Shown here: piece by piece, positions 1 to 64,000 of the stretch
Position numbering within the stretch: position 1 is the stretch's first letter
Layout of the letters: each line of letters starts with the position of its first letter
Origin: a virus
Taxonomy: Duplodnaviria; Heunggongvirae; Uroviricota; Caudoviricetes
IMG/VR virus record: IMGVR_UViG_3300036790_000261
Location: 24,725 to 88,724 of that record
Strand: one strand, 5' to 3'
DNA: 64,000 bases
Notes under the pieces: model-generated
Databases searched by the model: none
The model's input: only the letters and a program-made list of their open reading frames with translations
What the model was told of the DNA's origin: nothing
Position numbers and translations under genes: made by a program

Positions 1-41
1 AAGATGATCTTCCCGCTGCCGGTGATGGAGGTGGTCAGCCG

Positions 42-635
42 GTGATCTCCGTGCTCTGCCCGTCCCGGGGTAACCCCGAGTGGCTGAAACGGTCGGCGAA
101 ATCCCTGCGCAGCACAGCCCGGGGTGAGTTCGAGCTACTGGTTGCCGCTGACGACGATGACCCTGTGACGATTGAGACGGCCGCGGAGGCGGCTGATACT
201 ACGGTCGTCTTGCCGCGGGCGGGTTACGCCAGGCTGCACGTTTACTACCAGGCGCTCGCTGATATCGCGGCCGGCGACTGGCTACTGGTCTGGAACGACG
301 ACTGCATTATGCTCACGCCCGGGTGGGACGTGATTATCAGGGCACTGCCGCCGGAAGTCCTCGTCGCTGACGTCCAGTCCCCGCACTCGCCGCTGTGCTG
401 CCTGCCTGCTGTCCGCCGCAGCGCAGTTGAGGCCATCGGCACGTTCAGCTCGGACAACCCGCACATCGATACTTTCTGGCAGGACGTCGCGAACTCCCTC
501 GGGGTGATGCGGGCCGTCCCTGTCCGCGCCAGCGTGGAATCACCGGTTAGCGCCAATTCCCACGGGTTCTACGAGGCGGGGCACCAGGAGCAGATGGCAG
601 CGTACGCGCAAGTTCTCCGGGAGGCACTAGCGTGA
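42..635 (+). CDS. glycosyltransferase-like protein (ORF open to window edge; true start probably upstream)
   Basis: No in-frame stop back to nt 1; GT-A-like stretch (LLVWNDDCIM...); stop overlaps start of next GT gene at 632-635. Confidence 0.4.
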   Translation: MISVLCPSRGNPEWLKRSAKSLRSTARGEFELLVAADDDDPVTIETAAEAADTTVVLPRAGYARLHVYYQALADIAAGDWLLVWNDDCIMLTPGWDVIIRALPPEVLVADVQSPHSPLCCLPAVRRSAVEAIGTFSSDNPHIDTFWQDVANSLGVMRAVPVRASVESPVSANSHGFYEAGHQEQMAAYAQVLREALA

Positions 636-1261
636 AGCCCCTCGTCAGCGTCATCACCCCGACCTGGCAGCGGCACGAGCGGCTGCTGAACCGCTGCGTC
701 CCGTCGGTCCAGGCTCAGGCGTACCCGCGGGTCGAGCACGTTATCGCCTGCGACGGCCAGGACCCGGAGCTGGCGCAGCGTATTGACAAGCTTGCGCAAC
801 GGGTTGGGGCCTTCTGCCACCCGGTGACGTTCGTTCACCTGCCTGAGCACGCCCCGGAGCAGCACTGGGGGCACCTGGCGAGGCTAGCCGGGATCGAGGC
901 GGCGAAGGGAGAGTACATCGCCTATGTCGACGACGACGACGCCCTGCGCTCCGATCACGTTGCCAAGCTTGCCGCCTGCCTTGACGCTGACCCGGAGGCT
1001 GGCTGGGCGTACTCCGTGATGGAAAGCCACAACAGCTCCGGGGCTACGCAGATCGGCTTCACCCCGCCGTCCTGCGGCCAGATCGGCACCCCGATGATCA
1101 TGCACCGCCGCGAGACACTACAGCACGGCACCTGGGGGCCCGCCTCTTCCGTTGAGGACTGGGAACTGGTGCAGCGCTGGATGAACGCCGGGGTCAAGCA
1201 CGTGCACTACACCGGGGTCACCGTAGACGTCTGGCCTTCCGCCTTCCACGAGCATTCATGA
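632..1261 (+). CDS. glycosyltransferase family 2
   Basis: N-terminal GT2 signature SVITPTWQRHERL, YIAYVDDDD acidic motif; translationally coupled to upstream GT. Confidence 0.65.
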   Translation: MKPLVSVITPTWQRHERLLNRCVPSVQAQAYPRVEHVIACDGQDPELAQRIDKLAQRVGAFCHPVTFVHLPEHAPEQHWGHLARLAGIEAAKGEYIAYVDDDDALRSDHVAKLAACLDADPEAGWAYSVMESHNSSGATQIGFTPPSCGQIGTPMIMHRRETLQHGTWGPASSVEDWELVQRWMNAGVKHVHYTGVTVDVWPSAFHEHS

Positions 1262-1282
1262 GCCGCATGGTAGCGTGACGCC

Positions 1283-1461
1283 ATGAGTACACCTGAGCCT
1301 CTTGACGAGCGCCCGGCCGGGGCGGTAGAGATCCGCGGCGGTGACAAGCCCGAGGACTTCATCCCCGGTCCAGGCTTCCGCACCGGCAGCGTTGAAGAGC
1401 TGCTCGGTAAGCATGTTCCTTACGCTTCGTGTGACTGCGGCTGCGAGGACGGGTCTGAGTG
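1283..1461 (+). CDS. small hypothetical protein (59 aa, below ORF-track cutoff)
   Basis: ATG 1283, stop overlaps GTG start of methyltransferase (TGAGTGA). Confidence 0.25.
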
Positions 1462-2034
1462 ACCCTCGACGTCTTCACGGCCGCCCAGCAGACGATCCGG
1501 CACGTGCAGAAGGAAGAGCACCGCTGGTTCAAGCAGGGCGACCCGACGTCTCCGACGCTGCCCTGGATGCCGTTCCAGCCCGCCGAGTTCCTCTCGATCC
1601 TCTTTGAGTGCGTCCCTGAGCTCGCGGGCCGGGAGTTCCTGGACGTCGGGTGCGGCCCCGGCACCAAGATGCGCCTGGCCCGCGACTTCTTCGGTATGGA
1701 AACTGACGGTATTGAGATTAACCGCGAGATGGCCGTTGCCGCCGCCCCGCATGCCTCATGCCCGGTAACCACGGGCGATGCGCTGTCTGTCGGCCCCGGT
1801 TTCTACAGCGGCTATGACCTGATCTGGCTTTACCGGCCGTTCCGTGACCCGCAGCTGGAGACCCGGCTTGAGGCCCGGGTCATGGACGAGATGAAGCCCG
1901 GCGCGATCCTGGCCGGCGCGCACTGGGAGATCTGCCCGGCGGACCACCGGTGGATTCCAGTTTTTGACGACTGGGAGATCCGCCGCGGCGCCTGGATGAA
2001 GCCCCGCCCTGTTGACGACGTGCCGCTGCCGTGA
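1459..2034 (+). CDS. class I SAM-dependent methyltransferase
   Basis: Motif I FLDVGCGPGTK, GIEIN post-I motif; GTG start. Confidence 0.6.
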   Translation: MTLDVFTAAQQTIRHVQKEEHRWFKQGDPTSPTLPWMPFQPAEFLSILFECVPELAGREFLDVGCGPGTKMRLARDFFGMETDGIEINREMAVAAAPHASCPVTTGDALSVGPGFYSGYDLIWLYRPFRDPQLETRLEARVMDEMKPGAILAGAHWEICPADHRWIPVFDDWEIRRGAWMKPRPVDDVPLP

Positions 2035-2300
2035 CCGCGCTCTGGGACCTGCTGCCCCCCGCGATCGTGACGCGGGCTAAGGCGATCGTCGCCGTCATCG
2101 GCGTCACCGGGTTCATCGTCGTCAGCTTCTTCCCGTCGCTCGCCACTGATCACTACGTGGCTGCCGCGATCGCCGTGCTCACCGCCCTCGGCGTCTGGGG
2201 CGTGCCTAACCAGAATGCTAAGACCGAGCGCCCTGTGGGGTTGCGTCACGCAGACGGCACCCCGTACGTGTACAAGGAGAAGCGGCGGCACGAGCGGTGA
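2031..2300 (+). CDS. small membrane protein
   Basis: Two hydrophobic helices; overlapping stop/start with flanking genes. Confidence 0.4.
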   Translation: MTALWDLLPPAIVTRAKAIVAVIGVTGFIVVSFFPSLATDHYVAAAIAVLTALGVWGVPNQNAKTERPVGLRHADGTPYVYKEKRRHER

Positions 2301-2524
2301 CTGCCGCGCAAGCGTGGCCGTGGGCGCTGTCGGCAGTGACGCTGCTTAGTGTCTGGGTCATCGGGCTAAAGCGGCACGAGGGCTGGCTGATTGGCCTGGC
2401 CGCGGAAGTCTTGTGGGCAGTGTGGTCCGTGCTGTACCACGAATGGGGCTTCCTGGTGTCCGCCGGGGCGTTCAGTGTTATCTACGCCCGAAACTGGTGG
2501 CTGTGGCGGTCAACGGCAAGCTGA
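2297..2524 (+). CDS. small membrane protein (2 TM, holin-like topology)
   Basis: WALSAVTLLSVWVIGL and LIGLAAEVLWAVWSVLY hydrophobic segments. Confidence 0.4.
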   Translation: MTAAQAWPWALSAVTLLSVWVIGLKRHEGWLIGLAAEVLWAVWSVLYHEWGFLVSAGAFSVIYARNWWLWRSTAS

Positions 2525-2539
2525 CTGCCACGTGGCAGT
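2524..2539. promoter_or_regulatory. conserved palindrome ACTGCCACGTGGCAGT (copy 1 of 6)
   Basis: Perfect 16-bp palindrome immediately after a gene 3' end; same sequence at 18153, 30787, variants at 41955, 50893, 56556. Confidence 0.5.
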
Positions 2540-2610
2540 TGAACTAGGATTGAACCGATACCCGAGGCCGTAGTCTGCGGAGCCGGGGCGTACCTGACGA
2601 AGGATGCCCT

Positions 2611-2928
2611 GTGACCTCTATCCCGCTGTTTAACCGGCCCGACGAGTGGTTCTGCCCCAACTGCGATGTCACCGATGTCACCGCGCCGCTGCCGCCCGGC
2701 CAGTCCCGCTACCACCCCTGCCCCGGCCTGCACGGGCTCAACGCCCCGCTGATCCGCCAGGGCGTGAACGTCAAGGTAGAAGCGCACGAGCGCGAGGACT
2801 ACCTGAACGGCGACCTTCAGCAGACAGGCGACAACGGCCGTGTCTACATGAACGTTGAGGTCACCCGCGAGGACGGCACGGACGTTACTGTCTTCGCCGG
2901 GCTCGCCCGCGCAGAGATGAAGGTGTGA
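2611..2928 (+). CDS. hypothetical protein
   Basis: ORF with high GC3; ATG preceded by GAAGGATG region. Confidence 0.4.
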   Translation: MTSIPLFNRPDEWFCPNCDVTDVTAPLPPGQSRYHPCPGLHGLNAPLIRQGVNVKVEAHEREDYLNGDLQQTGDNGRVYMNVEVTREDGTDVTVFAGLARAEMKV

Positions 2929-2931
2929 GCC

Positions 2932-3453
2932 GTGACCTGGACTACCTCAGCGATCTTCCAGCAGGCGGCGCTCAATCCACTGCTCGGTAAGGCCACCGGG
3001 TCTACGAACCCCACGACTTTCGGCAGCTGGACGGCTGACACCATCAACGTCGCGCTGTTTCTAACGGGCGCTACCCCGGACAAGACCGCCGCCGTCGGTA
3101 GCACGGGTTACAACACGGGTGTCTGGACGACAGGTAACGAGGCCCCGGGCACGGGTGGCTACACGCAGGGCGGAACCGCACTCGCCTCTAAGGCGAACAC
3201 TATTGACTCGGGTTCGTCTTCGCTGTGCTTCACCGCGGCTAACCCCTCCTGGACTAGTGCCACCATCTCTAGCGTGTTTGGCGACTTGGTCTACGACATC
3301 ACGATTGCTTCAGCGGGTAGCACTGTCGCCAAGCAGGGGTTCTGCTTCAACTACTTCGGCGGCTCGCAGGGCGTTACGGCGGGGACGTTCACGATTCAGT
3401 GGGCTACCCCGCCCAGCGGTGCCGTTACCGCGGTTTTCAACTTCGCTGTCTGA
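2932..3453 (+). CDS. hypothetical Thr/Gly/Ser-rich protein (probable virion-associated)
   Basis: High GC3; GTG start overlapping upstream stop; composition like neighbouring 3486 gene. Confidence 0.4.
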   Translation: MTWTTSAIFQQAALNPLLGKATGSTNPTTFGSWTADTINVALFLTGATPDKTAAVGSTGYNTGVWTTGNEAPGTGGYTQGGTALASKANTIDSGSSSLCFTAANPSWTSATISSVFGDLVYDITIASAGSTVAKQGFCFNYFGGSQGVTAGTFTIQWATPPSGAVTAVFNFAV

Positions 3454-3485
3454 CCCTTCCGGCTACCGCCTGAGGGGAGGCCGCC

Positions 3486-4991
3486 GTGGCCACGCTTACC
3501 CGCGTTCAGCACAACAGCATGACGACGACCAGCACCACGGCCACAAACTTCAACACAACCCTTGGTGCCGGGGACACGGTCGGCAACCTGCTGGTAGTCA
3601 CCATTGTGCTGGGCACCAACGGGCTTACGCTGACAGCCCCCTCTGGCTGGGTTCAGGCGGGTTCCTCGGAGGTCGTTTCCGGGTCTCTCGATACCCGGAT
3701 CTATTACCTGGTGGTCAGCTCGGGCAGCGTCACTAGCTTCAACTGGAGCTTCGGCGCTACCGCGCACTCATTCGGCTGGACCATCGACGAGTGGAACAGC
3801 TCTTCCGGATGGCAGGCTAGCCCGGTAGACAGCACCGCCGGGGCCGTTCACACGTCACCGTCGACTGCGGTCAACTGCGGTACCCCGTCGGCGACGACCC
3901 AGGCGTCTGAGCTGTGGCTCGGCGTGCTGTCCTGGGCGAACAGCGGGCAGACGCTGTCGGGTGTGACCGGCGGCTGGTCGACCGGCGATACCGCTACGTT
4001 TACCGGCCAGAACACGCAGACGGCGTTCTTCCAGATCGCCACGACGACCGGCACCCCGAGCCTCGCCGCCACCATCAGCGCGTCCACGGTCAACGCGGGC
4101 GTTGTCGCCACCTTCATGCCCGTCGCCGGCACCACCGTTAACGCGGGGCTCGCCACGGCCACCGGGCTTGCGCTTCAGGTTCCGTCTAACGCCCGGCTCG
4201 CCACCGCTACAGGTACTGCCCTCCAGGTCCCGGCGCCTGCTGGCCTGGCTACGGCTGCCGGCGCTGCGTTCAAGCCGCTGTTCACCGTCCCGGCCCAGCT
4301 GGCGACCGCGACCGGCACCGCGCTGCAGGTTCCGTCTAAGGCGGGGCTCGCCCACGGCACCGGCAGTGCCTTCCAGGTTCCGGCCCCGGCTGGCCTTGCG
4401 CACGGCGCGGGCAGCGCGTTCACCCTCACCCCGTGGAAGGACACGGTCTTCGCGGGGCTGGCCGCGGGCTTCGCCGAGACGTTCCAGCCGACCCCGCGCA
4501 TCCTGCGCACCCCGCTGAACCTGGGGGCGGTGCTGACCGAGGTCACGGCAGACGGCTTCCTGCGTGTAGCCACCGCTGATGCTACGTTTACCCTCGCGGA
4601 CTACGGGGCTACCCTGGCACTAGCTAACTTCGGCGCAAGCCTGACGGGATGGACGATGCAGACGGCCCCGCTGACTCTTAACGAGTTCAACGACGTCACC
4701 ATCAGTATCACCGTGACGCAGAACGGCAGCCCGCTCAACCTGACCGGCGACACGCTTAACCTGCTGCTGAAGACGGCGCCGAACACCCCGGACTCCAGCG
4801 CGCTGATCTTTTCCTCGGCTGGCGGGTCCCCCGCGATCGTCATCACCAACGCAGCTGGCGGCCTCGCTACCGCGATCATCCCGAACACCGACCTCGACGC
4901 CGAGACCTACACGTTCTACCGGCTCGACGTGGTCAGCGGCGGCCTGACCAACACCACGCTGTACGGCAGCGTCGTCTGGATCTCGCTATGA
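3486..4991 (+). CDS. hypothetical structural protein with six ~16-aa tandem repeats (AGLATATGTALQVPSx)
   Basis: Repeat block at nt ~4141-4440; Thr-rich N-terminus. Confidence 0.45.
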   Translation: MATLTRVQHNSMTTTSTTATNFNTTLGAGDTVGNLLVVTIVLGTNGLTLTAPSGWVQAGSSEVVSGSLDTRIYYLVVSSGSVTSFNWSFGATAHSFGWTIDEWNSSSGWQASPVDSTAGAVHTSPSTAVNCGTPSATTQASELWLGVLSWANSGQTLSGVTGGWSTGDTATFTGQNTQTAFFQIATTTGTPSLAATISASTVNAGVVATFMPVAGTTVNAGLATATGLALQVPSNARLATATGTALQVPAPAGLATAAGAAFKPLFTVPAQLATATGTALQVPSKAGLAHGTGSAFQVPAPAGLAHGAGSAFTLTPWKDTVFAGLAAGFAETFQPTPRILRTPLNLGAVLTEVTADGFLRVATADATFTLADYGATLALANFGASLTGWTMQTAPLTLNEFNDVTISITVTQNGSPLNLTGDTLNLLLKTAPNTPDSSALIFSSAGGSPAIVITNAAGGLATAIIPNTDLDAETYTFYRLDVVSGGLTNTTLYGSVVWISL

Positions 4992-6022
4992 GCGCCACCG
5001 TCTATTACGACAACCCCGCTGAAGCCGCGGCCGTCGTCCCGGTGACCTTCACGTCACTGGCGGGCGCTGTTACCGACCCGGCCTCGATCAGCTGCGTCAT
5101 CACTGACCCCACTGGCACGGCAGCGACGTACACCTACCTGGGCAGCGGGCCGAACAACACGATCACCCGCTCGTCTGCAGGCAACTACGCGCTGAGCATC
5201 ACCGGCCTGGTCCTCGCCGGGCTCTATGTCGGCACCTGGGTGGGCACGGGCAACAACGTCCAGCAGGTCACCCCGACGACCTTCCGGATCGTGCCGCTGT
5301 CGGCCGTCGGGACCGGCATGAACCTGTGGTACACCGGCCGCGAGGAGCTCAAGTCCCGGCTGAACATCACCGACAGCAACTCGGACTACGAGATCCAGAT
5401 CGCCATTCAGGCCGTTACCAACTGGATTAACAATTACTGCGGGCGGCACTTCTACCAGCTGGCCGAGACACGTACCTACGTGCCGACGAACATCTGGGAA
5501 CTGCCGGTCGACGACCTGGTGTCCACCCCCGCGGTCGCCGCCGCCACCCAGGTCAACCTCGACTACGACGGCGACGGCATCTACGAGGTCGCCTGGGGCA
5601 ACCCGGCCCCGCCCATCGGCAACGGGCTCAACTACGTGCTGAAGCTCGGCACCCCCGGCGGTTACGAGGACAACTACAACGTCAACAGTGCAGGCGTGCC
5701 CCGGCCGTACACCCAGCTGCAGGCCCTCATGTCCGGGCAGGGGCAGAACCCGGCAGGCGGCGGCTGGCTCCCGTTCATCTGGCCCTACACCCACCTCAAC
5801 CGGGTGCAGGTCGTCGGGACCTGGGGCTGGCCCGTCATCCCGCCAAGCGTCCAGCAGGCGTCCATGCTGCTGTGCACCGACGTGTTCAAATCCAAGGACG
5901 CACCCTGGGGTATTGCTGGTACGGCCGAGACCGGGCTGATGCGGGTGACCTCATCACCCTGGGTGGTGGAGCTTTTGCACGATTTTGTAAATACTCGCAG
6001 GAAGGTGGGAGTTTTATACTAA
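4988..6022 (+). CDS. head-tail connector-like protein (gp6-like domain with N-terminal extension)
   Basis: TGREELKSRLNITDSNSDYEIQIAIQAVTNWINNYCGRHFY resembles phage gp6-like head-tail connector motif. Confidence 0.4.
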   Translation: MSATVYYDNPAEAAAVVPVTFTSLAGAVTDPASISCVITDPTGTAATYTYLGSGPNNTITRSSAGNYALSITGLVLAGLYVGTWVGTGNNVQQVTPTTFRIVPLSAVGTGMNLWYTGREELKSRLNITDSNSDYEIQIAIQAVTNWINNYCGRHFYQLAETRTYVPTNIWELPVDDLVSTPAVAAATQVNLDYDGDGIYEVAWGNPAPPIGNGLNYVLKLGTPGGYEDNYNVNSAGVPRPYTQLQALMSGQGQNPAGGGWLPFIWPYTHLNRVQVVGTWGWPVIPPSVQQASMLLCTDVFKSKDAPWGIAGTAETGLMRVTSSPWVVELLHDFVNTRRKVGVLY

Positions 6023-6043
6023 GGCTTTGCGTATGCTGTCTTC

Positions 6044-6553
6044 ATGCGCGAGGTCCAGTTGCACGGGAAGGTAGCCGCCGGACGTGTCGCCCGGGTCGAC
6101 GCCGCTGACTACGAAGAGCTGATGCAGTACCGCTGGCTCGGCTGGGAAAAGCCAGCGAGCGAGTATCGAAGGTCTAACGGGCCCTACGCGTGCCGCCAGT
6201 ACCGGGTGGACGGCAAGAGCGTGCTGCTGTTCATGCACACGTTTCTCACAGGCTGGAGGCGGACAGACCACATTGATCACGACGGGCTGAACAACCAGCG
6301 GTACAACCTGCGCGAGACCACTACGGCTCACAACGAGCACAATTCCCGGGCACGGATCAACACGTACTCCAGGTATAAGGGTGTCACCTGGTCGAAAGCC
6401 TCGCGGAAGTGGCAAGCTGGCATCAGAGTAGACGGACACTTGTACTACCTCGGTCAGTTCACTGACGAGAAGGAAGCCGCTCAGGTGTACGACACAGCTG
6501 CTATGCGTGAGTTTGGGCCACACGCCGTTTTCAACTTCCCGGAGGGCAAGTGA
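6044..6553 (+). CDS. HNH homing endonuclease with AP2 DNA-binding domain
   Basis: HIDHDGLNNQRYNLRETTTAHN HNH motif; YRGVTWSKASRKWQAGIRVDGHLYYLGQFTDEKEAAQVYD AP2 domain. Confidence 0.75.
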   Translation: MREVQLHGKVAAGRVARVDAADYEELMQYRWLGWEKPASEYRRSNGPYACRQYRVDGKSVLLFMHTFLTGWRRTDHIDHDGLNNQRYNLRETTTAHNEHNSRARINTYSRYKGVTWSKASRKWQAGIRVDGHLYYLGQFTDEKEAAQVYDTAAMREFGPHAVFNFPEGK

Positions 6554-6661
6554 AGCTACGTGTGCTTGTGCGGCTGGAGGACTGGTGGTGTCACCGGCTG
6601 GAGCTCCCGGGTCACCGTCGGTTCTGTGACAAGTTTGACGCCTGGGTCCTAAGCTAAACAC

Positions 6662-6934
6662 ATGGGATACGACGGAAAGTACGGCAAGGTCACTACTGAG
6701 CACGGTGACATCCCCGACGACGAGCCGGTCATCGTCTTCCGTGCTCAGGACCGGCTGTCCGTCAGCGTGCTCCGGGCCTACTTCGAGCTGTGCAGGGTGG
6801 CGGGCAGCCCGCAGCGGCACCTCGCGCTTGTCTCGGGTGCGATCCGGCGGTTTGCCGACTGGCAGGAAGCGCACTCAGGGCAGACGAAGGTCCCGGACAG
6901 CGAGCGCAGCAGGGCGTGGATGCCGGAGGTCTGA
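6662..6934 (+). CDS. hypothetical protein
   Basis: ATG ORF, good GC3. Confidence 0.35.
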   Translation: MGYDGKYGKVTTEHGDIPDDEPVIVFRAQDRLSVSVLRAYFELCRVAGSPQRHLALVSGAIRRFADWQEAHSGQTKVPDSERSRAWMPEV

Positions 6935-7122
6935 TGGGCAGGTTGCACGGCCGGGCCTGCATTCTGTACTTGACGGACGATGACGGCAGGGTGCTTGAAG
7001 TTCCCGTCGGAGACTGGACAATCGATTACGCGGGGTACCCCTCGGTGCCGGTCATGCGGTTTCGAGTCGTAGGGCCATCGGACGGGATCTTTCATGGCGC
7101 CCAAGGCGAAGGTGAAGGCTAA
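6934..7122 (+). CDS. hypothetical small protein
   Basis: ATG overlapping upstream stop (TGATGG). Confidence 0.3.
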   Translation: MGRLHGRACILYLTDDDGRVLEVPVGDWTIDYAGYPSVPVMRFRVVGPSDGIFHGAQGEGEG

Positions 7123-8185
7123 AGGGGTCGTTACCCCGAAGAACAACGCCGCCCCGACGGGCCTGCACCTGTCAGCCGCGCAGCGCAAGGCGTACAACGC
7201 GACATTCACTGCCTCCGCCACGGCTGGCTTCCAGAAGCTGGCCCTTGCCCAGCGGCGGCAGGCGATCGCGAACGCGGCCCAGGTGCTGCGCAACTCCCGG
7301 CTGCAGGCAGCCGCCACCGTCCAGCAGAAGGCCAGCGCCGCGCACCAGGCGGCCCGCACCGCCGCGATCGCCAGGTTCGCCGCTCAGCAGACCTACCGGC
7401 AGGGCCGGCTAGCCCACCAGAACGCTGCCCTCCAGGCCCGGCTGTTCGCCGACTACGAGCGGCACATCCAGGTTGCCGCCCGGCTGCAGTTCGCTTACAA
7501 GGGCGAGAAGGCGTACGCGCACGAGGCTGTCATGCGGACCCTTACCACTGCTGCGGCTACCAGCATCGAGGAAGCGCTGTTCGCCCGTGCCGCCAAGACC
7601 GCGAAGAAGGCGGTCAGCACCGTCGGGAACCCGCAGTCCAGCTCGCCCGCCGCGGTCAACGCCCGGCTCGGCGCCGCGCAGGTCATCGCCAGCGCCAAGG
7701 CCGCCGCGCTCGCCGCCGCCCGTGCCACTCCGGCCGGCCGCACCGCCCCCCGCCCTGGGCCCGTCAAGCTGCGGGCTCCCGGCATGTACAAGTGGCGAGG
7801 TGACCCGGACGGGTATGACTGCGTTGCCGCGGCGATCATGAACAGTTGCCAGCAGGCCACGGGCTACCGGTTTTCCGATGTCAAGTACATGGTCCTGGCG
7901 GCCGAGCTCGGGCAGTGGCCGGAGGGGCCGCCTATCGAGGACGCGCTGAAGTACGTGAAGAACAATTGGGAGATCCTAGGCGCTCCCCGCCTGGTGAGCT
8001 ACGAGCCGGTTCCGGTGCACGCCCGTGACCACTGCGTTACTGGTTTCGCCACGGAGAACGGGTCGCATGCCGCCCTCATGTCCGGTCCCCGGTACGTCAT
8101 CAGCTGGGGCCAGCTGCTTCTTCTTGACGACGTGATCCTTCCGGGAACTGAGGTTGAAGAAGCCTGGGCCCTGCTGTGGAAGTAG
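7094..8185 (+). CDS. hypothetical protein, Ala/Gln-rich coiled-coil N-terminus; C-terminal Cys/His domain (possible peptidase)
   Basis: DGYDCVAAAIMNSC ... HCVTGF ... GSHAALM arrangement suggests papain-like Cys/His dyad; low certainty. Confidence 0.4.
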   Translation: MAPKAKVKAKGVVTPKNNAAPTGLHLSAAQRKAYNATFTASATAGFQKLALAQRRQAIANAAQVLRNSRLQAAATVQQKASAAHQAARTAAIARFAAQQTYRQGRLAHQNAALQARLFADYERHIQVAARLQFAYKGEKAYAHEAVMRTLTTAAATSIEEALFARAAKTAKKAVSTVGNPQSSSPAAVNARLGAAQVIASAKAAALAAARATPAGRTAPRPGPVKLRAPGMYKWRGDPDGYDCVAAAIMNSCQQATGYRFSDVKYMVLAAELGQWPEGPPIEDALKYVKNNWEILGAPRLVSYEPVPVHARDHCVTGFATENGSHAALMSGPRYVISWGQLLLLDDVILPGTEVEEAWALLWK

Positions 8186-8194
8186 GCTAGCCGC

Positions 8195-8653
8195 GTGTCG
8201 AACATCACCGTCGTGCGCGAGGCCCTGGCCACCCAGATAGGGCAGCTCGCGTTCCCGGCGCTGCGGTCCCTGCCGGAGATGGAAGGGCAGGTCAACCCGC
8301 CGGTCGGGATCGTCATGCTGGGCGCTGCGAACTACGGCACCACCTTGCAGGGCGCGACCGGGTTCCTCGGCGGCGGCGTGACGATCGCCCCGACGGACAT
8401 CGCCCTTGACTACCTGATCCTGGTAGCCCAGGCGTCGACGGTTGAGCGGTTCGAGGCTGCGCTAGCCGCCTGGCTCGGCTTCGAGAATGACGCGACCGCG
8501 GTGTCCGTGCCGGCTGCCGTTGCCGCAGACTCCTCGCTGGGCGGTACTGTCGCCTGGTGCGTCGCGAACTCAGCGGACCGGCCCGGCCCTGTTGAGTGGA
8601 ACGGCGTGCACTATTTCGGTACCCGCATTCACTTCAGCGTGTCCCTCCAGTAG
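8195..8653 (+). CDS. hypothetical structural protein
   Basis: Position between head-tail genes and major tail protein. Confidence 0.4.
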   Translation: MSNITVVREALATQIGQLAFPALRSLPEMEGQVNPPVGIVMLGAANYGTTLQGATGFLGGGVTIAPTDIALDYLILVAQASTVERFEAALAAWLGFENDATAVSVPAAVAADSSLGGTVAWCVANSADRPGPVEWNGVHYFGTRIHFSVSLQ

Positions 8654-9825
8654 AAGGAAGTTACGGCCGGCCGAGAGCGCTTCGGTCAACTAGGAGGTGG
8701 TGCCGGGGTGGCTCGTATCTTGCTAGTTCACCCGGGTTTAGCCCGGACTTTTCGGTTGCTGACGTCTACCGGGGCTGGGAAAAAGCGCTTCGGAAGCTCG
8801 GCCACACGGTCATGGCCTTCAATACCAATGACCGCCTGACTTACTACGGGCACGCCCGGATGCCCGACCACGACAAGCCGGTGTGCGAGGTGTGTGACCA
8901 GGTCCCGACGCACCAGGCCCTTGACGGTGACGGCATCAAGCAGCTGGGCATGGACGGCCTGTACAAAGAGCTGTACCTGTTCTGGCCGGACGTGGTGTTC
9001 TTCGTCTCCGGGTTCTACATGACCCCGGCGATGCTGCAGGTGATCCGCACCCGGCGGCACAAGATCGTCATGCTGCACACCGAGAGCCCCTACCAAGATG
9101 AAGAGCAGATGCAGCGCGGTCAGTTTGCTGACCTGAACCTGCTGAACGACCCGGCGAACCTCGAAGCGTGGAAAGAACTCGACGTCCCCGTTGCCTACAT
9201 GCCGCACGCTTACGACCCGGACGTGCACTACCCCGACTGGCGCAGCGACCGCTACGAAGCTGACTTCGCCTTCATCGGCACCTTGTTCAAGAGCCGGGCT
9301 GAGTTCTTCAGCAAGATGGACTTCACGGGCCTGAACGTCGCGTTCGGCGGGGGTGGCTGGGACATCGCCCTGCACGACTACCCCGAGCTAGTGAACACCG
9401 TGGTTGACGTACAGCGGAACACCCGGCTAATCGACTACCTCGCCCACCCGCTAGACTCCTGCGTCGGAAACGACGAAACCGCGGACACCTACCGCAAGAC
9501 CAGGGTCGGCATTAACTTTTACCGGCGCGAAGGTGAAGACAGCCAGGCGCAAGGCTGGGCGATGGGACCGCGCGAGATCGAGATGGCCGCCTGCGGGCTG
9601 TTCTTCCTGCGCGACCCGCGGCCCGAGTCCGACGAGGTGCTCGGGCACATCCTGCCAGCGTTCGGCTCGCCGGAAGAGGCGTCAGAGCTGCTGCACAGCT
9701 GGATCGGCTACGGAAACCGCCGGGTGTACGCGGCTGAGCGCGCCTACAACGCGATCGCGGCCCGCACGTTCGGCAACAACGCTCGCGCGGCACTGAACCT
9801 GATGGAAGAGGCGGGCATCTTGTGA
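8596..9825 (+). CDS. glycosyltransferase-like protein (GT1/CgeB-like); start uncertain (ATG 8596 or ATG 8812)
   Basis: C-terminal region resembles CgeB/GT1-like glycosyltransferase fold; no GTG/TTG between 8596 and 8812 in frame. Confidence 0.4.
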   Translation: MERRALFRYPHSLQRVPPVEGSYGRPRALRSTRRWCRGGSYLASSPGFSPDFSVADVYRGWEKALRKLGHTVMAFNTNDRLTYYGHARMPDHDKPVCEVCDQVPTHQALDGDGIKQLGMDGLYKELYLFWPDVVFFVSGFYMTPAMLQVIRTRRHKIVMLHTESPYQDEEQMQRGQFADLNLLNDPANLEAWKELDVPVAYMPHAYDPDVHYPDWRSDRYEADFAFIGTLFKSRAEFFSKMDFTGLNVAFGGGGWDIALHDYPELVNTVVDVQRNTRLIDYLAHPLDSCVGNDETADTYRKTRVGINFYRREGEDSQAQGWAMGPREIEMAACGLFFLRDPRPESDEVLGHILPAFGSPEEASELLHSWIGYGNRRVYAAERAYNAIAARTFGNNARAALNLMEEAGIL

Positions 9826-9937
9826 GCATAGATATTTGCGGGAACCAGTGGGCCGATTCCGCTAACGACGGGCATCACCAGCGTCATGTCTGCGGGGAGG
9901 AAACAGACGGCAGTGACCACACGCACGTGTGCGCCTC

Positions 9938-10207
9938 ATGCGGGGGGACGAAGTGATCTGCAAGAGCTGCCGGGACGCTGCGGCGCTGCTGCCTGAGGAA
10001 GAAGTTATCTACCAGCACCTTGACGGACGGCCGCAGGAAATGCTGAGCGGTCCCGAAGCGGCCCGGAAGATGCACGCCCAGTGCCCCGAGGTCGTCCGCA
10101 GGCAGGCCGGGAACCTGACCGCCGTCGAGCTTGTCGGGTCACCCTGGTGTGAGTGCCAACATATCGTCCCTGTTCTCCGGCCTGCGCTGGCGCCTACACT
10201 TAAATAG
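9938..10207 (+). CDS. small Cys-containing hypothetical protein
   Basis: ATG ORF with good GC3. Confidence 0.3.
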   Translation: MRGDEVICKSCRDAAALLPEEEVIYQHLDGRPQEMLSGPEAARKMHAQCPEVVRRQAGNLTAVELVGSPWCECQHIVPVLRPALAPTLK

Positions 10208-10260
10208 CAGCAGCCGTGGCCTGATCGCCCCAGGAGCCGGACCAGTCTCATTTTGAGAGG
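10207..10260 (+). promoter_or_regulatory. conserved upstream element copy 1 (GCAGCAGCCGYGGCC...GGAGCCGGMCAGT..TCATT..AGAGG)
   Basis: ~54-nt motif ending 9 nt before ATG of major tail protein; second copy at 12187-12233. Confidence 0.4.
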
Positions 10261-10269
10261 GTTCCGCTT

Positions 10270-10722
10270 ATGGGCCGTATCCATGGCCGTAACGGCATGG
10301 TGTACATGTCGATCCTGTCGACCGGCGCCGCGCAGCCGCTGGCGTTCGTTAGCGACTGGACGATGAACTTCACGGTCGCGAAGGTCGACGTCACTGCGCT
10401 CGGCGACACCAACCTCGTCTGGGTCGCGGGCCTGCCCGACGCCTCCGGTGACTTCACCGGCTTCATGGACACGGCGACCAGCCAGACCTACCAGTCGGCC
10501 GTCGACGGCCAGCCACGCAACTTCTACCTGTACCCGACACTGGTTGCCGTCAACGGCGGCCCTGGCAACTCGACGGTCAGTCCCGGCCAGTACTTCTACG
10601 GAACCATCCTTCCTGACTTCAGCGTGTCCGGTGGCGTTGCCGCTGCCGTCACGATGAAGTCGACGTGGAACGCCGCGTCTACCGTGGCGCGGTACCCGGC
10701 TAACGGCGTTCCCGGCACGTGA
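10270..10722 (+). CDS. major tail (tube) protein
   Basis: WTMNFTVAKVDVTALGD ... DASGDFTGFMDT ... NFYLYP pattern typical of siphovirus major tail proteins; sits upstream of chaperone pair and tape measure. Confidence 0.6.
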   Translation: MGRIHGRNGMVYMSILSTGAAQPLAFVSDWTMNFTVAKVDVTALGDTNLVWVAGLPDASGDFTGFMDTATSQTYQSAVDGQPRNFYLYPTLVAVNGGPGNSTVSPGQYFYGTILPDFSVSGGVAAAVTMKSTWNAASTVARYPANGVPGT

Positions 10723-10827
10723 CATTAGGACGGCCGCTTTCCAGGCAACGGAAAGCGGCCGTCTGCCGGTCACCTCATGTAGGGCGCCCTCGACAGCTCT
10801 GACCCTATATGAGACAGGACTAAACCC

Positions 10828-11328
10828 ATGCCCCCACGCAAGACCCGCCAGGTGGCGCCCGTTACTGACGCGGAAATCGCAGACACTGCGGAAACCCTCA
10901 ACCCAGCCGTGCCGCAGGACACGGTGCCTGAGGCGTTTAAGCCGAAGCGCGCCCGTGCTGCCCGCCGGGTTCAGTCGGCGACCGGTGACCCGAAGGTCCG
11001 GCTGCCTGAGGGCAAGCGCGCCGTCGAGGTCGCGGACGGGGTGCTGACGGCGGCGATCGCCGGGCGCAGCTTCCGGCTGACGGAGACGGTTGGCCTGATG
11101 CCGCTGATGGAGTGGGTCGCGGCGTCCGAAGGGGTCGACACCAGCAACGTGCCGACGATGCTCAGCTTCTACCGCGTGCTGCAGGACCTGGTGCATGAAG
11201 ACGACTGGGTGGCGTTCCGGGGGCACACCCGCGAGCAGAAGTGCGACGACACGGAGCTCATGGCGTTCCAGGCAGCGGCTATGGAAGCGCTCGCCGCGCG
11301 CCCTACCAGGCGGCCCGCAACCTCCTGA
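10828..11328 (+). CDS. tail assembly chaperone (G-like)
   Basis: Position between major tail protein and tape measure; acidic C-terminus. Confidence 0.55.
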   Translation: MPPRKTRQVAPVTDAEIADTAETLNPAVPQDTVPEAFKPKRARAARRVQSATGDPKVRLPEGKRAVEVADGVLTAAIAGRSFRLTETVGLMPLMEWVAASEGVDTSNVPTMLSFYRVLQDLVHEDDWVAFRGHTREQKCDDTELMAFQAAAMEALAARPTRRPATS

Positions 11329-11798
11329 GGTGGCTGCTCGGGCACTGGGCGAAGGTGAACGGCGACTTCCTGCGGGCTAGCGGGCACGGGCTAGAGGAGC
11401 TGGACGTGCGGGAGATGTGCGACGCTGCCTACTCCGCGATCGTGGCGGACGTTGAACGGAACTTCTACGCCCAGGTCGCGGCCGGAGCGCAGTGGAAGGA
11501 CAGCACGGACCCGCTCGGCGACACCATTGAGCGGCTGGAGGAGCGCCTCGGGCTGCGTGAGGACCCGGAGGCGATCGCCCTGGCGATGCACAAGGCGTTC
11601 ATGCTGTCCCAGGGCAAGGAGTGGGACGAGACGCCGGTCGGGGCGGGCAGCGGGCAGTGGTGGGACCAGGATGTGGAGTTCAGCGACATGAGCGACCTCG
11701 ACCAGGAAGCGAAGCGCCGCACCGCCGCCGAAACCAACCGGGGCCTGTTCGCGAAGAACCTGAAGCCGAAGAACCTGAAGCCGAAGGAGACGCTGTGA
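11241..11798 (+). CDS. tail assembly chaperone extension (T-like), probably made by -1 frameshift from 10828 ORF
   Basis: ORF in -1 frame overlapping last 88 nt of the G-like gene; canonical G/GT synteny; slippery site not identified. Confidence 0.4.
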   Translation: MRRHGAHGVPGSGYGSARRAPYQAARNLLRWLLGHWAKVNGDFLRASGHGLEELDVREMCDAAYSAIVADVERNFYAQVAAGAQWKDSTDPLGDTIERLEERLGLREDPEAIALAMHKAFMLSQGKEWDETPVGAGSGQWWDQDVEFSDMSDLDQEAKRRTAAETNRGLFAKNLKPKNLKPKETL

Positions 11799-11810
11799 CC
11801 TGGACACGCC

Positions 11811-12170
11811 GTGGCTAACTCGGTCAAGCTCGACCCCGCCGCGATCGAGGACCTGCTGAACTCCCCCGACGGGCCGGTGGGCCTAGTGATCGAGGAGCTG
11901 TCGGAGAAGGCCGCTGACATCGCCAAGATCCTCGTCCCGGTGATGAAGCGGCGCAAGTGGAACCCGCTGTACCAGTACGGGCCGCCTGGGGTGACTAGCG
12001 CGAGCATCCGGGCATCCGGGTTCCGCTACAACAAGCTCGGCCAGCTGTACTCCGGGGTAAACGTGAATTACGGGCCCACGCTGTTCCTGCAGCGGCCTGC
12101 CCGGCAGATCCACAGCCCGCAGTACATGTTCATGTCCCGGGCGCTAGACATCGTCACGGCCCTGGGATAA
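11811..12170 (+). CDS. hypothetical protein
   Basis: ATG ORF, good GC3. Confidence 0.4.
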   Translation: MANSVKLDPAAIEDLLNSPDGPVGLVIEELSEKAADIAKILVPVMKRRKWNPLYQYGPPGVTSASIRASGFRYNKLGQLYSGVNVNYGPTLFLQRPARQIHSPQYMFMSRALDIVTALG

Positions 12171-12186
12171 CACCGTAGAGTTATCG

Positions 12187-12233
12187 CAGCAGCCGCGGCC
12201 CGTCACCGGGAGCCGGCCAGTTCATTCAGAGGA
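12187..12233 (+). promoter_or_regulatory. conserved upstream element copy 2
   Basis: Aligns with 10207-10260; overlapped by 3' end of minus-strand HNH gene. Confidence 0.35.
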
Positions 12234-12767
12234 AGGGGGCAGGTGGCCCGGCTGCGCACGGCGCTTGTTTGCCTGCTGTTCCTTCCGCGTCGCCCAGCGC
12301 ACGTTACCCGGCTCGTAGTTCCCGTCGTTGTTGACCCGGTCCAAGGTCAGCTTCGGGTCCGGCTTCAGCCCGATCAACTGCTCGATCTCTGCGGCGAAGG
12401 TTCCGAAGTACCGCCACGCCAAGCAAACAGTGATGCCCCTGCCGCCGTAGTTCCGGTAGGCCAGCTGCTTCGGGTTGAAGCAGCGGTTCATCATGCCCGA
12501 CCAGGTTACGTACAGCGGGTGCGTACGCGTCAGGCCGTGCGTGGTCTTGTCCCGCTTGTTCGCTTCTGCCGTTCGAATGCCGTTGGCAACAGCCTGCGCG
12601 CGAACACGCGCTTGCTCTTCCGGGCGCTGTCGAGCCGCCTTGACCGCTGCGCGCTGAGTGCACCAGCACACCTGCGTGCTCCCCTTGAGGAGCTGCGTGA
12701 TCAGGGTTTCGTAAACGTTTCCGCAGTCGCAGAGCATGCGGGCGTAGCGCTTACGGTTTCGCCTCAC
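12222..12767 (-). CDS. HNH homing endonuclease
   Basis: Close paralog of 29233 gene (HPLYVTWSGMMNRCFNP...YRNYGGRGITVC...DRVNNDGNYEPGNVRWATRKEQ); opposite strand to surrounding late genes. Confidence 0.75.
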   Translation of the reverse strand: MRRNRKRYARMLCDCGNVYETLITQLLKGSTQVCWCTQRAAVKAARQRPEEQARVRAQAVANGIRTAEANKRDKTTHGLTRTHPLYVTWSGMMNRCFNPKQLAYRNYGGRGITVCLAWRYFGTFAAEIEQLIGLKPDPKLTLDRVNNDGNYEPGNVRWATRKEQQANKRRAQPGHLPPSSE

Positions 12768-13116
12768 CTCCGGCTCAACAACGACAGCTGGGCCGAAGCG
12801 CTGGCCTGTACTGACAGTCTGCGTCTCCGTGTCCCCTCTTACCGTATTTCGTCGCCTATCGTACGCGACGACCGAGGCGCTCAGCGCACGGGAGGGGGGT
12901 GGTAGGGCGTGGCTAGGTTGATTGGCGACGCATATTTAAATAGTCATCTATCCGCAGACCGACCAGTTCGGCCCGCAGCTAGAGGCCGCCGTCGGCAAGT
13001 GGACGAAGTCGCTGCGGCCGAACGTCAACGTCACCCCGCAGCTGGACAAGTCCGGCATCGCTAAGATCGAGGCTGACCTCAAGGCCGCGAAGGCGAACAT
13101 TGACGCCTACGTCACC

Positions 13117-16100
13117 TTGTCGGCTGCGTCAGAGGCAAAGGTCCAGGCTCAGCTGGACGCCTTGCACACGAACTTCACCCTCGGCACGAAGATTGACCCG
13201 GTAACGCTCGCCGCAGACAAGGCGAGCCTTCAGGCGTACCTCGACCGGAACATCGTTGCAGCCCCGATCAAGACAGCGCTTGACCCGGCATCGCTCGCGG
13301 CGTCGAAGGCAAGCATCGAAGCCTACATGTCCGGGATACCAGCCGGCCTGGACTTCAAGCTTGACCCGGTGAAGCTCCTCGGGGTCAAGGCGGGTATCGA
13401 CCGGTTCCTGTCTTCGAACACGGTGACCATTCCGGTTCAGGCCAATACCACCCAGGCAGTCAGCCGGCTAGAAGGCCTGGAAGCGGACACCTCCGTCCTG
13501 CAGACCCGGCTGATGAACCTGCGGGCAGAAGTGAACGACGTCGGCGCTGAGGCGAAGATCGCCGCGCTGCAGGTGCAGGCCGCCGCGTTCGCCAAGACCC
13601 TGGCCGGCGCCGGAAAGGGCGCGGACTTCGAGCCGCTGGAAGCCTCGCTGCTCGGCATGCAGTCTTCGTACGCGAAGCTGATCGCCGCCCAGGAGGCCGA
13701 GGACGAGGAGATCAAGCGGCAGACCGGTTTCTTCGGGGCGCTCGGGCTAGCCGGGCCCGGCTCGCTGATCCACATCACCGACATCCTGAACGCTTCCCTA
13801 CCCGCGGTGAAGCTGTTCGGCGGCGCGATCGGTGACATGTACGCGACGATCCGCGGCGGCGACGCCGAGCTGCCGACGGTCGCTAACCACCTGTTCAACC
13901 TTGCCAGCTCCGCGCACCTGACCGCTGAGGCGGCGATCGAGTTCACCGCGATCTGGGCTCCGGCAATTATCGCGGTGACCGCGTTCGGCCTGGCCGCTAC
14001 CCCGACGGTCATCACCATCGGCAAGCAGCTGCAGAACATGAACACCGCGGCCAAGGGCACCGGCCAGGCGTTCGCGTCCCTGGCGACCCAGGGGGAGCAC
14101 GTCACCGCGGCGGTTAAGCCAGCCGTGCTGGAACTGTTCGGTGAGGGGCTTGAGGCCCTGAAGAACGACTCGGGCACGCTAGGGCCGATCCTGGCTGCCC
14201 TGGGCAGCGGGTTCGACCGGCTGGGCGCGCAGGCAGTTGTCGCATTCGGCAGCGGCGGGTCCGGTGGCATCTTCAAGTCCGGCAGCGCCGACGCACTGGC
14301 CCTGGCTAACTCGTTTACCGCGCTCGGGTCAATCGCGGGGACGTTTTTCAAGCTGGTCCCCGGGTACGCCGAGATCCTGCTCGGCTTCGGCAATGACGTA
14401 TTGGGTGCTTCGGCAGACGTGCTCAAGTTCGTCGAGCCGGTACTGAAAATCGGCGTCGCCCTGCACGGCGCCATCTTCTACGGCGGCCTGTTCGGCACCG
14501 CTGTTGGCGCAGGACTTAACAAGCTTGTCCCGGTTGCCGCGAGCGTAGCCGGGGGCATCGCTAACCTAGCCGGGAAGTTCGAGCTTCTCGGCGGCGAGTC
14601 CGGCAAGCTGGCAACCGGCGCGGCTGATGCGGCAACCGCCCTTGACGGTATCGCCGGCGGCCCGGTCATCGTCGGCCTGGCGCTGCTAGCTGGCGCGGTC
14701 GCGGCTGTCGTGCTTTACATGAAGGCGGCTAGCGACTCGGCGGCGGCATTCAACAAGTCGATTCAGTCGACGGTGCAGTCAGCGAGCGTGCTGAACCTGC
14801 AGAAAGCGATTACGACCGGGCTGACTGAGACTACGGTCCAGTACACGGCTGCGCTGAAAAACGTCGCGCAGGCAAACAACACAGCAGCTGCCTCCGCCGG
14901 GAGCGTTCAGTTCCGGTACTCAGGCGTAACCACCGCGCAGCAGGCGGCTACCACGGCAGCCGGCGAGTACCAGGGCGCGCTGAGCCAGCTGACCACCCAG
15001 CAGACGAACGTTAACAGCAACCTCCAGGCGCTAGCCGACACTTTTCACACGACGCTCCCCGGCGCACTCGCCATCGCCAACGGCGCGCAGATTACCAGCA
15101 ACCAGCTCATGGGCTCCGGTGCGCAGAACATCGCCACCATCAAGGCGCAAGCGGTAGGTTACGCCGATCAGCTGGCCGTGATGACCGCAGGCACCGGCAC
15201 GCTGAACCAGGCGCTGAACGCGCTGAGCGTCACCCAGTCGGCACAGGTTACTGACGCGCAGAAGCTTGCCCAGGCGTACGCGTCGTGGATCGGGATCGTC
15301 ACCGGCGGGGACAGCGCGTTCACCTCGTTCGAGCAGTCGCAGCAGACCCTGGTAGACACGCTCGGCGGCAAGGTAACGCCCGCTGTCGTCACGGCGACGA
15401 CTGCCTCGACTAGGGCCGGGCAGTCCATCACCGCCCTGGGCGGGACCAGTTCGACGGCGAGCTCGTCGCTGACCAAGCTAGCCAAGGGCGGCAGCGACGT
15501 CACCACCTCGCTGTCGAACACGGCCAAGGGCGGCCAGGACGTCACTAATTCGCTGGACACCACGACGAGTGCGACGACGAAGGCCGCCAGCGCTGCGGAC
15601 ACCCTGTCGGTCAAGGTCGGGAACATCACCGAGAAGTTCGACCTGGCCGGCGCGGCGATGAACGGCACGTCGGTTGCGTCACTAGCCGCCCGGCAGGCGT
15701 TTGACCAGCAGATCGTGTCGGCAACCAGCCTGTACGGCGCCTTGCAGACCATGGCGGCGGCTAGCGGGAATAACGCGACCGCGCAAGTAGCGCTAGCTAA
15801 GTCTGGCAAGGACCTGGTCGCGCAGATGCTGCCGCTAGCTGCTGGCAGCAAGGAGGCGACGGCTGAGGTTTACGCCCTGGCGCAGATCGCCGGGTACGCC
15901 GGCCCGGACAGCTTCCAGAAGCTCGCCCAGTGGGTCGGCAATACTTCGAACGCCGAGTCTGACCTCAACACGCAGCAGACGATCCTTACGCTGAGCACGG
16001 CAAACCTGACCGCGGCGGCGAAGAACCTGGCAACGGCGGTCAGCCAGGAGATCACTCAGGCTGAAGCAGCGGCGATCGCCAAGACCGAGGACTTCAGCAA

Positions 16101-17997
16101 CACCACCCTGAAGCTAGCGCAGGCGTTCCAGGCTAGCGATGACTCGGCGAACTCCGCGGTGACCACTCTGTCCGGCACGTTTTACTCGTCGCTGATCAAG
16201 GCCGGAGATCAGACCAAGGACGCCACGCAGCAGGTAAACGCGTTCCTTAGCCAGCTCGGCGCGTCGCCTGAGGTGATCTCCCAGGTAGACGCCAGCCTGG
16301 CCAAGCTGCCGGACGGCACCCAGCAGGCTGTCAACGCGATGAAGAGCCTGAACGACGCGTCCCAGGCGAATCTAGCCACCCTGCGGTCGATCCCTGGGAC
16401 GCTCGCTACTAACACAGCTAGCTACAACGAGCTGTTCAACGCGATCGTCAAGGAAGACCAGGGGCTCGTCAACAACACCAGCCAGGCGGACACGACGAAG
16501 GCGGCGTTCATCGCATTCGCCGAGCAGGGCCTGAACCTGACCTCGTCGGCGGCGGCGAAACTGTGGGCGACGCAGAACGCGCAGAACCTGGTCGCGACCG
16601 CGTCCAAGGCGAGCACCACGGAGAACGCGTTCATCGCCATGGCCAAGAGCGGCCTGAACCTGTCGACGTCGTCGGCGCAGACCCTGTGGAACACGCTGCG
16701 GCTGCAGTACCTGGACACCCTGGTCACCAAGGGCAAGGGAGCGGAGAGCCAGTTCATCGCCCTCGCCAAGAGCGGCCTCGACCTGACCACGTCATCCGCC
16801 ACGCAGCTGTGGAACACCCTCAAGCAGCAGTACCTGGACACCCTGGCGTCCAAGTCGACTGAGACCGAGAAGTCGTTCGAGGCGACGGCTAAGCAACTCG
16901 GGCTAACGAAGACCGCTGCTGACCAGCTGTGGACTTCGATGCACACACTTGCCGCGGGCAGCCCGTACAGCGCGAACGTCAACGCGACGATCAGCGCGAC
17001 GGGTGAGGTCCAGGCCATCGAGTCGTCTGGCGCCGCGGCGAACATCGTCAACGCGGCACTCGGGGACCTGCACTTTTCCGCAGCGGGCGGTACGGTGCCC
17101 GGCGGAGTTCACGGGCAGGACTCGGTGCACGCCGTTCTCGCTCCCGGTGAGCTGGTCATCCCGAGCCAGCACGCGCCCAAGTTCGCCGACATGGCCCGTA
17201 AGGCGAGCATCCCCGGGTTCGCGGCCGGCGGTACCGTCGCGGCGGGTATTGACGCGATCGTGCCGACCTCGGTCAAGGACACCGGGCAGTTCGCGACGAG
17301 CACGATCGCGGCTTTCGTGAAGAACGTGCAGGGCGCGATGACTGCCCTGCTGGCCGCTCCGGGGAACACCCTCGCGTACGAGCCCGTCGTCCTGAACGTC
17401 ATGAAGATGCTGGACATCCCGCTGACCGACCTGTCCGCGATCATGCAGCAGATGGCGACAGAGTCCGGGGGTAACCCGCTGGCGGTCAACAACTCGGACA
17501 GCAACGCGGCGGCAGGCACCCCGTCCACCGGCCTTTTCCAGGTGATCGCCCCGACGTTCGACGCGTTTGCCGGGCCGTTCCGCAACACGGGGCCGTTCCT
17601 GAACGGCGTGTCAGTTAACCCGACCGCCAACACGTACGCAGGCTTGAACTACGCGATTCACCGCTATGGCATCGGCAACCTGACCAGCGTCCTCGGCCAG
17701 GGGCACGGCTACTCGTCGGGCGGGATGGTGAACGAGCCTGTCCTCGGGGTGGGCCTGAACTCGGGAACGCCCTACAGCTTTGCCGAGCGGGGCAGTGAGT
17801 ACGTCGGGCCGATCAGCGGCAACGGAACCTCGAACTCCGGGCTGCCCGGGATGTCGTCGTACCAGGCGAGCACGCTGATCAGCCTCATGCAGCAGCAGAA
17901 CAAGCTCCTCGCGCAGATGCCGTACAGCCAGGCGCAGGCAATCAACCAGGCGAACGCGACCGGGGTCAGAAGGGGGTATTTCGCGACAAGCGGCTGA
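13117..17997 (+). CDS. tape measure protein with C-terminal SLT lytic transglycosylase motif (5' end likely upstream, frame open back to 12940)
   Basis: 1626-aa repeat-rich alpha-helical protein; ESGGNPLAVNNSD...GLFQVI SLT motif; first canonical start is TTG 13117 but repeats continue upstream. Confidence 0.8.
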   Translation: MSAASEAKVQAQLDALHTNFTLGTKIDPVTLAADKASLQAYLDRNIVAAPIKTALDPASLAASKASIEAYMSGIPAGLDFKLDPVKLLGVKAGIDRFLSSNTVTIPVQANTTQAVSRLEGLEADTSVLQTRLMNLRAEVNDVGAEAKIAALQVQAAAFAKTLAGAGKGADFEPLEASLLGMQSSYAKLIAAQEAEDEEIKRQTGFFGALGLAGPGSLIHITDILNASLPAVKLFGGAIGDMYATIRGGDAELPTVANHLFNLASSAHLTAEAAIEFTAIWAPAIIAVTAFGLAATPTVITIGKQLQNMNTAAKGTGQAFASLATQGEHVTAAVKPAVLELFGEGLEALKNDSGTLGPILAALGSGFDRLGAQAVVAFGSGGSGGIFKSGSADALALANSFTALGSIAGTFFKLVPGYAEILLGFGNDVLGASADVLKFVEPVLKIGVALHGAIFYGGLFGTAVGAGLNKLVPVAASVAGGIANLAGKFELLGGESGKLATGAADAATALDGIAGGPVIVGLALLAGAVAAVVLYMKAASDSAAAFNKSIQSTVQSASVLNLQKAITTGLTETTVQYTAALKNVAQANNTAAASAGSVQFRYSGVTTAQQAATTAAGEYQGALSQLTTQQTNVNSNLQALADTFHTTLPGALAIANGAQITSNQLMGSGAQNIATIKAQAVGYADQLAVMTAGTGTLNQALNALSVTQSAQVTDAQKLAQAYASWIGIVTGGDSAFTSFEQSQQTLVDTLGGKVTPAVVTATTASTRAGQSITALGGTSSTASSSLTKLAKGGSDVTTSLSNTAKGGQDVTNSLDTTTSATTKAASAADTLSVKVGNITEKFDLAGAAMNGTSVASLAARQAFDQQIVSATSLYGALQTMAAASGNNATAQVALAKSGKDLVAQMLPLAAGSKEATAEVYALAQIAGYAGPDSFQKLAQWVGNTSNAESDLNTQQTILTLSTANLTAAAKNLATAVSQEITQAEAAAIAKTEDFSNTTLKLAQAFQASDDSANSAVTTLSGTFYSSLIKAGDQTKDATQQVNAFLSQLGASPEVISQVDASLAKLPDGTQQAVNAMKSLNDASQANLATLRSIPGTLATNTASYNELFNAIVKEDQGLVNNTSQADTTKAAFIAFAEQGLNLTSSAAAKLWATQNAQNLVATASKASTTENAFIAMAKSGLNLSTSSAQTLWNTLRLQYLDTLVTKGKGAESQFIALAKSGLDLTTSSATQLWNTLKQQYLDTLASKSTETEKSFEATAKQLGLTKTAADQLWTSMHTLAAGSPYSANVNATISATGEVQAIESSGAAANIVNAALGDLHFSAAGGTVPGGVHGQDSVHAVLAPGELVIPSQHAPKFADMARKASIPGFAAGGTVAAGIDAIVPTSVKDTGQFATSTIAAFVKNVQGAMTALLAAPGNTLAYEPVVLNVMKMLDIPLTDLSAIMQQMATESGGNPLAVNNSDSNAAAGTPSTGLFQVIAPTFDAFAGPFRNTGPFLNGVSVNPTANTYAGLNYAIHRYGIGNLTSVLGQGHGYSSGGMVNEPVLGVGLNSGTPYSFAERGSEYVGPISGNGTSNSGLPGMSSYQASTLISLMQQQNKLLAQMPYSQAQAINQANATGVRRGYFATSG

Positions 17998-18075
17998 CCC
18001 CTGCGGGCGTTGACTGTGTAGTTCTCGTAGTATCTGTGGCCCGCTGTGAGACTGTAGTATACCTATGGAAACTAA

Positions 18076-18148
18076 GCGCGTGTAGCTCAGCGGATAGAGC
18101 ACCTGCCTACGGAGCAGGGTGCCGGGGGTTCGATCCCCTCCACGCGCA
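18076..18148 (+). tRNA. tRNA-Arg (anticodon ACG)
   Basis: Acceptor GCGCGTG/CACGCGC, D-loop TAGCTCAGCGGATAGAGC, anticodon loop CTACGGA, T-arm GGGGGTTCGATCCCC. Confidence 0.85.
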
Positions 18149-18151
18149 CTC

Positions 18152-18169
18152 AACTGCCACGTGGCAGTT
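18152..18169. promoter_or_regulatory. conserved palindrome AACTGCCACGTGGCAGTT (copy 2)
   Basis: Perfect 18-bp palindrome directly after tRNA-Arg. Confidence 0.5.
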
Positions 18170-18249
18170 AGGAGACCCCTGCTATAGAGTCCTGAGCAGG
18201 AGCGCCCGGTAACGCACTGAGGTTGGCCTGAGCAGCACGGAGGACGTGC

Positions 18250-21200
18250 GTGCCGGCCTACTCAGGCAGCTCCTTCCCGTACTGGATGACGATCCAGGAC
18301 AACGGCTCTACGGCTAACGCCGGCGCTGTGTCTGAGAACATCCCGGTCACGGTCGGCACCAGCTACACGTTCACCGTCTCTGCTGCCTACTCCGGGTTCT
18401 TCTCCGGCGGCGTCAAGCTCACCCTGGAGTGGTTCACCTCCGGCGGGACGCCGATCAGCACGGTGACCGCGACCAGCGGCGCGATGTCTCCCGACGAGAT
18501 CGTCACCTTTTCTACGGCCTCGACCGCAGCCCCGTCTAGCGCAGCGTTCGCGATCGCCACCGTTGCGCTGAACGGGCTGCCCGGCGAGGCGAACGTGCTG
18601 TCGGTCTTCGCGGCGGCCGTCACCCCGGCAGGCTCGGTGCCGGTCAACCTGAACTACGCGTTCACCTGGACGTTCTGGCCGTGGACGCCGTCTAACAGCG
18701 CAACCCTCGGCTGGCAGGCCGACCAGTTCCTGCTGAACAACTCCGACTCGCTCACTCTGGCGCACACGATCGAGCTGATGGGCGGCGCCGGCGGTGTCTC
18801 CTGCCAGGCGATCCCCGAGCTACTCGACTCTAACGGCGTCGGCCCCCGTTACCGCATTCTCGCGCCCCCGTCGCTGAACTCCGCGGCGTTCGGCTACGAG
18901 TCGTCTTACGACCTGAACGCCCCGCAGCCGACCCAGGACGTCGTCGCGTCCATGCTGCTCGACGGCGAGCGCCCCTTCGGTACAAGGGCATCCAACAGGA
19001 CCATCTCGCTGCCGGTGATCATCTTCGGCACGCTCGCCGGCGGCATGCGCCAGGTTCTGGCGGCCCGCGAGTACCTGATGTCGCTGATCGACCAGCAGAC
19101 CTGGGAGATCGCCTGGACCCCGGCCGACACCGGTAAGCCGCTGATTTACGACGCGTTCCGGGCGCTGCCGTCCGTCCCGGTCTACGGCATGAACCACTCG
19201 GCTGGCGGTGCCGCGAGCAACTCGACGGTCGGCCGGGCGAACTACCCGATCGCGCTGATCACGCTGACGGTCCAGGCGCTGCCCTACGGGCGCTCAGACA
19301 TCGACGGCGTGCAGACCCTGCCGGTCAGCAACAGCCTGATCAACGCGCCCGTGCCGCCCGGGGCGCAGCTTCTCGACAACTTCTCCGTGGTCACCCCCGG
19401 CATGGGCTGGGTGCAAGACGAGTCCAAGTTCGTTCAGGGCGGTACCGCAAGCATTCGCTACGACGCGCCCGTTCCCCTGTCCAGCCCGTACCCGGCGGCT
19501 GTCTACGCGGCTGCGCTCAGCTCGCCGGTCAGCATCATGGGGCTGCCTGCAGTATCGGTCTGGCTCGGCCAGGCGTATGACACCCAGTGGCCCGCGGCGC
19601 CGACGTTTGCCTCTAACGTCACCCTGGCCTGGACGCTGCTGGACGGCAGCGAGCGCGCCCTGTCATTCTCGACGACTCACAATGCCGCGGCCTGGGGCGC
19701 GTCCCCGTCCACTCCCAAATGGACCCTGGTGTCAGCGCCGGTTCCGCAGGGGAACCAGAACTTCTCCTACGGGAACGTCGTCGCCTACTCAGTGCGGCTT
19801 ACCAACTGGGCCGGCTCGGGCAACACCGGCTTCGTCCGGATGCACGCCTGGCTGAACGACCTGACCGCCAACCCGCAGACCGTCGCCAACCAGGCCAGCC
19901 CCCGCGGCATCTTGTACAACCTGTTCTCACTGCCGGGCAGCGCGCGGGCGCCGGTCAACGTGCAGTGCCAGCTGCCCGCTACCGCGCCCGTCGTGCAGGA
20001 GATCACCAGTCCCGCGTCAGGCACCTGGATCGTGCCGCCCGCGGTGTACGCGCTGCAGGCTGAGGCGTGGGGCGGCGGCGGCAGCGGCGCTACCGTCAAC
20101 CAGTCCCGCCCGACGGCAGGCGCAGGCGGCGGCGGCGGTGAGTACGCGGCTGAGTCGCTGCTGGCAGTTGTCCCCGGGACGGCGATCCCCTACAGCCTTG
20201 GCGCCGGCGGCACCCCGTCCCAGATTCAGCAGACGGTCATCGACCAGACGGTGCCCGGCCTGCACAACTGGGTCGCCCCGGCGAACGTTACCTCCCTGCT
20301 GGTGGAGTGCTTCGGCGGCGGCGCGGCAGGCGCGGCGGGAGCTGGTGGCGGTGGCGCGGGCGGGTACTCGTCCTCGACCCTCACCGTCGTCCCCGGCACC
20401 TCTTACCTGATCTCCGTCGGCGCCGGCGGCATGGCGAACACGGGCACCACCTCGGCGGACAACGCTGCCCGCAACGGCGGTGCCTCCTGGTTCGGCGCGT
20501 CGACGGCGACCGGCCCGTCTAACGCGCTAGTCGCTGCCTCCGGCGGTACCTCACCGCAAACCGGAACCGCAAGCGGAGGCTCAGGCGGTAACAACGCCGG
20601 GTGCCCTGGCACGACGCAGTTCCCCGGTGGCAACGGCGGTCATGCCCCCGGCGGCGGCGGAGGCGGCGGCGGCGGCTGCGGCGGGCACAGTGGTCACGGC
20701 GGGCACGGCCGGGCGCCTAACGCCAACGGCAACGGCGCCGCCTGGTGCGGCAACGGCCAGGGCGGTAACGGCAACGGGCAGGGCGGCGGCGGCGGCAACG
20801 GCTCGTCCGCGCCCGGTACCCCGTCGGGCGGCAGTTCTCCCGGCGGCGGCGGCGGCGGCGGCTTCTGCGGCTCGTTCTTCCAGTTCGCCGCGCAGGCCGC
20901 GCAGGCAACCCCCGGCCAGGCGCAGGTCAACTACATGGGGGCCAACGGCGCCAACGGCATGGTGCAGCTGACCTACGCGATCGGCAACGGAAACCCGGTT
21001 AACGGCGGGGCGACCACCTTCGGCTCCAGCGCCACGACGGGCGTCACCGTGACTGCTAACGGCGGCTCCAGCGCAGCGATCAACGCGGCGACGGGCGCGG
21101 CGGGCGGTTCCGGCTCGGCGAACACGGTTCACGCGTCCGGGGGTGCGGGCGGGCTGGACACCGGTACCTCGATGGGCAGCTGGATGCTCGGCCCGTCGGT

Positions 21201-23484
21201 GAGCTCCCTGTTCCAGACGCTGTCCTCGTTCAGCTACACCACGGCGACGCACACCTCGGGCACCGCGGGCAGTTCGTGCGCGCAGGGCGTCGGCATGGTC
21301 CTCGTCCAGTCGACTGCGCCGGTGCAGGACCTGACCGTGCAGGACTCGGCGGGCAACGTCTACCTGAACCAGGGGCAGCAGGGCGGCGGCACCGGCGGGG
21401 CAACGGGCTGCGTGTACCTGTTCACCGCGCCGCTGGTCTTCCCGATTACCACCGGCACCACCCTGGCCCTGGCCTCGGCGACCGCCCAGCAGTACGGGGC
21501 GATCTGGTACGCCTCACCGTGGGCGCTGGACGCCACCGGCTCCAACACCGGGCAGGCCAACGGCACCGGCACCGCGCTGAGCGGCCAGTTCGGCGTAGCC
21601 GACAACGTCTCCGCGCAGTACGAGCTCGTCGTCGCCTTCAACGCCACCAGCCAGAGCTTCGGCACCCCGACGTTCGGCGGTAAGCTCTGGTACGCCCCTG
21701 GCTCGACGAGCTCACTGACCTCGGGCAGCCTCTCGATGCAGGCGTACGTCGGGCTGAACGAGGGAGGCGGCACCGGAAGCGCTAACGGTGACGCCTTCGC
21801 CCTAACGCTGGGCGGCTCGTCGAGCTGGGCGGTGCTGTGCATCCCGATCCTGGCGGCGAGCCAGCAGGCGTACGTACCGCAGCTCGACTGGCGGGCCGGC
21901 ACCACCCCGGGCACCTCTACTACCTGGGGCACGGACTGCTCAATCTCCGCTGAGGGCATGATCGCGGTGGTCGGCATGGCCGGCTCCGGCAGCGGCATCA
22001 CCGCAGGCCCGTCGGCTGTCTCTGACCAGGGCGGGAACGCCTACACGATCCAGAGCACCACGCTGCTGCCCGCTAACGGCGGGGTAATGTTCCTGGCGAC
22101 CGCCCCGGTGACCGCAGCGATGGCGCAGGGCGCGTCCGGTACCGTCAGCTGGGGTCATGCGTCGGGCGCACCCAATTACTGGACGGCCGCGTACTGGATT
22201 CCCAACGCAACAGGCCTCGACGGGGTGTCTGCTGTCACCGGCAACAGCGGCACCCCGTCGGGGACGTACGCACCGAACAGCACGAGCCCGATGGCGCTGG
22301 CGTTCCTCGGCAACGCGGTCAGTGTTACCGCTGCCTCCGGCATGGCCGCGCCGTGGAACTACCTTGACCTCAACAACCAGAACTACCTGACCGGCCAGAC
22401 GTGGGCCAGCCAGGTTACCGACCGCACGGCCGTTACCGCCGCGACCACGATGACGTCGGACCCGTGGGGGCTGATGCTGATCGGCTTCGCGATGTCCGTG
22501 CGGGCAGCAGGCGGCGGCGCGGCGGGCGGGCCCGGTAACGCGGGGTACCCGTCTACCTTCTACGCGGGCGGCCCCGGGTACTCCGGCGGCGGCAAGGGCG
22601 GGCTCGGCGCGCAGTCCCTGAACACCCAGGGCGGCGGCGCCAGCCTGCCCGGAGGCGGCGGCGGCGGGTCGTTCGGCTCGACCACCACCTCGATCGAGGG
22701 CGGGCAGGGCGGGCAGGGCGCGGCCAGGCTTACCTATTCTCCGCCGCTCACCCCGTTCAACACGCTGCTCGTGCACCGGCCCGGCACTAACGCGAACCAG
22801 AACCTCAACCCGCTGGTGCCCATCCCGTTCTCCGACGTGCCGAATAACACCCAGTACGTCGTCGCCAACGCGGTGCAGCCGAACGTCAACGCGGTGTTCA
22901 ACTCGACCTACTCGGTGCTGCTAGTCAGCCACACCTGGAACTCCGCGACCCTCGGGGTAGCCCGCACGGTCACCGTGACCATCTCGCAGTTTGAGTACCA
23001 GGGCGGCCCGGCCAGCTCGGTGCAGGTCAGCCGGTCGATCGTGCCCGCTACCGACATCGTCAACGGCATCGTCAACATGGGCGACGTCACGTTGCCGATC
23101 AAGGACTACGCCAAGTTCAACGACCAGTCGTACTTCACGGTCTCGATCAACGACACCGACCAGTCGGACCGCTACATGGACGTGCTTTTCCTCGATACGA
23201 CCGGGCAGACTGTCCTGCTGAATATCGACCCGTCGCAGCCGGGCTACAACAGCTACGTCAACTACTACATCGACGAGCCCACCGCCGACCGGGACCTCGG
23301 GTTCATCGGCGGCACCACCCAGGACCGGCAGCACAACGTCTCGCTGATGGAGTACACGTTCATCTCCGGCGGCCCGCTGTACATCGGCGCGGGCGACAAC
23401 CTGCTGCTCACCTACAGTCCAAGTGGGGCGCCCAGTCTAGGGGTATCGTATTCTCCTCGCTGGTACCTAGATAGAATAGTGTGA
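18250..23484 (+). CDS. minor tail/fibre protein, glycine-rich (Gly_rich-type repeats)
   Basis: 1744 aa; repeated modules GGGGxGxxYAxE...VVPGTxYxIxVGAGG; poly-Gly/(GGC)n tracts. Confidence 0.6.
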   Translation: MPAYSGSSFPYWMTIQDNGSTANAGAVSENIPVTVGTSYTFTVSAAYSGFFSGGVKLTLEWFTSGGTPISTVTATSGAMSPDEIVTFSTASTAAPSSAAFAIATVALNGLPGEANVLSVFAAAVTPAGSVPVNLNYAFTWTFWPWTPSNSATLGWQADQFLLNNSDSLTLAHTIELMGGAGGVSCQAIPELLDSNGVGPRYRILAPPSLNSAAFGYESSYDLNAPQPTQDVVASMLLDGERPFGTRASNRTISLPVIIFGTLAGGMRQVLAAREYLMSLIDQQTWEIAWTPADTGKPLIYDAFRALPSVPVYGMNHSAGGAASNSTVGRANYPIALITLTVQALPYGRSDIDGVQTLPVSNSLINAPVPPGAQLLDNFSVVTPGMGWVQDESKFVQGGTASIRYDAPVPLSSPYPAAVYAAALSSPVSIMGLPAVSVWLGQAYDTQWPAAPTFASNVTLAWTLLDGSERALSFSTTHNAAAWGASPSTPKWTLVSAPVPQGNQNFSYGNVVAYSVRLTNWAGSGNTGFVRMHAWLNDLTANPQTVANQASPRGILYNLFSLPGSARAPVNVQCQLPATAPVVQEITSPASGTWIVPPAVYALQAEAWGGGGSGATVNQSRPTAGAGGGGGEYAAESLLAVVPGTAIPYSLGAGGTPSQIQQTVIDQTVPGLHNWVAPANVTSLLVECFGGGAAGAAGAGGGGAGGYSSSTLTVVPGTSYLISVGAGGMANTGTTSADNAARNGGASWFGASTATGPSNALVAASGGTSPQTGTASGGSGGNNAGCPGTTQFPGGNGGHAPGGGGGGGGGCGGHSGHGGHGRAPNANGNGAAWCGNGQGGNGNGQGGGGGNGSSAPGTPSGGSSPGGGGGGGFCGSFFQFAAQAAQATPGQAQVNYMGANGANGMVQLTYAIGNGNPVNGGATTFGSSATTGVTVTANGGSSAAINAATGAAGGSGSANTVHASGGAGGLDTGTSMGSWMLGPSVSSLFQTLSSFSYTTATHTSGTAGSSCAQGVGMVLVQSTAPVQDLTVQDSAGNVYLNQGQQGGGTGGATGCVYLFTAPLVFPITTGTTLALASATAQQYGAIWYASPWALDATGSNTGQANGTGTALSGQFGVADNVSAQYELVVAFNATSQSFGTPTFGGKLWYAPGSTSSLTSGSLSMQAYVGLNEGGGTGSANGDAFALTLGGSSSWAVLCIPILAASQQAYVPQLDWRAGTTPGTSTTWGTDCSISAEGMIAVVGMAGSGSGITAGPSAVSDQGGNAYTIQSTTLLPANGGVMFLATAPVTAAMAQGASGTVSWGHASGAPNYWTAAYWIPNATGLDGVSAVTGNSGTPSGTYAPNSTSPMALAFLGNAVSVTAASGMAAPWNYLDLNNQNYLTGQTWASQVTDRTAVTAATTMTSDPWGLMLIGFAMSVRAAGGGAAGGPGNAGYPSTFYAGGPGYSGGGKGGLGAQSLNTQGGGASLPGGGGGGSFGSTTTSIEGGQGGQGAARLTYSPPLTPFNTLLVHRPGTNANQNLNPLVPIPFSDVPNNTQYVVANAVQPNVNAVFNSTYSVLLVSHTWNSATLGVARTVTVTISQFEYQGGPASSVQVSRSIVPATDIVNGIVNMGDVTLPIKDYAKFNDQSYFTVSINDTDQSDRYMDVLFLDTTGQTVLLNIDPSQPGYNSYVNYYIDEPTADRDLGFIGGTTQDRQHNVSLMEYTFISGGPLYIGAGDNLLLTYSPSGAPSLGVSYSPRWYLDRIV

Positions 23485-23498
23485 CGGGGGGTACCTGA

Positions 23499-26400
23499 GT
23501 GACCTCGACCCCCCCGAAGCCAAGCCTGCTCAAGTCCACCGCGCTCGCCCAGGCCACGGCGGTGGCCAACCGGCTGAACTCCCTGCTGCCCACGGTGCCG
23601 AGTGCCGAGTCGCCGGTCACCGTGTACCAGGCGGGCACCATCGGGGTGGGCGGGCAGCTGAGCGCGCCTACCTCGGTGTTCCCGGTCGGCACCGGCTATT
23701 ACGGGGTGTGGACGGCGCCGGACCTGAACGACGGCAAGCCGTACACGATGCAGGTGGAGTGCTTCGGCGGCGGCGGCGGCGGCGGGGGCGGGTCCTCCAC
23801 TTCGGGCGGCGGCGGCGGGGGCGGGGCTGAGTACGCCCGGGAGACCTCGTACCCGGTCAAGCCCGGCGTCAACTACGTCTACGTGGTGGGAGTACCCGGC
23901 TCGGCGGGCACGGCGAACAACGACGACAACCAGGGCGCGACCGCGGGCGGCACCGGGGGGCTGACCGTATTTGACATCGCCGGAAGCGGCGTCGCGGGCG
24001 GCGTGCAGGCCAACGGGGGCCAGGGCGGGGATGTCGGCAATACCGGCATCGGCGGGAACGGGGGCCTGGGCAGCTTCAACACCACTGAGTTCCAAGGTGG
24101 CCCGGGTGGTACCAACCTTCCAGGCGGCGGGGGCGGTTCCGGCGGCCAGGGCGGTACCGACAATCCCATCGCACTGCTGAACGCAGGGCTGCTGAGCTCG
24201 CCGCCGGTCGCCTGGTACCTGATGAACGACGCGTCGTCCAACGGGCAGCTGAACGACAACAGCGGCGACGACAACCCGGCTAACCCGGGCAGCTACGGCG
24301 GCGGCGGCCTCGCCTACGGGCAGCCGGGAGCCCCGTCCCAGGTCCCCGCGTACGTCAGCCCCGGCAACCCGCCGAGCTCCCCCAACCCGACGACCGCCGG
24401 AACCCAGCTGCGGTTCGTCCTCGCCCAGCTGAACCAGCAGTCCGGTTACGCGCTGTGCCCCGGCTTCGCCTTCTCCGGGCACCAGGTCACCGTCTCGGGC
24501 TGGGTGACCCCGGACCCGACGGGCACCTGGGGCAACACCGCGACCGGCTCGCGGGCGGTCATCGCCACTAACTGCACGGGGTACGCGAACTCCAGCACCG
24601 CGGGCGTCGCCCTGTACTTCAAGAACTCCGGCACCAGCGCTCACCCGAGCTGGACGCTGAACTTCTACTGCGCTAGCTCAGGCTCGCACCAGACGGTCAG
24701 CGTCAGCGTCCCGCCGGTCGCGAACACCCCGGTCTACGTGGCGGCCACCTTCAGCTCCGGCGCGATGACCGTGTACGTCAACGGCACCTCGGCGGGCACG
24801 GCCACCGCGGGCTTCAGCAGCCTGCCCGGCTTCCCGACGGTGCCGTTCGGCGTGACGCTGGGCGCGGACCCGCGGATCACCACCGACTGGTTCTTCGGCT
24901 ACATGTCCAACCTGTGGTTCTCGCCCGGCGTGCTGAGCTCAGCGGGCGTGACCCAGGCGTTCAGCGGCTCCGGCGGCAGCTCAACCGAGGGCGGGGCCGG
25001 CGGCGGCGCGTCGGGCGGGCCGGCGGCACTCGGCGGCGCCGGGGCGGCAGGCAGCGGGTCGACGGGCGGGGCCGGGGGGACACCCGCTACCCAGCCTGCG
25101 ACAGACGTCGGCCTGAACACCCCGGCCTCAGCGGGCATCGCGGGCGCGGCGGGTAACGCCGGCAACCCGGGTATCACCGGCGCGGCGGGCGCGGGCGGCG
25201 GCGGGGCAGGCAGCTCGACGTCACCCCCGAATATCGTCACCGTCCAGGTGCCGTTCGTCACGGCGGCCTCTTACTGCGGGACGGACGCGACCGGCGGCAG
25301 CGCGGGCACGGTGTACAACCCGGTCATCCAGGGCGCCACCGGGCGGCTGTTCACCGGCGGCCAGTCGCAGGACGCGGCATCGGGCTCCAAGAACTCTCTG
25401 CTGGTCCTGCCGCCCAGCCTGGCGGCCAGCCTGCAGCCGGGCAGCTTCACCGTGCTCCGGGTGACCCTGACGGTAACCAGCGCTAACCCGCAGGCGGCGC
25501 AGAACGCGCTGATGCAGGTCGGCTGGGCGGCCGACACGTTCCTGCCGATCACCTACGACGCGAGTGACACCGCGGGCTCGGCGGGCGTGGTGGAGATCCC
25601 GGCCGGGGCGTTCACCGTCACCGCGGACCTGACCGAGTCTCAGCTGGGCGCGTTCCTGCAAAACGGCGGCGCTAAGGCGCTGGTTCTCGGCCCTGGCCCC
25701 AGCCCGACCTTCGCCGCTTACAACTCCGACACCGCGGCTGACTTCTACACGGCTGTCTACGGGCCGGGCGCGGTAGACAGCGCGGGCAACAGCCTGGCCC
25801 CGTTCCTTACGGTCACCTACGCGCAGTCGACGACCGTGCAGCAGGGGTCGCCCGGCGGCGCGGGCGCGGTGCTGCTGACCTTCCTCAACCAGGCGCAGAC
25901 ACTGGTCGGCAACTGGACCGCCGCGGACGGCATCAACGCCTCCGGCGGCCAGCTCACTGAGACGACGGTCGTACTCGGCTCGACCTTGCAGGACGCTGCC
26001 CGGATGAACGCGATCCGCGAGCAGGTCAGGGCTGAGGTCAAGGCGGAGAACCGCGCGATGATCAGGGAGGCGATGGCCCGGCTCGGCTCGGTTCCGGGGG
26101 CGCCGGGCACCCTGCTCGGCTACACGGCGGGCATGACCACGGTTACCCAGACGACGCCGGGTACCTACACGTTCACCGTGCCTTCTGACGTCACCTCGCT
26201 GAGCGTCGCCTGCTGGGGCGCGGGCGCGGGCGCTACCGGGGGCAGCACCAGCCAGGGGCAGGGCGGCGGCGGCGGCGGCGCGTACGCGGGCGAGCCGAAC
26301 TACAACGCCGCCCCGGGTGACGTGCTCACTTACATTGTCGGGGCGGGCGGCGCCGGGGACCACGTCGGGTCGAATAATTCGCCGGACGGCGGGTTCAGCG

Positions 26401-27464
26401 CGTTCGACACCCTTAACATCGACGGTCCCGGGGTCCTGGCTAACGGCGGCCAGCATTACAGCAGCAGCCGCAACTTCGGGCCCGGCGGCACGACCTCGGG
26501 CAACACCGTCAGCTTCGCCGGCGGCAACGGCGGCCCGCTGAACTCCGGGCAGAACAACGGCTCCGGCGGCGGCGGCTCGGCGGGCGCGGGCGGTAACGGC
26601 GGCGGCGGCAACTCGGGTGTCACCGGCGGCCACGCGGGCTCGGGCGGCGGCGCGGCGGGCGGCGCGGGGTCTACTAACGGCAGCGGCTCAGGCGGCAGTG
26701 CGCCGGGTGCGGGCGGCGGCGGCGCCAGCCAGGGCACCAGTGCGTTCACCGGCGGCTCGGGCGCTAACGGCAAGGTCGTCATTACCTACGTCTCGTCCAC
26801 CGCGCTGGCGACCTCGATCGCGACGGCCTCAGGCAGTGACGCGGCGGGCAACCCGTACCCGACCGGCATCGGCACGACTGAGCTCGCGGTGAGCGGCACC
26901 ACCACGACGGCGAACCAGATGGTCAGCAACACCACCACGACCAACGTGCTCGCCGTCACCACCAACGCCACCGTCGGCGGCAACCACACCGTCACCGGCA
27001 ACGTCGCGGTCGGCGGCGTCATCACCGGCCCGTCGGGCGGCACCCTGGAGTCCAGCAGCGGCGTGCACGTAGCCGGCGCCACCCTGATAGACGGCGGCCT
27101 GACCGTCAGCAGCACCGGGGCGAGCATCAGCGGCGGCACCGACACCGACTCGCTGACGGTCAGCGGCGGCTCGACAACTGAGCTCGCCGCCGGCCTGCAC
27201 GCGGGCGGTGCCATCCTGGCTGACGGCGGGCTGACCAGCACGACCATCGTCACCGCCAACGGCTCCGGTACCAGCGAGTACACCGGCGGCATTCACGCGG
27301 GCGGTGCCGTCCAGGCCGACGGGGGCTTCATCGGGCCGGCCATCCCGGGGTTCCCGGTTTCCATGGGCGTGACCATCGGCACTGTGTCCGGCTCCGGCTC
27401 CAACGTGATTGCTACCGGCGGGCTCGTCAACCTGCTCAACGCCATCAACTCGGCACTGACTTAG
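23499..27464 (+). CDS. minor tail/fibre protein, glycine-rich
   Basis: 1321 aa; same module type (ECFGGGGGGGG...AEYARE...VKPGVNYVYVVGVPG); C-terminal beta-rich repeats. Confidence 0.6.
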   Translation: MTSTPPKPSLLKSTALAQATAVANRLNSLLPTVPSAESPVTVYQAGTIGVGGQLSAPTSVFPVGTGYYGVWTAPDLNDGKPYTMQVECFGGGGGGGGGSSTSGGGGGGGAEYARETSYPVKPGVNYVYVVGVPGSAGTANNDDNQGATAGGTGGLTVFDIAGSGVAGGVQANGGQGGDVGNTGIGGNGGLGSFNTTEFQGGPGGTNLPGGGGGSGGQGGTDNPIALLNAGLLSSPPVAWYLMNDASSNGQLNDNSGDDNPANPGSYGGGGLAYGQPGAPSQVPAYVSPGNPPSSPNPTTAGTQLRFVLAQLNQQSGYALCPGFAFSGHQVTVSGWVTPDPTGTWGNTATGSRAVIATNCTGYANSSTAGVALYFKNSGTSAHPSWTLNFYCASSGSHQTVSVSVPPVANTPVYVAATFSSGAMTVYVNGTSAGTATAGFSSLPGFPTVPFGVTLGADPRITTDWFFGYMSNLWFSPGVLSSAGVTQAFSGSGGSSTEGGAGGGASGGPAALGGAGAAGSGSTGGAGGTPATQPATDVGLNTPASAGIAGAAGNAGNPGITGAAGAGGGGAGSSTSPPNIVTVQVPFVTAASYCGTDATGGSAGTVYNPVIQGATGRLFTGGQSQDAASGSKNSLLVLPPSLAASLQPGSFTVLRVTLTVTSANPQAAQNALMQVGWAADTFLPITYDASDTAGSAGVVEIPAGAFTVTADLTESQLGAFLQNGGAKALVLGPGPSPTFAAYNSDTAADFYTAVYGPGAVDSAGNSLAPFLTVTYAQSTTVQQGSPGGAGAVLLTFLNQAQTLVGNWTAADGINASGGQLTETTVVLGSTLQDAARMNAIREQVRAEVKAENRAMIREAMARLGSVPGAPGTLLGYTAGMTTVTQTTPGTYTFTVPSDVTSLSVACWGAGAGATGGSTSQGQGGGGGGAYAGEPNYNAAPGDVLTYIVGAGGAGDHVGSNNSPDGGFSAFDTLNIDGPGVLANGGQHYSSSRNFGPGGTTSGNTVSFAGGNGGPLNSGQNNGSGGGGSAGAGGNGGGGNSGVTGGHAGSGGGAAGGAGSTNGSGSGGSAPGAGGGGASQGTSAFTGGSGANGKVVITYVSSTALATSIATASGSDAAGNPYPTGIGTTELAVSGTTTTANQMVSNTTTTNVLAVTTNATVGGNHTVTGNVAVGGVITGPSGGTLESSSGVHVAGATLIDGGLTVSSTGASISGGTDTDSLTVSGGSTTELAAGLHAGGAILADGGLTSTTIVTANGSGTSEYTGGIHAGGAVQADGGFIGPAIPGFPVSMGVTIGTVSGSGSNVIATGGLVNLLNAINSALT

Positions 27465-27472
27465 GAGGCGGC

Positions 27473-29200
27473 ATGGCCTTTGAGAAGCTCGACGCCACCC
27501 TGCTGTGCACGTGGGCACCCCCGCTGCCGCGCCGCGCGTTTCCTATTCAGGCGGCCGGGGTGACCAGTGACGGGATCAGCCTGGGCGGGGTGGCGGTCAA
27601 CGGGCAGCGGTACGGGTACTTCCTGCTGAACACCAGCCAGTGGCCGGTGAGCGCGAGCCTGAACCTGCCGCCGGTGAACGTGGGGGAGCGGTTCCAGCTG
27701 TGCACCGCCGCCTCCGGGTCAACGTTCCCGCCGATGCCCGCGTTCGCCACCGGGCAGGCGCTGCCCGCGTCCCTGGTCTCCGGGTCCGGCAGCGGCAGCA
27801 GCGCCCCGGCGCCCGACCTGTTTGACGTCTTCCTGATGTTCAACACGGAGTACGTCAAGAAGGACCCGACGCTGTGCTCCGTGGTTTCCACCCGGCAGAA
27901 CTCAGCGAACTCCTGGTACGTGTACTACTCGCCGTACAACCCGACGGTGACGGTGACGCCGAACAAGGACGGGTTCGTCACGGTACCGGAGCTGTCGAAC
28001 CCGAAGTGGCTCGGCCAGGCGGGGCACGTCGCCGGCCTGAACTACACCTACGCGATCCCGGGCGGCCCGGACCAGCTGACCTGCCTGCTGCAGGTTGAGC
28101 CGAACTACCGGACCGACGCGATCAACCCGGGACGGGTGGTCACCGCGCACCGCGGCGGCTCCTGCATCTGGGAGGGCACCCTGACCGAGCCGACCCCGTC
28201 CCCGACCGGCTGGCAGCTGACCGCCAACGGCTGCGGTACCTACGGCAGCAACTTCAGCGCCTGGTGGCAGCTGAGCTACCCGGACTCCTGGTCGGTGGAC
28301 GGCCCGATTGACCTGGCGATCGCCCGCGGGCTGCGCTGGACGAACCTCGGGCTGAATAACCCGGGCGGCATCTACCTCGGGCCGGTGCAGAACCCGGGGT
28401 CGCTGACCATGACTGACTTCATGAACCTGCTGTGCACCGGCGGGGCGCTGTCCTGGCAGCTGGTGCAGCCGCCGTCAGCGAGCTCGTTCCCGCCGGGCCC
28501 GTGGGTGATCGACCTGTTCCCGCTGCCGACTGACACCTCAGGCAACCCGATTGCGTCGGCGCCGAGCAACGTCTTGTCCTCCCAGCTGTTCACCTTTAAC
28601 CGGTGGTCCCGGTCAGACCTGTCGTCCACCTTGTCCCGGCGACCGCCGGACCTGTACGTCGTCAACACGAACCCGATCGGCCGGACGATCACTGCCGACA
28701 TCAACACGATCGTGATCTACTACCAGGTCACGGCGGATACCACCGCGACCAGCACCGACGCGGCCGTCGCGGCGACCTACGGCACCACGTTCGCGGACAT
28801 CCCCGCCTCCGTCGCGATGCACGGGCGGCTGGAGTACTTCCTGGACGTCAGCTCAGCCGGGGTGATGACCCAGCCGCAGGCCGCGGCAATCGGGCAGAAC
28901 GTGCTGAGCAAGTACGTGCGGGCGAACTTCTCCGGCAGCTTCACCGTGCAGCCGGGACAGCTGCTGAACGTCGGCGGCTTCCCTGTTGACCTCGGCTGCA
29001 ACTGGGGCGGTTACATGGCCTCGGTGCAGGTGGAGAACTTCGCGGCCGGCGGCGAGGTCGGCTTCGCGCCGATGACGTTTCAGATCGGGGAGTACGCCTT
29101 CGACGACGACACCCAGACGGCAACGGTTACCCCGTACCAGAACGCGCGGAACGACCTGGCGAGCGTTGTTGCGCAGCTTTATCCCGGGAAGTTTTCCTGA
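27473..29200 (+). CDS. minor tail protein (putative)
   Basis: 575-aa ORF coupled to fibre gene (stop/start 9 nt apart). Confidence 0.45.
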   Translation: MAFEKLDATLLCTWAPPLPRRAFPIQAAGVTSDGISLGGVAVNGQRYGYFLLNTSQWPVSASLNLPPVNVGERFQLCTAASGSTFPPMPAFATGQALPASLVSGSGSGSSAPAPDLFDVFLMFNTEYVKKDPTLCSVVSTRQNSANSWYVYYSPYNPTVTVTPNKDGFVTVPELSNPKWLGQAGHVAGLNYTYAIPGGPDQLTCLLQVEPNYRTDAINPGRVVTAHRGGSCIWEGTLTEPTPSPTGWQLTANGCGTYGSNFSAWWQLSYPDSWSVDGPIDLAIARGLRWTNLGLNNPGGIYLGPVQNPGSLTMTDFMNLLCTGGALSWQLVQPPSASSFPPGPWVIDLFPLPTDTSGNPIASAPSNVLSSQLFTFNRWSRSDLSSTLSRRPPDLYVVNTNPIGRTITADINTIVIYYQVTADTTATSTDAAVAATYGTTFADIPASVAMHGRLEYFLDVSSAGVMTQPQAAAIGQNVLSKYVRANFSGSFTVQPGQLLNVGGFPVDLGCNWGGYMASVQVENFAAGGEVGFAPMTFQIGEYAFDDDTQTATVTPYQNARNDLASVVAQLYPGKFS

Positions 29201-29232
29201 AACTTTAACTGAGAACGTGCTAGCTTCAAGGC

Positions 29233-29820
29233 ATGCCCGCACCTCGAAAGCACCCTGACCCGGAGCTTGGTACGAAGTTCGGCTACGGAACTGTGCTCGC
29301 TCTCGTTACTTTTAAGCGCACGACGAACCGGCAAACCTGGGAACGCGGGGCTGTCCTTGGGTGTGACTGCGGGAACGAGTACCTCGCTGATTTGTCCGCC
29401 CTGTACCGCGGTAGCCGAAAATCCTGCGGGTGCAAGCGCAAGAAGAGAGGCTTCGTCGCTACGCCGGGATACGCGGGCCACGCTCTCTACTACACCTGGC
29501 ACGGCATGATGGACCGCTGCTACAACCCTGACGTCAGGAACTACAGGTGGTACGGAGGCCGAGGTATAACAGTCTGCTGTGAATGGCAGGGCCTGGAGGG
29601 TCTTCGCAACTTCGTTGTCTACGTCACCTGCGTTCTCGGGCCACGACCTACTGGATGCACGCTCGATCGGATTGACAACGCCTGTGGGTACGAGCCGGGT
29701 AACGTGCGCTGGGCGACAAGAGCTGAACAAGAAGAGAACAAACGCCTGTGGTGGGAAGACAGCACGACAGTTCGACAGCGCACAGAGAGGTGGAGGAAGA
29801 GCATGGGTTACGGAAGCTGA
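29233..29820 (+). CDS. HNH homing endonuclease
   Basis: Paralog of 12222-12767 gene; HNH block DRIDNACGYEPGNVRWATRAEQ. Confidence 0.75.
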   Translation: MPAPRKHPDPELGTKFGYGTVLALVTFKRTTNRQTWERGAVLGCDCGNEYLADLSALYRGSRKSCGCKRKKRGFVATPGYAGHALYYTWHGMMDRCYNPDVRNYRWYGGRGITVCCEWQGLEGLRNFVVYVTCVLGPRPTGCTLDRIDNACGYEPGNVRWATRAEQEENKRLWWEDSTTVRQRTERWRKSMGYGS

Positions 29821-29978
29821 GTTCCTGACGGGCGTTCCTGCACTGGTTTTCGTGTCTCACATGGCCCGTCGGGATGACCTTAGTCGCCTGAAATCTTTGC
29901 GTCTTGCATACTGTTAGGTAGGTCCTGAGGCCGTATGCGGAGCCAGGTTCTCGCCGGAGCGAATGACGAGGGAGAGCC

Positions 29979-30365
29979 GTGCCAGGGACCGAGGACAACC
30001 CCGTGCTGGGCCCGGTGCCTCAGCAGAAGCGCGGCCTGACCCGCCGGGAGAAGCTGTTCGCGGGCGCGATGATCTTGCTGTTCGTGGTGCTGAGCGCAGG
30101 CACCCTGATCAGCCAGCAGCTGCAGCAGAGCAGCTTCGAGACGACGATCACGACCAACCACAACGCGAACCTCCAGCGCCAGGCAGCGCAGTCCGCCGCG
30201 ATTGAGGCGAAGCTGTGCAAGACCCTGAAGCCGCTGGTCCCCCTGGCGAAGCTGAGGGCGCCTGCTGGTGACCCGGCGAGCAACCCGTCGCGTGCGTTCG
30301 AGCAGCAGCTTGTCATCAGGCTTGCCCCGCTCGCCCAGCTCGGGTCCGACATCGGGTGCCCGTGA
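29979..30365 (+). CDS. membrane protein
   Basis: GTG with GAGGGAGAG SD; one TM helix. Confidence 0.4.
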   Translation: MPGTEDNPVLGPVPQQKRGLTRREKLFAGAMILLFVVLSAGTLISQQLQQSSFETTITTNHNANLQRQAAQSAAIEAKLCKTLKPLVPLAKLRAPAGDPASNPSRAFEQQLVIRLAPLAQLGSDIGCP

Positions 30366-30727
30366 ACCCAGCGTGGGTTGCTGCGATTGTAGCCCTCGCC
30401 GGGATTGTCGCAACGGCCGTCGGCTGGCTGCTGCGCAAGTCTTACCATGCCTTCCGGACAATCGAGGCGTTTCGCGAGGACTGGAACGGCGTCCCGGCTG
30501 ACGTTAACCACGTGGCCCGCCCGGGTGTCTTGCAGCGGGTGAACATGATGGAGCAGACCGTTGACGGCCTGGCGGTCCAGCTGTCTGACGTGCAGGGTCA
30601 GGTGCACCTCAACAGCGGGCACTCGATGCGCGACGAGGTGCAGCGGATCGAGGCCGCGGTTGAGATGCTGACCGGCAAGATGGATGACGTGCAGAACACT
30701 GTGGACGTGCTGAAGGCCCGCCCCTAG
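30356..30727 (+). CDS. membrane protein with N-terminal TM and coiled coil (holin/lysis-accessory-like)
   Basis: WVAAIVALAGIVATAVGWLL TM then helical region. Confidence 0.4.
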   Translation: MPVNPAWVAAIVALAGIVATAVGWLLRKSYHAFRTIEAFREDWNGVPADVNHVARPGVLQRVNMMEQTVDGLAVQLSDVQGQVHLNSGHSMRDEVQRIEAAVEMLTGKMDDVQNTVDVLKARP

Positions 30728-30786
30728 GCGATTTCCCATTGGCGCGCGTTCATGGTTTGGCCTGGGGGCGGGCCTGACTGCCACGT

Positions 30787-30802
30787 GGCAGTTAGCAGAC
30801 GC
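30787..30802. promoter_or_regulatory. conserved palindrome ACTGCCACGTGGCAGT (copy 3)
   Basis: Between convergent gene ends (30727 + / 30899 -). Confidence 0.5.
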
Positions 30803-30898
30803 AGGAAAGGCTGTGCACGGTGCAGCCCCGGTTTACGCAGTACGAGCAGATAAGGCACATCGTGCAGCCGCGCCGGCGAGAACGCCGCATACGAGAGG

Positions 30899-31417
30899 TC
30901 ACTGCTTTCCTTCCTCCGGCTTCGCGTGACGGGCCGGGGGCGTTTCCTGCTTGGCCGCACGCTTCCGCCGGGCTTCCTCCCGGTCCCGGCGAACAGAGTC
31001 GGCGTGCTTGATCCGGCCGCCTGCCTGCCTGCCGAGCTTGCGGGCCAGGTTCTCCAGGGCCCGCTTGACCGCGATCGCGGTGCCGGTCTCCGGGTCGTAC
31101 TCGTCGGCGTTGTCCCGCTTGGACCAGCCGGTCGCCGTCATGATCGCCGGCCCGTACCCGTCAGCAGACAGGGTTGCCCGTGCCACAGTCGCGTGCGGGT
31201 CGGTGAGAACCTGCACCTGTACGAGAACCGACTCAGGAACGCCCGCCTGGACAGGAAAAGGCACAGGCACGGGCGGGTACGACGGCAGCTGGTACTGACC
31301 CTGCGGGGCCATCGGGGCGAAGATGCCCGGCTGTTGTTTCTTTGGCTTGTTCACACTTGTCACTTTCGTTTCGAGCAGGGGCATTCCGGGCAGCGGCACG
31401 TGCACGGCGGCAGGCAC
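30899..31417 (-). CDS. hypothetical protein (Pro-rich N-terminus)
   Basis: ATG ORF downstream of SPFH gene. Confidence 0.4.
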   Translation of the reverse strand: MPAAVHVPLPGMPLLETKVTSVNKPKKQQPGIFAPMAPQGQYQLPSYPPVPVPFPVQAGVPESVLVQVQVLTDPHATVARATLSADGYGPAIMTATGWSKRDNADEYDPETGTAIAVKRALENLARKLGRQAGGRIKHADSVRRDREEARRKRAAKQETPPARHAKPEEGKQ

Positions 31418-31508
31418 ACGCAGGGAGAGTACGTATAGACAGGGCCGCTGCCGCCCGCCCCCGAGCGCACGTTCACCGGGACTTGGTCACAGCACTTGTC
31501 GTCGTCCA

Positions 31509-32447
31509 CTACTTGCCCGCTGAGGCCGTCGGGATGACGATGCCCGACCCGCTGCCGGGCCAGCAGGAGCCGCCTGCCGGGACTGTGATCTGCCCGGCAG
31601 CCCAGGCGCTCATGCACTGCTGCACGAGGACCAGCGGGTTGTTGGCCAGGTTCTGCTCAAGCAGCTTGTTAGCTGCCGCCTGGGCAGATGCCGTCTTCTC
31701 TGCCTCGGTGGCAACGACTGTCTTGGCTGCCTGGTTGGTGGCCGCGTTGATCTGGTTCTGCACGGTGGTGTCGTAGGTCAGGGGCTTGAGGTTGAGGGTC
31801 GCGATGTTGATGTCACTGCCGACCCGTCCCTTCAGCGCTGTCTCGATCAGGCCACCTAGCTGGACTGTGCTCGGATTAGTCGGGCTGCCGGCCTTCGCGC
31901 CTGTGGCAAGCGGGGTGATCGGGTCGTACCCGTCGAGCACGGTGTTGGTGGCGGCGTTCAGCTCCGGGTCTAGCAACCCGCTCTGCAGGCCGGCTGTCGT
32001 CTTGTAGTTCGCGAAGATGTCGTCGGCCGCAGGGACGGCAGCGTTCCACCGAACCTGGACCGTTGCCTGCGCGGTCTGGCCGCCGGCAATGCGGACTGTG
32101 AACGTCTCGTCGGTCAGCTGGTAGCTGTCGTCGATGGTGGTGACGTTGTCCCAGGGCGCAGTCAGGTCGGGCCCTGGACCCTCGTGCCCGGCAAGCGCGC
32201 CGAACGACGTGACGATCCCGATGTCCCGGGTGCCGACGATGTTGAACGAGCTGACAAACACCAGCAGGCAGGTGAAGGCGGCGCAGGAGACAGCGAGGCC
32301 GAATGCCCAGGCATGCACGAGAGCGCCATCGGCCAGGCCACCGCGGGACGTCCTCTTGCCCTTCTCCGAGTGGCTGAGCCGCGCTAGAACAGCGAAGCCG
32401 ACTGTGAACGCCGCGACGATGATCGCGAAGGTGAAAATTCCTGACAC
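31509..32447 (-). CDS. SPFH/band-7 domain membrane protein
   Basis: N-terminal TM helices then SPFH-like core (TRDIGIVTSFGAL...PGPDLTAPWDNVTTIDDSYQ...ATVQVRWN). Confidence 0.5.
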   Translation of the reverse strand: MSGIFTFAIIVAAFTVGFAVLARLSHSEKGKRTSRGGLADGALVHAWAFGLAVSCAAFTCLLVFVSSFNIVGTRDIGIVTSFGALAGHEGPGPDLTAPWDNVTTIDDSYQLTDETFTVRIAGGQTAQATVQVRWNAAVPAADDIFANYKTTAGLQSGLLDPELNAATNTVLDGYDPITPLATGAKAGSPTNPSTVQLGGLIETALKGRVGSDINIATLNLKPLTYDTTVQNQINAATNQAAKTVVATEAEKTASAQAAANKLLEQNLANNPLVLVQQCMSAWAAGQITVPAGGSCWPGSGSGIVIPTASAGK

Positions 32448-32561
32448 GCAGGACTCACTTCCTGTTTTCGGGGGTGTGCATGCCTGATCTTAACTTACGT
32501 CGCACAGTAGGTATTCCGTTACCTCCGCTGGAATGTCGGGGTCCCTCGCTAAGCTGGCCGC

Positions 32562-32981
32562 ATGACAAGTGTGGACAGGGCAATCGCCGACGCGCTGACT
32601 GCCGAGTACCAGGGGCGGACCCAGCTGACCGGCCAGCCTGAGGTCGTCATCGTGGACGTACCGCCGGAGAGCAAGCTAGAGCAGCTGCTGTGCCTGGAGG
32701 AGAAGCTGCGCAGCGCGCACGAGGCGGCCGACGCCAACTGGGACGAGTGGAAGAAGGCGGTCAGCGGCGAGCTCGGCAGGCTGTACCCCGGTGAGGCCGC
32801 CCCGACCAAGGCATTCGAGATCACCGGCGGCCCGATGTGGAAGGCGCTGACGGTCAGCTGGCGCAACGGCAAGGAGTACCTGCCGACCACCCTGATCAAG
32901 CAGCACATCCCGCAGGTGTGGAACGCGTTCAAGAAGACGTCCGCGGGATACTGGGACATCAGGCGAAAGGGCAAGCGGTGA
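32562..32981 (+). CDS. hypothetical protein
   Basis: ATG with GGAGG-type SD. Confidence 0.4.
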   Translation: MTSVDRAIADALTAEYQGRTQLTGQPEVVIVDVPPESKLEQLLCLEEKLRSAHEAADANWDEWKKAVSGELGRLYPGEAAPTKAFEITGGPMWKALTVSWRNGKEYLPTTLIKQHIPQVWNAFKKTSAGYWDIRRKGKR

Positions 32982-33166
32982 GCCTGTCTAACGTCTGGGC
33001 CGAGGATCTCGACGACGTGTCCCTGACCTTCCTGTACCGCATCCTGAACCGGATGATCGAGAACGGGCACAGGGGGCTTGAATCAAAAAGCGAGCAGGAC
33101 ATCGCATGGGCGGTCAAGCATGAGTACGAGGAGCGGGCTGCGCTACCAGACACGCGGGTGTTCTAG
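32978..33166 (+). CDS. small hypothetical protein
   Basis: GTG overlapping upstream stop (GTGA). Confidence 0.3.
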   Translation: MSLSNVWAEDLDDVSLTFLYRILNRMIENGHRGLESKSEQDIAWAVKHEYEERAALPDTRVF

Positions 33167-34999
33167 ATGGGCCTGGCATCGGAGTTCATGGCCTCAGCAC
33201 CGCGCTCTCCTAATGCCAGCGACGCGTGGGCAGAGCGGTACGGCGGGGAGCTGCGCGGGATCGTCACCCGGTACGCCGCGCGGATGCCCCGGTCCGTGCA
33301 GAAGCACCTCGGCCCCTCGGAGCTCGGGCACGAGTGCCTGTCTGGCGACACCGAGGTAGTGACCCGTTACGGTCTCCGTCAGATCTCGGAGCTGGCGGGC
33401 GCTGAGCCCGAACTGCTCGTGCCGATGCGGTACGAGGGAAGCGAGATCCGGAAGCACTGGGGCAGGTTCCAGCAGGTTCCTGTCACCTGCTTCGGTGAGC
33501 GTGAGCTGCTTAAAGTCACACTGCGCCGGAATCAGGCAACGAAAGTCATCCACGCGACGGCAGACCATCACTGGTTCCGTTCGTACTGGTCGGGCAAGGT
33601 CAAGAAGCAGGAACGCCTTGCCACGACTGAGCTGAGACCAGGGCACAAGCTCACGCAGCTCCGCCGGGCGATGCCACGGACGACCGCGCTGATGCCTGTC
33701 GCCGTTGCGCAGGGGTTCGTGTTCGGTGACGGTACGAAGGGCAGCAGTGACAGCAAGCATCGGGCCGCCGTCCTGAGCCTGTACCAGAACGGCAAGGACG
33801 AGGCGATGCTGCGCTTCTTCCCGGGCGAGCACAAGCAGTACAAGGACTCCGGTCACGCGCATACCTACATCCGGAACCTGCCTCGTTACTGGAAGGAGCT
33901 TCCTCCTGTCGATGAGTCTTGCTCGTTCCTGGTCAGCTGGCTGGCCGGCTACTTCGCTGCCGACGGTTCAGTGGGCGCTGATGACGGGCACTGCTCGATC
34001 TCGTCCGCCGACTGGGCGCACCTGGATTTCGTGCGCAGCGTCGCTGCTGTCTGCGGAATCGGGTACGGGCAGGTTACGACTGGGCTGCGCATCGGGATCA
34101 GCGGGAGCAAGCCCGCGGCAAAAGCAACTCCGCTGTACCGGCTCAGCCTCCGGCGCAGAGACCTGCCTGCGTGGTTCTTCCTGGTCGAGGAGCACCGTCG
34201 CCGGGCAGAAACTGCTAACGCTACCGCTGAGCGTGATCCACACTGGCTGGTCGAGTCTGTCGAACCGACGGGCCGCGTTGAGCCGGTGTACTGCGCGACG
34301 GTTGAAGGCGCTCACGCTTTCGGCCTTGCCGATGACCTGATGACAGGCAACTGCGACCGCCAGGTAGTGGCGAAGATGTCGGGCAGCCCAGTTACTAATC
34401 ACGTGGCGGACCCGTGGGCGTCGATCATGGGCACGGCCGGGCACGCGTTCGTCGCGGACGCATTCGACTGGGACAACAAGCACAACAACTACCTGCGCTG
34501 GCTGACTGAGGCACGGGTTACCCCCGACCCCGGTCCCGACCCGCACCCCGGCACCGCTGACCTGTATGACACCTACAGCCGCTGCGTGATCGACCACAAG
34601 TTCCAGGGTGACTCCACCCGGGGCAGGCTGAAGTCCAAGGGCCCGCCGCGGCACTACTACGTGCAGCTGCTGCTCTACCGGCAGGGCTACCTGAACCTGG
34701 GGCTGCCCGTCGAGCGGGTGGTGATCGTCAGCTGGCCGCGAACGAAGTCGACACTGGACGACATGTACGTGTGGTCGCACGTGCCGGTCCCGGAGGACGA
34801 CCTGCTGGTGCGCGACGTGCTGGCGGCGACGGGGTTCCGGCAGTACCTCGCTGCCCTGGTGCGCGCCGGGCAGTTCGACCTGATGGACGTTCCCGCTGTG
34901 CCGGAAGATAACGAGTGCTATTTTTGCGGTCTCTACCGGCCCCAGTCGGCCCATGACGGCAAGTACGGCTGCGCGGGGACGCTGATGAAGGAGAAGTGA
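33167..34999 (+). CDS. Cas4/RecB-family PD-(D/E)XK exonuclease interrupted by an intein
   Basis: Exteins: DLYD...CVIDHKF...YYVQLLLYRQGY (D/ExK and QxxxY motifs) plus 1+3 Cys cluster (GHEC / CYFCG...YGC); intein between. Confidence 0.65.
   Translation: MGLASEFMASAPRSPNASDAWAERYGGELRGIVTRYAARMPRSVQKHLGPSELGHECLSGDTEVVTRYGLRQISELAGAEPELLVPMRYEGSEIRKHWGRFQQVPVTCFGERELLKVTLRRNQATKVIHATADHHWFRSYWSGKVKKQERLATTELRPGHKLTQLRRAMPRTTALMPVAVAQGFVFGDGTKGSSDSKHRAAVLSLYQNGKDEAMLRFFPGEHKQYKDSGHAHTYIRNLPRYWKELPPVDESCSFLVSWLAGYFAADGSVGADDGHCSISSADWAHLDFVRSVAAVCGIGYGQVTTGLRIGISGSKPAAKATPLYRLSLRRRDLPAWFFLVEEHRRRAETANATAERDPHWLVESVEPTGRVEPVYCATVEGAHAFGLADDLMTGNCDRQVVAKMSGSPVTNHVADPWASIMGTAGHAFVADAFDWDNKHNNYLRWLTEARVTPDPGPDPHPGTADLYDTYSRCVIDHKFQGDSTRGRLKSKGPPRHYYVQLLLYRQGYLNLGLPVERVVIVSWPRTKSTLDDMYVWSHVPVPEDDLLVRDVLAATGFRQYLAALVRAGQFDLMDVPAVPEDNECYFCGLYRPQSAHDGKYGCAGTLMKEK
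33335..34351 (+). mobile_element. intein (339 aa) with LAGLIDADG homing endonuclease
   Basis: N-splice CLSGDTEVV, block B TADHH, LAGLIDADG LVSWLAGYFAADGSVG, C-splice VYCATVEGAHAFGLADDLMTGN followed by Cys. Confidence 0.7.
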
Positions 35000-35088
35000 T
35001 GGGGTCTGTCACCTGCCTGCGCGGGTGCCCGTACTACGTTAAGGAGAACGGCGTCTGGGTGTGCGGCGTGTGCAGGACCCTGAGGTAG
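34999..35088 (+). CDS. 29-aa zinc-ribbon peptide
   Basis: ATG overlaps upstream stop; CxxxC...CxxC. Confidence 0.3.
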   Translation: MGSVTCLRGCPYYVKENGVWVCGVCRTLR

Positions 35089-35096
35089 GAGGCGCG

Positions 35097-35348
35097 GTGT
35101 ACCACGCGGAGCTGAACATGAACGAGGCCCGGCGCCGCGTGGTGCTGTCCACCGTCGGGGACACCGTCGCCGGGGACGTCTTCTACCTGGTTTCCGACCC
35201 GGCGGAAGTCTGGCTGCGGGTCTACCCGGCGGCGCACGAGTACCCGTTCGTGAAGTTCGGGGTCGACGTGTGGCACTCGGTCGAGACCCTCGGCGACCTG
35301 CGGGAGCGGGTCATCATCATCCACAACACCAAGGAGAGCAGCACGTGA
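35097..35348 (+). CDS. hypothetical protein
   Basis: GTG with GGTAGGAGG SD. Confidence 0.4.
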   Translation: MYHAELNMNEARRRVVLSTVGDTVAGDVFYLVSDPAEVWLRVYPAAHEYPFVKFGVDVWHSVETLGDLRERVIIIHNTKESST

Positions 35349-36007
35349 CTCAGCAGGGATACCGGCACCGGATCGTCATCCAGGACCGGTCAGGAAGCAT
35401 GGGCCAGATCCTCGAAGGCGCGCAGAGCGGCCTGGACGAGTTCATCGCCGGCGAGGCGAAGCTGCCGGGCAAGGTGACGGTCAGCCTGTGGGACTTCGAT
35501 ACTGAGATCCGCTGCGTGCACTCGCTGGCGGAGGCGGTCCTCGGGTACAAGATCGAGCCGCGCGGCGGAACTGCGATGTACGACGCGATCGGCGACGCGG
35601 TGACCGAAGAGGGCCGGAAGCTCGCGGCCCTGCCCGAGGACGAGCGGCCGGAAGACGTCACGATGATCATCGCGTCCGACGGGCTGGAGAACCGCTCCGT
35701 GAATTACACCGGCCAACAGGTGAGGGAAATGCTGGAGCACCAGCAGGGCTACTACAAGTGGCGGGTCATCTACATGGGCTGCAACCAGGACGCGCTGAAG
35801 GAAGGCGCGAAGATGGGCACCCAGTCGGGGCTGACGGTGAACACGGCTGGCACCAACTCCGGCGCTTCCAGGGGCTGGAAGATGTCATCGGACTACATGA
35901 GCCGGGTTCCCGTTGCCTCGGCGGCCTCCGGTCAGAGCGTCTTCTTCACCCCGAAGGAGCGGGCGCTTGGCGAGTCTGCCGAAGAGGCTGGCCCCGAGGA
36001 GGAGTAG
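35345..36007 (+). CDS. von Willebrand factor A (vWA) domain protein
   Basis: MIDAS DRSGSM, TAMYDAIG, IASDGLEN motifs; GTG with AAGGAGAG SD. Confidence 0.65.
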   Translation: MTQQGYRHRIVIQDRSGSMGQILEGAQSGLDEFIAGEAKLPGKVTVSLWDFDTEIRCVHSLAEAVLGYKIEPRGGTAMYDAIGDAVTEEGRKLAALPEDERPEDVTMIIASDGLENRSVNYTGQQVREMLEHQQGYYKWRVIYMGCNQDALKEGAKMGTQSGLTVNTAGTNSGASRGWKMSSDYMSRVPVASAASGQSVFFTPKERALGESAEEAGPEEE

Positions 36008-36314
36008 CTGCTAGGTTGGCACGCACGGAGCACCTGAACCGAACACCGACAGGCGTAACGTACGACGCTCAAAGTGACAGGTCAGGCAAAAGCTCCCAGG
36101 CGGAGGCAGTGTCCCCAGCGGGCACAGAATTCCCAGCTGACTCATTAACAGGCCTAACAGCCGGGGTCAGCCAGGGCTCAGGAAGTCCTCCAGGGCCAGG
36201 GTAGTTAGGGGCGGCGTCACAGCCAGGTACAAGGCGCCGGCGCCGCCCCGCACAAGGATCAATGCTCACGGACCATGGACAAGCTCAGTTCTCACGGACC
36301 AAGGACAAAGGATC

Positions 36315-37688
36315 TTGACTCAGCAGCCTTACCAGCAGCAGCAGGGATACCCCGGGCAGCCGAATTACGCTCCCGCCCCGGGGTACCCTCCTGCTCAGCC
36401 CGGTTACGCCGTTCAGCCGTACCAGCAGCAGCCTCCCCCTCAGCAGTACTACAGCCCGCAGCCCGCTCCGACCGGGTACCAGCCCCAGCAGCCGGGTTAC
36501 CCGCCGCAGAACGGCTACGGCCAGCCGCCCCAGCCCCCGCAGCCCGAACTGCCGCGCGGCAGCCTCAAGGACTACGTTGACCAGCCCGCGGGCGGCTTCG
36601 GCCCGTCGCTCGCGTTCCCCCAGGCGGGCACCCAGTACTGGTGCACCGTCGCGCGGAACGTCGGCGACGCGGACATCAAGCCGCAGACTGACATGATCAC
36701 CGGCGAGGTGCGGACGTTCCCGGACGGCCGGGTCAAGTGGATGATGTGCGTCCCGGTGCTGATGCAGCCGTCCCCGCAGTACCCGGAGGGCATCGCCACC
36801 TGGTACGTGAAGGGCAACGACCGCGCCGAGATGACCCGCGCGATGGAAGCGGCCGGCGTCGGGATCGACCCAGCGACCGGCACCCTGTTCCCGCCGCGCG
36901 CCGGCGACACCTTCCACGTGCACTTCACCCACGAGTCGGCCAGCAGCGGCAAGGGCCGGAACCCGACGAAGGTCAAGCGGGTCACCTACACGATGGGCAA
37001 CGGCGAGGCCCCGCCCCCGCAGGTCGTGCAGGGCCAGGTCATTCAGGCGTACCAGCAGGCGACGGGTCAGCAGATGCCCGGGGCCTTCAGCCAGCCGACG
37101 ATGCAGATGGCCCAGCCTGCCCTTGCGCAGCCGCAGAACCCGACGCAGCAGCTCCCGCCTGTTCTGCAGGGTTACAACCCCCAGCCGGGCTTCGCCTTTC
37201 AGCAGCCGCAGCTCTCGTACCCGCAGAACCCGCCGCAGCAGCCTCAGTACCAGCAGCCTCAGGTTCAGAACAGCATGCAGGGCGCTCCTGTTCCCCAGAA
37301 CGGTTACCAGCAGCCCGACTCTGCACTGGCGTACCAGCAGGCGACGGGCCAGCAGATGCAGCCTCAGCAGCCGGGCCCGTACGGTCAGCCGAACGCGGAC
37401 TGGAACCCGTACGCGCAGCAGCCTCAGCCTCCCCAGCAGCAGTTCGACCCGGCTCAGGCTCAGCAGTTCCAGCAGCAGTACCAGCAGCCGGCGTTCCCTA
37501 CGCCTGCGCCGCCTGTCCCGGGTGGTCCCCCTTCGGGTCCTGCTCAGCCCTCGGGTGCGCCGTCCCCTTCTAGTCCCCCGCCTGGCTGGCCAGCTGACGT
37601 GCCGTTCATGGAGGGGCTGACCCCGGAGATGGCCCGGGTCGCGGCGTCGGTGAAGTACCCGGGCACGCAGATGCCCCCTCAGCAGTAG
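36315..37688 (+). CDS. Pro/Gln-rich protein with central globular domain
   Basis: Low-complexity PQ-rich N- and C-termini flanking ~200-aa ordered core. Confidence 0.45.
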   Translation: MTQQPYQQQQGYPGQPNYAPAPGYPPAQPGYAVQPYQQQPPPQQYYSPQPAPTGYQPQQPGYPPQNGYGQPPQPPQPELPRGSLKDYVDQPAGGFGPSLAFPQAGTQYWCTVARNVGDADIKPQTDMITGEVRTFPDGRVKWMMCVPVLMQPSPQYPEGIATWYVKGNDRAEMTRAMEAAGVGIDPATGTLFPPRAGDTFHVHFTHESASSGKGRNPTKVKRVTYTMGNGEAPPPQVVQGQVIQAYQQATGQQMPGAFSQPTMQMAQPALAQPQNPTQQLPPVLQGYNPQPGFAFQQPQLSYPQNPPQQPQYQQPQVQNSMQGAPVPQNGYQQPDSALAYQQATGQQMQPQQPGPYGQPNADWNPYAQQPQPPQQQFDPAQAQQFQQQYQQPAFPTPAPPVPGGPPSGPAQPSGAPSPSSPPPGWPADVPFMEGLTPEMARVAASVKYPGTQMPPQQ

Positions 37689-37780
37689 CGAAACGGGCAG
37701 CGGAATGCTCTGGCCGTGCCGTATGTTACGTATGGCGTCGGCCGGAGCATTCTGGCGTCTACTGACTGACAAGGAAACGC

Positions 37781-39106
37781 GTGAACGACGAAGACTACGA
37801 CTGGATGGCTGGCCCTGCCACCGTCCCCCTTGAGCCTGTCCGCTCAGCCCCGCCGTGGGAGCTAGCGACGCTCACCGATACCCCCGTCGTGCCGGGCTGG
37901 CACACCGACACCATGACGATGGCCGCCCCGGGCGACCTGAAGGAGAACGACGATGATACTGCTGCCCGTCGGAGTGACGATCGCGGTCTACTCCGTGCTC
38001 GTGCTCGGGCTCGCCGCTCGCAGGTTCGCCCGGTGGACGCGCCGGATGTGGGCACCCGTACCCTGACGGTTATCGTCCCGGCGTATAACGAGGCGGCCGG
38101 GCTGCCGGAGACGCTGACCTCGGTGATGCGCCAGACCGAGGCGGCTGACCGGGTCCTGGTGGTTGACGACGGCAGCAGTGACGGCACCGCCGAGGTCGCC
38201 CTGGCCTACGGGGCTGAGGTACTGCGCCGGGACCAGTCGTCGGGCAGCAAGTCAGCAGCACTCAACTACGGGCTGCTGGAGTGCGACACCGACCTGGTGC
38301 TGAACGTGGACGGCGACACGGTTATCGCCGACAACTACGTCAAGCTGGTTAAAGCGGCATTCGCCGACCCGATGGTCGCCGTCGCCGCCGGGTCAGTCGG
38401 GGTGTGGAACCCCAAGGGCATCCTGCAGCGCGGGCGCCAGGCGGAGTACCTGCTTAGCTTCCACCTGTTCCGGCCGGTTCAGAACGCCTGGGGATCGCCC
38501 TTGGTGTGCTCGGGCGCGGCATGCGCCTACGACCGTGAGCCATTGGCTGCCGCGGGCGGGTTCCCGGATGACACCGTCGGGGAGGACATGGACTACACCT
38601 GGCGGATGATGCTCGCCGGGCGCAAGGCGGTGTACGTCGCCGGGGCTGAGTGCTACGCCATCGACCCGAAGACGACCGCGCAGCTGCGCACCCAGTTGTG
38701 GCGGTGGATGTCCGGCTACTTCCAGTGCCTGCGACTGCACTGGCGGGAGATCCTCCGGCACAAGAAGCTGCTGGGCTTGCTGGCGGTGCTGTCCGTCATG
38801 GACCTGCTCAGCCTCCCGCTGTGGCTAGCGACCCCGTTCGCGGTAACCGGCAGCGGGCGGGAGATCGCCGAGACGGCACTGCTCTCGCTGGTCGGCACCG
38901 ACCTGCTGATCTCACTGCCTGTCGTCCTAGTCGGCGCGGCCCGGCGCAAGATCAGCATCTGGTGGACGCTAGCGAGCTTCCCGTGCATCTGGGTGCTGCG
39001 GGCGTTCAACGCCTACTACTTCACCAAGGCAATGATCTGGGAGCTGGCCCTCGTCCCGTGCGAGTGGAAGACCAGCCTGTCCGTCTTCAAGAAAGGCCAC
39101 GCGTAA
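37781..39106 (+). CDS. processive family-2 glycosyltransferase (PgaC/IcaA/NodC-like polysaccharide synthase)
   Basis: VIVPAYNEA, DDGSSDGT, NVDGDT (DxD), QLRTQLWRW (QxxRW), C-terminal TM helices; alternative in-frame-shifted N-terminal TM ORF at 37953. Confidence 0.65.
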   Translation: MNDEDYDWMAGPATVPLEPVRSAPPWELATLTDTPVVPGWHTDTMTMAAPGDLKENDDDTAARRSDDRGLLRARARARRSQVRPVDAPDVGTRTLTVIVPAYNEAAGLPETLTSVMRQTEAADRVLVVDDGSSDGTAEVALAYGAEVLRRDQSSGSKSAALNYGLLECDTDLVLNVDGDTVIADNYVKLVKAAFADPMVAVAAGSVGVWNPKGILQRGRQAEYLLSFHLFRPVQNAWGSPLVCSGAACAYDREPLAAAGGFPDDTVGEDMDYTWRMMLAGRKAVYVAGAECYAIDPKTTAQLRTQLWRWMSGYFQCLRLHWREILRHKKLLGLLAVLSVMDLLSLPLWLATPFAVTGSGREIAETALLSLVGTDLLISLPVVLVGAARRKISIWWTLASFPCIWVLRAFNAYYFTKAMIWELALVPCEWKTSLSVFKKGHA

Positions 39107-39108
39107 AC

Positions 39109-39630
39109 ATGAAGTACACAATCACCGTCCTGCAAGACGACATCGACAAGGGCGTACCCAGCAGTGCCAGAAAGTGCGCTATCGCCCTCGCCGCTAAGCG
39201 CGAGCTGTTCGTTGACGACCTCTGCGTCAACGGCCTGGGCATCGAAACCCCCACAGAACGCGGCAGGCTGCCCTCCGAAGCTCGGGCCTTCATCCCGAAG
39301 TTCGACCAGAAGCTGCCCGTCGAGCCGTTCAAGTTCGAGATCGACATGGGGCCCAAGCCCCCGGTTATGGCGTATCAGGGGCAAGATCCGTACTACAACG
39401 ATTACCAGAAGCTTGTCGATTACCAGAAGCTTGTCGTAGGCGGCTTCGACACGCTCAAGTACGAGCCGTTCACGTTCGACGCGTTCGACGCGATCCAGGA
39501 CGACTACGCCAAGCACACCGAGCCGTTCCAGCCCAAGTACACCGCGCACGCCTCGAACGAGTACGTCAACGACATGATCCCGTCGTTCGCGCCGGGTGGC
39601 CCGGTCCAGGTCCAAGGGGGCACAGCGTGA
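39109..39630 (+). CDS. hypothetical protein with in-frame 18-bp tandem duplication
   Basis: ATG 39109; DYQKLV duplicated (39400-39435). Confidence 0.45.
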   Translation: MKYTITVLQDDIDKGVPSSARKCAIALAAKRELFVDDLCVNGLGIETPTERGRLPSEARAFIPKFDQKLPVEPFKFEIDMGPKPPVMAYQGQDPYYNDYQKLVDYQKLVVGGFDTLKYEPFTFDAFDAIQDDYAKHTEPFQPKYTAHASNEYVNDMIPSFAPGGPVQVQGGTA

Positions 39631-40577
39631 AACTTCTCCTACGGCGCCTGACCGTGCTCACGCTCGCCGCGGTTCTCGTCGCCGGGCTCGGTTCCCTGGT
39701 GGCCTGGAAGCTCGGCAAGTTCAGCGGCACCCCGGTTACCGCTTCTGCCAGCGCCGCTAGCGTCTTCAGCCAGCAGGCGTACCTTGCCAGTAGTAACTGG
39801 CAGCAGGGTACGGCTCTTAGCAACGCGAGTGCGGTGCCGCCGGACGGCAAGTGGCCGGTTACCCTGCCGAAGGTCGCCAAGGGCCTGCCGGTGCTGGACA
39901 ACAGCTGCTCGAACGGCTACGTCACGTTCACGTTCGACGACGGGCCGGACCAGTACACGCTGCCGCTGGCGGCGGAGCTGCTGGCGGAGCACGTCCCGGC
40001 GGTGTTCTTCGAGATCGGCGACAAGGTGGCGGAGAACCCGGGCATCACGAGGCTGCTGGCGAAGAACCACTTCGTGATCGGGAACCACACCTACAACCAC
40101 GAGGACCTGACCGGGGCCGCGAACAAGACCAAGCCGCTGACCGCTGCCCAGGTAGCGACGGAGCTGACCCGGGCAACCGCGGCGATCGTCACGGCCGGGG
40201 CACCGGTTCCTACCCTGTGGCGGCCTCCGTACGGTGACGTCAACACAGCGTACGCCGCGGTCGCGAAGAGCCTCGGCTTGCGGCTGGTGATGTCCTGGTC
40301 AAACGACGGGACGATCATCGACAACGAGGACTGGACGAACGCCCCGGCGGCGAAGATCGTCAGCAGTGTCACCCGCTCAGCCGTGCCCCTGCGCAACGGG
40401 GTGATCGTCGCCGGCCACGACGGCATCGGGAACACGGTGAACACCGTCAAGGCGATACCGGAGATCGTCGCGTTCATGAACAGGCACCACCTGTGCGCCA
40501 CCGCTAAGGTTCGCCCGGACGCAACCGGCGCGGTGCTCACCGGGGGCACGGCGCCTACGGGTAACGCCGGCGGCTGA
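39627..40577 (+). CDS. polysaccharide deacetylase (CE4/NodB-homology) with N-terminal membrane anchor
   Basis: TFDDGP, GNHTYNH, LWRPPYG CE4 motifs; signal/TM anchor. Confidence 0.7.
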   Translation: MKLLLRRLTVLTLAAVLVAGLGSLVAWKLGKFSGTPVTASASAASVFSQQAYLASSNWQQGTALSNASAVPPDGKWPVTLPKVAKGLPVLDNSCSNGYVTFTFDDGPDQYTLPLAAELLAEHVPAVFFEIGDKVAENPGITRLLAKNHFVIGNHTYNHEDLTGAANKTKPLTAAQVATELTRATAAIVTAGAPVPTLWRPPYGDVNTAYAAVAKSLGLRLVMSWSNDGTIIDNEDWTNAPAAKIVSSVTRSAVPLRNGVIVAGHDGIGNTVNTVKAIPEIVAFMNRHHLCATAKVRPDATGAVLTGGTAPTGNAGG

Positions 40578-40593
40578 GGTCAGCAGAAGGCGA

Positions 40594-41472
40594 ATGCTCG
40601 CCCTGGTGGCGGGTGCGGCAGTGAGTACAGTACTGAGAAGCGACGACTCCTGGAGGAGCAGCATGCCCCGCACCCGTCACCCGCATCCACGGCCGAACCC
40701 GCACCCGGGGCCGCACCCCCACCCGCATCCTCAGCCGAAGCCGCCCGTCCCCCCGGTTACCCCGCCCCCGGTGCCGCCGACTCCTCCTGCCGGGCAGTAC
40801 CTGTGGAACCCGTCGTTCGCCGGGGCGGCCGGGACGCTGCCGAGCACCGCGGACTGGAATTTCATCACCGGGGCGGGCGCGGAGGTCGGCGGGAACAACG
40901 AGACCGAGACCTACGTCAAGTCAGCCAGCAACTCTTACCTGGACGGCAACGGGAACCTGGTTCTCGCGGTCACCAAGGGGCTGAACAGCGCCCGGCTGAC
41001 CAGTAAGTTCAGTGTCGGGCCGGGTACCTCCTGGGAAGCCGAGATCACGCTGGACAACGTGCAGGGCTGCTGGCCGGCGTTCTGGTTCATGAGCACGACG
41101 GCCGGGCCGTACCCGAAGAACTGGTGCGAGGTCGACGTCTGCGAGAGCTACGGCGAGGGCATCGTTGACAGCACCGTCTGGAACGGCAACGCCAGCACCG
41201 GCGTGTCAGACTCCCAGTGGGCGACGGACAGCAAGCCGCACGTCTTCCGGATGGACAACGCGGGCACCTCGATCTCGGTGTACCGCGACAACGTCCTGGT
41301 GAACACGGCGAGCGCGAAGAACTGCTCACCGTGGCTGTACGGCAACGCCGAGCTGTTCTGCATCCTGAACATCGCCACCGACGGCACCGGGACGCAGAAC
41401 GTCAACCCCAACCCGGCGGACCTGCCGTCCACGATGACCGTCGGGTACGTCCGCGCCTTCGAGATGGCGTAG
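40594..41472 (+). CDS. glycoside hydrolase family 16-like protein with Pro-rich linker
   Basis: EVDVCE catalytic motif (ExDxxE); HPHP/PPVPP linker; N-terminal hydrophobic segment. Confidence 0.55.
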   Translation: MLALVAGAAVSTVLRSDDSWRSSMPRTRHPHPRPNPHPGPHPHPHPQPKPPVPPVTPPPVPPTPPAGQYLWNPSFAGAAGTLPSTADWNFITGAGAEVGGNNETETYVKSASNSYLDGNGNLVLAVTKGLNSARLTSKFSVGPGTSWEAEITLDNVQGCWPAFWFMSTTAGPYPKNWCEVDVCESYGEGIVDSTVWNGNASTGVSDSQWATDSKPHVFRMDNAGTSISVYRDNVLVNTASAKNCSPWLYGNAELFCILNIATDGTGTQNVNPNPADLPSTMTVGYVRAFEMA

Positions 41473-41541
41473 CCGGGGCCATACCGCTGGCTAAGCACAC
41501 CCGTGTCAACGCCCCGCTCCCCGCTACTCCTAGGAGATCTC

Positions 41542-41955
41542 ATGCTCAAGAAACTGCTCGCCGTCGCTACCGCGGCGCCCCTCGTAGCGCTCGGCGTTCA
41601 GGTGACTGCCAGCGCCGCGGTCAGGCCGAAGCCGCTGCTCGTGTGCACGGCTACCGTCTCGAGTCAGCACCCGGTGGACTACAGCACGGTTGTCACGACT
41701 GTACGCGTCGGGGCTGCCGGGATAAAGACGGCGGTGACGGCTAATTACAAGACCGTGCGCACCACCATGACGGGCGTCTCTGTCCTTCAGCCTGTCGGTG
41801 ACATGCGTTTTGCGTACCTCGCGCACGCCCCGTTCAAGATCAGCGACGCCAAGCCGGGCTACAAGGTACAGGTGAACGCGGTGGTGAGCCGTCCGGGGTG
41901 GCGCTCGGGTAGCTGCTCGACCTGGTTCATCCCGCAGGCGAAGCCGAAGCGCTAA
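41542..41955 (+). CDS. secreted hypothetical protein
   Basis: Signal peptide MLKKLLAVATAAPLVALGVQVTASAA; SD GGAG upstream. Confidence 0.45.
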   Translation: MLKKLLAVATAAPLVALGVQVTASAAVRPKPLLVCTATVSSQHPVDYSTVVTTVRVGAAGIKTAVTANYKTVRTTMTGVSVLQPVGDMRFAYLAHAPFKISDAKPGYKVQVNAVVSRPGWRSGSCSTWFIPQAKPKR

Positions 41956-41970
41956 CTGCCGCGTGGCAGT
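41955..41970. promoter_or_regulatory. conserved palindrome variant ACTGCCGCGTGGCAGT (copy 4)
   Basis: Directly after stop of secreted-protein gene. Confidence 0.45.
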
Positions 41971-42086
41971 CACAGACGGGTCCGGGCAGGCTCCTACCGC
42001 AGGACCACTGGAAGCCCGGACCGGCACGTAAGGCGACGGCCGTCTCTGGCAGCGGGGCGGCCGTCGCCGCGCTAGGAAGGAACAGG

Positions 42087-42278
42087 ATGACCAAGGAAGA
42101 GATGATCGCCGCGATGGCGGAGCTGATCGCCGGGCTGCAGGTGCCGATGTCGATGTCGATGCCGCTCGGCGCGGCGAAGGACCCGTGGACGAGGCTGCAC
42201 CGGGGGCTGCACGGCTTCGGGTGGGCGACAGCGGAGGACTACGAGCACGCGATCAGGGCCGTGCTCATGACGAGGTAA
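42087..42278 (+). CDS. hypothetical protein
   Basis: ATG with GAAGGAACAGG SD. Confidence 0.4.
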   Translation: MTKEEMIAAMAELIAGLQVPMSMSMPLGAAKDPWTRLHRGLHGFGWATAEDYEHAIRAVLMTR

Positions 42279-42335
42279 CGGGCGCATCCGTAGCGGGCTA
42301 ATGAAGGAACGAAAAACCAGAGAGGGCACGCCCTG

Positions 42336-42485
42336 CTACGGGTGCACCCAGGGGCGCCAGGCGAACACGCCCTCGATCGCCAGGCAGGCCAGGGCGGCGC
42401 TGACGATGGCGAGGTCGTGGTCACCCTTGATCCATGACACGATCGCCGCAATGACAAACAGCACGAACGCAGCAACACCGAACAT
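42336..42485 (-). CDS. 49-aa two-helix membrane peptide (below ORF-track cutoff)
   Basis: MFGVAAFVLFVIAAIVSW...AALACLAIEGVFAW; good GC3. Confidence 0.3.
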   Translation of the reverse strand: MFGVAAFVLFVIAAIVSWIKGDHDLAIVSAALACLAIEGVFAWRPWVHP

Positions 42486-42537
42486 GACGGGCACCTTTCT
42501 ATAGGTTCCCCTCAGCTACCCACAGGAAGAGGATCAC

Positions 42538-42723
42538 ATGCAAGCCACGGAGAACGAGGTTATCGAGCAGCAGTGGGTGCAGGACATGCCGATGGCGATC
42601 CGGGTCAAGAAGAACCTGGTCGGGGCCGCCGCGTCCCAGGGGCTGGTGATCGGCATCGTGCCGGACGGGGACAACAAGACCCGCGGGTTCTTCGTCACCA
42701 TTGAGCGGCCCGCCCGTGTCTGA
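42538..42723 (+). CDS. hypothetical protein
   Basis: ATG with AGGAAGAGGA SD. Confidence 0.4.
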   Translation: MQATENEVIEQQWVQDMPMAIRVKKNLVGAAASQGLVIGIVPDGDNKTRGFFVTIERPARV

Positions 42724-42841
42724 GCCGACGTGCGACTACTGCTCTCAGGGCGCCAACGACAAAGGCCCGGTCCGGCTGTACGACGGCGGCTTCACCCACG
42801 CGCACGCCGAGTGCTACAAGAAGGCGAAGGGGCGCGCGTGA
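42716..42841 (+). CDS. 41-aa zinc-finger-like peptide
   Basis: CDYC...HAEC; GTG overlapping upstream stop. Confidence 0.3.
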   Translation: MSEPTCDYCSQGANDKGPVRLYDGGFTHAHAECYKKAKGRA

Positions 42842-43062
42842 GCCGGCCGAACTCCCGGCTGACCCGGGTGCGCAGGCGCCTGGTGAAGCTTCTGGACCCG
42901 TGGCCGCCGGTACACGAGGCGTGGTGCATCGGCTGCGCGCAGAACGGCGGGCGCACCCTGGTGCTCGGCGCGAACGCAGTTTACGATCACGTTGCCCTGC
43001 ACACGAGCTGCAAAGAGGTCGTGAGGGTCAGGGTGCAGACCCCGGCTCAGGAGGAAGCGTGA
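42838..43062 (+). CDS. small hypothetical protein
   Basis: GTGA overlap chain. Confidence 0.3.
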   Translation: MSRPNSRLTRVRRRLVKLLDPWPPVHEAWCIGCAQNGGRTLVLGANAVYDHVALHTSCKEVVRVRVQTPAQEEA

Positions 43063-43232
43063 ACGACCGGCTGACCGAGAACCTGGATGACCAGGTCTGG
43101 TATGCGATAAAGCTGATCAAGGAGCACGAGTACACCGACGGCGAGCACCATAAGCAGTGGGTGCTCAACCAGGTGCTGCTGCTCCTGACCGGCGGGGCCG
43201 AGCACCTGGAAGACGAGGGGACCATCCCGTGA
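43059..43232 (+). CDS. small hypothetical protein
   Basis: GTGA overlap chain. Confidence 0.3.
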   Translation: MNDRLTENLDDQVWYAIKLIKEHEYTDGEHHKQWVLNQVLLLLTGGAEHLEDEGTIP

Positions 43233-43423
43233 AGACAGCCGACGAGCACGGAGAGCGTTCCTGCGACGAGACGGTCGCCCTGCTCGACAACCCCAGCGAG
43301 CCTGAATTCGCCGTCGTCCTGCGCTGCAACGCGCTGTACCACACGCCGTACGCCGACTGCCCGGCAGAGCACTACGACCCGGACTACAGGCTCGCCTGGC
43401 GTTCAGCTGGCGGGAAGGTGTAA
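43229..43423 (+). CDS. small hypothetical protein
   Basis: GTGA overlap chain. Confidence 0.3.
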   Translation: MKTADEHGERSCDETVALLDNPSEPEFAVVLRCNALYHTPYADCPAEHYDPDYRLAWRSAGGKV

Positions 43424-45262
43424 GTGACCACTGTCTTCGGGGAGCTTGACCCGACGGGGGAGTTCATCCTCGTCACGGTGGTGGGCGGCGGGGATCATGA
43501 GCGGGCCCAGTGCGCGGCGCTGCTGCAGGCCATGACCCCCGCCATCAACCCGACGGCGAACCCGGAGGTGATCGCGGTCCCGCTGTCCTGGTCGGCGGTC
43601 ACCCAGCTGGCGCACGACTTCACCGGGGAGCCTGCGTGGGACGGGCGGCCGGGGCTAGCCTGGACCCCGGGAGAGCAGCTGTGCAAGTGGCTGCTGGCGG
43701 AGATCATCCGCCGCTCGTGCGACGGGGACTGGGTCGGTGAGTGGCCGAAGCGGGAGCCGATGGCGCACCAGCGGGCGGGCGGGATCGCCGTCGGGATGAA
43801 CGGGCGGTTCCTGTTCGTCGACGACATGGGCACAGGTAAGGGCGGCTGCTACCTGATGGGCCTGGCCGGGCTGGAGGCACGTAACCGGAACCCGTGGCCC
43901 GCGCTGTTCGTCTGCCCGGCCAGCGTGGTGGACACCATCCTGGAGGAGGTCCCGTTCTGGTACCCCGACTGGAAGGCGGTCGCTTACCGCGGCACCGGGC
44001 GGCAGAAGTACCTGAAGTCGAACGCGCGCATCCTGGTGATGGGGTACGAGACGATGCGCAACGACACCGGGGACTCAGCTAAGCCGGGGCCGCTGCTGAA
44101 GCTGAACGCGGGCACGCTGATCGGCGACGAGTGCCACATGCTCTGCAATTACGACAGCCTGCAGTCGCGCAAGTTCCGGCTGCTGGCTAAGCACGTGCGG
44201 AACGTGGTCCCCGGGTCGGGCACGCCGATCACCGTGAACGCGGCGGGCTTCTGGCCGGTGCTGAACTCGATGTACCCGGGCAGCTACCCGAGCCGGGACC
44301 GGTACAAGAAGTACTACTGCATAGGGCGCAAGGCGCAGTACGGCAACGGGGACCGGGAGGTCACCGGGATCAACCCGCTGCGCGACAAGCAGTTCCGGGC
44401 CGAGATGCAGGGGGTGTTCCGCCGGGTCGCCCTTGAAGACGTGTGGGACATGCCGCCGAAGTCCTACCAGGTGCGGTACGTGGAGATCCCGGCTGCCTGG
44501 CGGGCTGCGTACAACCAGATGGAAGAGGACATGCTGGCGGAGCTGCCCGACCAGATGACCCCGCTGGAGGCGAACGTCGCGGTGGTGAAGATGATGCGGC
44601 TGCGGCAGCTGGCCTGCTCGGCGTGCGACGTCGAGGTCACCCGGGAGATCGAGATGAACCTGCGGTCACCGAAGTACGGTACCGAGGTGGCGCGCACTAA
44701 GGTCACCTTGAAGGAGCCGTGCTGGAAGGGCGCCGCACTGGTTTCGCTGCTCGACGAGCTGCACCAGGCTGAGGGCGAGCACGACGAGCTCGGCAGGCAG
44801 TACGGGCACACCGTCGGGTCGCGTCCGGTACTCGCGTTCGCCGAGTCATCTCAGCTAGTCAGGGTGGCCGGGGCGATGGCGGAGAAGAAGGGGTACACCG
44901 TCGGGTACTTCGACGGGGACGTGAAGAACAAGGACCGGACTGCGGCCCGGCTCGCGTTCCAGGACAATAAACTCGACCTGCTGTGCGTTACGACAGGGGC
45001 GGGCGGTGTCGGGCTGAACCTAACTGCGGCCGGCGACGTGGCGTTCCTGGCTAACCCGTGGGGGTACGTGCCCCGGGTGCAGTCCGAGCGGCGGGCATGG
45101 CGCCGCGGGCAGGACAAGCCGGTGATGATCTACGACTTCGTTACCAAGGACAGCGTTGAGAGCCGGGTGGCGGCGCGGCTGCGGGAGAAGGCAGTGAACT
45201 TGGCGGATTTGGTGCAAGATCGCCGGATCGCGGAAGAGTTCTTGGGGGGCAACAAGCACTAG
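43424..45262 (+). CDS. SNF2/RAD54-family helicase
   Basis: DEAH-box LIGDECHMLCN, helicase C motif VI RAWRRGQDKPVMIYDFV. Confidence 0.75.
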   Translation: MTTVFGELDPTGEFILVTVVGGGDHERAQCAALLQAMTPAINPTANPEVIAVPLSWSAVTQLAHDFTGEPAWDGRPGLAWTPGEQLCKWLLAEIIRRSCDGDWVGEWPKREPMAHQRAGGIAVGMNGRFLFVDDMGTGKGGCYLMGLAGLEARNRNPWPALFVCPASVVDTILEEVPFWYPDWKAVAYRGTGRQKYLKSNARILVMGYETMRNDTGDSAKPGPLLKLNAGTLIGDECHMLCNYDSLQSRKFRLLAKHVRNVVPGSGTPITVNAAGFWPVLNSMYPGSYPSRDRYKKYYCIGRKAQYGNGDREVTGINPLRDKQFRAEMQGVFRRVALEDVWDMPPKSYQVRYVEIPAAWRAAYNQMEEDMLAELPDQMTPLEANVAVVKMMRLRQLACSACDVEVTREIEMNLRSPKYGTEVARTKVTLKEPCWKGAALVSLLDELHQAEGEHDELGRQYGHTVGSRPVLAFAESSQLVRVAGAMAEKKGYTVGYFDGDVKNKDRTAARLAFQDNKLDLLCVTTGAGGVGLNLTAAGDVAFLANPWGYVPRVQSERRAWRRGQDKPVMIYDFVTKDSVESRVAARLREKAVNLADLVQDRRIAEEFLGGNKH

Positions 45263-45278
45263 GAGAAACGGAGAGCGG

Positions 45279-45443
45279 ATGACCGGCAGAAGGCAGAGCG
45301 CTGTCAGCGTGCCCGAGGACACCTTGCTGATCCTGGCGCTGGACGCGCTGGTGCGGTACCGGGCGCGGGAGCTGAGCCTTCCGTCGGACTCCCTGTTCTC
45401 CACCCTGGTGGACCGGCTGGGCGGTGACGCTGATGCCGAGTAA
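45279..45443 (+). CDS. small hypothetical protein (54 aa)
   Basis: ATG with AGGAGAAACGGAGAG SD. Confidence 0.3.
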   Translation: MTGRRQSAVSVPEDTLLILALDALVRYRARELSLPSDSLFSTLVDRLGGDADAE

Positions 45444-45735
45444 GAAGGGCAAGGGCAGGCACCGGCAGCACGTGTACCGCAGGCCGTCGCCGTCGGGCGG
45501 CAACCGGAGGCTGTGGGGGTCGCACCGGTGCCCGGACTGCGGGAAGTGGTGCTACAAGAGCCGGGACGACGCGGAGGCCTCGGTGCGGATGCTGCACCCG
45601 GGGGCGACGGTGCACTACTACCTGTGCGCCGGCTGGTGGCACTACACGTCGATGACCGCGGAGCAGGTTGAGAACCTGAAGGACCGCCGGTTCGCTAAGG
45701 GCGACGACGGGGAAGCGGAAGAAACTGTCGCCTAG
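45424..45735 (+). CDS. zinc-finger hypothetical protein
   Basis: CPDCGKWCY...C motif. Confidence 0.4.
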   Translation: MTLMPSKKGKGRHRQHVYRRPSPSGGNRRLWGSHRCPDCGKWCYKSRDDAEASVRMLHPGATVHYYLCAGWWHYTSMTAEQVENLKDRRFAKGDDGEAEETVA

Positions 45736-45901
45736 GCTTGTTATCATCAGTCGCATGCAACGACACGAGAAGACAACCATGGCCTGGGGCGAGCCACCCT
45801 GCACCTGCACCCCCGGGAACGTCGTCAACGGCCACCAGACCTGGATCATCGACCCGGCCTGCCCTGAGCACGGCAGCGGCAACAGCTAGAAGGAGGCCCG
45901 C

Positions 45902-46564
45902 GTGAAAACATGGGTGAGGCTCCTGTTCCTGCTGCTCACCGGGAGCATCGCGTTCTTCATGCTCGCCCACCCGAACCTGCAGTACACCTACTGGAGCGGG
46001 ATTGCCGCCGTCCCCGTCGGGTTGTGCCTCGCCCTGGCCCTGGGCGGAGACGAGTGCGCCGCAAACGCCAGGCGGCTGGTGAAGGAGCGCAAGCAGAAGG
46101 CGGTCCGGGACCGCGCTGAGCAGACCATGCTTGAGTGGGGCAAGCGGTACGGGCCGTCCGTCGTCACCCCGGTGCGCAAGCCCGAGGCACTGCCCGTGTC
46201 GATCGCGCCTTCAGCAACCGGCAGTCCTGTCATCGGCGGCAGCATGTCCTCGGACGAGTTCGCCTGGCAGGTCGCCAGGGCAGCCGAAGAATCGTACGTG
46301 CCCGAGGGGTCGGCGGAGCTGCTGCAGAACCTGATGGAGGCGCTGCGCGACCAGGCGGCCGAGGCGGTCAAGGGCAGTCACTGGGAGATGAACGCCGAGT
46401 GGGCGGCCGAGGTGAAGAAGCTGAAGGTGATCGACGGCAACCGGGAACCGCTGTGGAAGGTGCGCACCCGGGTCATGCCCGCGGGCTACCCGAGTGCGTA
46501 CCTGCTCGGCTTCCCGGTCCGGGTCAGCGACGAGTACGGGGCGCCAAGCCTGGAGGGACCGTGA
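45902..46564 (+). CDS. membrane protein
   Basis: Two N-terminal TM helices. Confidence 0.45.
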   Translation: MKTWVRLLFLLLTGSIAFFMLAHPNLQYTYWSGIAAVPVGLCLALALGGDECAANARRLVKERKQKAVRDRAEQTMLEWGKRYGPSVVTPVRKPEALPVSIAPSATGSPVIGGSMSSDEFAWQVARAAEESYVPEGSAELLQNLMEALRDQAAEAVKGSHWEMNAEWAAEVKKLKVIDGNREPLWKVRTRVMPAGYPSAYLLGFPVRVSDEYGAPSLEGP

Positions 46565-46803
46565 AGAAGTACTGCCGGCGGTGGACAGCCCGGCGAGCAG
46601 GGTGCCGGCAGCCGAAGTACCACCCGTCGATGTGCCCGTGCATCTCACCGGAGACCCGGTTGCGCGCCGCGTCGGCCCCGAGGAGGAAGCTGCGGTGACC
46701 CCCGGCAGAAAGTGCAGCTGCGGGTGCCCGCCGTGCCGCCGGGGCGAGCACCTCCTCTGCCCGGACGGGCACTCCGGCGGGTGCCACGTTTACTGCGCCT
46801 CCT

Positions 46804-47169
46804 GTGCGAGCAGCGGCTCTACCATGGACTATGCCCCTGATGTATCACCCGGTGCGCTTGTTCCGGCTGTCGTGCGGCTGCCTGCGCGGCTACCCGATGA
46901 TGCCGGCCGGGGTTCAGCACACGGTGCTGTGCATTACCTGCCGGGTTACTGTCCTGACGACCGCGGTGTACCCGGAGCGGCGCTGCGGCGTATCGGGGTG
47001 GGCGCGGTTCGCCGGGGTGCGGCTGCGGGTGGCCTGCACCCGGCGGCGCGGGGCGTGCGTGACCGGGCTGCACCTGGACGAGTACGCGGCGGCGGTTCCC
47101 GTTGCCTTCACCGTGACCGGGTTGCCGAAGCTGGCGCGCAGCCGCGAGGGAAAGACAGGACGAGCGTGA
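46804..47169 (+). CDS. Cys-rich hypothetical protein
   Basis: High GC3 from ~46831; preceded by two short Cys-rich ORFs in other frames. Confidence 0.3.
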   Translation: MRAAALPWTMPLMYHPVRLFRLSCGCLRGYPMMPAGVQHTVLCITCRVTVLTTAVYPERRCGVSGWARFAGVRLRVACTRRRGACVTGLHLDEYAAAVPVAFTVTGLPKLARSREGKTGRA

Positions 47170-47218
47170 ACCTTGAAGACCTGGCAGAGCATGAGCGCGG
47201 GGACTGGGACGAGCACAC

Positions 47219-47506
47219 GTGACCGGGTTCACCATCGAGGACGCGAGGCAGGTGCAGCGTGACCTTGAGCTCGGGGACGTGCACGTGGCGTACGTCGACC
47301 CGGATGAAGGCTTCGTGCTCGCGCACACGAACCTCGGGCGGTCACTGATCGCGCAGGGCTATGACCTGGAGTGGTGCGAGATTCACCACTGGCTAGCCCG
47401 GGAGCCCACGATGCTTGGCTACATCGAGGTGTGGGGCGGCTGCTTCCCGCGACCTGGCTGGTACAAGATCAGCGGGCTACACAAAGCTGAGGGGCTGGCA
47501 CTGTGA
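47219..47506 (+). CDS. hypothetical protein
   Basis: ORF track, GC3. Confidence 0.4.
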   Translation: MTGFTIEDARQVQRDLELGDVHVAYVDPDEGFVLAHTNLGRSLIAQGYDLEWCEIHHWLAREPTMLGYIEVWGGCFPRPGWYKISGLHKAEGLAL

Positions 47507-47700
47507 CTGGCCCGGTCACCACGCAGCCCGGCTGGTGCGAGAACTTCGCGATGCACCTGTGGGCGCTGTACGACACCCGCGGTCAGGTGGTCGCCCAGGC
47601 TACGGCGGAGCTGCTCGCGCTGGGTCCGGCGGTAGAGGAGATACTGGAGGCCCGGTTCGGCGTCCCGTTCCCGAAGGAGGAGCCGTGGCAAGGCAGCTGA
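47503..47700 (+). CDS. hypothetical protein
   Basis: ORF track, overlap coupling. Confidence 0.4.
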   Translation: MTGPVTTQPGWCENFAMHLWALYDTRGQVVAQATAELLALGPAVEEILEARFGVPFPKEEPWQGS

Positions 47701-48491
47701 GGATGCTCGCCGGCTGCGAGATGTCCGGCCGGGTGCGGGACGCGTTCGCAGCGCGCAACTGGGAGGCGTGGTCTGCGGACATCCTGCCGTCGGAGATTCC
47801 CCCGCAGCGGGGGTACACCGCGGGCGAGAGCCGGTACCTGAGCCTGCCGGGCGCCCGGGGCTGCCACTACCAAGGCGACTGCCGGGACCTGTTCGACTGG
47901 TACCACCCGGTAAACGCTGAGCGTCGGCGGCAAGAGCTGACGATGCGCGAGGCCCCGCCGCTGTGGAACCTGTTCATCGGCTTCCCGCCGTGCACGGACC
48001 TGTCGCTGGCCGGCGCGCGCTGGTGGAAGGCTAAGCGGGAGCCCCGGTACGACGAGAACTTCGAGGAGATCTGGTCCGTCCAGGACGAGGCCGCGGCGTT
48101 CTTCATGCGAATGATTGACGCCCCGGCGGCGCACGTCGCGGTGGAGAACCCGCGCGGGGACATGAACCGCCGCTACCGGCCGCCCGACCAGACCGTGCAG
48201 CCGTTTTACTTCGGGGACCCGGTCGCCAAGCAGACCGGCTTGTGGCTGGAGGGACTGCCGCTGCTGCTCGCCGACAACCCGGTGGACCCGGGGGCGAACC
48301 GGGTGGCGACCGGCGGGGGCAGCTGGAAGAACGACATCAAGAACGGGCGCAAGTCGGTCAGCACGGAGGACAGTGAGGGCCGGGCCCGCCGGGATATCGT
48401 CCGCTCCCGCACGTCGCTAGAGGTAGCACGGGCAATGGCAGATCAGTGGGGCAGCTACATCGAGGAGGAGCATGGCAACCAAGGACGTTGA
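47685..48491 (+). CDS. DNA (cytosine-5)-methyltransferase-like
   Basis: GFPPCTDLSLAG (motif IV PC), VAVENPRG (motif VI), AGCEMSG (motif I-like); start GTG 47685 or ATG 47703. Confidence 0.5.
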   Translation: MARQLRMLAGCEMSGRVRDAFAARNWEAWSADILPSEIPPQRGYTAGESRYLSLPGARGCHYQGDCRDLFDWYHPVNAERRRQELTMREAPPLWNLFIGFPPCTDLSLAGARWWKAKREPRYDENFEEIWSVQDEAAAFFMRMIDAPAAHVAVENPRGDMNRRYRPPDQTVQPFYFGDPVAKQTGLWLEGLPLLLADNPVDPGANRVATGGGSWKNDIKNGRKSVSTEDSEGRARRDIVRSRTSLEVARAMADQWGSYIEEEHGNQGR

Positions 48492-48609
48492 GGTAAAGGT
48501 CGTTGTGACCGTGCGTGACAGTGAGGACCCGGACGTCGTGGCGAACCGCATATGGGCGGCACTAGACGATCACTTCGCCTGGGGTATCAAGAAGGTAGAG
48601 CTCGCGTGA
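48472..48609 (+). CDS. small hypothetical protein (45 aa)
   Basis: ATG with GAGGAGGAG SD. Confidence 0.3.
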   Translation: MATKDVEVKVVVTVRDSEDPDVVANRIWAALDDHFAWGIKKVELA

Positions 48610-49109
48610 TCGACAGTGCCGTGGGGTGCGACCCCGGCCCGGCTACCGGACTGGCGTTTCTCGACTACGAGGACGGGCGGCTCGTCGGGCGCAGTCTTCT
48701 CCAGGTCGTCGGGGCGGACGCGCCGGTCGTGCTGCGCGGCATGCTGGTCGCTTACTACAGCGATGACTTCAGCACCGGCCCGCGGGTCGGTCGTCGCGTC
48801 GGGTCGGTGGAGAAGTTCGTCACCGGGGCGAGCGCCGGGTCGCGGGGGAAGAACGCGGACGTCACCCGGCAGCTGGTGATGGAGCTCACCGAGGTGCTGC
48901 AAGAGTTCGGCTACACGGTAGCGATCCGCCCCGCCGCGGACGTCAAGCCGTGGGCAAACAACAAGCGGCTGGTGGCCGCAGGGATCGTCAGCTCGGAGAA
49001 GGCGATGCACGGCGACATGGGGCACAGCTACGACGGGGCCCGGCACTGCCTGTACGGCGCCAAGGAAGCCGGGATCATCCGGGACCCGCTGATCAGGAGG
49101 ACGGCGTGA
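48606..49109 (+). CDS. RuvC-like Holliday junction resolvase
   Basis: N-terminal GCDPGPATGLAFL (RuvC Asp motif), C-terminal H/D residues. Confidence 0.55.
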   Translation: MIDSAVGCDPGPATGLAFLDYEDGRLVGRSLLQVVGADAPVVLRGMLVAYYSDDFSTGPRVGRRVGSVEKFVTGASAGSRGKNADVTRQLVMELTEVLQEFGYTVAIRPAADVKPWANNKRLVAAGIVSSEKAMHGDMGHSYDGARHCLYGAKEAGIIRDPLIRRTA

Positions 49110-49333
49110 GCAAGTGCGAACACAACTGGAGTGACTGGACGGTCTGGTTCTTCTACGGGTCAGGCCTGGACATCCGCGAGCGGTTCTGCCGCAACGACAA
49201 GTGCTCCGTCTGGTCTGACTACGAACAGCGCCCGCACGAGCACGACTACGCCCCCGTTCCCGACCCGTTCGCCCCGATCGGCACCGGGCTGACCCTGCAG
49301 ATCTGCACGATCTGCCACGACGTGAAGAGCTAG
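49106..49333 (+). CDS. small Cys-containing protein
   Basis: GTGA overlap with resolvase. Confidence 0.4.
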   Translation: MSKCEHNWSDWTVWFFYGSGLDIRERFCRNDKCSVWSDYEQRPHEHDYAPVPDPFAPIGTGLTLQICTICHDVKS

Positions 49334-49343
49334 AAGGAGAAGC

Positions 49344-49463
49344 ATGGCGCACAAGCACGAGCACACCACTTTCCTAGGCAGGTTTTACGATATGGCGCGG
49401 CAGAAGTGGTACAAGAACTGGCAGTGCGCCTGCGGTGACGAGAAGCAGGAATGGGAGAACTGA
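49344..49463 (+). CDS. 39-aa zinc-finger peptide
   Basis: GAAGGAGAAGC SD; CxC motif. Confidence 0.3.
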   Translation: MAHKHEHTTFLGRFYDMARQKWYKNWQCACGDEKQEWEN

Positions 49464-49576
49464 TGGCCGGGCTACCCCCCATGAGTACCTGCTCGTACTG
49501 CCACCAGGACTACCCGACCGTCGGGATCAGCCGGCACGAGGCCGCGTGCCCCGACAACCCGGCGAACAAGTTATGA
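49463..49576 (+). CDS. 37-aa zinc-finger peptide (paralog of next)
   Basis: CSYC...H...C..NPANK. Confidence 0.3.
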   Translation: MAGLPPMSTCSYCHQDYPTVGISRHEAACPDNPANKL

Positions 49577-49677
49577 GTAACGACGACACCCGGTGCCCGT
49601 GGTGCAAGGGCTTCTACCCGACCACAGAAATCGAGGCCCATAAGCGGACGTGCAGCTTCAACCCGGCTAACAAGTGA
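49573..49677 (+). CDS. 34-aa zinc-finger peptide (paralog of previous)
   Basis: CPWC...H..C..NPANK. Confidence 0.3.
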   Translation: MSNDDTRCPWCKGFYPTTEIEAHKRTCSFNPANK

Positions 49678-49680
49678 CTG

Positions 49681-49833
49681 ATGGCCCCGGAACCCTGTGA
49701 CGACCCGGCCGGGCACACCTGGGTAGACAGTGAGACGTACTGCGAGGTCTGCGAGTCCCACCCTGCTGTTTACTGCCGGACCTGCTCGGAAATCGTCGAC
49801 CTGATCTGGGACGCTGACCCGAGGGAGGCGTGA
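49681..49833 (+). CDS. 50-aa Cys-rich peptide
   Basis: CEVC...CRTC. Confidence 0.3.
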   Translation: MAPEPCDDPAGHTWVDSETYCEVCESHPAVYCRTCSEIVDLIWDADPREA

Positions 49834-50192
49834 TGTCCTTTTCAGTGCTCGTGAAGACCACCCCGCACATGCTCGGCTCCTACTCCTACGAGCTGGTCAG
49901 CCGGGAGGCGGCCGAGGTGTTCGTGCAGCGGTCCGACGTGTGGTGGTGGTGCTTCCCGGTGGAGGAGGACACCCTGGACGGCAGCAGCTGGCGCAAGGGC
50001 GGGGCGTGGGCCGGGGCTGAGCACATCGCGGACGCCATCGGGGTCAAGCCTTCCGGGCCGGCTCCTGCCGAGGCTTACCCGTTGCCCGGCAAGTTTCAGC
50101 GGGAGGTTGCAGACAGTATCCCGATGGAGGCCTACCTAGCCGACGCGAAGAAGTACGAAGACAACGAGGAGGACGACGATGACCGCTGGTAG
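49830..50192 (+). CDS. acidic hypothetical protein
   Basis: ORF track; Asp/Glu-rich C-terminus. Confidence 0.4.
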   Translation: MMSFSVLVKTTPHMLGSYSYELVSREAAEVFVQRSDVWWWCFPVEEDTLDGSSWRKGGAWAGAEHIADAIGVKPSGPAPAEAYPLPGKFQREVADSIPMEAYLADAKKYEDNEEDDDDRW

Positions 50193-50304
50193 CACCGAGC
50201 ATGAAGACAAGTTTTACTGTGACGTGTGCCAGGGCTGGTTCCCGAAAGGCGAGTTCAGGGAGCACTACCACAATGACAACCGGTGGCAGGCCGTGCGCTC
50301 CTAA
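50179..50304 (+). CDS. 41-aa zinc-finger peptide
   Basis: GAGGAGGA SD; CDVC...HYH. Confidence 0.3.
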   Translation: MTAGSTEHEDKFYCDVCQGWFPKGEFREHYHNDNRWQAVRS

Positions 50305-50454
50305 GATCCGGTTCAACGACGAGCTCGGCGCACGGATAGCGCTGCTGCGGACCGGGAGCAGGAAGCAGCGGCGCAAGAGGAACGAGACCCGGGTGTACCG
50401 GTGCGAGCTCTGCCGCGGGTGGCACCTGACCAGCCAGCCGAAGAGGGGGAAGAC

Positions 50455-50835
50455 GTGACTGCAGACCGGAAGATCCAGTGGTGCCGCCGGTGTCATCACG
50501 CGATCACGCTGCTCGGCGGCACGACCCAGGGCTGGGGGCACGTCAGCGACGACGACTGGGCGGGCCCGCAGGGCGAGTGCCAGTGCACCTGGGACCTGAC
50601 CCCGTGCTCACCCGGACTGCCCGCAACCAGGGGACGGCTGGCAACCCGTACCCCGACGCCGATGGGCGGCCTCACCGTTAACTACGTCCTCTACGACGAG
50701 GCGCCTGTCTGCATCCTGAACATCGCCACCGACGGCACCCTCACCGGTACGTTTGAAATGGAGCTCACCGAGTACGGCAAGGCGTGGGTCGCCGCGGAGA
50801 TCCTGAAACTGAAACTGGCTGACCCGCCAGCATAG
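50455..50835 (+). CDS. hypothetical protein sharing 32-bp exact DNA repeat with GH16 gene
   Basis: GTG 50455; CILNIATDGT motif identical to 40594 gene. Confidence 0.4.
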   Translation: MTADRKIQWCRRCHHAITLLGGTTQGWGHVSDDDWAGPQGECQCTWDLTPCSPGLPATRGRLATRTPTPMGGLTVNYVLYDEAPVCILNIATDGTLTGTFEMELTEYGKAWVAAEILKLKLADPPA

Positions 50836-50844
50836 ACTTGCCTC

Positions 50845-51735
50845 ATGAGCATCACCCTGGCCTTCGATGCCACGCACCTGTTCATCGGCCAGCTGCCACG
50901 TGGCAGTCAGGCGTGCGGGTACGACACCGGCAGCAACGGGGTGGCCTGGACGGCCGCGGACTGGGCGGCGCACCCGGGCGCGGTGCACATCGACCAGGAC
51001 GTGCACGCTAGCGACTTCACCGCGGACGTGCTTGACTGCGAGAAGGGGGCAGTGCCTGTCGGGTCGGGACTGATCCCCCTGTGGGCTGAGTCTGCGCAGC
51101 ATAACTTCCGGCTAGCCGTCCGGCCTGGCCAGCGGATGCCGGCGATCTACTGCTCAGCCTCCAACGTGACCGCGAACGTCAACGCGCTGGTGCGCGGCGG
51201 GATCAAGGGCGGCGTCGGGCTGTGGGTAGCCAGCTGGGGGATCGGGCAGAACGCTGCGGTCGCTGACGTGCTGGCTGGCACGGGCCCGTTCCCGGTCATC
51301 GGCGTCCAGTTCTCGGACCTCGGTGACATCGACGCCGACGTGTTCAGCGACGCCTGGCTGGCGAACACCTCCCGGGTGCCGGTGCCGGCGCCGGCGTGGA
51401 CGTACGGGCCGGTGCGCGGGCTGCAGGTGGCCTCCGTCGGGCCCAGCTCGGTCAAGGTGAGCTTCAGCGCCCCGTCGGTGACCGTCCCCGCGGGCGTGGT
51501 GAACCCGGTCGGGATCGGCCGCTACGAGATCGCCGTCACCTTGGAGGGCAGCCCGGTCGACCTGAGTACCTACCCGCGGTTCCGGGTTAAGCGGCCTAAC
51601 CCGCAAGCTGAGCAGGTTGGCAGCCTCCCGCCGGGCACCGAGCTGACCGCCTGGGTACGAGCCTGGTCGACTGACCCCGGCGACTCGCACGCGGGCCCGT
51701 GGGCAACGGTTAACTTCGAGACGAAGACCGCATGA
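50845..51735 (+). CDS. hypothetical protein, possible cell-wall glycoside hydrolase-like domain plus C-terminal FN3-like domain (start uncertain)
   Basis: VGLWVASWG-type motif; FN3-like beta segment; followed by small TM ORF. Confidence 0.3.
   Translation: MSITLAFDATHLFIGQLPRGSQACGYDTGSNGVAWTAADWAAHPGAVHIDQDVHASDFTADVLDCEKGAVPVGSGLIPLWAESAQHNFRLAVRPGQRMPAIYCSASNVTANVNALVRGGIKGGVGLWVASWGIGQNAAVADVLAGTGPFPVIGVQFSDLGDIDADVFSDAWLANTSRVPVPAPAWTYGPVRGLQVASVGPSSVKVSFSAPSVTVPAGVVNPVGIGRYEIAVTLEGSPVDLSTYPRFRVKRPNPQAEQVGSLPPGTELTAWVRAWSTDPGDSHAGPWATVNFETKTA
50893..50906. promoter_or_regulatory. conserved palindrome core CTGCCACGTGGCAG (copy 5)
   Basis: Lies inside annotated 5' end of 50845 ORF, suggesting true start is downstream (e.g. 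GTG ~50941). Confidence 0.4.
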
Positions 51736-51830
51736 CCTGGAACCCGGACCCCGGTTACGTGCTGATCTTGTCCGTTGTGTTCGCCGCGGCTGCCGCGACT
51801 GTCGCCCTGATGGTGCTGGGCGTTATCTGA
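51732..51830 (+). CDS. 32-aa single-TM peptide
   Basis: ATGA overlap with upstream gene; hydrophobic core. Confidence 0.3.
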   Translation: MTWNPDPGYVLILSVVFAAAAATVALMVLGVI

Positions 51831-51901
51831 GCCCCGTCCGCGAATTGAACGCGGGACCTCTTTCTTACCAAGAAAGCGCTCTTCCACTGAGCTAACGGGG
51901 C
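51830..51901 (-). tRNA. tRNA-Thr (anticodon GGT)
   Basis: GCCCCGT acceptor, TAGCTCAGTGG D-loop, anticodon loop TTGGTAA, T-arm CCGCGTTCAATTCGCGG. Confidence 0.8.
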
Positions 51902-51956
51902 GGGCAAGCGGGGCGCTCTGACCTTGGCGCGCGCAGAGAGGTTGGCCCCGCTTACG

Positions 51957-52091
51957 CTAGCGTTCTACCCGCTGGGTACCGCAGCACGGGCACCGGCCTG
52001 ACCCGTCGGTACTACGGCAGGTGCACCCGCAGCACCCGGGCCCGTAGTTGCCGTGCGTGCACCCGCAGTTCTTGCATACGGGATCACTCAC
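51957..52091 (-). CDS. Cys-rich 44-aa peptide
   Basis: GGAGGAAGAG SD + GTG; 12 Cys. Confidence 0.4.
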   Translation of the reverse strand: MSDPVCKNCGCTHGNYGPGCCGCTCRSTDGSGRCPCCGTQRVER

Positions 52092-52107
52092 GCTCTTCCT
52101 CCGGGTT

Positions 52108-52248
52108 TTAGCATTCGAGGTGGCAGTCGTTGCTGTGCATGCCGCAGTGATCGAACCGCTTCGCCCCGCGGGCCTTGCACTCTGCGCAGCCGCACTTGCA
52201 CGACCCCTTATAGGGGCAGCTGCCGTTGCTCCCGCTTATCTCTCTCAC
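52108..52248 (-). CDS. Cys/His-rich 46-aa peptide (paralog of 56249-56383)
   Basis: CAGGAGGAAAAC SD + GTG; GSCKCGCAECK...CH..C. Confidence 0.4.
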   Translation of the reverse strand: MREISGSNGSCPYKGSCKCGCAECKARGAKRFDHCGMHSNDCHLEC

Positions 52249-52303
52249 GTTTTCCTCCTGAAAAGTTGGTGGGCCCCCGCCAATTCCCATGACGGGGGCC
52301 CGA

Positions 52304-52378
52304 TGTCACCGGGGGACTTGAACCCCCAACTTCAGTCTCCAGAGGACTGCGCGCTTCCGATTGCGCCAGGTGTCGGTT
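52304..52378 (-). tRNA. tRNA-like sequence (Gln, anticodon CTG) with imperfect acceptor stem
   Basis: T-arm GGGGGTTCAAGTCCCCC and anticodon arm CAGTC-CTCTGGA-GACTG present; 5' acceptor does not pair well. Confidence 0.3.
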
Positions 52379-52424
52379 GGTGCCCTCATGATCGTTGAGG
52401 GACAGCAGCTCTTGCGAGGGGTAA

Positions 52425-52486
52425 CGCTCTGCCGACTGAGCTAAGGGACCATGCTGGAGGTCCCTCGGGGGGTCGAACCCCGGACC
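52425..52486 (-). ncRNA. tRNA-like fragments in permuted order (3' half with CCA, then 5' half)
   Basis: ...GGTCCGGGGTTCGACCCCCCGAGGGACCTCCA then GCAT then GGTCCCTTAGCTCAGTCGGCAGAGCG; acceptor halves complementary to each other. Confidence 0.3.
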
Positions 52487-52638
52487 TTTACCTTGCACTG
52501 CTGACCTCGCGGGGAGGGCCTCACGGCTAACGGCTCGAAGGACAAGGAGCTTCCGGCTTATCAGCACGGCTCCCGGCTAACGGCATCTGCTAGGTCCTTA
52601 CACCAGTAACACTACCCGACACCGGGCGCAAAGGCAAA

Positions 52639-52698
52639 CCCGGCTCACGAGGCGCTCCGTCAGTGGGCGACGTCTTCACCATGGCCTCGTGAGCCGGG
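52639..52698. terminator. 15-bp-stem hairpin downstream of minus-strand gene
   Basis: CCCGGCTCACGAGGC...GCCTCGTGAGCCGGG. Confidence 0.4.
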
Positions 52699-52706
52699 CC
52701 TGGTTA

Positions 52707-52865
52707 GTCCTCGGTGTCGATGAACAGCGTGCCGGTCTCCTCGTCCCAGGACAGTCCCTGGATGTTCGTCCACCGCCCGGCCACGTTGACCATGACGTGG
52801 GAGAGGGGCCCTGAAGCGTGGCTAACCGCCTGGTCAATCTCCAGCAGCAGCTCGTCGGGACTCAC
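52707..52865 (-). CDS. small hypothetical protein (52 aa)
   Basis: GTGA overlap with upstream gene; good GC3. Confidence 0.3.
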
Positions 52866-53629
52866 GGCGCGGTCAGCCAGCCGAAGATGTCGGCGCCCTC
52901 GTTCAGCGGGGTGACCGTCGCCGAGTTCGCCTCCTCGCGGGCCATCTTCACCGCGGTGCGCAGCTTCGACAGCCGCTCCAGCAGCAGGGCCTTACGCTGG
53001 CGGGGCAGCGCGCCGGAGTAGTTCACCGTGCTGTTGTACTCGACGACCTGGTCGCGGGTCGTGACGTCTACCTGCTCCTGGAACTTGTCGGTACCGTTGC
53101 CGCGGTGCCAGTTGAACATGACCTTTTCCTTCTTGTCACCTTCCTGGGGCACCCTGGAGCGCCACTGTCCGGGCTCGGCGTTCTCGTCGGTCCAGTCCTG
53201 CACCGCGTCCAGCTCGGGGAGCGCGGTGACGAGGGTCTGCAGCTTGGTGAGCTCGCCCTCCAGGTACACCAGGTGCCGCACCGGGACGCCCGTCAGGACC
53301 GTGTCACCGTCGACCACCACGTCGGCCTTCGCGGCGCCCTGCGCGGTGTCCAGCGTCAGCGCGGTGTCCCACTTGCCGGTGAGCAGCTTCGCCGCGTCGT
53401 CCATCGCCTGCACCGCGGTGTAGCGAACCCGGGTGACCTGATCCGGCGTCACCTTACGGCGCGGTCCCTTGTTGTCCTTGTCGGGCTCGTCCGCCAGCCG
53501 GGACTTCTTCTCCATCCCGCTGAACAGTTCCTTGGTACCCAGGATGTGCGTCAGCCGGGCCAGGGACGTCTCCGCGTCGGTGCTCAGCCCGCCGATGATC
53601 GCGAGCAGCTGGTGAACCCTTACCGCCAT
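52862..53629 (-). CDS. hypothetical protein
   Basis: ATG (MAVRVHQLL) with GAGGAGAA SD; earlier in-frame start has no SD. Confidence 0.5.
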   Translation of the reverse strand: MAVRVHQLLAIIGGLSTDAETSLARLTHILGTKELFSGMEKKSRLADEPDKDNKGPRRKVTPDQVTRVRYTAVQAMDDAAKLLTGKWDTALTLDTAQGAAKADVVVDGDTVLTGVPVRHLVYLEGELTKLQTLVTALPELDAVQDWTDENAEPGQWRSRVPQEGDKKEKVMFNWHRGNGTDKFQEQVDVTTRDQVVEYNSTVNYSGALPRQRKALLLERLSKLRTAVKMAREEANSATVTPLNEGADIFGWLTAP

Positions 53630-53643
53630 GTTGTTCTCCTCTG

Positions 53644-53751
53644 CTAGTCCCTGACCGGGGGGCGAATACCGGTGCACCAGTAGTAGGCCCCGTCCTCAGG
53701 CCAGGTGTGCGGGTCGTGGTACCCGTTGTCGGTGCACTGCTTGCTAGTCAC
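53644..53751 (-). CDS. 35-aa Cys-containing peptide
   Basis: GTG with GGGGAAATA upstream; immediately 5' of 52862 gene. Confidence 0.3.
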   Translation of the reverse strand: MTSKQCTDNGYHDPHTWPEDGAYYWCTGIRPPVRD

Positions 53752-53766
53752 TATTTCCCCTTGTCA

Positions 53767-53965
53767 AGCCGGGGCGTTGTTGTTCTGGTTTTCGTTCACT
53801 GTGTGGCCCCGGCGTTAATCATGTGGACTTCGTCTGTGGCGTGGCCGGGGCGTAATCAGATTGGGTTTCGCCTGTACTTTGTCCCCGGCGTTGTGATTTT
53901 GGTTACCGTCAGGATTCTGGCCGGGGCGCACGCGGTTTTGTTTTCGTGAGAACAATGGCCCCGGT
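53767..53965. repeat. tandem repeat array A (6 units, cores alternate GGCCCCGGCG / GGCCGGGGCG)
   Basis: ~35-bp period; each spacer carries GGnTTTCGT-like motif. Confidence 0.7.
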
Positions 53966-54981
53966 AAGTTAAGGCCCCCCGCCAAGCCCCTGACGGAGGG
54001 TTCGTTCTTGAGGCTCGCGCAGCGCCGGGGGAGGGCTTGCGCTGCGGGGCTGTCCTCGTGCCGCCCGTGCACCATTATCAGCAGGGGTTGCGGGCCCCGT
54101 GCACGGACGGCCATCCCGGTCTCCCTCGCTAGCGGGCTTGGAAGAGGCCGGGACGTTGAGCACCTGCGGGCTTCGTAACCGGGGAGTGCACCTCCTGTTA
54201 ATTCTGCCTAAGCAAGAGACAGAAGGACAAAGGTAAATCCCGGTTCAGGCCTGCCCGCAGGGCGTCTAGTTATCCCGTAGTGACGCGGCCGGGGCACCGC
54301 CAGGTGAACAGCTGCGTGTCTCGCCACTCGTGCCCGTGGTGAATTTTCAGCGAGTCGCACTGCTGGTACGGGGCGCTCACGCTAGCGCTGCCCGGGGAAC
54401 GGGCTGACCGCGGTGAGCCAGCGGTCGAGGCCGTAGCCCTGCTCGGTGCCGGGCTCGGCGGCGGGCGCGACGGAGGCGCCCTGGCTGTTACTGAACATCA
54501 CGTGTGTCTCTTTTCGGCTTCTTGCGCTTCTCGGTGCGGATCTTGCCGGACTTGATGCGGGCGTCGTGGCCCTGCCCGTTCCTGGCGGAGTGCATCGCCT
54601 TGTGGTGGCGGCGCTTGTGCTCGGGGTTGTTCCCGTCTCGTCGTGGCATGCGTTCCAGTTGTCGCGCTGGCGGGTGAGTAAGGCGTTACCCTTGTGGGCT
54701 TCGAAGTAGCAGTGGCCTTACGGGTGATGGAGCCCCCGGCCGGAATCGTACCGGCCACTCAGCGCTACCCGCATGCGATCGCCTGCGAAGTAATCGAGAT
54801 CCTCAAGGAGGGGGCAGGGGTGCCGCCGCCGGTGACTTCCCTGTCAGGTGCCTGCCGTCCCGGGTTGGGAGCGAGACAGCTAGCGTGTTAGCCGGCGGCG
54901 GCGGCGCGGGGCCGGGGTTCCACCGGCACTGACACTCCCTATCCGGAGCTGCCTCTCCTTGGGCTACCCGCGCGTTCCTGG

Positions 54982-55048
54982 TCCCGCAAGCCCGGCCCTG
55001 GCTAGCACACTCGTACTCGTACGGCCAGCCAGGGCCGGGCTTGCGGGA
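54982..55048. terminator. perfect 22-bp-stem hairpin
   Basis: TCCCGCAAGCCCGGCCCTGGCT ...23 nt... AGCCAGGGCCGGGCTTGCGGGA. Confidence 0.4.
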
Positions 55049-55192
55049 GACGGCAGGGCCTGAACAGGAAAGTATGGGCCGCCCTGGATCGCCCCGCCGT
55101 CTGGTATCAGTTTACCTGTGTCCTGCTGTGTGTCAAACGCGAACCTGTGATACTCCACTGGGGCGTAGTTTCATTAGGCCTCGTAAGAACCA

Positions 55193-63587: not shown

Positions 63588-64000
63588 TTGGCGGTACTGG
63601 GGTTCGCGCAGCTGTGGGAAGACCTCGCGTCCCCGCAGGTTGACTGGGGCGCCTACGCGCTGCGGAACTTCATCGGCGAGAAGCGCAATCACGGAGGCGA
63701 GCTCCCGCCCCTCGAAGGCCAGGTAGTCCCCCCTGGTGAGGAACCCCAGCAGCCACCGCAGCAAGCCCCGTCCGTCGCCGCGTTCTACGCGCAGAAGGGG
63801 TCCCCCTGGGGCAGTATCGAGAAGACCCTGGAGGAAGGGCGCAACAACGGCACGATGCGCCTGGCCGCCTCAATCCGCTCAGCCACCGCCTGGTCGGTCG
63901 ACCACGCCATCAGCCACATGACCGACGAGGTCTGGCCGCACGTCACCGCGATTTCCAAGCCCGACGAGTTCAGCTACAGCGAGTTCACCGAGGTCATCCG
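63588..64000 (+). CDS. hypothetical protein, 3'-truncated by window end (possible continuation of primase module)
   Basis: TTG/GTG start ~63588, open to end of window, good GC3. Confidence 0.35.
   Translation, partial: MAVLGFAQLWEDLASPQVDWGAYALRNFIGEKRNHGGELPPLEGQVVPPGEEPQQPPQQAPSVAAFYAQKGSPWGSIEKTLEEGRNNGTMRLAASIRSATAWSVDHAISHMTDEVWPHVTAISKPDEFSYSEFTEVI

What the first reader, a model, noticed from the sequence alone, without database searches (positions are those of the whole stretch)
35345..41955. Phage-borne exopolysaccharide synthase/deacetylase module (vWA, PQ-rich protein, processive GT2, CE4 deacetylase, GH16, secreted protein)
Gene 37781-39106 carries the signature of processive beta-glycosyltransferases: DxD plus QxxRW (QLWRW) plus C-terminal TM helices, as in PgaC/IcaA/NodC, cellulose, chitin or hyaluronan synthases. 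Two genes downstream is a membrane-anchored CE4 polysaccharide deacetylase (TFDDGP / GNHTYNH / WRPPYG), the classic partner (PgaB/IcaB/NodB). A GH16-like hydrolase and a signal-peptide protein follow. Together they could synthesise, de-N-acetylate and trim a PNAG- or chitin-like surface polymer on the host during infection or lysogeny. Possible roles are superinfection exclusion, biofilm or aggregation changes, or receptor masking. I have not seen a complete synthase plus deacetylase plus hydrolase set like this described in an actinophage.
Basis: partly seen in the sequence, partly recalled or inferred. Interest (0 to 1): 0.75.

Follow-up and report, generated by a model that had tools for sequence, protein, structure and literature searches.

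The report
Phage-borne surface-polysaccharide synthase cassette
An uncultured large phage of filamentous actinobacteria carries a three-enzyme set (a membrane sugar-polymer synthase, an outward-facing deacetylase and a glucanase-type hydrolase) that probably builds a sugar polymer on the infected cell; related phages keep the same kind of set, sometimes with swapped parts, and I found no report of it in phages.

Summary
Window 37781-41472 encodes, on the + strand and tightly packed:
- a GT2 with an invariant DD / DxD / ED / QxxRW and a cellulose/hyaluronan-synthase-like fold;
- a 173-aa protein of unknown function;
- a membrane-anchored CE4 with all five catalytic motifs;
- a GH16 with an intact ExDxxE.

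The window is a novel tailed phage. The exact proteins lie on a 122-kb contig binned as Trebonia sp.

GT2-CE4-GH16 sits at the same locus, between the exonuclease and SNF2 helicase genes, in at least five related contigs of about 84-122 kb. In one of them (L178) the GT2 is a different lineage, which indicates cassette swapping. Other viral contigs pair PgaC-like GT2s with a PgaB-type deacetylase plus GH16.

Among 80 cellular homologues of the GT2, only one has an adjacent CE4 and one an adjacent GH16.

- The CE4 is NodB/MatB-like, not PgaB/IcaB-like.
- The GH16 is laminarinase-like, from a Tat-exported family.
- The GT2 has no N-terminal TM helices and no PgaD/IcaD partner.
- The vWA protein, the PQ-rich protein and the 150-aa secreted protein are neighbours, not demonstrable parts.

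The polymer is unknown. A HexNAc polymer is inferred; PNAG is unproven.

The parts
37781..39106 (+). Membrane GT2 synthase-like glycosyltransferase, 441 aa. Residues 1-90 are a disordered N-terminal extension with a PPWE motif; 94-298 form the GT-A domain; 299-424 form four long helices (QLWRW interface helix plus 2-3 TM helices).
39109..39630 (+). 173-aa soluble protein of unknown function between the GT2 and the CE4, with start/stop overlaps on both sides. Optional accessory: present in L005/L006, absent in L003, L011 and L178.
   Evidence: phrog_19191, 1.9e-12, function unknown. No Pfam or NCBIfam hit. Distribution.
39627..40577 (+). CE4 (NodB-homology) polysaccharide deacetylase, 316 aa. 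N-terminal membrane anchor (residues 8-26), a linker of about 65 aa, and the catalytic domain at 95-303, which is inferred to lie outside the cytoplasm.
   Evidence: Pfam 2.7e-25. PDB 2cc0 2e-24 with all five motifs aligned. NodB model 82 bits, below cut-off. Hydropathy. Motif coordinates.
40594..41472 (+). GH16 laminarinase-like glycoside hydrolase, 292 aa from ATG 40594. It has a short hydrophobic N-terminus, a Pro/His-rich linker and a beta-jelly-roll domain with EVDVCE.
   Evidence: Pfam 7.7e-8. PDB beta-1,3-glucanases 2hyk 3e-24 and 9vmv 4.5e-23. Invariant E179/D181/E184. Homologues carry Tat signals. In this copy the RRR codons lie in frame just upstream of the first canonical start.
41503..41955 (+). 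Small secreted protein of unknown function (Sec signal; the NCBI call starts at M14). Found only in this phage, so its membership of the module is doubtful.
   Evidence: Hydropathy. No family hit. tblastn finds it only in the window and in L001, its own contig.
36315..37688 (+). PQ-rich protein, 457 aa: a conserved globular core of about 160 aa and a conserved C-terminal WPADVPF..GLT motif, flanked by P/Q/Y-rich low-complexity tracts. It is an upstream neighbour in all lineage members, but nothing links it to glycan chemistry.
   Evidence: Alignment A3. No family hits. Synteny. No TM segment.
35345..36007 (+). Stand-alone vWA (MIDAS) protein, 220 aa. A neighbour, not part of the glycan module.
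   Evidence: phrog_7371, 7e-38, function unknown. More than 9000 representative clusters. Profile hits integrin I-domains; D14, S16, S18, T76 and D112 invariant. Absent from the L003 and L011 loci.

Best explanation
Genes 37781-41472 form a phage-encoded, synthase-dependent surface-glycan cassette that is expressed in the infected actinomycete.

Proposed mechanism:
1. The GT2 sits in the cytoplasmic membrane with its catalytic domain inside the cell. Using a UDP-sugar, most likely UDP-GlcNAc or another HexNAc, it polymerises a beta-linked chain by the inverting D,DxD,ED,QxxRW mechanism shared with PgaC/IcaA, MatB, NodC, hyaluronan synthase and cellulose synthase.
2. It passes the chain outward, probably as an oligomer or with host help.
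3. The membrane-anchored CE4 outside the membrane removes some N-acetyl groups, which would make the polymer cationic and adhesive.
4. The exported GH16 cleaves or re-ligates the chain (trimming, release or transglycosylation), as the dedicated hydrolases of other synthase-dependent systems do.
5. The result is a new or altered carbohydrate layer on the infected hypha.

The benefit to the phage is inferred only. Candidates are masking of receptors against superinfection, protection or aggregation of the infected cell, or avoiding loss of progeny on cell debris.

Shown: enzyme families, catalytic residues, fold, topology signals, conserved synteny and cassette swapping.
Inferred: the sugar, the export step, the role of the GH16 and the biological purpose.
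For: **1. GT2**
- Pfam GT2 models, and PgaC_IcaA as the best of 23 NCBIfam models.
- 37% identity to the GT2 domain of MatB-type PNAG synthases (E 3e-41) and 26% to E. coli PgaC (E 5e-25).
- The GSKSAALN motif resembles the GK(A/P)xALN of PgaC and MatB in those alignments.
- All catalytic motifs are invariant in 59 homologues.

**2. CE4**
- All five CE4 motifs align to SlCE4 2cc0.
- It has an N-terminal anchor.
- It is the same type of CE4 as the extracellular domain of MatB (PMC5972031).

**3. GH16**
- The catalytic triad is invariant.
- Family members have Tat or lipoprotein signals.

**4. Gene linkage**
- The genes are tightly packed, with overlapping or adjacent starts and stops.
- GT2-CE4-GH16 is syntenic in L003/L004, L005/L006, L011 and the window.
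- In L178, a phage of the same lineage, a different GT2 (28% identity) sits with a CE4 and a GH16 at the same locus.
- L179 and L094 carry a PgaC-like GT2, a PgaB/IcaB-type deacetylase and a GH16.
- The GT2-CE4 pair is also adjacent in two chromosomal islands rich in mobile-element genes.

**5. General pattern and precedent**
- Synthase-dependent exopolysaccharide operons typically include a modifying enzyme and a hydrolase. This is established knowledge (review PMC4432689 was listed but not read).
- Viral precedent: chloroviruses make hyaluronan or chitin on infected algae, and also encode a beta-1,3-glucanase and polysaccharide deacetylases (PMC5408694).
Against: - The GT2 has no N-terminal TM helices, only 2-3 C-terminal ones, and no PgaD/IcaD-like partner. 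Its second-best structural match is PcManGT, which has a comparably small membrane part. A translocation channel is therefore not demonstrated.
- All equivalog scores are far below cut-off.
- In 78 of 80 cellular loci the GT2 family stands alone, without a CE4 or a GH16. The family's native product therefore need not be a deacetylated polymer.
- By sequence the GH16 is a beta-1,3-glucanase relative. To my knowledge no GH16 is known to cleave PNAG.
- The window's own GH16 lacks a canonical start codon upstream of its twin-arginine codons, so its export is uncertain.
- There are no expression or biochemical data, and the phage is uncultured.
Confidence: 0.55

Rival explanations
1. The GT2 is not a polymer-exporting synthase. 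It would make a short oligosaccharide, as NodC does, or glycosylate a lipid or another membrane-bound acceptor, as the minimal cellulose-synthase-like enzyme PcManGT or the GT21, HpnI and CruG-type enzymes do. The CE4 then deacetylates that glycoconjugate outside the cell. The outcome would be a modified cell-envelope glycolipid or wall glycopolymer, that is, serotype-conversion-like receptor editing rather than an exopolysaccharide.
For: - There are only 2-3 TM helices and no N-terminal TM.
- There is a weak Glyco_transf_21 hit.
- NodC and MftF models also match.
- The GT2 family is a stand-alone gene in most genomes.
Against: - The best family model and the closest functionally studied relatives are PNAG synthases.
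- An endo-acting GH16 and a deacetylase as constant partners are more typical of polymer systems.
Confidence: 0.22
2. The CE4 and the GH16 are secreted degradative enzymes, either auxiliary metabolic genes or exit/entry enzymes. They would attack pre-existing polymers: host hyphal-tip or sheath beta-glucan, peptidoglycan GlcNAc, or fungal and plant debris. The GT2 would be functionally separate. For example, the GH16 could act as a receptor-destroying or wall-loosening enzyme, and the CE4 could modify peptidoglycan.
For: - The GH16 is closest to true beta-1,3-glucanases.
- The CE4 is closest to an acetylxylan/chitooligosaccharide esterase and to peptidoglycan deacetylases.
- GH16, CE4 and GT2 are each listed among soil-virus auxiliary CAZymes (PMC6460857).
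- Chlorovirus glucanase and deacetylase are interpreted as wall-degrading or metabolic.
Against: - The three genes stay adjacent and in the same order even where each has diverged to 28-42% identity or been replaced (L178, L179, L094).
- The GT2-CE4 pair also recurs in chromosomal islands.
- The CE4 is membrane-anchored rather than freely secreted.
Confidence: 0.15
3. The genes glycosylate phage particles or phage proteins, as mycobacteriophage-encoded glycosyltransferases do for capsids and tails, rather than the host surface.
For: Many actinophages encode GT2-type glycosyltransferases, and the distant tblastn hits are annotated 'glycosyltransferase'. That mycobacteriophage virions are glycosylated is from my own knowledge.
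Against: - The GT2 is an integral membrane protein with a synthase-type QxxRW helix.
- The CE4 and the GH16 are extracytoplasmic.
- The cassette lies in the replication/early-type region, between the exonuclease and the SNF2 helicase, not among the structural genes.
Confidence: 0.04

Closest known systems
Streptomyces MatAB PNAG system (MatB: extracellular CE4 domain, TM helix, intracellular GT2)
   Same: - Host phylum: Actinomycetota.
- The same pairing of a PgaC-like GT2 with a canonical NodB/PgdA-type CE4 outside the membrane (PMC5972031).
- GT2 37% identical (E 3e-41) and CE4 29% identical (E 3e-19) to a MatB-type protein.
   Different: - Here the two activities are separate genes.
- The GT2 belongs to a different, uncharacterised clade with no N-terminal TM.
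- There is no MatA homologue and no IcaC-like acyltransferase.
- A GH16 is added.
- The cassette is on a phage.
PgaABCD / IcaADBC poly-beta-1,6-GlcNAc machinery
   Same: A GT2 with D,DxD,ED,QxxRW is the best family match. The logic of synthase plus de-N-acetylase plus hydrolase activity is shared.
   Different: - 105 bits against a cut-off of 422.
- 26% identity to PgaC.
- No PgaD/IcaD, and no PgaA porin.
- The CE4 is unrelated to PgaB beyond the TFDDG motif.
- The hydrolase is a GH16, not GH153 or GH20.
- Sister cassettes in L094 and L179 do use a PgaB/IcaB-type deacetylase.
Chlorovirus hyaluronan and chitin synthases (PBCV-1 A098R HAS; CVK2 CHS), with virus-encoded beta-1,3-glucanase and polysaccharide deacetylase
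   Same: - A virus-encoded membrane GT2 synthase that coats the infected cell with a polysaccharide.
- The same viruses also carry a beta-1,3-glucanase and CE4-type genes.
   Different: - Those are eukaryotic giant viruses.
- Their HAS has N-terminal TM helices.
- Sequence identity is about 20%.
- The chlorovirus review treats the synthases, the glucanase and the deacetylase as separate topics and does not present them as one cassette.
Rhizobial NodC/NodB
   Same: A GT2 (QxxRW) paired with a canonical CE4. NodB is the best CE4 model (82 bits) and NodC matches at 69 bits.
   Different: NodB is cytoplasmic and acts on short chitooligosaccharides. Here the CE4 is membrane-anchored and faces outward. 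Both scores are far below the cut-offs (240 and 550).
Phage serotype-conversion modules (GtrABC, O-acetylases)
   Same: Phage genes that alter host surface glycans. The likely purpose, blocking superinfection, is shared.

Membership tests
Membrane-embedded processive GT2 synthases (BcsA, HAS, PgaC, NodC, Chs type) | GT-A domain with the nucleotide-binding D/DD motif and a DxD motif | tested here: met
   VVDDGS 127-132 and VDGDT 176-180. D129, D130, D177 and D179 are invariant or nearly so in 59 homologues. Pfam GT2 models.
Membrane-embedded processive GT2 synthases (BcsA, HAS, PgaC, NodC, Chs type) | Catalytic-base (T/G)ED motif and a Q(Q/R)xRW motif on an interface helix | tested here: met
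   GEDMD 267-271 and QLWRW 305-309. E268, D269, Q305, R308 and W309 are invariant. The QxxRW lies at the start of model helix 299-327.
Membrane-embedded processive GT2 synthases (BcsA, HAS, PgaC, NodC, Chs type) | Overall fold, including interface and TM helices, superposes on solved synthases better than on single-addition GT2s | tested here: met
Membrane-embedded processive GT2 synthases (BcsA, HAS, PgaC, NodC, Chs type) | A transmembrane channel sufficient to translocate the polymer (typically 5-8 TM helices, or a partner subunit) | tested here: inconclusive
   There are only 2 strong TM segments plus 1 weaker one, no N-terminal TM, and no small membrane partner in the cassette. Oligomerisation was not tested.
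Membrane-embedded processive GT2 synthases (BcsA, HAS, PgaC, NodC, Chs type) | Processive synthesis of a polymer from a UDP-sugar | not testable with these tools
   Needs biochemistry.
PNAG synthase PgaC/IcaA (TIGR03937 equivalog) | Score above the curated equivalog cut-off | tested here: not met
   105.1 bits against a cut-off of 422.3. Only model positions 42-287 of 407 matched.
PNAG synthase PgaC/IcaA (TIGR03937 equivalog) | Small membrane co-subunit (PgaD/IcaD) encoded alongside | tested here: not met
   The 173-aa protein has no TM segment, and no other small membrane ORF is called in the cassette.
CE4 / NodB-homology metal-dependent deacetylases | Five motifs in canonical order: TFDD, H(S/T)xxH, RxPY, DxxDW, LxH | tested here: met
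   TFDDGP, HTYNH, RPPYG, DNEDW and AGHDG are present in that order, aligned to 2cc0. Pfam 89 bits against a cut-off of 23.
PgaB/IcaB-type PNAG deacetylases | Sequence membership (TIGR03938 / TIGR03933), similarity to PgaB | tested here: not met
   No PgaB or IcaB model among the CE4's NCBIfam hits. BLASTP against E. coli PgaB gives E 0.075, over the TFDDG motif only.
GH16 (laminarinase-like subgroup) | Beta-jelly-roll domain with the catalytic ExDx(x)E | tested here: met
   Pfam 32.4 bits against a cut-off of 22. 2hyk 3e-24 over residues 69-291. E179, D181 and E184 are invariant.
GH16 (laminarinase-like subgroup) | Hydrolysis of beta-1,3-glucan | not testable with these tools
   Substrate unknown. 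No CAZy subfamily assignment was run.
Streptomyces MatAB | Bifunctional CE4-TM-GT2 protein, with MatA encoded upstream | tested here: not met
   The two activities are on separate genes. A MatA-like protein (L096) has no match in the window better than E about 1.
vWA domain (for gene 35345-36007) | MIDAS residues DxSxS...T...D and profile similarity to vWA / I-domains | tested here: met
   D14, S16, S18, T76 and D112 are invariant in 40 relatives. The profile hits integrin I-domains, the best at E 1.1e-3. Weak: no Pfam hit.

The most novel reading that the evidence does not exclude
A lineage of phages of about 115-120 kb infecting filamentous actinomycetes, together with other large actinophage-like elements, keeps a hypervariable 'glycan-coat' locus. 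At this locus interchangeable cassettes of synthase, deacetylase and GH16 re-coat the infected hypha with a phage-specified polymer. The GH16 would be a previously unrecognised partner enzyme, either a hydrolase or a transglycosylase that grafts the chain onto the wall. A shared N-terminal PPW(E/D) peptide would direct the phage glycosyltransferases to a common host factor. The locus would act as a diversifying superinfection-exclusion or receptor-masking system, a prokaryotic counterpart of the chlorovirus hyaluronan and chitin coats.
Probability: 0.25. Interest if true: 0.85.

Novelty: new variant of a known kind. Interest (0 to 1): 0.66.

Why it matters
Phages are known to edit host surface glycans by adding side groups, as in serotype conversion. 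Giant algal viruses are known to spin hyaluronan or chitin on infected cells.

A complete synthase, deacetylase and hydrolase cassette in a bacteriophage would add a new way for phages to remodel the bacterial surface. Here it is conserved across a lineage and exchanged as a unit. Possible consequences include effects on superinfection, hyphal aggregation and pellet formation in actinomycetes, soil aggregate chemistry, and the interpretation of 'CAZyme auxiliary metabolic genes' in soil viromes. Those genes are usually read as carbon-degrading enzymes.

The finding also gives a first functional context to a widespread but uncharacterised GT2 family of Streptomyces, Nonomuraea and other bacteria. 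It points to an unexpected pairing of GH16 enzymes with PNAG-like and cellulose-like synthases.

All of this is directly testable by heterologous expression.

Tried and rejected
- **Megablast of the whole region against INPHARED phages:** no match. tblastn of the putative terminase-position ORF also found nothing, so the phage has no cultured relative there.
- **tblastn of the GT2, CE4 and GH16 against the phage collection:** only distant hits below 35% identity. Many were in unannotated or evidently bacterial records labelled as phage. They were not used as precedent.
- **PQ-rich protein:** no Pfam, PHROG, NCBIfam or PADLOC hits. Single-sequence AF2 of its core gave pLDDT 35, which is unusable, so no fold search was run.
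- **p173 and the 150-aa secreted protein:** no informative hits.
- **MatA-like partner:** none in the window.
- **PADLOC defence models:** none for any of the 8 proteins.
- **Promoter and terminator scan of 34900-43500:** nothing above shuffled expectation.
- **Repeat scan:** only the low-complexity PQ codon repeats, plus a 40-nt similarity between the starts of the vWA and PQ genes.
- **CE4-GH16 frameshift fusion:** considered as an explanation for the start-less Tat codons. Rejected as topologically senseless, but the question is unresolved.
- **Literature:** nine full-text searches found no report of a phage-borne synthase/deacetylase/GH16 set. One apparent 'pgaC' hit was a DOI string.

Full report
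**What is in the window**

The 64-kb window is a high-GC (about 66%) genome of a tailed phage. It carries:
- a 1626-aa tape-measure protein and a head-tail adaptor;
- a RecB/Cas4-type exonuclease, an SNF2 helicase and a DNA methyltransferase;
- four tRNAs.

Megablast against 50,697 phage records finds nothing.

The GT2 and CE4 proteins are identical to proteins on a 122,349-nt contig of GenBank assembly GCA_036490375.1, a MAG labelled Trebonia sp.. Related contigs are 114.6-122 kb long. One genome was assembled twice independently at nearly the same length, 116,771 and 116,733 nt. From this I infer free phage genomes of about 115-120 kb rather than prophages.

**The genes of the finding**

All of them are on the + strand:

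| Coordinates | Size | Product |
|---|---|---|
| 35345-36007 | 220 aa | vWA protein |
| 36315-37688 | 457 aa | PQ-rich protein |
| 37781-39106 | 441 aa | GT2 |
| 39109-39630 | 173 aa | unknown |
| 39627-40577 | 316 aa | CE4 |
| 40594-41472 | 292 aa | GH16 |
| 41503-41955 | 150 aa | secreted protein |

From the GT2 to the 150-aa gene the spacing is -4 to +30 nt, which is operon-like.

**GT2**

- Pfam: Glyco_tranf_2_3 1e-29, Glycos_transf_2 1e-27, Glyco_trans_2_3 5e-21.
- Of 23 NCBIfam models, PgaC_IcaA is best at 105 bits. MftF (88), NodC (69) and CelA (53) follow. All are far below the equivalog cut-offs.
- The motifs VVDDGS, VDGDT, GEDMD and QLWRW are invariant in alignments of 15 and 59 homologues.
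- An AlphaFold model built on the 59-sequence alignment has mean pLDDT 83.6. Residues 1-90 are disordered. Residues 94-298 form a GT-A domain. Four long helices span 299-424.
- Direct BLASTP gives 37% identity to the GT2 domain of a MatB-type bifunctional protein (E 3e-41) and 26% to E. coli PgaC (E 5e-25).

Two caveats remain. There is no N-terminal TM helix and only two or three C-terminal ones. There is also no PgaD/IcaD-like partner. Export of a polymer by this protein alone is unproven.

**CE4**

- Pfam Polysacc_deac_1, 2.7e-25.
- The best solved relative is Streptomyces lividans acetylxylan esterase 2cc0 (2e-24). All five CE4 motifs align to it in canonical order.
- NodB, PdaB and PgdA models match below cut-off. 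No PgaB or IcaB model matches.
- E. coli PgaB shows no significant similarity.
- Residues 8-26 form a hydrophobic anchor, followed by a linker of about 65 residues. This places the catalytic domain outside the membrane.
- This arrangement mirrors the extracellular CE4 domain of Streptomyces MatB, the PNAG synthase/deacetylase whose CE4 domain is also closest to PgdA and NodB (PMC5972031). The phage CE4 is 29% identical to a MatB-type CE4 domain (E 3e-19).

**GH16**

- Pfam 7.7e-8.
- There are clear matches to actinobacterial beta-1,3-glucanases: 2hyk 3e-24, 9vmv 4.5e-23 and 3atg 3e-22. Mycobacterial Rv0315-type proteins also match.
- E179, D181 and E184 (EVDVCE) are invariant in 12 homologues.
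- Relatives carry twin-arginine signals, some with lipoboxes: P0243, P0246, P0248, L094 GH16a and the L178 GH16.
- In the window the homologous RRR codons are in frame, but they lie just upstream of the first canonical start. That start is ATG 40594, preceded by GAAGG. L005 and L011 show the same oddity.
- Export is therefore well supported for the family but uncertain for this particular copy.

**Conservation and linkage**

The order GT2 - (optional small gene) - CE4 - GH16 sits between the exonuclease and SNF2 helicase genes in several contigs:
- L003/L004, 116.7 kb;
- L005/L006;
- L011, IMG/VR, 84 kb;
- the window.

In these relatives the GT2 is 58-65% identical, the CE4 56-60%, the GH16 only about 32%, and the SNF2 helicase 70-90%. 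A second GH16 subtype, closer to the window's (77-86% identical), occurs on further contigs. One is a 114.6-kb contig. Another is the 30.9-kb contig that also carries P0005 (GT2) and P0123 (CE4).

L178 (IMG/VR, 117 kb) is the most telling case. It clearly belongs to the same lineage: exonuclease 73%, vWA 54%, PQ 49%, SNF2 75%. At the same position it carries a different GT2, only 28% identical, whose best model is again PgaC_IcaA. A CE4 (37%) and a GH16 (42%) with a canonical Tat signal follow. The function of the locus is kept while its parts are exchanged.

Other viral or mobile-element contigs show the same pattern:
- L179 and L094 carry a PgaC-like GT2, a PgaB/IcaB-type deacetylase (PDB 4u10 3e-9; TIGR03938 65 bits) and a GH16.
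- L094, L177 and L180 carry cellulose-synthase-like GT2s next to GH16 genes.

In cellular genomes the picture differs. The window-type GT2 family is widespread: Streptomyces, Nonomuraea and Actinomadura at 42-50% identity, and Phycisphaerales, Gemmatimonadota and archaea at 31-39%. Only 1 of 80 loci has an adjacent CE4 and only 1 an adjacent GH16-like gene. In about 14 Streptomyces and Nonomuraea loci the upstream neighbour is a secreted S8 peptidase. Two chromosomal GT2-CE4 pairs lie among integrase, transposase and recombinase genes. The trio is therefore a feature of phages and mobile elements, not ordinary host cargo.

**Neighbours that are probably not part of the module**

- The vWA call is right. 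The MIDAS residues are invariant and a family profile hits integrin I-domains. However, the protein belongs to a family of more than 9000 representative clusters of stand-alone proteins of about 210 aa, phrog_7371, of unknown function. It is absent from the L003 and L011 loci.
- The PQ-rich protein is always nearby, but it has no family hit, no TM segment and no usable model.
- The 150-aa secreted protein is unique to this phage.
- L003 and L178 instead have a homologous secreted protein of 345 or 438 aa upstream of the GT2.

The locus is therefore a variable island built around the three enzymes.

**Mechanism**

The best-supported reading is a synthase-dependent surface-glycan cassette:
- a cytoplasmic-face GT2 polymerises a beta-linked chain;
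- the outward-facing CE4 partly deacetylates it;
- an exported GH16 trims or re-ligates it.

A HexNAc polymer is inferred from three points. Both PgaC-like GT2 lineages are paired with de-N-acetylases of two different types. The cassette contains no acetyltransferase that could create O-acetyl substrates for a CE4. MatB is the closest functionally studied relative. The beta-1,6 linkage (PNAG) is not established. The laminarinase-like GH16 argues for caution, because the linkage could be beta-1,3, or the GH16 could act on a host glucan.

The purpose is speculative. Candidates are receptor masking or superinfection exclusion, aggregation or protection of the infected hypha, and avoiding adsorption of progeny to debris. 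The chlorovirus coats, the nearest viral precedent, still have no proven role.

**Comparison with what is known, and novelty**

Synthase/deacetylase/hydrolase systems are well known: Pga, Ica, Mat and, in a looser sense, NodBC. Virus-encoded surface polysaccharide synthases are known in chloroviruses. GT2, CE4 and GH16 each appear individually in soil-virome lists of auxiliary genes.

I found no cultured phage with close relatives of these genes, and no paper describing such a cassette in a phage.

I rate it a new variant of a known kind:
- phage-borne;
- a split, MatB-like pair;
- a GT2 from an uncharacterised clade without N-terminal TM helices;
- a GH16 as the constant third partner;
- cassette swapping at a fixed locus.

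Interest is 0.66. All evidence is computational and the phage is uncultured.

Noticed in passing
window 33167-34999 (+); intein about 33335-34351: The RecB/Cas4-type exonuclease gene (phrog_1674) is 610 aa here, against 263-271 aa in the related phages L003 and L005. The extra 339 aa begin CLSGDTEV and end LMTGN, followed by Cys, and give a weak LAGLIDADG_3 hit. This looks like an intein with a homing endonuclease inserted at GHE|C.
   Followed up: partly
window 40561-40662; L005 about 12671-12811; L011 about 12269-12373; L003 12456-12626: A conserved twin-arginine-type signal peptide ((S/T)RRxF/L followed by a hydrophobic stretch; a lipobox LLAGC in L011) is encoded in frame upstream of the annotated GH16 start. 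No ATG, GTG or TTG precedes it in the window, L005 or L011. Homologues P0243, P0246, P0248 and L178 do have canonical starts. A non-canonical initiation codon or reinitiation after the CE4 stop codon is possible.
   Followed up: partly
window 37850-37861 (GT2 residues 24-27); L003 10085; L005 10070; L011 10061; L094 5605 and 9025: A short N-terminal motif, PPW(E/D)x(E/A/D)T, lies about 20-28 residues from the start. It is shared by the window-type phage GT2s, by an only 29%-identical GT2 in L094, and by an unrelated GT-C (PMT_2-like) glycosyltransferase in L094. A six-frame regex scan of the window and eight related loci found only one further occurrence, in a Pro-rich 103-codon reverse-strand ORF of L003. 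It could be a common targeting or partner-binding peptide.
   Followed up: partly
L094 4710-12890 (JGI 3300081967, 167-kb contig): A larger glycan cluster on another mobile-element or phage-like contig. In order: GH16 (Tat lipoprotein), PgaC-like GT2, PgaB/IcaB-type deacetylase, GH16, GT-C (PMT_2-like), cellulose-synthase-like GT2 (HKKAGN, QQYRW), GH16.
   Followed up: partly
L007 8516-11158 and about 13 further Streptomyces/Nonomuraea loci (L098-L128, L154): In actinomycete chromosomes the stand-alone homologue of this GT2 usually lies directly downstream of a secreted subtilisin-like S8 peptidase with an I9 inhibitor domain. The pairing is conserved and unexplained.
   Followed up: no
window 35328-35367 and 36298-36337: The translation-initiation regions of the vWA gene and the PQ-rich gene are 73% identical over 40 nt (ACCAAGGA...TGACTCAGCAG). 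Both proteins start MTQQ (family D10).
   Followed up: no
window 30899-32447 (- strand): Two minus-strand genes are embedded among plus-strand phage genes. They encode a Band_7/SPFH protein (31509-32447) and an Rv2632c-like protein (30899-31354), and they are conserved in L005/L006. They may be moron or host-interaction genes.
   Followed up: no
window 18250-27464 (+): Two very large tail-region ORFs of 1744 and 1321 aa. The homologue of the second in related phages carries Laminin_G_3 and Gly_rich_2 domains, so it is a candidate glycan-binding receptor-recognition protein. This is relevant if the cassette masks a carbohydrate receptor.
   Followed up: no
window 39109-39630 (+): The 173-aa protein wedged between the GT2 and the CE4 overlaps its neighbours at start and stop. 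It matches only phrog_19191, of unknown function. It is present in the closest relatives (L005/L006, 60-62% identity) and absent from L003, L011 and L178.
   Followed up: partly

What the first reader, a model, noticed from the sequence alone, without database searches (positions are those of the whole stretch)
52425..52486. Permuted or fragmented tRNA-like element: 3' half with encoded CCA placed immediately upstream of a matching 5' half
On the minus strand the sequence GGTCCGGGGTTCGACCCCCCGAGGGACC-T-CCA (T-arm plus 3' acceptor plus CCA) is followed after GCAT by GGTCCCT-TA-GCTCAGTCGGCAGAGCG (5' acceptor plus D-arm). The two acceptor halves are perfectly complementary (GGTCCCT / AGGGACC), but they are in the wrong linear order for a normal tRNA. 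Possible explanations are a circularly permuted tRNA gene, an attP-like remnant carrying the 3' end of a host tRNA next to a truncated tRNA, or a recombination scar inside a phage tRNA cluster. The neighbouring Gln-like tRNA (52304-52378) also has an imperfect acceptor stem.
Basis: seen in the sequence. Interest (0 to 1): 0.55.

Follow-up and report, generated by a model that had tools for sequence, protein, structure and literature searches.

The report
tRNA-mimic Y-like RNA beside DUF7873
The "scrambled tRNA" is an intact, conserved non-coding RNA that imitates the shape of a tRNA, of the bacterial Y RNA (YrlA) type, but here and in hundreds of bacteria and phages it sits next to an uncharacterised protein gene (DUF7873) instead of the usual Ro60 partner.

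Summary
On the minus strand, 52486-52425 reads T-arm, 3' acceptor strand, U-CCA, GCAU, 5' acceptor strand, D-arm, and the two acceptor strands pair 7/7.

It is not a broken tRNA, an attP remnant or a recombination scar. It is the tRNA-like head of a ~138-nt Y-RNA-like ncRNA (52382-52519, minus strand). Rfam matches it full-length to YrlA (36.3 bits, E 8e-6, below the gathering score of 69). In YrlA this "permuted" order is the normal one.

Covariation is very strong. In 84 distinct homologues, aligned with a model in which the acceptor arm was left unpaired, that arm pairs in 98.5% of cells and all 7 pairs show compensatory changes. The tRNA Levitt pair 15-48 is A-U in 71 sequences and G-C in 11, with no exceptions.

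Three defining YrlA features fail: no Ro60/TROVE gene, no GNCGAAN0-1G motif, and a sub-threshold score. Instead the RNA lies 150-450 nt downstream of a DUF7873 gene. By a strict parser this holds in 72 of 80 cellular and 47 of 79 viral loci, against 1 element in 1.63 Mb of flanking sequence. No paper found mentions this pairing.

Best reading: a Ro60-independent, YrlA-like tRNA-mimic RNA that works with DUF7873 and is probably cut by RNase P. It is a new variant of a known kind.

The parts
52382..52519 (-). Y-RNA-like ncRNA domain. The 5' and 3' ends pair into a long interrupted stem (GCCCTC 52519-52514 / GAGGGC 52387-52382; GAGG 52508-52505 / CCTC 52400-52397; CAGCAG 52503-52498 / CTGCTG 52408-52403; GGTAA 52492-52488 / TTACC 52424-52420). 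The tRNA-like four-way junction sits on top of this stem.
   Evidence: RNAalifold consensus of 5 relatives with compensatory changes; MFE fold with z = -3.05; Rfam YrlA full-length hit at 52399-52504, 36.3 bits, E 8e-6.
52417..52494 (-). tRNA-like core: closing stem, variable region AGGTC, T-arm, closed acceptor arm, D-arm.
   Evidence: Custom model R1 scores it 65.9 bits, E ~1e-14, the only strong hit in the 64-kb window. Pair counts: T-stem 99.5%, acceptor arm 98.5%, D-stem 99.4% paired in 84 distinct sequences. Levitt pair 15-48 covaries perfectly, and U8 and A14 are invariant.
52444..52465 (-). Closed 7-bp acceptor-like arm: AGGGACC (52465-52459), loop U-CCA-GCAU (52458-52451), GGTCCCT (52450-52444). 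The predicted RNase P site is between T52451 and G52450. The C at -3 (52453) is invariant in the family.
   Evidence: Sequence. All 7 pairs show double compensatory changes, although the model left these columns unpaired. C(-3) is invariant in 82/82 sequences and -1 is U in 49/82. The RNase P / CCA inference rests on analogy with M. smegmatis YrlA (PMC4201824).
52536..52602 (-). Conserved 5' RNA domain. The stem AAGGAC...GTCCTT encloses two hairpins and the GCCGTTAGCC repeats. It is probably part of the same primary transcript.
   Evidence: Near-invariant in 5 relatives. Its function is unknown.
52609..52614 (-). -10-like hexamer TAGTGT just upstream of where RNA conservation starts. This is a candidate promoter only.
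   Evidence: Conserved position in relatives (TAGTGT / TA-TGCT / TA-AGCT). The sigma-70 consensus scan found nothing, so this is inference.
52862..53629 (-). DUF7873 protein gene (255 aa; the ORF can extend to 53677). It is the conserved genomic partner of the RNA.
   Evidence: Pfam PF25283, E 7e-57. 100% identical to a protein on a 122-kb contig binned with a Trebonia sp. MAG. Linkage statistics. AF2 model with pLDDT 90.6 and no significant PDB or viral structural match.
52704..52865 (-). Small 53-aa ORF overlapping the DUF7873 stop codon. It is conserved in the closest relatives.
   Evidence: GC3 0.89. Called in L300-L303 at the same position. No family match.
52637..52700 (-). Strong hairpin (17-bp stem, 30-nt loop) between the small ORF and the RNA start. 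It may be a transcript boundary or a processing site.
   Evidence: Sequence. It caused spurious miRNA-model hits at 52616-52720. Present in window and L300 only.
52302..52375 (-). tRNA (anticodon CTG, Gln) lying 6 nt after the end of the outer stem of the Y-like RNA (52382). It is probably co-transcribed, in which case RNase P cleavage at its 5' end would set the 3' end of the Y-like RNA.
   Evidence: ARAGORN and Rfam, 49.4 bits. A tRNA is present at the same position in relatives.

Best explanation
The element is the tRNA-mimicking head of a stable non-coding RNA with Y-RNA (YrlA) architecture.

The RNA is transcribed on the minus strand downstream of the DUF7873 gene, probably together with the following tRNAs. 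Its two ends pair into a long interrupted stem. On top of that stem a four-way junction carries a T-arm, a closed 7-bp acceptor-like arm and a D-arm, which fold into a tRNA-like L shape (shown by covariation, including the Levitt pair).

Because the acceptor arm is exactly 7 bp and is followed by U-CCA, with U at -1, it is predicted to be cut by RNase P between T52451 and G52450. That would leave a nicked, two-piece tRNA-like RNA with a CCA 3' end. This step is inferred from M. smegmatis YrlA and is not shown here.

The RNA belongs to a previously unannotated subfamily that is genetically coupled to the DUF7873 protein rather than to Ro60. The inferred mechanism is an RNP in which DUF7873 binds the RNA, as Ro60 binds the stem of Y RNAs, and the tRNA-like head engages or decoys tRNA-recognising factors. 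In phages the module sits inside tRNA clusters, which suggests a role in tRNA/RNA surveillance, repair or conflict.
For: (a) Rfam matches YrlA full-length at 52399-52504, E 8e-6.

(b) The MFE and alifold structures give a terminal stem plus T, acceptor and D arms.

(c) Model R1 left the acceptor arm unpaired. The window scores 65.9 bits. On 84 distinct homologues the acceptor arm is 98.5% paired, with double changes at all 7 pairs. Slid-partner controls give about 43%, and 0 of 500 shuffles reach the observed covariation.

(d) Levitt pair 15-48 is A-U in 71 and G-C in 11, with no exceptions. U8 and A14 are invariant.

(e) Linkage: sub-threshold YrlA hits lie downstream of DUF7873 in IMG/VR loci, in cultured Gordonia, Arthrobacter and Rhizobium phages, and in Nocardia, Kutzneria and Actinoalloteichus chromosomes; in a Vibrio phage the same position matches the permuted part of the beta-tmRNA model and passes the structural parser. 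A strict parser finds 72/80 cellular and 47/79 viral loci with an element within 900 nt downstream (median 243 nt), against 1 in 1.63 Mb elsewhere. By the model, 55/60 cellular and at least 56/79 viral loci have one.

(f) Bacterial DUF7873 genes share no protein neighbours with each other, so the RNA is the only constant partner.

(g) No GC3-supported ORF covers 52291-52703.

(h) Published precedent: M. smegmatis YrlA has a 7-bp acceptor stem, is cleaved by RNase P and receives CCA (PMC4201824).
Against: No expression, processing or binding data exist for this RNA or for DUF7873.

DUF7873 is mildly acidic (pI 5.9) and has no recognisable RNA-binding or enzymatic fold, so physical binding is inferred from gene linkage only.

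CCA directly after the acceptor strand is encoded in only 45 of 119 family members, so a CCA end cannot be the universal point of the system.

Similar closed-acceptor modules also occur without DUF7873, inside a GOLLD RNA, next to a ROOL RNA and elsewhere, so the RNA does not always imply DUF7873.

Only 64 kb of a 122-kb contig was examined for Ro60, and the host genome is unknown.
Confidence: 0.7

Rival explanations
1. It is an ordinary Ro60-dependent YrlA. Its Ro60 partner would be encoded by the host or elsewhere on the 122-kb contig, and DUF7873 would be an accessory or unrelated neighbour.
For: The only Rfam family hit is YrlA. The family's conserved 5' block (TCGAC/TCGAA/TCGAG...) resembles the CGAA-containing Ro60 motif, and 11 of 91 members carry an exact GNCGAAN0-1G. 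Ro60 occurs in some actinomycetes (PMC4201824).
Against: No TROVE protein among 65 window ORFs scanned, and no PDB Ro60 similarity for the Ro60-sized ORFs. No TROVE within +/-6 kb in three bacterial loci. The window RNA lacks the motif. Scores are half the gathering threshold. DUF7873 is followed by the RNA far more consistently than a chance neighbour would be.
Confidence: 0.15
2. It is a cis-acting 3'-UTR element of the DUF7873 mRNA, like mascRNA at the MALAT1 3' end. It would recruit RNase P to define or stabilise the mRNA 3' end rather than act as an independent RNA.
For: It always lies on the same strand, 150-450 nt after the DUF7873 stop. There are weak mascRNA-model hits at 52459-52520 and in L137. 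The features of an RNase P substrate are present.
Against: In the window lineage a separate small ORF, a strong hairpin and a conserved -10-like box lie between the gene and the RNA. The long terminal stem formed by sequences on both sides of the tRNA-like head fits a discrete, stable RNA. Many loci carry two such RNAs in tandem.
Confidence: 0.1
3. It is a genuine circularly permuted tRNA gene that is processed, through circularisation or ligation, into a decoding tRNA, as in Cyanidioschyzon merolae or Thermofilum pendens.
For: The 3' half precedes the 5' half, the acceptor, T, D and 'anticodon' stems are perfect, CCA is encoded, and it sits in a tRNA cluster.
Against: There is no 7-nt anticodon loop and no bulge-helix-bulge junction. 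Beyond GGTAA/TTACC lies a conserved asymmetric internal loop (UGCAA / CCCUCGCAAGAG) and then further covarying stems. Those sequences are conserved among relatives instead of varying like anticodons. Bacteria have no known tRNA-splicing endonuclease (established knowledge; noted in 10.1101/312249).
Confidence: 0.03
4. It is a non-functional remnant: an attP core carrying a host tRNA 3' end next to a truncated tRNA, a tandem-tRNA junction, or a recombination scar.
For: Tandem tRNAs are a known false positive for YrlA models (PMC4201824). The region is a phage tRNA cluster. A transposase-like gene lies about 6 kb away.
Against: No 5' half lies upstream and no 3' half lies downstream. The arm shows compensatory evolution among close relatives and family-wide covariation. 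Real tandem-tRNA junctions picked up by the same model do not pair (L178 rows; out-of-zone hits). The 3' half is absent from the metagenome and viral collections.
Confidence: 0.02

Closest known systems
YrlA (Y RNA-like) tRNA-mimic ncRNAs of bacteria and phages (Rfam RF02553; Chen et al. 2014, PMC4201824; structure in 10.1101/312249)
   Same: The order is the same: T-arm, closed acceptor stem-loop, D-arm. The tRNA tertiary signature is the same, including G15:C48 / A15:U48 Levitt covariation. Both have a long stem formed by the 5' and 3' ends, both lie near tRNA genes, and both often come as two tandem RNAs. The M. smegmatis member has the same 7-bp acceptor arm and is cut by RNase P and CCA-tailed.
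   Different: No Ro60/TROVE gene lies nearby. The GNCGAAN0-1G motif is absent in the window RNA. Rfam scores are 25-38 bits against a gathering score of 69. The constant neighbour is DUF7873. There is a family-specific invariant C at -3 in the acceptor loop and a conserved 3' block CCTTAAACG / CCTCAAGCG (CCCTCAACGAT in the window).
Circularly permuted tRNA genes of Cyanidioschyzon merolae, some green algae and Thermofilum pendens
   Same: The gene order has the 3' half before the 5' half, and the acceptor stem is closed by a short linker that RNase P / RNase Z would open.
   Different: Those genes have a bulge-helix-bulge junction that is spliced to create a normal anticodon loop, and they yield decoding tRNAs. 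Here there is no anticodon loop, the terminal stem is long and conserved, and the hosts are bacteria and phages, which lack the splicing endonuclease.
Two-piece (permuted) tmRNA of alpha- and beta-proteobacteria and cyanobacteria
   Same: The tRNA-like domain is permuted, with T-arm, 3' acceptor strand and CCA encoded upstream of the 5' acceptor strand. The Rfam beta-tmRNA model weakly hits the same part in the Rhizobium and Vibrio phage homologues.
   Different: There is no tag reading frame, no pseudoknots and no G3:U70 alanine identity pair. ARAGORN finds no tmRNA. The RNA is about 140 nt rather than about 350 nt.
mascRNA / MALAT1 3'-end tRNA-like element
   Same: A tRNA-like structure downstream of another transcript that is recognised by RNase P.
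   Different: mascRNA has the normal 5'-to-3' tRNA order and is eukaryotic. Only weak chance-level model hits occur here (E 4.5).

Membership tests
YrlA / bacterial Y RNA (RF02553; PMC4201824) | tRNA-like module in the order T-arm, closed acceptor stem-loop, D-arm | tested here: met
   Covariation of all three arms.
YrlA / bacterial Y RNA (RF02553; PMC4201824) | tRNA tertiary-interaction nucleotides, including compensatory G15:C48 / A15:U48 | tested here: met
   71 A-U, 11 G-C, no exceptions. U8 and A14 are invariant. GG is present in the D-loop in 70/82. The window has G15-C48.
YrlA / bacterial Y RNA (RF02553; PMC4201824) | Long stem formed by pairing of the RNA's 5' and 3' ends (the Ro60-binding module) | tested here: met
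   stems 52519-52488 with 52424-52382, with compensatory changes in relatives.
YrlA / bacterial Y RNA (RF02553; PMC4201824) | GNCGAAN0-1G motif near the 5' end (putative Ro60 contact) | tested here: not met
   no exact match on the minus strand between 52300 and 52900. The nearest is GCCGGAAG, with one mismatch, in the 5' domain. In the family, 11 of 91 have it.
YrlA / bacterial Y RNA (RF02553; PMC4201824) | Encoded within 4 kb of a Ro60/TROVE gene | tested here: not met
   No TROVE among 65 window ORFs scanned. No PDB Ro60 similarity for the Ro60-sized ORFs. None within +/-6 kb in three bacterial loci.
YrlA / bacterial Y RNA (RF02553; PMC4201824) | Score at or above the Rfam gathering threshold (69 bits) | tested here: not met
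   36.3 bits in the window. 25-38 bits in DUF7873-linked homologues.
YrlA / bacterial Y RNA (RF02553; PMC4201824) | Physical binding by Ro60; tRNA-type modifications; RNase P / CCA processing in vivo | not testable with these tools
   Requires immunoprecipitation, primer extension or Northern analysis.
Canonical tRNA gene | Cloverleaf in the standard order, with an anticodon loop, detected by ARAGORN or the Rfam tRNA model | tested here: not met
   no tRNA is called at 52382-52519, while the neighbouring tRNAs are.
Circularly permuted tRNA gene (algal/archaeal type) | 3' half upstream of the 5' half, with the acceptor stem closed by a linker | tested here: met
Circularly permuted tRNA gene (algal/archaeal type) | A junction that can be spliced into a 7-nt anticodon loop (bulge-helix-bulge motif) | tested here: not met
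   beyond the 5-bp stem there is a conserved asymmetric internal loop and further stems. No anticodon-like variation among relatives.
Two-piece tmRNA | Tag reading frame, pseudoknots, G3:U70, detection by ARAGORN or the tmRNA models | tested here: not met
   Acceptor pair 3-70 is U-A.
attP site carrying a host tRNA 3' end | An identical 3' tRNA segment in a host tRNA gene (attB), and an adjacent integrase | tested here: inconclusive
No integrase is adjacent. Covariation argues against this reading.
DUF7873-linked tRNA-mimic RNA (proposed here) | Lies within 900 nt downstream of a DUF7873 gene on the same strand | tested here: met
   In the window the T-arm starts 380 nt after the DUF7873 stop. 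Family statistics.
DUF7873-linked tRNA-mimic RNA (proposed here) | 7-bp closed acceptor arm, invariant C at -3, U8/A14, closing stem 3-5 nt before the T-arm, 3' block CCTYAAVCG-like | tested here: met
   The window has C52453 and CCCTCAACGAT at 52401-52391.

The most novel reading that the evidence does not exclude
DUF7873 together with one or two permuted tRNA-like RNAs is a self-contained, Ro60-independent ribonucleoprotein system. It is widespread in Actinomycetota (Streptomyces, Nocardia and others) and in other phyla, and it has been captured repeatedly by phages that carry tRNA clusters. RNase P would open the acceptor loop to give a split tRNA-like molecule, often with a ready-made CCA end, which DUF7873 would use as a cofactor, substrate or decoy in a tRNA-centred process such as RNA quality control or repair, or attack on and defence of the tRNA pool.
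Probability: 0.45. Interest if true: 0.8.

Novelty: new variant of a known kind. Interest (0 to 1): 0.62.

Why it matters
Every bacterial or phage Y RNA described so far has been defined by its partnership with Ro60, and what the tRNA-like head of YrlA actually does is still unknown.

A large sister group of YrlA-like tRNA mimics is tied to a different, uncharacterised protein of about 245 aa. It is present in at least 593 species genomes and at least 192 viral contigs. This would mean the tRNA-mimic module is a reusable RNA part that serves more than one protein system.

It would also give DUF7873 its first functional lead. It offers tractable models, such as Streptomyces, Nocardia and cultured Gordonia and Arthrobacter phages, for asking what tRNA mimicry is for.

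For annotation, it explains a recurrent unannotated gap of several hundred nt (about 390-530 nt in the cultured actinobacteriophages examined) inside actinobacteriophage tRNA clusters. It also warns that these elements are neither broken tRNAs nor att sites.

Tried and rejected
(1) No megablast match for the region in GenBank phages, and no tblastn match there for the 501-aa ORF (3486-4991) that I guessed to be the terminase. The phage has no close cultured relative.

(2) The supplementary tables of Chen et al. 2014 are not held, so I could not compare directly with the listed phage YrlAs.

(3) The review PMC10870794 is not held.

(5) I looked for Ro60 next to closed-acceptor elements in loci without DUF7873, to obtain a TROVE query. 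The 505- and 518-aa ORFs there have no Pfam or PDB match. I therefore could not run a TROVE tblastn over all loci.

(6) The sigma-70 promoter and intrinsic-terminator scan found no promoter, and one terminator-like site, on the + strand at 51837-51855, no more than shuffles give.

(7) Searches for the exact 3' half, as an attB test, found nothing.

(8) My first alignment used window coordinates that were off by 8 nt. I redid it.

(10) The closing stem could not be scored in one register, because the variable region is 3, 4 or 5 nt long (51% paired in a fixed register). With a flexible register it is perfect in 62% of members, against 11% in a swapped-partner control.
Full report
**1. The observation.** It contains a T-arm (CGGGG-TTCGACC-CCCCG), then AGGGACC, a discriminator U, CCA and the linker GCAU. 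After that come GGTCCCU, UA and a D-arm (GCUC-AGUCGGCA-GAGC). The two 7-nt strands are perfectly complementary. ARAGORN calls four tRNAs in the window, at 18076-18149, 51829-51901, 52302-52375 and 56442-56517. It calls nothing at this element, and neither does the Rfam tRNA model. So the element is not a mis-parsed ordinary tRNA.

GGUAA (52492-52488) pairs with UUACC (52424-52420), which is the equivalent of an anticodon stem. CAGCAG (52503-52498) pairs with CUGCUG (52408-52403). The unconstrained minimum-free-energy fold of 52395-52510 is a four-way junction on a closing stem, with z = -3.05 against dinucleotide shuffles.

As a chance control, I scanned viral contigs with a pattern that needs only GGTTCGA...CCA...TAGCTCAG. 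It returned 131 matches, mostly tandem tRNAs. Their putative acceptor strands pair at 2-4 of 7 positions. Only this element and one relative pair 7/7.

**2. What it is.** An Rfam scan at permissive threshold gave one non-tRNA hit with a meaningful E-value. This was YrlA (RF02553, 'Y RNA-like') at 52399-52504, covering the full model 1-114, at 36.3 bits and E 8e-6. The family's gathering score is 69.

YrlA RNAs are bacterial and phage Y RNAs with two modules. A stem formed by the 5' and 3' ends is thought to bind Ro60. The other module mimics tRNA, and in it the T-arm comes first, then a closed 'acceptor' stem-loop, then the D-arm (PMC4201824; crystal structure in 10.1101/312249). The 'wrong' linear order is therefore the native order of a known RNA class. 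That paper also shows that the M. smegmatis YrlA has a 7-bp acceptor stem, is cut by RNase P at the tRNA-like 5' end, and then receives CCA. It warns that tandem tRNAs can mimic YrlA. It also required candidates to lie within 4 kb of a Ro60 gene.

**3. Context in the window.** The window is a siphovirus-type phage genome from a high-GC host. It has capsid, connector, tape measure, tail and HNH genes, and no close relative in GenBank phages. Genes called by GC3 bias show a minus-strand arm from about 64000 down to 51800 that holds three tRNAs and this element. No GC3-supported ORF covers 52291-52703.

None of the 65 ORFs scanned has a TROVE/Ro60 domain. The three Ro60-sized ORFs with no Pfam hit also show no similarity to any PDB chain, a set that includes the Ro60 structures. 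The gene immediately upstream on the same strand (52862-53629) is a DUF7873 protein (PF25283, E 7e-57). It is 100% identical to a protein on a 122-kb contig binned with a Trebonia sp. MAG.

**4. The element is conserved, and the acceptor arm covaries.** DUF7873 relatives in IMG/VR brought in loci where a sub-threshold YrlA hit lies downstream of the gene on the same strand. These are L001, L004, L005 and L006.

The same holds in cultured phages of three host genera. They are Gordonia phages Phendrix and Guey18, Arthrobacter phage Mimi and Rhizobium phage RHph_TM16. In each, the hit falls in an unannotated gap inside or beside a tRNA cluster. In Vibrio phage D517 the same position matches the permuted part of the beta-tmRNA model, and the structural parser finds a closed-acceptor element there.

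It also holds in cellular chromosomes. DUF7873 in Actinoalloteichus, Kutzneria and Nocardia has unrelated protein neighbours in each genome, with no TROVE within 6 kb. Each time it is followed by a gene-free gap that contains the YrlA-type hit.

Among the window's closest relatives the acceptor arm is different each time and always perfectly paired. The versions are AGGGACC/GGTCCCT, CGGCTCC/GGAGCCG, CGCCCCG/CGGGGCG and GGGGACC/GGTCCCC. The outer stems change in a compensatory way as well, for example CAGCAG/CTGCTG against CGGTAG/CTGCCG.

**5. Quantification.** Profile-based retrieval found DUF7873 in at least 192 viral contigs and at least 593 species genomes. The genomes are mostly Actinomycetota, plus Sorangium, Chloroflexota and Armatimonadota. 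I kept 79 viral and 80 genome loci.

I then applied a strict structural parser. It requires a perfect 5-bp T-stem, the GTTCRANNC loop, a 7/7 acceptor arm and a 4/4 D-stem. It finds exactly one element within 900 nt downstream of the gene in 72/80 cellular and 47/79 viral loci, at a median offset of 243 nt. In the remaining 1.63 Mb of those same loci, both strands included, it finds one element. The 119 elements carry 71 distinct acceptor strands.

To avoid circularity I built a covariance model in which only the T- and D-stems were paired. The window element scores 65.9 bits (E about 1e-14) and is the only strong hit in the 64 kb. On the resulting alignment of 93 strong hits (84 distinct), the acceptor columns are 98.5% paired. 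All seven pairs show changes on both sides, with 5-6 pair types each. The T-stem is 99.5% paired and the D-stem 99.4%. Sliding the partner by one to three columns gives 40-45%. None of 500 shuffles reaches the observed covariation. The only rows with an unpaired 'acceptor' are two true tandem-tRNA junctions in L178, which serve as a built-in negative control.

The tRNA Levitt pair (15-48) is A-U in 71 sequences and G-C in 11, with no exceptions. U8 and A14 are invariant, and so is a family-specific C three nucleotides before the 5' acceptor strand. The closing stem is perfect in 62% of members, against 11% in a swapped-partner control.

By the model, 55/60 cellular loci have a strong hit. Two of the five misses carry an element by eye. 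At least 56/79 viral loci have a closed-acceptor hit downstream, and 18 have two. Many loci carry two tandem elements. The upstream class has a GCCC...AGGC D-arm and the downstream class a GCTC...GAGC D-arm, which is the window's class.

**6. Full anatomy in the window.** The consensus fold of five relatives gives the following parts:
- A conserved 5' domain at 52602-52536.
- The Y-like domain at 52519-52382, made of these stems:
  - an outer stem GCCCUC/GAGGGC;
  - GAGG/CCUC;
  - CAGCAG/CUGCUG;
  - an asymmetric internal loop (UGCAA against CCCUCGCAAGAG);
  - GGUAA/UUACC.
- The T, acceptor and D arms on top of these stems.

RNA conservation starts just after a -10-like TAGTGT (52614-52609). 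The sigma-70 consensus scan found nothing, so that promoter is only inferred. A tRNA starts 6 nt after the outer stem, so RNase P cleavage at its 5' end would also set the 3' end of the Y-like RNA (inference).

**7. How it probably works.** Three things are shown: a structured RNA under purifying selection for a tRNA-like L shape mounted on a terminal stem; strict genomic coupling to DUF7873; and the absence of Ro60.

The processing step is inferred by analogy with M. smegmatis YrlA. The arm is exactly 7 bp, U is at -1 and UCCA lies 3' of the arm. These features make the loop a good RNase P substrate. Cleavage between T52451 and G52450 would give a nicked two-piece RNA with a CCA end.

It is inferred from linkage alone that DUF7873 binds the RNA, and that the tRNA-like head recruits or decoys tRNA-recognising factors.

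**8. Comparison with the known, and caveats.** The RNA works like YrlA and is probably homologous to it. It nevertheless fails three defining criteria of that family: no Ro60 within 4 kb, no GNCGAAN0-1G motif, and half the gathering score. Full-text searches found no paper mentioning DUF7873 or this pairing. All phage Y-like RNAs described so far, including the 2025 Thermus phage study (PMC12135203), are Ro60-linked.

Several caveats apply:
- CCA directly follows the acceptor strand in only 45/119 members.
- Eleven of 91 members do carry the Ro motif.
- Closed-acceptor modules also occur without DUF7873. One lies inside a GOLLD RNA and one abuts a ROOL RNA.
- Only 64 kb of the 122-kb contig was examined.
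- There are no expression data.

**9. Verdict.** The element is a new variant of a known kind, a YrlA-like tRNA-mimic RNA with a new, uncharacterised protein partner.

Noticed in passing
window 52302-52375 (-); L300 4255-4327; L303 4205-4278; L141 3530-3604; L142 3670-3743; L144 3479-3551: The tRNA just downstream of the Y-like RNA keeps the same acceptor, D and T arms in all relatives but carries a different anticodon arm in each: Gln CTG, Gln CTG, Leu CAG, Arg TCG, Leu TAG and His ATG. In the window and four close relatives it has a C1xA72 mismatch plus one further acceptor mismatch. This looks like anticodon-arm swapping on a fixed tRNA scaffold.
   Followed up: partly
L083 8222-8293 within 8146-8638; L037 9638-9741 after 8971-9618: Closed-acceptor permuted tRNA-like modules also occur inside a GOLLD RNA hit (134 bits, just under the gathering score of 150) and 20 nt after a ROOL RNA (298 bits), in viral contigs that lack DUF7873 in the stretch held.
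   Followed up: partly
L023 199-1716 (+) and 1755-1874 (+): A 505-aa ORF with no Pfam or PDB match ends about 40 nt before a sub-threshold YrlA-type element (39 bits) at the head of a tRNA cluster. It may be another uncharacterised protein partner, or a very divergent Ro60.
   Followed up: partly
L137 6832-6889 and 6956-7063; L128 3864-3919 and 4015-4069; L129 3910-3967 and 4061-4144; L130 3818-3875 and 3972-4050: Many DUF7873 loci carry two tandem tRNA-like RNAs. The upstream class has a GCCC...AGGC D-arm and usually A-CCA after the acceptor strand. The window lineage has only the downstream class, preceded by a different conserved 5' domain (52536-52602).
   Followed up: partly
window 52704-52865 (-) and 52637-52700 (-): A 53-aa ORF overlaps the DUF7873 stop codon and is conserved in the closest relatives (L300-L303). 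In the window and L300 it is followed by a 17-bp-stem hairpin with no U-tract.
   Followed up: no
window 18076-18149 (+): A tRNA-Arg (ACG) sits alone in the virion-structural module, between the 1626-aa ORF taken to be the tape measure (13117-17997) and a 1744-aa ORF (18250-23484). It is far from the minus-strand tRNA cluster.
   Followed up: no
window 31509-32447 (-); L129 4368-5240: A Band-7/SPFH protein is encoded in the window. In Rhodococcus phage NiceHouse a band-7-like membrane protein lies about 640 nt after the DUF7873 gene, with the tRNA-like RNAs and one tRNA in between. This may be coincidence.
   Followed up: no
L229, L230 (Nocardia), L242 (Ktedonobacterales): A few cellular DUF7873 genes have no tRNA-like RNA downstream; a gene follows on the opposite strand or directly after. 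These are natural 'protein-only' cases that could show whether the protein can act without the RNA.
   Followed up: no
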